Part shown: positions 1 to 64,000 of the stretch, piece by piece | Layout: each line of letters starts with the position of its first letter | How positions within the stretch are numbered: the stretch's first letter is position 1 | Assembly: GCA_009602725.1 (NCBI GenBank) | Contig: WELB01000006.1 | Coordinates: forward strand, 342,687 to 406,686 | Origin: Spirogloea muscicola | Lineage: Eukaryota | DNA: 64,000 nucleotides | Direction: 5' to 3' | The notes under the pieces: generated by a model | Seen by the model: the letters and a program-made list of their open reading frames with translations, nothing else | What the model was told of the DNA's origin: nothing | Database searches by the model: none | Program-made: the position numbers and the translations under genes

Positions 1-18
1 CTTCTCCTGCTCCGAGTT

Positions 19-490
19 ACTCTGATCTGCTGTTGCTCACACGTGGATACTGAGCAGCCATCTGCATCTCCCTCTGCACCATCTTGCACTTTGTAGTGTA
101 GTCCTTTTTCAGCACCTCTTTCTTTGGCTTTGAACATTGTCCATTCTTTTTGGGTTGGCTTTGCCAGCCCCTCTTCTCAATGGGCGAGCACCTTCTTCTT
201 TTGGGCTGGCACCTTCGTAGTTTGGCCCCTTTGAACCTTGTCAAGTCTTTGTTTTGGGCTGGCCTCTCACAGCCATCGCCTTAACTCGGAGGAGCTGTTA
301 ACTTCTTCATCTCTATTTCTAGACTTCGTCTAGGTGACTCTTACCTAGCTGCAATTTACTCAAATCCACGGCTGCTAACTCGTAGTTTTAAAGCTCCCAT
401 TCGCCGTAGTTTCTTGCTTATATGTGTGCTTTAGCGCCTTGCGGCCATTTGGACCTTGTCCATGGTTTCTGGGCTGGCTTGTCACAGCCC
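19..490 (+). repeat. Copy of a dispersed intergenic repeat family built from a GGACCTTGTC..TTTTGGGCTGGC motif
   Basis: 91-190 is nearly identical to 24275-24372 and 56498-56597 (TAGTGTAGTCCTTTTTC.GCAC...TTGTCCATTCTTTTTGGGTTGGCTTTGCCAGCCCC...ATGGGCGAGC). Internal motif copies at ~125, 190, 225 and 443. Confidence 0.8.
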
Positions 491-959
491 CGGCCCCCTC
501 AGAGAGCTCACTATTCCTGCTGATGACAGGTGACAGCTGAGGGAAAAATTGAAGGGTTGCGCGATAAGAGATAGCGTATGTACATCAGCCTGCCAGTGAC
601 GCGTATGACGCGGCTTGCAGTTGACGTCCATGGGCGTGTGGGACTCGCTGGCTCGACCTACTCCAGCAGCTTGCACAACGTACTGTAAACTGCTCTCAAG
701 GGCAGCAGAGCGAGCGCGAGCACCCCAGCTTCAACGCCGTCAAAGTCGCTCGCTAAAGTGTACAGAATACGCCTTGCCTTTCTCTGAAGCACTTCTTGGC
801 ATTTGCCAGGCACTTGCGGGCAGGCCGGCCTTGGCTGCTACCTCAAGGTTTCGACAGGGTGACACTTTTCCACCTTCTAGTGTCTCCGATCTGCATTTGT
901 TGAACAGACAACCGTGAAACGTCTATCACAGAAGTCATGCAGAGTAGTTTTATATTACA

Positions 960-1202
960 CCGTCTCCGGCCCTTTCAAAGTCGTCCATTCCTTGAGGTGG
1001 CACTTTTCCAGCTGCAACTCACTCCGAGTTGCAGCTGCTGACTAATGGATATTGAGCTTTCAGATGTAGCCACTTGTCTGATTGTGTGCTCTTAGCGCCT
1101 TTCGGCTCTTTAAATCACTGTCCATTTCTTTCGGACTGGCTTTCAACAGCTCCCGCCCCCTCTGAAAGAGCCTTTCTTTCTTATGGGCTGGCCTCCTACA
1201 GC
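960..1202 (+). repeat. Degenerate copy of the same repeat family
   Basis: TGTGTGCTCTTAGCGCCTTTCGGC...TGTCCATTTCTTTCGGACTGGCTTT (1083-1143) and TTATGGGCTGGCCTC (~1181) match the motif at 423-490. Confidence 0.6.
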
Positions 1203-1377
1203 GATTGCCATCTTCTGTAGAGGCTTTTGAATGGTAGCTGCTGAATGAATATTCCAGAGAGAGCGGCCTGCATTGCAAGCTCAGCCCATCTGCACGAATA
1301 AAAGAATCGCTACCGAGGTAGCAGAGCAGCCAAAGCGCTGGCTGCTCCATGAGCGCCAGACACGTGACAACATTAGA

Positions 1378-4012
1378 TCAATCATCAATGAGACCGTAGG
1401 CGCGCTTGGCAGCTAGCAGTGTGTTCGCGAGGAGCATGGCGATGGTCATGGGCCCGACACCGCCGGGAACGGGAGTGATGGCCGACGCGACGTGCCGTGC
1501 CTCTTCGAAGCACACGTCGCCGACCAGCCGGTAGCCCCGTTTGGTGTTGGCATCCTGAATGCCAAACGGGTTCTTAGTGTCTCAGACATCAGCAAAGATC
1601 GGGTTATCTCTACTTTCTGTAGCATTCCTCTATTCTACAACATATCAAGTCTGAATATCGTGACCCTCACGCATTACTCCAGCTTGTAATCCCTTCACTG
1701 ACGTATGAAGGCACAAATGTATAGCAGAATGTCGTCAAGTACAGAGTCAGCACAGCGAGTCAATGCACTCAAAATGACCACAGGTCGTAATCAAGTGATG
1801 AAACGGGACTGTTTGCTTAAGCAGATTCACAACTTGGCACCTCGACAGGGTTGATGCCGACGTCGATCACAATCGCCCCGGGCTTGATCCAGTCGCCACG
1901 AACGAGATTGGCCACGCCTGCACCGGCGATGATGATGTCTGCCTCGCGTGAAATTTCCTCGGGCTGCTGCGTGTGCGAGTGCACAACTGTCACCGTCGCA
2001 TTGTATCTCTGCATAAAAGGCCAACCACAGTATGAAGTTGAGTTGTGGAAGCTCCTAGCCTGAAATTCATATTGCAAGATGGTATAGTAGCGAGAAGCAG
2101 TAGATGCTGGGCTGGAAGAATGCACTACTATGTCAGGTTACAAAATCCACATTTACCAATATTTGGGTCAGAGTACAAAGGAGCACTGAGTTTCTGCTAA
2201 AGTGCACAGAAACCCACGAGCCCACTGGTGTACTTTGCTCACTACCATACCTTGTATTCGAGGAGGTGTGCAAATCTAGGTACTTCTGCTTGGATGGTTT
2301 GCAACACACTATAAAGCACGCGCCACATTCCCGGAGCTTGGGCAAGGGGAGGAGCCTGACCTGGAGCAGCAGCGCAGCGGGCATGCCGACAACATTGCTG
2401 CGGCCAATCACCACCGCGCGCTTGCCATCTAGCTCAGCGCCTGACCTGTGAGAGCCGGACCCCCTGGTTACATGAGGAGCTCGCTTTGCAGCCTGCAGCT
2501 GCTGGAGCATGCTGCACCACCCCAGCTCCTTTTGTTGCTTCGGACGAAAGACGCCGAAGATGGCTGAAGGTGGCACCTAAGCCTTGCTGATCTTAGTACG
2601 CTCTGGAAGTATGATTGCCCAGCAAAAATGAAGATCTGAGCTAAAGCTCAAGTGCATAGCAAACATTCACTAAGTCTAGCGCCACAGCAGAAGTGCAGCA
2701 GCAGAGACCTGACAAGAAGCTCGAGGCAGCCTTTGGGTGTGCAGGGCAGGAAGCGTGGTTGACGGCCTGTCATGGCCAGCCGCCCGATGTTCACAGGATG
2801 GAAGCCGTCCACGTCCTTCTCCAGGCTCACTGCACACACGATGCGCTCCTCGCTCATTTGCTGCACATTGTCAGCGCGAGCGCCAGGGCGGCGCCGGCGA
2901 AAGCTGCAGGGTCAACGCTGACCAAGCCTCTATTGCAGTCTCAGTGCAGCCTCAACCTTACCCTGACCTCTTATGATATCCTGCCTCGAGCTAATGTTGC
3001 TTGTGCCAAGGGTTTCGCGCGTAAGTCTCAGCCTGGCACTAAGAGGAGTACTAACAGTGTATCTTGTTTGCTTATAGTGTAAACAGAAGATGGTAATAAG
3101 GCTGGACTGCCATTAGTGCCAGGGGTTGCTGTGTAGAGGTAGACGATCTATGGGACCCCCGCGGCAGGCAGAAGCGCACCTTGGGCAGCGGCAGCTGGAC
3201 GAGCACGCCGTGCACGGCCGGGTCGGCATTGAAGCCCTCGACGGCAGCCAGGACCTCGTCCTCCGACGCGTCCTCGGGGAGGTCGACGGCGAACGACGCG
3301 ATGCCCGCCATGGCGCAGGCCTTGCGCTTGCTGCGCACGTACGTCTCCGAGTCCTTGCGGGTGCCCACGAGCACGACCGCGAGGCCGGGGACCTTGCCCA
3401 CGGCCGCGCGCATCGCCTCCACCTCCTCCGCAATCTCCGCGCGGATCTCCTCGGCGATCGCCTTGCCGTCAATAATGGCGGCCACCTCCGTCGACGTAGC
3501 GGCTGCATCATAGAGGCAGTGCCGCGCAATGTGGGTGCAATTGATAGATTTAAGCAGCAACCCAAGTGCTGGACTTATGGTAAAGTGCTAGTATCTGACA
3601 AATGTCAATTTTCTTAGTACTTCTACGGAATTGATCTCTTACGGTTTTCGTGCCTTGGATTTGGAATACGTATGTTTGCACATATAATGGCTGGTCATAA
3701 AAGGAGAGCTGTAAGGATGCAGATACAGCATAGATTGGCACAGGACGTCGGCGCAATGTAGAGCCGCTAGCCACTGCCGCCAGCGCCATCAAACCCTGAA
3801 CGAACCCATTGCCGCCATTGCCTCTAAACCCTAGACGAGCCCTAAACCTTTGCAGTCGGAGCGCTGGAGGACGAGCTCGGGCGTGCGGCAGCGAGGCAGC
3901 GAGGTCCGGACCTTCGCCGCCGCGGAGGAGCGCGCCGCACGGCGGCAGGCCCGGCGTTGGGCGCCAGCTGTCGAAGCCGCCCCACCAGTGCGCCGCGGGC
4001 CGGCGCCCCGGC
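1378..4012 (-). CDS. FOLD: Bifunctional methylenetetrahydrofolate dehydrogenase/cyclohydrolase (FolD), spliced; 5' end (probable transit peptide) runs into the N-gap
   Basis: Exons 3180-3502 ([36 protein letters not shown]), 2709-2860 ([15 protein letters not shown]), 2361-2445 ([11 protein letters not shown]), 1841-2008 (DVGINPV) and 1378-1554 ([25 protein letters not shown]), joined by in-phase GT-AG introns. Confidence 0.95.
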
Positions 4013-4711
4013 NNNNNNNNNNNNNNNNNNNNNNNNNNNNNNNNNNNNNNNNNNNNNNNNNNNNNNNNNNNNNNNNNNNNNNNNNNNNNNNNNNNNNNNN
4101 NNNNNNNNNNNNNNNNNNNNNNNNNNNNNNNNNNNNNNNNNNNNNNNNNNNNNNNNNNNNNNNNNNNNNNNNNNNNNNNNNNNNNNNNNNNNNNNNNNNN
4201 NNNNNNNNNNNNNNNNNNNNNNNNNNNNNNNNNNNNNNNNNNNNNNNNNNNNNNNNNNNNNNNNNNNNNNNNNNNNNNNNNNNNNNNNNNNNNNNNNNNN
4301 NNNNNNNNNNNNNNNNNNNNNNNNNNNNNNNNNNNNNNNNNNNNNNNNNNNNNNNNNNNNNNNNNNNNNNNNNNNNNNNNNNNNNNNNNNNNNNNNNNNN
4401 NNNNNNNNNNNNNNNNNNNNNNNNNNNNNNNNNNNNNNNNNNNNNNNNNNNNNNNNNNNNNNNNNNNNNNNNNNNNNNNNNNNNNNNNNNNNNNNNNNNN
4501 NNNNNNNNNNNNNNNNNNNNNNNNNNNNNNNNNNNNNNNNNNNNNNNNNNNNNNNNNNNNNNNNNNNNNNNNNNNNNNNNNNNNNNNNNNNNNNNNNNNN
4601 NNNNNNNNNNNNNNNNNNNNNNNNNNNNNNNNNNNNNNNNNNNNNNNNNNNNNNNNNNNNNNNNNNNNNNNNNNNNNNNNNNNNNNNNNNNNNNNNNNNN
4701 NNNNNNNNNNN

Positions 4712-7700
4712 CGGCGGCGGCGGCCCGGCGGCGCTGCGCGGCTGCCGGCTCGACTGCGGCGCCGGCCTCCGCGAGCTCCTCGGCGGCCACGTAACCGTCC
4801 TCCGCCAGGTGCAGCGCCCCCTCCAGACGCCCTGCGCCAAACCGCTCAATTATCTCCGCTTAACCTTCTATCAGTGTGCACTAAACAACGAGCGGATGGG
4901 CAGTAGATGGACAGTAATTGGCCATATCCTGAATCTCTCAGTTGTCAAATACCGCTTCGAGTTCCAAGCTGGCAGCTTCAACACGGCAGATTGCGTCTCC
5001 GTGAGCCAATGCGGCAGAAGCTCGCAGCTGCTGCCGCCGTGCCTTATGGGTTTGTGGCTAAGTGGTCGAAGGCCAGCCTTGATCCTAAACCCTAAAGCCT
5101 CCTAGCCGTAAACCCTAGACCCTAGACACTATATCTTAAACCCTTAGCCGCCCTTGAGCTGTCACTGCTGCCCAGAATTTCACGTCTTGCTGCTGCCGCT
5201 GTCAGCCTGTGGCCAGCTGCGACGGCCTGCTGACGAGTGGGAGCTTGTCTTTGCGCCATCGCAGCACCTGGACCAGAGTCAAACGCTCACCCACTTCTTC
5301 CTCGAGCTCCGTGACATGCTGGTACGTGCCGAACGGGCATTGCGGAGTGTCCCCACTCCCGCTGGGCTGTTGCACACACGCTATCCATGCATAACCAAGC
5401 ACAGGCTTCAAGTCCCATTCTGATTGTCTAATATCAGTCACAGGTGCTTAAAGTAGCAACTCCACATTGTCACTGGCACACATATTGGCGGCACGAATCT
5501 GCACAAGGAGATTGTCTTCAGCAGGTGCCCTCACAGTGACAATTGCTGGCCATGTCGAGGCAACGGGGTCGCAGGAGAAGCTCATGCACGTGGACAGGGC
5601 GCCGCAGCTCGCGCCTGCTGCATTCTACTCACTCCTGCTCGACGAGGTGCGGGTTACCCATGCAGGGCCCTCAGGCTGCTCATGCAGCTGTCATTTACCG
5701 CGCCATGAGATCCATCAAGGTGGGGTCCACATTTTTGCTTGCTACTTGGCAAAGTATACCCTAAAGGCTAAACCCTAAACCTAAGCTCTAAACCCCAAAT
5801 CCTACACCCTAAACATTCGGCCCATATGGTTGTGCCTGGCAGCTTGCGCAAGTAGGCTGGGAGCGCGTGGCCTGGCTAAGCCCGGACCTGCATGTCGCTG
5901 ACTTCTACCTATGGTGAGCGCCACCAAAGAAGGACAAGCGAGCACGCACAGGCAGCTGCGTAATGCGTCCAGGCAAGGTTGTGTGCTGGTATCTCGTAGC
6001 TTGTGTCTCATTCTGTGGCCTTTCCCCTCAAGCGGCAGCGCTGACCCATTGCACAGTCTGGCACTGGCAGCGACGGCGCCGGCCGGCAGCATGCCCTGCG
6101 GCTCACGTTCCCTGCCGCCTACCCTGAGCACCCGCCGACTGCGTCAACGGTAAGTGTGCTATTGCGCTTAAGCAAGCTAGGCCCCAGAACTTGGCAGAAT
6201 TGAAGTGTGCCTATTCTATGCACTGCGGCCTGATGCGAAACCTGTGTGATGGCTCCGGCTGTCAGGATCTGCCGGAAGAGCTGACCCTGCAATGGATCAA
6301 GGGGACATCGCTGCAGAGCACCCTTGCGCAGTTTGAGGAGGTGAGGATTTGTATTGCACATCACTTTAGTCAATGAGGAACATTGGTTGGCTAACTTCAA
6401 TCTGGTTACACATGGAAGAGTGTTGAATTTCAAATGTTCCCTGTCGTGTTGAATAATCAAGCTCCAGTATTGGAGAGCTTCTGACTGTGTTCCCTGACTT
6501 GAGTGCTTGCAACACATTGATGGTCCAGGTTCTGAAATCGTACCAAGAGCTTTGGGATTGCATTGATGACCTTGACGCCAACACGCTCGTTCTTGAGCCC
6601 GAGAGGCCCACCCGCTCCGACACCTTTCGTCGGATTGCGCTTGGTATGATGCCTGCAGGCTGGCTTCCCATGCATTTGGAAGGCCTTGAGTTCAGATATC
6701 AGGGGTAAGGAGAAAGGGTCAGGATGTAGGGCCAGGACATAGCATGACGGCCTAGGCTCCGTCCAGGATTGAGGAGTATAGAGAGTTGTGATTTGCTAGG
6801 ATGTTTTATTGATGCTTAGGCTTTAACACTCAGGTTCAGCATTTGAGAGGGCTCTGAGAAGACAGTGTCAAGCTCTCAGAGTCAGGAGTTCAGGATCTTC
6901 AATCTTTGGGGTCTGGAGGCGTGCACACGTGAAGGTACGGCATGCCAAGTTGCTGAGTGACGTCCTTGTTCTGGTCTTGCAGGAGGCCACTGCACGATCT
7001 TGATAACCATCGATGCCCAATGTCCCCGAAGCCTTCCTGAGTAATTACCTCAATGAGGAAACCCTCAGGATCAATCTGCTACTTCAAGTGAAAAAAGCTA
7101 TGTTACTTTGCAATATCTGAGAAAGCCGTGATCATGCTTCCTTTGCAGTTGTCAATTCACAGGATCTGATGCTGCGGTAGGCCAGTTTCGTGACTCTCTT
7201 GAGGCAAATCTGGGGGAATGGCAAGCTCCAATCCCTATACTGGGCTCTTGCTTTATATACATCAGCCTGTCAGATCATATGGGCGCTACACACAGCTTCA
7301 CAGAGAGCCCTTGACATGGACTATGTCTTCAGCATAAAAAATTTTGAAGTCATCCATTGGTATGTGAGGAGTTCAGGATCCATTCTACATTTGATGGTCA
7401 CCGCTCTGGTCAAGATCTTGCCCGTATCATATGCTCCTTGGGCTGAAGCTATGCTGCAGGAGTACAGACAGGATGTTGAGGACGAACCTCGAAAGAGCCC
7501 TCAGAGTGTCGCTCCCAGGGCCAGGCTCGGTGGCAGCTGCGGGGGATGTCACATCCGACTGCAGCATCTGCTATACGTATCACTTGGCGAGCGATGAGCA
7601 ACATGCAGCAGGTCAGGCCCCCAAGCATTATCTGGCAACAGCATTGTTCATTCTTCGACTTATATTTTTGGATTTTGATTTATTCTTATTCCATTTTGCT

Positions 7701-8264
7701 AGTTGGCCATGTTCATTGATTTGTGTACTGCAGTCAGCAAGACCGCCACAGAGGGGACCAGCCGGGCCGCCCCCGCCCCCATCCCGGACCAGATATGCAA
7801 TAATGAGGCCTGTGGGAGGCCTTTCCACCAAGCCTGCCTCCCGCGGTGGCTCCAATCTCTCTTGACCACCCGGAGGCAAGCATTCTTTAAAGACATGCTC
7901 GTGGCACCTGCTATCTGGCTTAGAGTGTACAACTGAGTTGCATCTATACAGGCAGATGCTCTGCTTGGGAAGGACAATGTCAGATGGCGTTCGGTGCACA
8001 GTCAGTCAAAGGGCGCCATGCTGAGAAGCTGCGCCTTGCAATGACGCGAATGTTTTGTGCTCACATTTCGATGTACATATTGAGCAGGCATTAGAGGAGA
8101 TCCACCAGCACATTCAAAACTTAGTATTCAGTCTGGAGGTTTTGCGCAGGTCCTTTGACACGCTGTTTGGAAGGTGCCCCTACTGCCTTGGCGACATCTC
8201 CGTGAGGATGCACCCTAATGGAGGCGGCATGAAGCATGACAATCGGCATTGGCAGGCTGCATAG
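4712..8264 (+). CDS. FANCL: E3 ubiquitin-protein ligase FANCL, spliced; start lies in the N-gap
   Basis: Exons encode FFLELRDML, VGWERVAWLSPDL, DGAGRQHAL...[37 protein letters not shown]...RRIAL and a C-terminal RING (CSICY, CNNEACGRPFHQACLPRWL, SFDTLFGRCPYC). Stop at 8262-8264. Confidence 0.92.
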
Positions 8265-8531
8265 TGCCACCACTGCAAGACAGGGGGCTTGTGGGTGGAT
8301 CCGGCACAAGCATTGTACTACGCTATTGGGTTCACCAGACTGTGGTCTGTCAAGCGGGCCGCCAAACAAGAAGGTCGTATAGGTACACTGAGTCTTTGTG
8401 GCTGTGGAACTTCTATAGGACATAACCAGCATCTTCGAGATCGAGTGACTGGACTTCACCAGCTGGAGACTAACAGCCATTCTCTGCGAGTCTTCCAGGC
8501 AAGCTGGCCATAGAGGGTCTGCCCAACAGTG

Positions 8532-10221
8532 CTATGCCTTCTGCAAGCACAGACACGGCAACACTCTACGCAGTGGAGTCACTACTTGAGCCCTTCTCCT
8601 TCTATCAAGTCATGTCATGATACTATGTGACATACAACCAAGCTGCCTTGCCAAATTGCTTGCACGTCGGAGGTTGGTCAGAAGGGGCGAGGTGCAAGTA
8701 CTTGGATGGGCAGGTAGAGCTTGAACTCGGGGGGTAGCTCGTCCTCCGCATACAGCCGGTCTGAGAAGTAGATGCGGCGGATGCGGCAGTTGGCATGCAC
8801 CTGCACGCGCAGCGTCTCCGCATAGTTGGTTCCATAGGCCCGCTTGGTGAAGTCTGCCAGGTTGAACTGGACAAGAGCCACGTCAACAAGCGAAGGCATC
8901 AATGAAATATTTAGCGACCATCAGCAGCCAAAAGCCTCACACCTTTTTAAGGATTGGATGCCTCACATGGCAAGCACCGGCACTGCTAAGTGGACATGAT
9001 CTACATCATGGGTCTAAGCTTAGGCAGTGCACAACAACGCTTTGGGCTTCATACTTTCACAATTAGCATTTAGCACACCGGGACAACCACGGGGCACCCT
9101 GATGGTGGCTCAAGACAACTGTTCTCAGTGGAAGCCTAACTAGAATCATGAAGACATATATCCAAACGGAGCCTTGCTGATATCCTGCGGACGCTAGCCA
9201 AGATTGGCTGCGACCTGAATCTGGTTCCAGCCTTCATCGAGCAGCAGTGGCATTGTGCAGATGTACGGCTTCACTCTCGTAAGTGACTGCAGCCCTCGGG
9301 CAGATAACATGCATGGACGTGTCAGAGTTGTCACAGACTGCACACCCAACACTGTATAACAGTAGTTCTTCATGCAGCTGCTCAAGTTCTGTCCGTCACA
9401 GATTAGGAATCAGAACAATCGAGTCTCAAGATCCTGGGAATTGAGCGCTCGATTTCCGGTGAGGCTCAGTATTGTACTACCATAATAATAACGGCAAGTG
9501 GGGGTGAGGCGTGGGGGAACCTGGAAGTTGGATGCTCGGAAGCGGCGGCGGACGTTCTTGTCGTCCAGGACGTGGACCTCGAAGGAGAAGAGGCGGCTCG
9601 CGAGGGGCTTGACGAGCAGCACGAGGAGCGGGAGCTTGATGCCGAGCGTGGCGGCGGGGTCGGCGGGGCACGTCACGAAGTTGGCGGCCACGTTGCCGCC
9701 CTCCACCTCCAGCACCGACGACTGGATGTCGGGGTCGGCGACGCGCCGCACGCCGCCGCCGTCCTTCTCTGCGCAGGCAGCACCAAGGCAAGGTAAAGCC
9801 AAGCCAGACCAAGCTAAGCCAAGGTAACCCAAGCTAAACGCAAGCTAACCCCATAACCCCCTCTGACCCTTAACCCAAGTTCTCGGCCCGAGGGCCCAAG
9901 GATCACACGCCGATAAAGGCTACTGCCCTTGGCCGCCGGGCACCAGGGGCCGGCTGGCAGCAACAACAGGACTTAGCTTTGCGTTTAGGGTTTAGGGTTT
10001 TGGGAGTTAGGCTATCAGGTTCAAGCTTGGGGTTAAGGATTCAGGGGTTAGGGTTTCCCTGCGAGTGCACCTTGCTTGTCCCAGATCTGCAGCGGCTTGC
10101 TCCTGCCGCCAAGGCCGCCAAGGTGCAGAGGGAGCTGGCGGCGGTCAGCCAAAACCAAACCGGCAAGCACAGCCGCAGCGGCGGCGTGCTGGCTACGGCG
10201 ACCATCGTGGCGGCGGCGGCG

Positions 10222-10255
<34 letters not shown>

Positions 10256-10316
10256 AGTCTTACCCGAGGCTGTACAGGACCGACAGGAACCCCGACTGGA
10301 ATGTGTTCTTGAACAT
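8532..10316 (-). CDS. CFAP20: Cilia- and flagella-associated protein 20 / BUG22, six exons
   Basis: [18 protein letters not shown] (ATG 10316) / SKPLQIWDK / LGIKLP...[15 protein letters not shown] / [21 protein letters not shown] / [53 protein letters not shown] / micro-exon KA* (8532-8540). Confidence 0.96.
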
Positions 10317-11149
10317 GGCCGGCGGCAGCGACGGCGACAATCAAGGCGTTGCGTCAACGGCGGCGGCGGCGGCTTAAGAGCGGCGACTGCGGCGGCGACT
10401 GCGTGCGCGGCGGCGGAGGCGGCGGCGGCGGCGGCGGCAGCATCACAGGAGGCTCTGCGGCGAGCCAGGCGGGGGCCCGGCAGGGGCGACCAGTATCTGG
10501 TTGAACTCCGGCCGCGACGTCTGCACCACGGCCGCCGCCGGCAAACGGCGCGTCAGCGCCGCCGNCCGGGCAACTGCCAACGGGGCGAAAGCCGGGGTCA
10601 GTGGCAGCACGAGCAGGCAGCACAAGGCAGCAGAGGCTGACATGCAGGGGGCGTCAGTGCACGAGAAATGGCGGCGGGTCTTGATGAGCGTAGGAGCACC
10701 GAAGACAAGGCGGCTGAGGGTCAGCGAAGGAGAACGCCGTGAGGAGCGCGGGGGGGGGAGCCAGCAAGGGCCGTCGGGAGGAGGGGCCGCCGGGCTCCCG
10801 ATCCTGGGAGCGACGTTGTGGGGCGTTCCTCAGACGTGGGCCCCCGTCTCACATCAGCTCGTCGGCGTCCACGCCGGGGGGGCGGCTTTCCGGAAGCCTT
10901 TCTTCTTGAACATTTCCATTACCTGACTGATATCTCACAGCCGTTAAATTAGCCATTGCCTTACATCGGACGATCTGTCATCCTCTGGCAGGTGGCGACT
11001 GAGTCGGCCAGCTGCAACTGCAGCGGCGGGGCTGCAGCCTGAGGGCCAAGTCGAGGCCCCCCCCGTGGCCCCGGCCGCCGCCGCCGCCACCGCCGCCGCC
11101 GCCGCTGCCGTTGCCGCCGACACCGCCGCCACCGCCGCCGCCGCCGCAG

Positions 11150-12147
11150 AAGGCGTGGGAGGCGGCGCAGGCGCCGTTCAAGAACCTGTTTGCGCTGGGG
11201 TTCATGATGTGGATGGCCGGCAACACGCTGCACATCTTCTCCATCGGCATCGTCGCCTCCGCGCTCTGGCAGCCCCTCTCCGCCCTCCGCGCCGTCGCCA
11301 AGGGTCCGCCGCCGCCATCGCCGCCGCCGCCGCCGCCGCATGGAGCGCCGCTCCTTGCCCAACTCCTGAGTCTGACTCGAAATTGGTTTCAGTCTTTAAC
11401 ATTGACCTGGCCATTAAGACAGACCAAAACACCAGCCCCCTTATGTCCGAGTCAGGTGTCGAACCCTGAGTCTGTACTCAGCCATGCCCTGTGCTCCCAC
11501 AGTCTTCGGGCCCTTCAAGGACCCCCGCACTGACACGACGCTGCCCACGCTGCTGTACGTCGCGCTGCACCTCGTCGGCCTCGGCCTCGGCCTCTACAAG
11601 GTCCGCTCTGCACTTATACTCCACATTAGCGTGCATTGAGGCACTACCCATTGCATCTTTGATGCGCCAATGCAGAAAATCTGTGGTCCGTTCCGCGGCC
11701 TGACTTGCGCCGCGAGCACGCCCACCTCCAGCTACACGCACTTGGGCTGCTCCCCACGCATGCCTCGGACTGGATCTCGACGCTGCCCCCTCCCCACGTG
11801 AGTCTCGCATGATCTCTTTCTGATGCCATGCTTAATCCGTACATCCCAGAAGCTCCCAGACCCACAAGATGTAGTCCACCACGCCCAACTTTCGCATTGC
11901 ATGCTTCCTGTTGTCTGAGCCCTGCTGCTGCTGAGCCCAGCTCGCCGCTGCTTGCCAGCAGCGGCAAGAGGCTGTGCAATGTACGGCTGCGCTCTTGTAC
12001 CGCGTCCTTCAAGCCCGTGAAACTTGTTGTCAACACCCAAAGGTCGCCTCAGATTGACAATCTCCTCTGCAAAGCATGCTGATGCCCCGCTTCTTGGACT
12101 GCCGCCAGGCGTGCGAGTTCTCTGCTGGCGGTTTACCACTGACCTGA
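11150..12147 (+). CDS. EMC4: ER membrane protein complex subunit 4, partial (N-terminal exons not located)
   Basis: KAWEAAQAPFKNLFALGFMMWMAGNTLHIFSIGIVASALWQPLSAL, then FGPFKD...LGLYK, LHALGLLPTHASDWISTLPPP and a last exon ACEFSAGGLPLT* (12109-12147). GT-AG boundaries are in phase. Confidence 0.9.
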
Positions 12148-13096
12148 ATCACTTTGACTGGATTGGAAATGACGGCTTGGAAGTGGCGACCACGTCCATT
12201 TGCAGCTTGGAGCGAAGTAGCATTGAAGGGCAAAACAATATGTACAGATTTACATCGTTGGAAATTTGACATTCCAGAATCAGCAAGTAATAGGTCTCGA
12301 AGTGACTTGGAAGAGATTAAAGATTGGATTCTCTACAGAGGGAGTAATGAATGATAACAGGTCTGTGCAGGGTAGCTGCCAAGACAGATGAAGACGCTGC
12401 TTGGCACATGGTCAGTAGCAATTTGGCACAAGAGATTCAGGATCGCTAGGCACGAACAGAATGCTCAGGTCTAAGCCAAGTACTCATCTCAATCTCCTGA
12501 ATGCCGATTCCTGTACTCAAGGTTCGAGAACTTGTCCTGCACCCTGAACTCCTGGCCCTACACACTCTTTGCCGACAATGCCCGATCTGTTGCTCTGAGT
12601 GCATGGGTTTCATCAACTTCGCAAGCCATCTGGGGCCTGTGGCACGCCAGCATTCACCAAGCTGCACAATGAGCCACCCTTAGGGAGGTTGCATGTTTCT
12701 CAGACCGAGTGTAGCAACTGATTGGCGCTTGTGGCTACTGATGCTCAGATAAGAATGAAATAGAGCTGCAGAGACCACTCGTGGAGCACCAGCTGCATCA
12801 GTCAGTACTAGAGAGCAAGTTCCAATGGCAGACTTCATATTCATACTCACGGATTTGGAAATGAGGCCTTGTGATCCCTACTCCGGTGCCTTCTGGAGGC
12901 AGTGTATCTTAAACACTAGATTACTGTCTCAAAGAGTGTTGCACAAATAAAACAGTGTGATAATGGCTAAGTGGAGAGACATGGTTAGGCAGTGCAAATT
13001 GCCAGTGACATATATGCCTCGTGGCGTAAGTCCTTGAGAATATACAGGATTTGAGAGCAGTCGAGCATGGCCGTACAGCACTGCGGCCATGGCATG

Positions 13097-16000
13097 TCAC
13101 CGGCCCTGGGGTGTCCATGGCCGCCCGCTCGGCACGGGGTGGCCGCTCGCAGAGACGTGAGCGCTCCACGGCGCAGAGGAGCCATTGAAGGTGCTGTGGC
13201 CACCCTCATGGGCCGACCAGGTGGGCTGCTCAGGAGGCGGCATGCCACCCCAGTAGCCCGGCGGGGCCCCACCAGGGGCCGGTGGCGGGCCATGCCAGCC
13301 GCCGGGAGCTGCCGGCGGGCCGCTCATGGGCACCATGGCGGCTGCCGCACGCCGCGCCGCCGGCGGCGCCTCCGGCGGCGGCTCCATGAAGTGCTTCTGG
13401 AAGTACTTGACCAGCCGGTCTGGGCTTGTGAAGTCGTGCTTGCGGAACCGAAAACCCTGTGCCAGTCCACAGCCACTAGGACTACTGGTCAATTACGTTG
13501 AATAATTTGTTGTTAACTTGGAGAATAGTAAACCCAGTATAAGGTCAAAAAACGTCGTCCAATAGATCAGCCACATCGATGTTTGGTATTTGCTAGCCAC
13601 AGCCTATCTGACCCTGCACTCGATTACGATCTTCCATGTCATATGGTCCTGGGATCTTGGGACATGCATTTGCTGCCTATCAACTTTGGGTCTCTTCACT
13701 ATACTGCTCTTATATTTCTGCAGTACTCTTGTCTCACCTTGGAGGACACAGAGATGTATTCGTGGATGGGGCTGTGCATCCGGATGTAGGAGAGCACAAA
13801 CGCGCCCGGGTGCTTGTGCGAGACCGAGACGTAGTAGGGGATACGGCCAGGGTTCTCGTGCTTCTCCTTGATCAGCAGGTGGTCCACCTCATCCTGCGGG
13901 CCCTCCCAGAATTTGCGATAGCCCAGCATCTCCTTCAGATGCCCCACAAGCGGCTCTATGTACCTGGCCTCGACCTGCACATTAAGAGAGTGCAGAGTAA
14001 GATAGTGCAGTAACGTCAACCATTAATGAAGACCTCAGCTTTAGATGAACCGGAATTGGGGTGCATACGCACCGAGATACAGGTTAACATAGGATCCAGT
14101 ATTGAAAGATCAACCAGTTCGGCCCTCAAGTATAGATACTTTTAAACGTTTTGCTCACATTGCTCTGCCTACTAGAGCTGCCCAGGTGCCATTGTACATA
14201 GCAGAGAGGAGTTGGACAGTGCTCCTCACTTCAAAGTCAATATCTTGACGGACTTTTTGTCAGTGTACGCTGTGACCACACTCCCCATGTGATGTAGTTG
14301 ATTTTGGTACAAAAGATCAGAGCTCACCTCATCAATGTCCTCAAAGCTCTCCCCACCAATTGTCAAGGTCTTGCCAATGCGCAGGAACGAGGTCGCGTCC
14401 CTCTTGTCCTTGCCCCCCTCCTCTATGTCTATGTGTGTGTACACGCCTTTCGCAAACTTCAGAGTCAAGGAGAGGTGGTCTGGCCCTTTGCTACTTGGGC
14501 GCAGAATGACGGTCCCCACCTCCTTATCTTCGAGTTGCTGCAAGCACATGCCGACGCAATGTCAATGTAATCTACAGATGTTGAATAGACGAGTAAGCTT
14601 GAGGCTTATGTGCAGCTTTCATGACCTTAGGATATCTTTCGATACACAAATGGGTCATCATCCACCTCTTCTAAAAAATTGTATGCCATCACTGCTCTTC
14701 TCGACTTAAATGATGACTTGCTACCCCTCAAAACGGTATTGCTTGCATGGGTAAGGAAAGCCAAAGGCCCCTGGATGCATATCATGCCATAGGCTCTGGG
14801 ACTCTGTAGCTGCCACTACATCTTGCAAAGTACTACTGCACAACCTTCTCACTTCATAGTAGCAACTTTCTCCAAAAGGACAATGTGGCAGGTATGATTC
14901 AAGTCTCAAGAAGCGAAGAGGGTGACAGCACAGCCTGAGGTGCACTCGGGAACATGTCTCACCTGCATAGCTTCAGGCAGTGAGACATTCTGGAAGAGGG
15001 GGTGCACAATCATGCGCGGACGGAAGGCACGCCGCCGCTCGATTTCGGCCTTTTTCTTCAGACGCTCCTCCTCAATGAGCGCCACACTCTCGTCCCGCCG
15101 GAAATACTTGTCCTTACGCATGGCCTGATGCCAGTTATCACTGCGGAGCTCACTCCCCCGACATGTCAAGGTGACCTGCCACGCAGCAAAGATCAAAAAT
15201 TTACTTAAGATTCAACTAGGAAGAGATGAGTAAAACCATGACAGCATGGCATGCATCTGTGGTTCAAGTGTTAGGATCACATACAAGCTCAATGTATTGA
15301 GCTTGAATAGTGCGTGTCAGGCTGACCTGGTACTGTGAAGGCAAAACTTTCTGGATCCTCCCTGTGACAACAGCACCTTCAGAAACTCTGTCCGAGATGT
15401 CAGCGTCTCTGTCATCAGTCAAGTCCTCCTTGTGAACCACAGCCAGAAGTCCTGACTCCAGGGTGCACAGAATCCGGTTCTGCTGCACCTTCTTGACCTT
15501 TGCCTGCATCGCAGGTGCTTATTTTCAATTTACTGAAAGAAGTCAAAGTATGAGCTTCTACGCTGCAGTCCAGTATTACAGTAATGCACATGTCATGAGC
15601 GCTTCACGAACATGCATGTACCTATCATTGTAGTCACTGTTAGCGCTGTCATAAGATCATCAGTGAAGCAATGATTCAGGCACCTGTACTACTCTGCCTT
15701 GAGCCAGGCTGGTTGGCGTCTCCCCACTGAGAAGATAAAACTCCTCGTCCATTGTGGGGACCTTGTAAGGAAATCTCCACTCCCGGTAGCCCTTGACCAA
15801 CTCGCCCTTGATGTCCAGCAATGTATCAAGGTCAACCTCTTTCTGCAAAACTCACAGTGATCTCTGACAATGTCACTACTAACAAAGTGCGGATTGAAGC
15901 GAAATAGTGCTGCAATGCCAGACAAGCTCCTCTGCAAACCCTTGAAGCTTATAGGAATTACTTTCGAAGATGAACGAGAAGTTTAAATATAGAGGTGCAC

Positions 16001-19000
16001 ATGGACACAAGGTGGGCAAAAAGCTTAGCAGTCAATAACGAACAATAACCAACCAATGTAGCTATACTGTCTGTTACACTAGGTCCACATGCTCCAAGTC
16101 AAGCTTAAGAGTGTACCTCCAGGCGCTTCACGTAGTCCTCTACCTCAAGGCGCGCCATTGCATCCGGATGTTCCCTCACCCACTCCACGCACAGCTCCAG
16201 TGTGTCTTGGTCCACATCCTCCCTCTTCTCGCCAACGGTTAAGCAGTACACGGCCTCAGCCATGGCCTTGGCATCCTCGTATGACACCTATCGGGCATCT
16301 CAAGCAGGTCCTCAGTTGGACAACATAATTGATGGTGCAATGCAGTCATATAATTTGTGGCAGTGACCACACCTTCCCTGTGTACTAAGATCTAAGCCAT
16401 TTTGGCCAAATCTCTCTCGCATCATTACCCTTCCCTCCAACAATTGATGGAGCAGATTCCTAAGAGCTTAAAAAAACTCGAGCTAGGCACTCATTTGCAG
16501 CAATGCAAAGTGGCGTACTTCTTAACGTAAGGCAATGAAGAGCAAAGGCACGGGTGTCCTCACAGGATGGATGCGCGTGTCATCCAGTGGCTCAAACGTA
16601 ATGTCAGCCGAGGCCGCGGAGCCGGACGCCCGGACGCGCATCGCCCCGGCAGCATTAATGAAGACGAAGCGCTGCATCAGGGCCAAGGAGTCCAGGAGCT
16701 CCATGCGAGTCGCTATCTTCCCAGCTCCTTTGATTACCCTCTGTGCGCATGATGACAAACATAAGCAGCCTGAGGACAGGCCAATGCCAGAAATCCTGCA
16801 ATAATCAGGCCGCCCCTATCCCTAGTCCCTAACAGAGACGAATCAAGGGAGCTCAAAGGAGGTACACATCGTAGTGAACTCAGTCTTAAGAAGCTCTTGC
16901 TGTACACCTCACAGGTCTTTGTTGGTGCCTTCTATGATCCGCGAAGTGCTGACCAAGCAAGGGTTCTCCTATCCCAATAACTTGATAGCCATCTGTCAAC
17001 GACTTACTCAGTCAATTAAGCACTTGCCTGAATGTGCATGGCCTTCCTGGGACCAAGACCGGCAACGAATTGGAGAGGCGAGAACAGCCAGTCATGCGTG
17101 GCAGCGGCGTTGAGGTCGATCCCTACTTGACTGGAGATGGTGATCATGACTCTTTCCACCATCTCATAAACCTCGTCTCTATTCAGCAGATCCTGCAGCA
17201 TGCGACTTGGTCTTGCAATTTCATGGAGGTGCACAAATACACCATATACTTCTCTGCAACTAAGAACAACTTATGAAAAGCTGCCAAAATGGCTGCACTG
17301 CATTCCTGATGATGACAAGCAATCAGCTAATGTGCTAGTTCTAATTGCTGCATAAGCTATGGTAAACTGATTCAGGGACTTATGTGACACCTAATGAACA
17401 TGATCCATGTCTCAACCCCTGGCTACCATTTACGTGTTATTACTGCAAAGTCAGTGGTGCACTCATAACCAGGAACCTCTATATGTGTAGCTGCAAGTTC
17501 AGCCGCAGATGGTTTCAGCTTGCCTGAAGAGGATGAAGCTTGGCGGAGAGAATCTCTCGCTCAGGCCCGCAGAGCGAAGCCACCATGGCTAGCGGGTTCT
17601 GAATGTAACGCCCCAAGGCCACGGCCCTTCGAACAATACCTGAGAGCAATAAGTCATGGCAATGCTCAGTGCAAAAATCAGCACTAATTGCCGCAATCAT
17701 GGTCACCCAACAGCGCATGCATACATCAATCGGGTTAATGTCCACATTGTCATTGACACATCAAGGGACTGTCAAGCTCCCAAGCAGCTCAACTACAGCG
17801 CTCTACCCGGTGCCAGACCTGGCTGGCCAGGAAGCTGGTCCTGCGAGACGGGCGAGCGCTCATAGAGCTGGGCAAGCGTCTCTTCCACGAAGAAGCAGTC
17901 GAGTGCTGCGACCTCGTCAGACAGGAACTTGGGCTCGTCCTCGACAATCTTGAAGATGATGGCATAGATGTCGTCCTTCAGCCGCTTGCTTTGCAGGTTG
18001 GCACCGCCCAGCGCAACGACGTGCGGCTGGTTCTCGGCGAGGAACGTCAGCAGCCGCTCCCGGTCGCCGTCCTTGCGCCGCTGGTGCTCTTCGCCGCCGC
18101 CGCCCATGCTGAGGTACCCTGCGTGCAGCATGTCTACGAGGTCGCCGGCGGCATTGAGCATCACGAACGTCGTTGCCGGGTTGCCCGGTCCCCAGCAGCA
18201 CGCCGCCACGCGCATGGCCAGGTCCTCCTCCAGCGGTTCTGCGTCGCGCTCACGCTCGCGCTCGAGGTCAAGCTCGCGGTTCCAGCTGCGATCGCGCTCC
18301 TCGTCCCGATCCCTCAGGTCGCCGCCCCTGCTCAGCCCTGCCCTTGCATCATACGGCGCCCTCGCTGCGACATCCCACAGCACCTGCGCATACTTCTCCA
18401 ACATGTGCTGCTTTGCTCGGCTGGCAAGCGCCTGTGACGCCAACATGAGAAAGAGCAGCTCCATCATGTCAATTGCAGAGGGCTCACAACATCAGCAACA
18501 GTCCTTGCCAGTGTCACATGAGGTTCAGGACCTTCAGCTTGAGGATCGAAAGTCAGCAATGTAACGTAAGCTATGAGACCTTCTGCAGTGAGGAAGACAG
18601 CTAACTCTAAGCTGTTAGTCATAGCACATTCGTATCAGACACCTGTACTCAGGCTATACAACAGCAGTAGAAGATGTCTTGCCTGGCGGGCCTCTCGCTC
18701 CATGACAGGGATCAAGATCGAGACCACGGCCTCGCGCAATATCAGCTCACGTTCCTGATTCCAGCGGCGTGCCATGGAACTGACGGCATCGCTGAGGTAC
18801 AGATTCTCGAGCTCCTTCAGGAGACTCTTGTGCTCGGACGGCAGCATGCCAACACTCACATCGAGCAGGCCCTCGTCCTGCCCTTTCCGTAGGAGCAACC
18901 ACTGATCGTCATCGTCAAACTCGCGCAGCGGCTTGTTTTCCAGCCACTTGAACGGGCTGTAGGAGTGGAAGGCGTCAATGGCGGACTGGCCGGCGGCTGT

Positions 19001-22000
19001 CGGCTTCACGTTGACCACTGCCGCGGCACTGAATCGTGAACGCACAAACTCCCGTACAGCAACCTCCGATGCGATCTCCACTGCAGCCTGTTTGAAGACC
19101 CAATTCAAGTGCAATACCACGTTCAGACATGCACGTTGCAATTTGAACGTGCTACTGAGATGAAGCAGAAGGACATCTAGTAGATGGGAAATCACAATTA
19201 GCAAACAATTGCACAGCTCCCCTTTCAGCTGCCCTTTCAGCTAGAAGCATACACCACTTTCGGAGGCGAGTCTCACAATGGTGAAAGATGAATACTTATA
19301 AACTGCAAAAGCAGCTAGATCAACTTGACATATTGTACGTGACTCAGGTCTACCTCCATTGCCTGGAGGAGACGTCTGGTTGCATGTGGCAGGCGCTTAT
19401 TACCATGTGCCGAGCTCCCTTAAGCAGGAGCTGGACGTCCTGCAGGCCAGCCTGTGCCAGGCCCTCCTGTTGCTCCGCCGTCTCTTCAGGCGAGCGTGTG
19501 GGATCCTCCACCTCGTGTTGCTGTTGTGAGACTCAAGACAGAGATGTCATTTACTGGCACCAAGCAAGGCATATGAGAGGTCTCTGGAGCATGCTAAAGT
19601 GGGGATCTCACAAAGATGGACGGACATCGAGCTAGGCACTGTTGTGCCTCTTGTGGCATGGCAAGCACCTTGTACATTTCTTCCAAGCTGGCTGCGAGTT
19701 GCTCGGCAGTCAGCCCAAATTGCTTGGCCAAGCTTCCAAGTCCTAACTTCCTGTACACCGAGTACAGTGTTCGCTTCTTCGGCCGCTTGAACACGCTCTG
19801 CATCTGCTCCGTCTCCTCGGGAGGAAACTGCTCAGACATTACAATCTAAGGGTGAGTGTCAATACTATCTGGTCAAGCAGTGTGCTCATCAAAGGACTCA
19901 GATGCTCAACAGGAGTAGGGAGGATGAGCACTGATTGACAAGGTAAGCATGTGATTATCTCGCATTCTGTGGCCACATGTGATAGTGGCAGAGCAGCTCC
20001 AGCAGAGCTTGAGGCTTGTAGACCATCATAAGCTCATGGAAGCAGCACCCCATCATAGGCTCATGGAAGCAAAACCTGGGAAAGAATATTGTAGCAAGGC
20101 AAGTCTGGTATACTCAGCAGTCTCAGCGACAGTTGTGGCGCAGCAGACCTGCAGGTTAAACTTGGCATCCAGGTCTTCCAGGGCTTGCTCCGACTGCGCA
20201 TCCAGCACAGCTGCGCGGATGCGCTCCAGCACCTCGCTGCGCCGCACATCCTGCTCTGCTGTGTCCTGGGCCTTGGAGTAGAGTCGGTACACAACTTGCT
20301 TCCGCTGCTGCAGCTGCAGCCACTTCTTGTCCCAGTGGCAGATTGCCCACAGCGCCTGCTAGCAAGAAGCGGGGCATTGCTCGCTGAGGTGCAGCGACTC
20401 GTTGGGACAGCAACAGAGCGACAAGGTGTGACGCGTCAGACTACATTGCATCGTCTGCTACAGTGTGTAGGACCCAGCCCGGCCATTGCTCATCAGCTGA
20501 GTGTTTCTGCAACAATCTACATGTTAAGGGGCATGCATTGCTTCGAATGGCCAAAGCAGACATATATGTCGTATTCTAAAACCCTGACCATGAGAAGCCT
20601 ATTCCCTGGCTCCCTCTAACTATCATTTGTGAAGGTATTTCCAAGTAAAGACGGAGGTGTTAAGCCAAGGATGACTAGCAAAGGGTGTCCAAGCAATGGA
20701 TATCCCGTGCTGCAAGCCCACCTTGAAGTTCTGAAGTTGGTGGCGGTCCTCCTTCCCACGCCTTCCGAGGAGCGTCGGGCATGCGGCCTTGCGATACATC
20801 CCAATGAACGGCACCTGAAAAAGAGAGCGCCAGACATGCCAAGCAGAGAAACGACAGCAGCAGATTTGGTCAATTTCCGACTCAAGACCACCTCTTGCGG
20901 CTGCACTGCTCAGCTTCATGGAGGAGTCTCACACACAAGGGTGGTGACTCCAGCTGTGGCTACACAATTATAGAGAGCAGCATATTTGTAATAAAAATTG
21001 ATTACTGTAAGCTGAGCTGGTCATCCGTCTGTTCCCAATGCAAGACCCGTTGTACGTAGAGGTACCTCAGCTGGTCATCTATCTGTCCTTCATGCATGGA
21101 TTTCGATGATATATGACTGCTTGCTCCTGAATTGTTGTCTGTAAACTCAACATCCACTTACCCCAATCGTATGCAACCACAACCTGCCCACAGAATGTCA
21201 GCAATGGCACCAAGGAGCTAGTAAAAGCATGGGCAAGATTTGCCACCGGATGTCGCACCTCCAGCATCTCGCTGTGCATCATCTCAAGGACGTTGGCAAC
21301 CTCCTCCTGCACTGTGGCCTGCCGCTGCGCCTTCTCAGAGTGCGGCTCCATGGTCGTCAGGTACGCAAGCTCTGGCAGCGGAGGACGCGCCAGCGCGCCA
21401 ATGACACGGTCAAAGATCCACACTGCCTCGTCAGCCACGTCCTGTGCTGGGATGGGCCCCACAGCCTCGGCAAGCAGCTGCACATTGACATATCAGGAGC
21501 TTGTTCAACAACACCTCCTTGCTACGGTTAGCTGTCTAACTATGATTACCAGGACTTCTGAAAATGGTCATTAATTGACTAAATTCCAGGTCTCTCCAGG
21601 TCCAGGTCCACTTCACCTAGACCTCAGGCCAATTCTCCTAGACCTCATCTGTTATCTATCTTCAGCCAGACAACCTTTCCTCTTACAAACATCAACGTCC
21701 AGTATTGTTAGCATCTAAATGAGCCACAATTCTAACACGCCGGACTATATGGCAGGAGCAGACAATGTGTGCAAGCAGTCCTGCCGACACAGAGCAGACG
21801 CCATCACCTGCATGCGCTCAGGGACGTCAAGCTGCCGAATCTGCTCGTCGCGCTCTGTCATGTACTTGGCCTCCAGCACGCTTGGCTCGAAGCGCCGGGC
21901 GAGCGACTGCTTGGCCAGGGACCCCGCAGCCCCTGCAGCGGTCCGCCGGGCCCGCCGCCGGCCCTCTGTGTCATCGTCCTCTGCGCCCTCCTCGCCCTCC

Positions 22001-23894
22001 TCGTCCAGCCCCGCAGCGCCGTCCTCGTCGCCGCCGCCGGCCTCCATTGCCTCGCGCCGCCGCCGGTCCATCTCCAGCAGCTCCGTGACGTCGCCGAAGA
22101 TGTCCTGCGCCTCCTGCAGCGCCGACGCGTTGACGCCCTCCGCTGCGCCCCGGCCCGCGCGCTTCTTTGGCCGCCGCCGCCGTACCGGCTGCCCGTGCTC
22201 GTCCTCCTCCTCGTCCACGATGAAGTCGGCCATCTCGTCCTCCTCCTCAGCCAGATCCTCATCCTCCTCGCCGTCCTCGCTGTCCCCAGGAGGTCTCTCG
22301 AGCAGCGCGGCGTCATCGTCCTCTGCAACGCCTGGCAGCGCGCGCTTGTTGGGAATTGGAGAAGTCAAGAGAGAAGGTTTGGAATAGTTTGACTTGGAGG
22401 GTTTAAAAGCTTTAGATTCAAGGGTTTAGGGTTTCAGATTAGGGGTAGAGGCTAGGGTTCAGGTTTAAGGATTTTGGGGTTTCGGGTTTAGGGAAGGATT
22501 GGAATCTACATCAGGCCTTACAAGCACGGCACATCACAATGTGCAGCAGATGAGGGGGGAGAGCCGGATCTCCTCACCATCTTTGTCGTCACCGAACAGC
22601 GAGCGCTCAAACACCTGCTCCGCTGTCCGCGCGGCGGCCGCGCCGCCACCCAGCCTGCGACCCTCAGTCTTGTGCAGGCCGCCGCTGCTCTCCTCCCCGT
22701 CCTCGCCCAGGCGGCCCTGCTCAGCGCCGCCGCCCCCGCCTTCCTCCTCGACGTCCAGCTCCACGTTCCGCTTCTTCAGCCGCTTGAACTTCTTCTTATC
22801 GCCCTGCCAGGCGCCGCCGCGACGAGCTCGTCAACAAGGGACCATCATGGTGGCACTGGCGGTATGGCCGAGCCAGTGTTGGGTCTAAGGAGCGTTAGGA
22901 GTTGGTTAAAGCTTTCATCTAAGCACTTAGACCCTAGATTGTCCTTGTTGGGTTATGCAGCCAGCAGAAACGGCAGTGCTCACAGCCTTAGGCGGCGGAC
23001 GGTGGTAGCCGGCGACGTTCTCCTGCAGAAGCTCGTAATCCTCGTCATCCAGCTCCAGCTCTCTGTGCCGCCACGGCACCCCTCTATACTCAAGTCAGGC
23101 GCTAAACAACCTAGATGACCATGATGAAGGGCTTCAGAGCTTCAGAGCTTCAGTGAGGTCAATTCACTGTACTGGGGAAGGGCGGTCCCAGCCATGGCGG
23201 CCCAACGCGACGAAGACAGGCGCTGTCTGGCACCCGAACTCATGCAGCCCACGACCGGACTTGAATCGGAGACCTTTCCCTCACCAAAGGAGTACTCTGC
23301 CAAGCGCGGCAGCAGCGGCAATGGCTCACGTCTTGCGGCGCTTCTTGCGGCGGGCGCGGGCCTCCTCGGCGGCGCCGTCGCCGTCGCCATCCTCGGCAGC
23401 CGCCGCCTCCTCCTCCTCCTCCTCCACGTCGTCCACCATCCAGCCGTCCTTCTCGTACTCGTTTTGGCCCTCCTCTGCCATCAGCAGATATATTCTCAGC
23501 AGCTTGCTGATTATAATCTGAAACTATTCTTTCTGCACGGCTTAGCGGCGGCGGCGGCTGCGCCGGGGGTCAGCGCCAGGCCAGCGCACCTGGGCTGCGC
23601 GTGGCTCTGGGAATTAGGGTTAGAGTTCGGGGTGTGGCAGCGGCGGCGCTGGCGGCGGTGCTCACCTTCCTCCTCCTCCTCGTCCTCGTCCTCGTCGTCG
23701 TCGTCCTCGCCGCCGCCGCCGCCGCCGCCGCTGCCGCNCGTCGCCCTCCTCCTCCTCGTCCGCGAGCCCCCCGCCATCTGCGCCCCGCCAGCCTCGCCGG
23801 GTCAGGCAACGGCGGCCATCGCCGCCGCCACGACCTCCCCCGCCGAGACCCAGCTCTACCTCGCCGCCGCCTCACCTTCCTCGTCGGCGCTCAT
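13097..23894 (-). CDS. SPT6: Transcription elongation factor SPT6, about 20 exons
   Basis: Acidic N-terminus (MSADEE, YEKDGWMVDD, LDDEDYELL), EAQDIFGDV, YMTERDEQIRQLDVPERMQ, YqgF-like region (CCWGPGNPATTFVML), RRAVALGRYIQNPL, HhH (FVAGLGPRKA), LDDTRIHP, S1 domain, tandem SH2 (ILRPSSKGPDHLSLTLK; PGAFVLSYI; GFRFRK). Confidence 0.96.
22399..22493 (-). repeat. Degenerate plant telomere-like (CCCTAAA)n cluster inside a SPT6 intron
   Basis: GGGTTTAAAAG..AGGGTTTAGGGTTTCAGATTAGGGG..CTAGGGTTCAGGTTTAAGG..GGGTTTAGGG on the + strand. Similar clusters at 5086-5147, 5757-5814, 9983-10056 and 35057-35100. Confidence 0.7.
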
Positions 23895-24214
23895 GGCGGC
23901 GGTGACGGCGGCGGCGTCGGCGGCGGCCCTTCGGCGGCAGGCGGGCAAGGTCACTCACTGTGCCTGTTTCTCCCAAACCTAAAATGGGAGGCCAATCTGC
24001 AACCCTAAACCCTAGACTTCATTAAGTTCCCGATCTGATTTCTATATTGTGATTTGGGGGTCACTGTCACAGCCATTCCTATCAATTTGACGAATTGTCT
24101 TCCTTTCATCGGCAAGGGTTCATGCGCATAGGTTGAATGAATTGACAAAATGCCTGTGAACCAGCGCTTAGAGAAGCCTGTCTCGGCGGCGTGCCTCCTT
24201 CCCTGCCACGAGCT

Positions 24215-24600
24215 ACTCCGACCTGATGTTGCTCACTCGAGGGTACTGAGCTTCCCTAGTGCGTTGTCGTGTTTGGTAGTGTAGTCCTTTTTCGGCACCT
24301 CTTTCTTTGGCTTTGGACAATGTCCATTCTTTTTGGACTGGCTTTGCCAGCCCCCTTCTCTATGGGCGAGCACTGCTTAGAGAAGGCTCCGAGACATGTG
24401 GGTTCCAGTTTCAGCTGTGGTGCATAATCGGAAGTACCGGTTTGGCAATCATCTCGTGTTGCTACGCCGCCGCTCGTCAGCTTCAAATTGTGTCTCAAGA
24501 GCACTAAAGATTGATGATCAATAACCATGATAATATTGTTTGAGCCAACTGTATGGATTTAACTGCCATTTCCTGTTAGGCTGGCCTCTCATAGCCACTT
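24215..24600 (+). repeat. Copy of the dispersed GGGCTGGC repeat family between SPT6 and RPB2
   Basis: 24215-24372 aligns with 19-190 and 56440-56597. A further motif lies at ~24565-24596. Confidence 0.8.
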
Positions 24601-25224
24601 GTATTGACATCTGACTGCCACCGTTTTTGCAACCTGAACCGACTTCAGACTGCACCGCCGGCATTTAGGACAGCATTGCAAGTAGCAGTTGCTGTGTTTC
24701 TTTCCACTGGGTTTACTGCTGCCTGACATATACATCACACCTGATCTCGACAACTTTCAGGTCTGCCTTGTCGTGCTCAATACTGTGGTTCTCTGCCAAC
24801 TCGGTAACAATCAATTGTCAATCAATGTGCTCTGGTTTCTGCTAACTCGGCAAAGGAAAGACAGGCGGAAGAGAGGCAATGACGGAAGAAAGTCAAGTGA
24901 GGATCAAGTAATGAAATGGACCTACTAGGACAGCGAGAGTACAGTCAGCATGACAGCTGCTTGCATGCTGCTGACCAGCCGTCCAGGCCAGATGTGAACG
25001 CTAGAGCTTGACCTCCATTGTCCCTTGGCAGCAAGCAGCGGAGTCTTGCAGCGGGCTGGCGCGCAATCTTGCACGCCCCCAGAAGGTGTACATGCTTGGG
25101 AGCACAGGCTGCCACTTGGCCAGGGGCGAAACTTGCCCAAATGAATAAATGAAATCGTGAGAGCTTTGTACAAAAATAAGGCCTACGCACCTTGGCTTGA
25201 AGCATAGATCAGGCTAAGCTAATC

Positions 25225-28200
25225 CTATTTCTTTTTTTTGGGTACCGCATAGCGGGTCATCATTCGCGGCGCAATGGCCATGGACATGAGCTCCTGGAAC
25301 AGTAGCTTGCACGCATACGGGATGTGGACCTGCAGAAGAGTGAACCAGAGTAAGACCAGCAACATCACCATTGAGCTTGCGAACTAGCACAACGATAAGC
25401 GATGCAATCACCTAGAAATGATAAAACATGACAGGAGGAAGCGAGCAGGATGGAAGCTTCAGAAGTCAGAGACTTGTAAATTTGGACGTAGTAATTGGAT
25501 ATTGTGAATTAGAAGGCATACCTGCACAATGTCTGTCTTGTTCTTGCAGCCTCTGCACTCAAACAGGTTCTTCTTCAGGTTAGCATTGGCAATCAGCCCG
25601 CAGTACTCGCACACGTGCACCCGGTATGCATCGCTCTGGTCAAAGAGCCGCTCTTTCAGGAAGGCGGCAGCGCCGTGCGCAATCATGCAGTCCCGCTCCA
25701 TCTCGCCAAATCGCAACCCACCATCCCTGGCCCTGCCCTCTGCTGGCTGCCTTGTCAAAATCTGTAGGGGCAAAAACACAATAAACCTATAAGCTAGTTA
25801 CTTATTACGTTCTTACGACTGCAGCCCTGACAGTGCTAAATTGAAGTCATGCTGACGGACCTCTACCTTCTCGCACATAGGTATCTTCTTATCAGCGAGG
25901 GTTGTGAGGCTTGACAAAATATCTGTAGCTTTGAAGCTAAACACCTAGCAATTGTGGCTAAAGATGACATGAAGGTGGAGTGGAGATTCGGTGTCAGCAG
26001 GAACCATTCCTTGAGCTGTGTCAACAGAGTCTGCAGTCAGATTCTTATGGAAGAAGATTGTGTGTGTGGATTAGGCACCTGCACCGGCCCGCGGCCGCGT
26101 GAGTGGATCTTGTCATCCACCATGTGCTTGAGGCGCTGGTAGTAGGTCGGGTTGAGGAAGACCTGCGCCTGCAGGCGCCGACCCGTATGCCCATTGTACA
26201 TCACCTCAAAGCCCTGCGCCTGGTACCCGCACTTATGCAACGCCTTGCTGATGTTGTCCACAGTCACGTCAGTGAAAGGTGTGGCGTCGCCCTCCTTTCC
26301 CATGTGTGCCGCCACCTTGCTCATCAGCGCCTCAATCAAATGCCCGATGGTCATGCGTGACGGAATGGCGTGTGGATTCACGATGATGTCTGGCGTGATA
26401 CCCTCCTGGAAACAAGTTGCATGCATAATCAAGCAACTGGTGGTTAGTAGCCATGATAAGTTGTTGACGGTGATATCCTGTCCCCTTTGCTAATCTTTAA
26501 GTAACTCAACCATACTTTGACTAAGACTAACAGGTATCCCATAATGACTTTCAGTAAGTGATGACAGTAATATCGACTTGAGCCTTACTTGCGACCAAGG
26601 CATGTCCTCTTGGGTGTATGTCATTCCAACCGTGCCCTTCTGCCCATGTCGGCTGGCGAACTTGTCCCCAATCTGCGGTATCCTGATTGACCTCACGCGG
26701 ACCTTGACAAATCGAAGGCCATCGGCGTTGGTTGTCAAAAGCACCTGCCGATCAAATCGAAAGAAGCTGCTAAGGGCAAGATGTGACTGCAGAATAAAAT
26801 TTCAATTTTCAGGTCGACAAGCACTGTAGGCTGATGTCACAATGTACTTTACCTGGTCAACCATGCCACTCTCGCTATGACGAAGGGTTGTGCTCTGGTC
26901 GCGCTTTGAATATCGCTGAGCCTGACTGCCAGTGTCATCTTGGGGCAGCGGAGTGGTCTTTCCTATTATAACATCCTCTCCAGCAACACGAGTGCCCTGA
27001 TGAATCCGCAGCAGTCAATGGCTTCAGGGCTCAAGAAAACAGATCCACAGCATTGAGAATTATTATGAGGACAGCAAGCCTGTTATCCTGCAATGCTCTT
27101 CTTGGGTTAAGCACAATGTAGTGAGCACGATGTAGTCTATGTGGCAGCTAGTCCTGTCGCCACAACTCGCCCACAACTTACCGGAGGAGCCAGCCCATCA
27201 TCGTCGAGCTTATCATATGAGCCATGTCGCATGCCCTGCCATATCAATCCATGTTAAAATTGTCAGCTGCCTGAACAAGCATTCCAACAGTACGAATCTG
27301 CATGCTGCACTTGCCAACCAAAGCATCAGAATCTCATTCAAGTAGTATCCCAGAAGGACCACTGGTTCCAAAAGACCAGCCCAGGCAAACAACTCACTGT
27401 TGTGATTTCACGATCTGGCCGCTCAAATTCTTCCTTGACAAGTGAGCCCTGCTTTTTTTCCTCGTCTCTGTCATAGTCAAGACCACGGAAGCACAACATT
27501 AAGATCAGTGTCTGTGACATGTGACAAAGTCGTCATGATGTAATTGACGACGATCGCCTGGCAAATAGCACTCTACTTGTGACATGCTCTGATTACTTCA
27601 CCTGTACGAGCGGAAGAATATTGAGCGGAAGAATCCGCGATCTATGGAGGACTGGTTCATGATGACAGAGTCCTCCTGATTGTAGCCCGAGTAACAGAGA
27701 ATAGCCACAATGGCATTCTGCAAGATACCCAGTAACAATTTCAGCTCATGTGAACATGCACAACCACAGAGAATGAGCTGAGAATTCTACATGCAACACT
27801 GCCCACTGCCGAAAAGCAACAAGTGCAGAGTGCTCACAATGCCAGCAGGCAGCTGCCGGAAGTGGATGTGCTCCATTGCCCGTGTTGTGACGAGGGGTTT
27901 TTGGGGGTAGTAGAGTACATACGCAAGTGTATCCTATAACCAAGACAGACAAGACCAAGCATGAGCAAATCTGCATACTGAAGTGATGCTTGATGTTTTG
28001 CTCAACATCTCCATAGTGAAATTATTCCTAGTATACTCTGAAACAGTCTGGTGGCGATAGGAAGCAGTTGCATACCATGCGCAGCTGGTAATTTGTGACA
28101 TATATTCCCATGGCCTGCTTGCCCATGGCTGATTGATATGTGTTACGAGGAGACTGCACCAAGACAACATGGATCAGTCTTGATACCATAGCAGCATCAT

Positions 28201-56289: not shown

Positions 56290-57135
56290 GGCTTGTTCCT
56301 GGACCTTGTCTACTTTATTGGGTTGGCCCAACTGAACAATTGCCTCCTTCAATTCCACCTCTGAATGCACTCGGCTGCCTTGCACTGCCGCTACTTGACA
56401 TCAGCAGCCGCTTCACTTGGGAAGACGAGCGTTCTCCTCTGGCTCACACGTGGGTACTGAGCATCCATCTTGATCTCCCTCTGCACCGTTGCGTGCTTTG
56501 TAGTGTAGTCCTTTTTCGGCACTTCTATCTTTGGCTTTGGACATTGTCCATTCTTTTTGGGTTGGCTTTGCCAGCCCCTCTTTTCTATGGGCGAGCTCTT
56601 CTTCTGGCTCTGGCCAGGGGCCCCATTTCCGGGAGCCTAGCATCTCTGATCCGCGGCTGCTTAGCAGGGGTTACTGAGTGATTCGTAGCTGCTTTGTTTC
56701 TTTGTGTGCTTGTATGTCTTAGCGCTTCCCCTGGCCCCCTTCTCGTACTTTGTTCATTCTTTTTTGGGCTGGCTTTTCCAGCCCCTCTTCTCAATGGGCG
56801 AGCCCTTTTCCTTCTCCTCGCTCTGCTCGAGGCTATTCTGCTAATTGAAGCTGCCAGCTACGCATTCCTCTCAGCTGGCCAATCACGGCAATCGCGCTGC
56901 TTCTCTTCTCAGTGTGTCCTTCATCCACTGACATTGCCTCGCAGTGGACATGTTTGAGACAGCTCTACTTAGAAACAGCTCTATCAAAGTAAGGCTAAAA
57001 CTGTGAGAGCTCCAGCTCGTCACAGCACGCCAAATTTCTGCTCATTGCTCGCAGTCTTTCTCTCGCAGTCTCTTCAGTACATGGCAGTCAGTCCTGTTCC
57101 TTTGCGGCCCCATCCATCTCTTGGGCTGGCCCTCT
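56290..57135 (+). repeat. Forward array of the GGGCTGGC repeat family
   Basis: Motif copies at ~56299, 56532, 56735 and 57105. 56440-56597 matches 35-190. Confidence 0.75.
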
Positions 57136-57734
57136 AGGGGCCAGGTGCATCCACCTGGCCCCTGATTACCTCCTCTGCCTTCTAGTCTGCAGTGACATAT
57201 GGACCATAATTGTCAAATGACAGCCTCGTGGTCCCGCTTGACTCAAGCCCCAAGACGCACAGCACCTGCCCCAACATGCAGGTATGGTCAGGCTTTGTAC
57301 TGAACCCCAGGACAAGCTCGGGGAGAGGAAGTTTTGACTGCTCGCCTGCCTCAGCTGCTTTCGAGGTCCAGCTCGTTGTCCCACATCTTGCCAATACGAC
57401 TGACTTTGCAACCACGAGTCCCACTCATGCTAGTGCTCTGTATTTGATAACCGTCACTGGTCTTGACAGGATGCGCACTCGCATTCAATATGCATCGAAA
57501 TTGCATTCAGCAATTTGATGATTGAGATACACAAGTTAGAAGGAACAAAGAATACATTGATGAACGAAGAGAAATGAAAGAATTTCTCCTGCATGGCCGC
57601 CGCTCCACATGGGCCACTTTTGCAGCACAGGCAGGTGCAGAGGATGCACTGAGCTCGAGCAGGGCAGCTGGCCGCGTGACGCTGGTCTGTGACAGAAAAG
57701 AAGCTCGCTGATCCAAAGTGGGCGAGGGCTATGA

Positions 57735-58724
57735 AAAGCTAGCCCAGACAGGATGGACAAGATCCGAAGGCGCTGGAACCGCTGAAGCCCAAAACTAAGC
57801 ACAAACAGCAGCTCCTTCCAAGTGGCCGGGGGCTGCAGAAGGGCTACAAAGCCAGCCCAGAGGAAAGTCTTGTTAAAAAGGTCATTCAGGAAAAACAGCT
57901 CTTCAATAAAAGGTAATAACTTCAAGAGACCAGCCAAAACAAACTGAACAAAGTCAGATGGTGCAAAGGACGAAATACGCATATGCTTGGTGAAGGGTGT
58001 AAAATATGGAGTAGCCCTTCCTAACGAGAAATAGCTCTCGCAAGGTAAGGCGATGGCGTAAGCAGCTCTTCTCAAAGGAGGTGAAGGGGCTCTGAATGCC
58101 AGCCCAAAACGAAGAATAATCTTAATTAAGGCAGTCACTGCCGTTTGAGAAGAAGACCTTTCTCTTCCCATCTTCATTTGGAGGAAAAGTCTGCGATGGC
58201 TGTGGGACAAAGTAGTAGCTTTTTCAGAGGCGCGAGGGCAAGGGCCAGCTTTTAGAAGCCTTACAAGGTCCTAGTCACGGAAAGCAGATAGCACAAGGAG
58301 CCAGGGAGAAGAGAAGTGGCACTCCCGGGGGCAAGGGCAGCGAAAAGCCAGCCCAAAAGAAATTGACGAAGGGTCGGAGGGGCCTTCAAGCGTTTAGCAG
58401 CGTCAAAGGGGCCTGAAGATGCTATGTCAGAACAGGGGAAGGATGGATCACTCAGGAGTTACGAGTGAGGAGTTACGAGAGAGAAGGCGCGTGGTGCACA
58501 GATGAGGCAAGGCAGTAATCAAAATAAGTAAGCTCTTCTAGTATCAGCAGCGGCAATCTTCCATTGGGGCGTGGGGCTGTGAAAGCAAGCCCAAAAAAGG
58601 TAGAAGGGGCCGCAAAGCACTAAGTACACAACCAAGCAAGTATCACGCAAGTAAGCTCATCCAACGGGGGCGCGGGCTGTATAAAGCCAGCCCGAGAAAA
58701 CTGTACAAGGTCCGAAGGGGCTGA
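57735..58724 (-). repeat. Reverse-orientation array of the GGGCTGGC repeat family, abutting the viral block
   Basis: AAAGCCAGCCC.(A-rich).ACAAGGTCCGAAGGGGC-type copies at ~57735, 57848, 58097, 58345, 58581 and 58683-58720. Confidence 0.7.
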
Positions 58725-59150
58725 ATGACATGTCAAGCACCGACGAAGGGTGGTCACCTAGTAAAGCCAAGGGCCTTTTACAATGGTGTGTGGAGAACCC
58801 TTAAGGTACACGAGGAGCAGGAGGTCTTAGATAGCTACAGGGATCTAGTCAACAATCTCATGGATCACGTAGATGAGTGCCCTGTGTATGGGATGATATC
58901 TGTTATAGACGGGGACATGAGGCTACGCTTGCGCAATATTGAGGACTTTAACATGTCTGTTGAGGACCGGAGGTACGTCAGGAGAGGTAAGAATATAAAG
59001 TCTATAAAGAAGGCGGACCTCGCTCATATAAGCGCTTTTGTTGACAATATAGCTGGCAAACCTGAGAGCAACAGTTCTGGCCCTATAAGCAGCATCATCA
59101 AGCATATTGACAGCGTAGTTGTGGGCATGGGTATGTACGCAATAATATGA
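58725..59150 (+). CDS. Viral hypothetical protein; possibly the 5'-truncated C-terminus of a D6/D11 (VETF-S/NPH-I)-like helicase
   Basis: PVYGMISVIDGDMRLR...EDRRYVRRGKNIKSIKKADLAHI recalls the C-terminal tail of NCLDV D6/D11-like helicases (from memory, unverified). The ORF begins at the junction with the host repeat. Confidence 0.45.
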   Translation: MTCQAPTKGGHLVKPRAFYNGVWRTLKVHEEQEVLDSYRDLVNNLMDHVDECPVYGMISVIDGDMRLRLRNIEDFNMSVEDRRYVRRGKNIKSIKKADLAHISAFVDNIAGKPESNSSGPISSIIKHIDSVVVGMGMYAII

Positions 59151-59350
59151 TGGAAGAGGCCTTCGGAAGACTCAGCGATATCCAGAGGAGGCACGTTAAC
59201 AAGCAAATGTTTGCCCTTGCCTACGGCTGCATAACGCGGTCCAGAGGTGACCCCAAAATCTTGCGCAAGATAGTATCAGAAGAAGGAGGATCACCTGATT
59301 TAACAGCAGATCTCCTCAGATATTGCAGGCTCGTAGAATCGGTAATGTAA
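59147..59350 (+). CDS. Viral hypothetical protein (67 aa)
   Basis: ATGA overlap with the upstream ORF and TAATG overlap with RPB5. Same base composition as the rest of the block. Confidence 0.6.
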   Translation: MMEEAFGRLSDIQRRHVNKQMFALAYGCITRSRGDPKILRKIVSEEGGSPDLTADLLRYCRLVESVM

Positions 59351-59838
59351 TGGACACCCTCAGAAGGCTAAGACCTTCACACTCCTTTATTGACTACACT
59401 GAGAGGGTGTGCGATAAGCGGTCTATTGCCTACCTCCTAGTAGAGATAAGGAGGCACATAAACTATGGGGAAGGCCATGCACATAAATCTGGATACCAGG
59501 GCACAATCTCGCAAGAGACATCTGGCAACATAATAATTGTCAGGAACCATTCTGATGGCATTATCGGCAAGATTATAGAGGAGGTCGATCCAGAAGACAG
59601 CGCAAACGTCTTCTTGCAGTCTGAGTTAGACGTGGACCCAGTAAACAATTTGATGGTGCCCAAGCACAGGCCTGCTACAGATGAGGAGATAGGCTGGCTC
59701 ATAGAGAAGAATATACCTTGGCACAAGCTTCCAATAATAAAGATGAAGGACCCTATCCGTAGGTGGCACAACTTTACCCAAGGCTCTGTTGTTGCTATAG
59801 AAAGGGGCGATGGCATTTACTTCAGGCGCGCCTCTTAA
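59350..59838 (+). CDS. RPB5: Viral DNA-directed RNA polymerase subunit RPB5 homolog (162 aa)
   Basis: C-terminal assembly-domain motifs VFLQSELDVDPVNNLMVPKH...EE...KLPIIKMKDPIRRWHNFTQGSVVAIER...YFR, compared with canonical F..EL..N.....VPKH, LP.I...DP..R.....G.VV.I.R, YR. Intronless, with a short divergent N-terminus. Confidence 0.85.
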   Translation: MDTLRRLRPSHSFIDYTERVCDKRSIAYLLVEIRRHINYGEGHAHKSGYQGTISQETSGNIIIVRNHSDGIIGKIIEEVDPEDSANVFLQSELDVDPVNNLMVPKHRPATDEEIGWLIEKNIPWHKLPIIKMKDPIRRWHNFTQGSVVAIERGDGIYFRRAS

Positions 59839-59845
59839 AAGCTTT

Positions 59846-60310
59846 TTAAAAGCCACGTGTAAGAGCCATAACTATTATGCCCCTATCTGCGTCTACCTCT
59901 ACTGGCTCAGCATATCTGCTGTAAAACCGCAGAAGGTGTGTGCTATCAAATGTTATAGAGAGCGTGACATTGGATCCTCTTCGAGAAACCTCTCTTAGCA
60001 TGTGCGTTCCAAATCCTCTCCTTCTCCACTCCTCTGCAACAAATAGCACGTGTATGTGAATACACTGCTCGCCATAGGGGCCAAACGCACACACTCCTAT
60101 TATGTCCCACTGGTCCGCCTTGCAGAGAAGGACCAAGAACACTGTGCTCTCACACTCCCAGTCTAACGAGGTCCGGTAATTTGAATCTAAGAAAGCCCTT
60201 ATAGCCGACCTTGTACGAGGGTTATTGTTGTCAAATTCTACAAGCTTTACTTCCATGGAAGGACCTGCGTCCGGTATCAAGTTTCTATGACGCGGGCCTG
60301 AGTGAATCAT
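59846..60310 (-). CDS. GNAT-family N-acetyltransferase (viral block)
   Basis: IIGVCAF, IHIHVLFVAEEWRRRGFGTHMLREV (acetyl-CoA binding motif A, RxxGxG) and LRFYSR. Confidence 0.85.
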   Translation of the reverse strand: MIHSGPRHRNLIPDAGPSMEVKLVEFDNNNPRTRSAIRAFLDSNYRTSLDWECESTVFLVLLCKADQWDIIGVCAFGPYGEQCIHIHVLFVAEEWRRRGFGTHMLREVSRRGSNVTLSITFDSTHLLRFYSRYAEPVEVDADRGIIVMALTRGF

Positions 60311-61149
60311 TTACTTTTTAAGAGATGCTGCATATCTCCAGCACATAAACGCGGGGCGTGCCATATCTATCACCGCATTTTCCCTGCTATGGACTCTTCC
60401 GCATTGTACGCACATCCCAGCCCTTATCCTATTAAGAAATATCCTAGAACCTGAGATGTGCTTTACTCTGAAGTGGTAGTAGAGGGCTTGGATATTATTT
60501 GTTTGGGCATTCGGGATACTCCTTTAATGGTGCTGAGCTCTAGTCCGTGCTCTCTTACGCCATCAGTAGCTGAGACTAGACCAAGTCGAAGTGAGCGCCT
60601 TGGAATGCACGGCTTTTTCCACCTCTCTTCTCCGAACTTAGTGCTGCCCTTTACCCTTATATTCTGGACAGTCTTGTACACACCCTTATCTACAAGTCTA
60701 TCCCATATTTGCCCCCTGGACACGAGGATGCACAATCCTGCGCATGTCTTAGCAGAGAACAAGAAGTTAGGGACAACAACGTGGTAAGATATCTTGCTAT
60801 CACTGCATATGTCGTATATAAGCACCTCTGGCACCCCTATTTCTAGCTCTGCAAATACACACCTTATCCTGTGCTCTACATGCCTTACGAAGTCATACAT
60901 GCGGAATAGATCGATGTCATCATCGTTGTTATGGCTGTCTATATCTTTAAAAAAATTTCTCCTGTCTGATGTCACTACCTCACTCACAGTCCTCTCGCTG
61001 CTTGAGAGTCCTGCGTACCAGCCCTCAAAATCTTCTACACTCGAGAAGCTAGAGAAGCACCTGCTCTTTCCTAGATCTATCTGTATGATAAAAGGGGCCT
61101 GAACAAGCCCTGAGAGAGTGTAATAAATCCTTGCCTTGTAGAAGAGCAT
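60311..61149 (-). pseudogene. Herpes/NCLDV-type archaeo-eukaryotic primase (PrimPol/UL52-like), split by a frameshift before its Zn-finger
   Basis: Motifs SEVV..DRRNFFKDID, KISYHVVV and VDKGVYKTVQNIRVKGSTK in 60463-61149. The Zn-binding tail FLNRIRAGMCVQCGRVHSRENA...FMCWR is in the -1 frame and ends at TAA 60311-60313. Confidence 0.8.
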
Positions 61150-61150
61150 G

Positions 61151-62044
61151 CTATCCTATGAGGAAGAATTCCCTGATGCTGTTTACGTCTATAGACTGGC
61201 TCGAAAGGCACAGCTCTGCCTTGTCTCTTAGTTGGTCAATTTTGTTCACTCTTGCGGGTCTTATACCTCTTGTCCCTAAGTTGTAGTCAGTGCCCATCAT
61301 ACAGCACTTGTAGACAACATCCTCACTGTTATGGGACTGGAATTTGTTAACTACGTCAGAGAGTGCAACATAAGAGACAGTGTTTAGGCTCACCTCTTTT
61401 ATCATGATTCTGGCGCCAAAGAGTGCTACACAGTCGAAATCTTCGGAAAGTACTGCATCTGCCCCCATAGTAGAACAGAGCCTGTCAGGTTCAAAGCTGT
61501 CGTCCTCTTTAGGGAAGACATGGAGGGCTGGCAGGGCCTCAGACCCGTGGCTTAGACAGACCTCTTCTATGTGGGTAATAAGGTATCTCTCAAAAGCGGC
61601 GTAGCACCCTAATATGGCCTTTATCTTCAGCAGATCTCTCTTGTAAGATTCCAGGGACCTGTCAAGCTCTTGGCGCGCCTCAAGCTTCTCCTTGGCTCTG
61701 TAGTGTCTCAGAGACTCCTTGTACGGGCAGGGAGTACTAGGACAGAGCACGTAAGATGCCTCCTTTATGGACATAATCTCTACCTCACACTTCATTTGCT
61801 GCAGGGCTTCATAGAACACTTTTCTCACCTCTGCTTCCACACCGTTTATTATTATCCCGAATACGCGCCCTATTTTTGTCCACAACTTCGCCTCGCAGCA
61901 GCACAACCTTATGTAGCGGAATGTCCGAGATCTTACGTCTACAGCTACCCTAGAGAAAGGCCTCTCATTTATGTGGCATTCCCTCACTCTCGTGTGCCTT
62001 GCAAGCTCCTTGTATCCCGACCCCTTCCAGCTTTTGAGCTCCAT
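61151..62044 (-). CDS. FEN1: FEN1/XPG (Rad2)-family flap endonuclease, viral type (297 aa)
   Basis: VAVDV...FRY (N-domain), FEPDRLC (EA[D/E]-equivalent), AVLSEDFDCVALFGA, CCMMGTDYNLGTRGIRP (H2TH motif). Intronless. Confidence 0.85.
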   Translation of the reverse strand: MELKSWKGSGYKELARHTRVRECHINERPFSRVAVDVRSRTFRYIRLCCCEAKLWTKIGRVFGIIINGVEAEVRKVFYEALQQMKCEVEIMSIKEASYVLCPSTPCPYKESLRHYRAKEKLEARQELDRSLESYKRDLLKIKAILGCYAAFERYLITHIEEVCLSHGSEALPALHVFPKEDDSFEPDRLCSTMGADAVLSEDFDCVALFGARIMIKEVSLNTVSYVALSDVVNKFQSHNSEDVVYKCCMMGTDYNLGTRGIRPARVNKIDQLRDKAELCLSSQSIDVNSIREFFLIG

Positions 62045-62075
62045 TAGTGTCGTGCTGCCAGTTACTCTGCATTAA

Positions 62076-62112
62076 TAGCGTCAATTTCGCAGCCGCGCGT
62101 AAACTGACGTTA
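62076..62112. promoter_or_regulatory. Candidate bidirectional viral early promoter (inverted AAA[T/C]TGACG pair)
   Basis: TAGCGTCAATTT (62076-62087) and AAACTGACGTTA (62101-62112) form an imperfect inverted repeat in the spacer between divergent genes. Each arm resembles the Mimivirus early motif AAAATTGA. Confidence 0.45.
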
Positions 62113-62161
62113 CTAGGAGCAAGATATACACCCTTCTTTGCGAAACAAACAGGAGAGCGCG

Positions 62162-62542
62162 ATGTCACCCAGCAAGCGCCCGTGCATAGAGGTAGAGAAT
62201 CGGAGGCGCCCAGCGTATGCCCGCGACCCTGTAGAGGACTTTGTGTCCATAATAAGAGAGGAGCGCGGTTGTACACAGGATGTCTACAGAGCAAATCTGA
62301 TGTTCCTAAGGAGCCTCATAAACAACTGCCACATACCAAAGTCTAGCATTATATGGGATAATGATTGTATCCACAAGATTCACGGCGTAAGGCTAGATCG
62401 CGAGAACAGGATAGTGTACGAGAGGGCGCAGAGTAAAAGAGAAGATGATATCAGGGACGAGCCTCATACAATGTCTGTAAACCTGTTGTCACTAAAAGAG
62501 GCTGTTTTAAGGGAGAAAAGATGGAATACCATGCAACATTAG
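62162..62542 (+). CDS. Viral hypothetical protein (126 aa)
   Basis: ATG at 62162, divergent from FEN1. Intronless, and overlaps the UDG start by 22 nt. Confidence 0.6.
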   Translation: MSPSKRPCIEVENRRRPAYARDPVEDFVSIIREERGCTQDVYRANLMFLRSLINNCHIPKSSIIWDNDCIHKIHGVRLDRENRIVYERAQSKREDDIRDEPHTMSVNLLSLKEAVLREKRWNTMQH

Positions 62543-62847
62543 AGGATTGGGCTTATTTTTTTGACGAAGAAAGGCTAAAATTGACTCTCAGCTACCTTAG
62601 GGAGTTTCACAGCAAATTTCAGGTTATTCCCAGGCCTTGCTACGAGTTCCGAATGTTCAAGATGATGCGCCCAGAGGCGGTAAGAGTAGTGATGGTAGGG
62701 CAATCGCCTTATCCTGGCGTGTGCCCTGTCACCCATGTGGAATATGCGTTTGGGCCTGCTTTCTATCCAAATCCTAGGTGCGCTACAACACCGGTTACGC
62801 TCCGCTTTATTATGGCCGAGCTTTGCCGGGATCTAGGGAATCATTGA
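62521..62847 (+). pseudogene. ung: Family-1 uracil-DNA glycosylase, N-terminal half only
   Basis: VIPRP..FRMF...PEAVRVVMVGQSPYPG, AFGPAF, PVTLRFIMAELCRD (cf. VKVVILGQDPY, A.GL.F, PPSL.NI.KEL..D). The GVLLLN and HPSP motifs are absent and the ORF stops where GC-rich host DNA resumes. Confidence 0.8.
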
Positions 62848-63030
62848 CGAGGTCAGGAGGGGCGAGGTGGGGCCCAGTCCGGCTGTCACGCGGCCGCAGT
62901 CAGCTGGACGTTGTGACAGTTGACCGGCCGATCGGTCGTGGGCCGCTCCGAGGAACCGATGTCCAGGATTGGGAAGATGGGTGTGGGGGGGNCTGCTGTC
63001 CTGAGCTTCACCTGGCCTGCACATCAAGGC

Positions 63031-63034
<4 letters not shown>

Positions 63035-63080
<46 letters not shown>

Positions 63081-63103
63081 ATATATATATATATATATAT
63101 ATA
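63035..63103. repeat. Compound (GA)n(TA)n microsatellite
   Basis: Seen directly. Confidence 0.95.
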
Positions 63104-64000
63104 AGAGCAGCTCAAACAGGAGCGAGAGAGGGGGAGAGGTATAATGCAAGTGGGAGAGAGTGCTCAAGAAAAATGGAAGAGAGAGGGAGAGCTAGGAAGG
63201 AAGTGGGAGGAGATGAAGCAGCTCCTCCGAAGTAAGAGGGAGAGTGAAAGAGATAGAGCGGGAGGAGAGAGCCAGCGTGGGGAGGGGAGGGCGTGGGGCA
63301 GCCAGCAACTGCAGAGCCATACCGGCGCGGCTTGGCGTCTGCGGCGCCGCTAGCCTGCCTACCTGAGCTGGCCTCGAGGCTGCACCATGGCACTTGCTGG
63401 GCTGATTGCTGAGCTGCCAGCTTGACGCCCACTTGGCATGACACGACCCACGTTGGATGCGGAGTCGGCTGTGCGAGGCGCGGGACTCTGGCAGTGACTA
63501 TAGAACGTTGAAGTGGCGTCTCGAGAGACCAGCACCAAGCTTGCTTGCAATTGTGCAGCGGCAAGCCATTGGCCTCCAGCGAGGCTAAGCCACCAGCAGC
63601 TATGCAGCGGCCTGCCGCTGGCTCCACTGGCAGGACCCTCATGTTGCGCTGTAGGCGCTTTATCCTCGCTTTCGTGAGCAGCATTCTCCTGCTTCCACTC
63701 TCACAGCCGACTTCACACCAGGCAGCAGGCTCCTGTGGCCTTCTCGGAATCCCTCTGGGCAAGATTGTCTACGTCACCAAGTTATATGGAGCTAACGTAA
63801 TCACGAGTCCAGGCAGCCCTAGAGGATCTGGGCAAGCCATTCTTATCTTTGACTTCAGAGTGAGCAGCAAGGCCTTGTAGAAGCTGTACTAATATGGAAG
63901 CAGATTGTCAGGACGAAGTTTTCATGTACTGGATTGCGTCTCATTCTGAGCTGTGAGTCGATGCTTAGGACCTCTTGTTCCTTTTTGAGTTGCTAGCGAA

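What the first reader, a model, noticed from the sequence alone, without database searches (positions are those of the whole stretch)
58725..62847. Endogenous giant-virus (NCLDV) genome fragment integrated in a streptophyte-like nuclear genome
Seen: after ~58 kb of intron-rich, GC-rich DNA come eight intronless, lower-GC ORFs packed nose to tail: hypothetical, hypothetical, RPB5, GNAT, primase, FEN1, hypothetical, UDG. Neither junction falls on an N. The N-free stretch 55718-62991 also carries host (GCC)n tracts and the repeat family found at 19-490 and 24215. Established: RPB5, herpes-type AEP primase, XPG/FEN1 and family-1 UDG are Nucleocytoviricota genes, and NCLDV endogenisation is known in green algae and early land plants. 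Inference: this is a real and fairly recent insertion (most ORFs intact) from a virus with its own RNA polymerase, possibly Pimascovirales/pitho-like. The proteins look very divergent, so the virus may belong to an unsampled lineage infecting streptophytes.
Basis: partly seen in the sequence, partly recalled or inferred. Interest (0 to 1): 0.9.

Follow-up and report, generated by a model that had tools for sequence, protein, structure and literature searches.

The report
Giant virus caught entering algal genome
A broken 4-kb piece of giant-virus DNA is joined to the nuclear DNA of an alga from the group closest to land plants, and sequencing runs of one sample also hold a 96%-identical version at about 20 to 180 times the alga's depth, likely a live virus, which would give a first handle on a giant virus of these algae.

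Summary
The viral fragment is real: about 58764-62837 (4.07 kb, 47% GC, 96% coding), from an unnamed family of small nucleocytoviruses known here only from metagenomes. Flanking genes are zygnematophyte (an RPB2 exon is 99% identical to a Spirogloea-type gene model). Three of eight genes are broken: ORF1 is the tail of a VETFS-like helicase, the primase is frameshifted, UDG is cut. A single-copy-depth contig bridges the left junction in two runs; the right junction is untested against reads. The main new point: runs of one sample carry a second version, 96% identical, at 118-183x host depth (22-46x in a third run) while host repeats scale steadily. In it the window's two blocks lie 13.5 kb apart and inverted. 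Differences are mostly synonymous (22 of 37 codons), so the insert came recently from a sister strain. Best reading: an accidental, dead insertion from a virus that is likely replicating in this alga. Order-level placement (pitho-like) is unresolved, and no capsid gene was seen.

The parts
58764..62837 (.). Viral insert, 4,074 nt, 96% coding
   Evidence: Loose ends of the high-depth version at 58764 and 62837; composition
58764..60262 (.). Block A (VETFS tail, ORF2, RPB5, GNAT)
   Evidence: Lies at 13655-15157, minus strand, of the 28,371-nt contig in run X5
60263..60325 (.). Internal joint between blocks A and B; the exact break is uncertain by some tens of bases
   Evidence: High-depth version leaves the window at 60262 and 60326; no other match in the window
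60326..62837 (.). Block B (primase, FEN1, ORF7, UDG start)
   Evidence: X5 contigs of 22,701 and 28,371 nt; same order and orientation in L001, L003, L004, L005
58725..59150 (+). C-terminal ~135 aa of a VETFS (vaccinia D6)-like SF2 helicase, cut by the left junction
   Evidence: 40% over 139 aa to residues 714-852 of an 852-aa protein in L091, whose best PDB hit is VETFS, E 5e-17
59147..59350 (+). Conserved 67-aa protein of unknown family, full length
   Evidence: 48% to a 67-aa ORF between VETFS and RPB5 in L091
59341..59838 (+). Viral RNA polymerase subunit RPB5, full length
   Evidence: PF01191 E 1e-7; 47% to L091; best of 121 hits 44-54%
59846..60256 (-). GNAT acetyltransferase (likely start 60256; the listed ORF runs on to 60310, into the joint)
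   Evidence: PF00583 E 2e-9; 30-35% to 4 of 5 related loci
60311..61149 (-). AEP-type primase with C-terminal Cys/His motif; frameshifted near 60523 (pseudogene)
   Evidence: Relatives are 283-309 aa and match in two frames; second frame open to about 60311; Atlas 0.97 to Nucleocytoviricota clusters with PF23162/PF03121
61151..62044 (-). FEN1/XPG-family nuclease, 297 aa, full length
   Evidence: Model pLDDT 93; Foldseek hits to viral and human FEN1; 33 homologs
62138..62542 (+). Conserved 134-aa protein of unknown family, full length
   Evidence: 29-34% to all 5 related loci; no Pfam or PHROG hit; Atlas uninformative
62521..62837 (+). N-terminal ~105 aa of a uracil-DNA glycosylase, cut by the right junction
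   Evidence: Relatives are 238-261 aa; match ends at 62838; PDB E 6e-7
57707..58723 (.). Degenerate units of a high-copy host repeat family next to the left junction
   Evidence: Six ~36-nt units; matches at 415-499 of the window; very high summed depth
58426..58811 (+). Stretch covered by a contig that bridges the left junction at single-copy depth
   Evidence: 386 nt, 0 differences, depth 50.8 in X1 and 92.4 in X3 (table 8)

Best explanation
The stretch 58764-62837 is a two-piece, gene-truncating fragment of nucleocytovirus DNA joined to repeat-rich nuclear DNA of a zygnematophyte alga, likely captured by accident during DNA break repair from a sister strain of a virus that likely still replicates in this alga. 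Shown: viral gene identities, gene order shared with metagenomic relatives, cut genes at both ends, the internal joint, no target-site duplication, a bridged left junction, and a 96%-identical version at 20-180x host depth. Inferred: (1) the high-depth version is extrachromosomal, because its ratio to host DNA swings four- to eightfold between runs while host repeats move within about 1.6-fold; (2) its host is the alga, because a near-identical copy and two further PolB gene models of the family sit in this algal lineage's DNA; (3) end-joining did the insertion, because no integrase or duplication is present; (4) the insert is recent and inert as a virus, because divergence is mostly synonymous, shows no C-to-T excess, and the piece lacks nearly all core genes. 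The donor family carries RNA polymerase, early transcription factor, capping enzyme, PolB and D5, so it would transcribe and replicate in the cytoplasm (from established knowledge of these gene sets).
For: Left junction bridged with 338 nt on the host side and 48 nt on the viral side, at host depth, in X1 and X3. Per-contig depth ratios: X1 183/162, X3 129/118, X4 22/46 for blocks A/B; three host-repeat bins relative to single-copy: 9591/7503/11870, 30047/23350/36438, 1944/1661/2349. 158 differences in 4,031 aligned nt in X5. 22 of 37 codons synonymous against 27% expected, p 3e-5, on the 40 listed of 183 places. X1 change counts are symmetric: T>C 30 and A>G 21 against C>T 30 and G>A 23. Block B order conserved in 4 of 5 loci, the fifth ending before UDG; block A order conserved in L091. 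Relatives' contigs carry PolB, D5, split RPB1, RPB2, TFIIS, capping enzyme, SF2 helicases. No confirmed relative in prokaryote genomes, 0 of 26 pattern matches. Host RPB2 exon 99% to a model of the gene set labelled Spirogloea muscicola, next 93% (unnamed) and 91% (Mesotaenium). Two Spirogloea-labelled PolB models fall in the subclade that holds PolBs from contigs of the same lengths as those of the FEN1's close relatives.
Against: The right junction and the internal joint were not shown in reads. All depth data are assembled contigs, and the tool warns that they are no copy number; X1, X3 and X4 are one sample and may be the window's own source. Blocks A and B differ twofold in X4, which is unexplained. 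No capsid, A32 or VLTF3 gene was found by Pfam in the one 51.7-kb relative read end to end. The virus's own PolB was not seen; the PolB link rests on equal contig lengths. The culture's purity is unknown.
Confidence: 0.66

Rival explanations
1. The insert is real, but the high-depth version is a virus of another organism in the culture (amoeba, fungus or similar); the alga only captured stray DNA.
For: The sister clade in the PolB tree holds Mortierella and Linnemannia proteins.
Against: 96% identity between the insert and the high-depth version, further single-copy-depth variants (depth 50-58 in X1, 98-100 in X3) and two distinct PolB models, 73.5% identical to each other, in the Spirogloea-labelled gene set point to repeated contact with this alga. 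X5 may be carry-over.
Confidence: 0.12
2. The high-depth version is chromosomal: one to two hundred near-identical integrated copies, or a copy inside an organelle genome.
For: Contig depth cannot tell where DNA lies; organelle DNA reaches such ratios and varies between libraries (own knowledge); low-depth variants show that other integrated copies probably exist.
Against: Ratio to host falls from about 170 to 22-46 between runs while host repeats stay within 1.6-fold. It assembles into uniform 28- and 23-kb contigs; 150 copies of 51 kb would be over 7 Mb of near-identical DNA.
Confidence: 0.1
3. The window is an assembly chimera between host contigs and a co-sequenced virus.
For: Short-read-type assembly with Ns at 55717 and 62992; the right junction is unverified; abundant viral DNA favours chimeric reads.
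Against: The same 386-nt junction contig occurs in two runs at host single-copy depth with 0 differences. The window copy differs by 4% from the abundant version, so it is not that version mis-joined.
Confidence: 0.06
4. The donor is not a nucleocytovirus but a mirusvirus or another large DNA virus sharing the informational genes.
For: No capsid gene seen; PolB lies on its own long stem, at most 31% identical to the 80 viral-collection loci kept, and scores best on Pol delta among solved structures. An episome plus integrant pair is known for mirusviruses (PMC12606086, abstract).
Against: VETFS, capping enzyme, D5, DUF5757, A18-like helicase and MutS-HNH form a nucleocytovirus set (assignment from own knowledge). 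The primase's nearest Atlas clusters are Nucleocytoviricota; the FEN1 fold's best viral hits are nucleocytoviruses.
Confidence: 0.06

Closest known systems
Nucleocytovirus inserts in streptophytes: Physcomitrium patens (putative Pithoviridae) and Klebsormidium (Phycodnaviridae) (PMC5294986, passages read)
   Same: Intronless nucleocytovirus genes inside a streptophyte nuclear assembly.
   Different: Here the host is a zygnematophyte, the insert is 4 kb and very young, and a 96%-identical high-depth version is in the same reads. Kinship with the moss virus was not tested.
Punuivirus GEVE of Chlamydomonas reinhardtii (bioRxiv 10.1101/2024.09.03.611062, abstract) and Ectocarpus phaeovirus EVEs (PMC13236599, abstract)
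   Same: Integrated giant-virus DNA together with virus production in healthy-looking algal cultures.
   Different: Those are full-length latent proviruses; this insert is a dead fragment from a sister strain, and no full-length provirus is shown. Different virus lineage and host.
Aurantiochytrium mirusviruses AurliV-1/2 (PMC12606086, abstract) and 'Skiavirales' (bioRxiv 10.64898/2026.07.28.741200, abstract)
   Same: A persistent extrachromosomal large DNA virus beside a related integrant, found in host genome data.
   Different: Skiaviruses lack RNA polymerase; this family has a full transcription set. Mirusviruses belong to another realm.
Pimascovirales (pithoviruses, cedratviruses, family PM_01) (PMC8575486 and PMC13691094, passages read)
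   Same: Top FEN1 fold hits are pithoviruses and a cedratvirus; lake Pimascovirales MAGs were linked by co-occurrence to Zygnematophyceae (PMC13691094).
   Different: Only 14-17% identity; PolB does not join the reference clade; family contigs reach at most 137 kb.

Membership tests
Endogenous viral element | Viral genes joined to host DNA, junction supported by reads at host depth (left) | tested here: met
   table 8, runs X1 and X3; X4 and X5 list no such contig, and the table is cut
Endogenous viral element | Right junction supported by reads | tested here: inconclusive
   No bridging contig among the pieces shown; N-free in the window
Endogenous viral element | Flanks are host nuclear DNA | tested here: met
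   Intron-split RPB2, FolD and EMC4 genes, LINE-type RT, host repeats; the 154 nt right of the insert have no clear match
Endogenous viral element | Decay or silencing after insertion | tested here: inconclusive
   One frameshift and two cut genes, no C-to-T excess; methylation and RNA not testable, no RNA holder listed
Nucleocytoviricota | Core informational genes (PolB, D5, RNAP subunits, SF2 helicase, capping enzyme, TFIIS) | tested here: met
   On syntenic relatives' contigs; in the window only RPB5, VETFS tail, primase, FEN1, UDG
Nucleocytoviricota | Double-jelly-roll major capsid protein, A32 ATPase, VLTF3 | tested here: inconclusive
   No Pfam hit in one 51.7-kb relative and four shorter loci; these are partial genomes
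Nucleocytoviricota | Proteins closer to viral than to cellular homologs | tested here: met
   FEN1: 33 of 33 hits from metagenome or run assemblies, none with a cellular name; 0 of 26 in prokaryote genomes; RPB5 44-54% to its closest unnamed hits against E 2e-6 to cellular RPB5
Pimascovirales | Groups inside the order in marker-gene trees | tested here: inconclusive
   PolB tree with 20 unclassified reference loci, quick method: family plus sister clade on its own stem, support 99, base open; no curated reference set was available
Latent giant provirus (punuivirus or phaeovirus type) | Full-length integrated genome with termini and integrase | tested here: not met
   This insert is 4 kb, cut inside genes, no integrase, longest shared flank word 6 nt and off the ends; copies elsewhere in the genome could not be searched
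AEP primase, herpes UL52/C962R-like | Profile or fold match to AEP primases | tested here: inconclusive
   Atlas 0.97 with 204-210 of 256 features supports it; no Pfam or PDB sequence hit; model pLDDT 47 gave no significant fold match
FEN1/XPG nuclease | Fold and acidic active-site residues | tested here: met
   Foldseek E 1e-8 to human FEN1; D36, E185, D187, D202, D204 invariant and D253 nearly so in 30 rows; matching these to catalytic sites is recalled

The most novel reading that the evidence does not exclude
This alga carries a persistent, actively replicating small giant virus of an unnamed family, at over a hundred genomes per host genome, that sheds fragments into the nucleus again and again and may come from a latent full-length copy elsewhere: the first live nucleocytovirus-host system in the algal sisters of land plants, hidden in existing genome reads.
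Probability: 0.45. Interest if true: 0.88.

Novelty: new member of a known kind. Interest (0 to 1): 0.72.

Why it matters
Giant-virus remnants in mosses and streptophyte algae have shown that such viruses once infected this lineage, but a 2017 survey noted that none had been reported from streptophyte algae (PMC5294986, passage), and a 2026 preprint says no such DNA virus has been isolated from higher plants or fungi (10.1101/2025.04.19.649669, passage). If the high-depth version is a live virus of this alga, a culturable host-virus pair already exists for asking how giant viruses enter walled streptophyte cells, how fragments integrate and how plant-type methylation silences them. It also gives a host to a widespread metagenomic family: 85 of the 121 PolBs fall in it. 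The insert alone is an ordinary kind of object.

Tried and rejected
No whole genome is held, so other copies, MCP or PolB could not be sought in the assembly. No RNA holder listed. RPB5 alone found no viral-collection locus (0 of 19). L006 (E 2e-4, bacterial-looking) was dropped, leaving 5 loci. The PolB scan of viral contigs covered 10 of 64 parts and returned only distant polymerases. The careful PolB tree did not finish; the quick tree is quoted, and it used 28 of the 120 database PolBs plus L089 and 20 of 80 loci. The primase model was too poor for fold search; pithovirus and cedratvirus primases appeared only at E 0.2-0.3 and the best VIA Z was 7.0 to unrelated folds. ORF7 stays unassigned. 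A 476-aa capsid-sized ORF in L001 proved to end in a bulb-type lectin domain. The capping enzyme had no PDB hit. No target-site duplication or terminal repeat; no Rfam hit in 52000-64000. The Sphagnum NCLDV MAGs (PMC12142844, passages and a search of supplementary file 2) could not be tied to this family. Earlier scan findings: nothing in 4 look-ups. Rejected: cellular gene transfer (gene order, density); neutral decay as the main source of the 4%; X5 as independent support (same letters at all 40 listed places, possible carry-over).
Full report
1. Observation. GC is 0.472 over 58725-62847, against 0.507-0.533 in the 2.7 kb to the left and 0.556 for 1-52000; GC3 is 0.47-0.57 against 0.80-0.81 in two host exons. 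The nearest Ns are single bases at 55717 and 62992. The left flank holds a LINE-type RT ORF (PF00078, E 2e-17), GCC tracts and a repeat family shared with 26-199 and 24262-24378.

2. Genes. Pfam names 3 of the 8: RPB5, GNAT and XPG_I, the last just under its cut-off. The FEN1 model (pLDDT 93, 30 sequences) matches human FEN1/Exo1 and viral flap endonucleases, best Pithovirus LCPAC102, LCPAC403 and Cedratvirus kamchatka at 14-17% identity. UDG matches PDB at E 6e-7 (I recall the top entries as mimivirus UDG). The primase has no Pfam or PDB sequence hit, but a full-length relative scores 0.97 to Nucleocytoviricota clusters, 12-37% of whose members carry PF23162 and some PF03121. ORF1 is 40% identical to the last 139 aa of an 852-aa helicase whose best PDB hit is VETFS. 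ORF2 and ORF7 are conserved but unassigned. Three genes are broken: VETFS is cut at the left end, UDG at the right (105 of 238-261 aa), and the primase changes frame near 60523.

3. Donor family. FEN1 finds 33 proteins among 594 candidates, 34-65% identical, all from metagenome or run assemblies, on contigs up to 137 kb. Five real loci were fetched (1 of 21 and 5 of 82 pattern matches, one dropped as spurious). Primase, FEN1 and ORF7 are in all 5 in the window's order, UDG in 4, GNAT in 4. One 51.7-kb record read end to end also has VETFS-ORF2-RPB5 in the window's order, plus PolB, D5, RPB1 split in two, RPB2, DUF5757, capping enzyme, a second SF2 helicase, MutS with HNH and an ATP ligase; TFIIS has its Pfam hit in L003. 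No MCP, A32 or VLTF3 was found in these partial genomes. Prokaryote genomes gave nothing (0 of 26). In a tree of 121 PolBs, 85 form the family (support 100) and 36 lie on the other side, among them Mortierella and Linnemannia proteins. With 20 viral-collection references the two together sit on one long stem (99) and join none of them (quick method, references unclassified). So the phylum is well supported and the order is open.

4. Host. A 109-aa RPB2 exon (26076-26402) is 99% identical to EukProt model SM000006S19367, then 93% to an unnamed protein and 91% to a Mesotaenium model, with land plants at 86-90%. Models with that prefix are labelled Spirogloea muscicola, the sole species of one zygnematophyte order (PMC13730384, passage). 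Two PolB models of the same gene set, 73.5% identical to each other, lie in an 18-row subclade (support 99) with PolBs from contigs of 86,918, 90,132 and 25,742 nt, the lengths of contigs that bear close relatives of the window's FEN1. That link by length is an inference.

5. Reads. Ten runs hold part of the stretch; four were laid, all as assembled contigs; X1, X3 and X4 are one sample and may be the window's source. Host flanks have depths of 51-56 (X1), 92-109 (X3) and 47-56 (X4); one more flank contig is lower (30.5 in X1, 84.3 in X3). A 386-nt contig with no differences spans 58426-58811 at depth 50.8 in X1 and 92.4 in X3, bridging the left junction. No bridging contig for the right junction or the internal joint is among the pieces shown, and the table is cut. 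Over the insert, the dominant contigs are a different version, 96.1% identical (158 differences in 4,031 nt), at 8,700-9,900 (X1), 11,400-12,900 (X3) and 1,100-2,600 (X4): 183/162, 129/118 and 22/46 times host depth for blocks A/B. Three host-repeat bins move within 1.6-fold relative to single-copy depth across these runs. The tool warns that contig depth is no copy number, so this is a strong hint, not proof. The deep version leaves the window at 58764, 60262, 60326 and 62837. In X5 (other organism code and study, depth 20-22, same letters at all 40 listed places, possibly carry-over) it forms contigs of 28,371 and 22,701 nt, in which block A lies 13.5 kb beyond the UDG cut and inverted. The distant relative also has VETFS 17 kb beyond UDG, so the window's order is the odd one. 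Extra contigs at single-copy depth with mixed letters (57.8 and 100.1 at 59191; 50.1 and 97.9 at 61187) suggest further integrated copies.

6. Age and mechanism. Of the 40 listed differences (of 183), 22 of 37 codons are synonymous against 27% expected (p 3e-5); 39 of the 40 lie in block A. Transitions are symmetric in X1 (51 against 53), and most listed indels in genes are multiples of three. So most divergence arose between two working strains, and the insert has decayed little. Both ends cut genes, there is no integrase, no terminal repeat and no target-site duplication, which fits accidental capture by end-joining (inferred). The fragment cannot make virus; whether its five whole genes are expressed is unknown.

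7. Known cases. Inserts in P. patens (putative Pithoviridae) and Klebsormidium (Phycodnaviridae) are described (PMC5294986, passages), and viral genes in both are methylated (PMC12344493, passages). Integrated plus active virus is known for punuivirus, phaeoviruses, Aurantiochytrium mirusviruses and skiaviruses (abstracts only). Lake Pimascovirales MAGs co-occur with Zygnematophyceae (PMC13691094, passages). Also read as passages: PMC11100222, PMC12142844 (plus a search of one supplement; its PDF not read), PMC9546926, PMC8575486, PMC9915684. I found no paper on this virus: Spirogloea with giant virus gave 0, Nucleocytoviricota with Zygnematophyceae 3, of which the two read describe none; searches showed none in their listings. 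Subscription papers are not searched, and the closed supplements of the 7,103-assembly survey (10.1101/2025.04.19.649669, passages) may list this assembly's viral regions.

8. Verdict. A real, young, dead nucleocytovirus fragment in a zygnematophyte (about 0.9), an ordinary kind of object, made notable by a near-identical high-depth version that is likely a live virus of the same alga (0.66 for the whole account). Interest 0.72.

Noticed in passing
window 52586-55663 (-): Non-LTR retrotransposon-type ORF with RT domain (PF00078 E 2e-17), an N at 53261, 3 kb left of the insert.
   Followed up: partly
window 56433-56812 and 57707-58723: Degenerate host repeat family in both orientations, with summed contig depth 1,700 to 36,000 times single-copy; the insert abuts one unit.
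   Followed up: partly
window 37286-39937 (-): 883-aa open frame of Gly/Ser/Tyr/Gln-rich repeats with 270-480-nt periodicity, no Pfam hit; resembles stress or dehydration proteins (recalled).
   Followed up: no
window 3075-3587, 11006-11533, about 17800-22400, 25471-32900, 47454-49100: Host genes: FolD and EMC4 (Pfam), RPB2, SPT6-like and RPL10-like (named from recall of the translations).
   Followed up: partly
window about 62690-62720; L003, L004: The UDG motif has Ser where family-1 enzymes have the catalytic Asp (role recalled), in the window and in 2 of 4 related loci checked; a family trait, not decay.
   Followed up: partly
P0128, P0152: Mortierella and Linnemannia proteins fall in the PolB clade beside this family, suggesting related viruses in Mucoromycota fungi.
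   Followed up: no
L089 1808-2800; L001 17620-19050; L092 8789-11542: The related viral record encodes a phage-type lysozyme with a peptidoglycan-binding domain, a protein ending in a bulb-type mannose lectin domain, and MutS fused to HNH.
   Followed up: no
P0117: A Spirogloea-labelled gene model spanning 14 kb joins collagen-like exons to the viral PolB: a chimeric model or a host-virus fusion.
   Followed up: no
run X4, window 58764-62837: Block B is about twice as deep as block A in this run only; unexplained.
   Followed up: no
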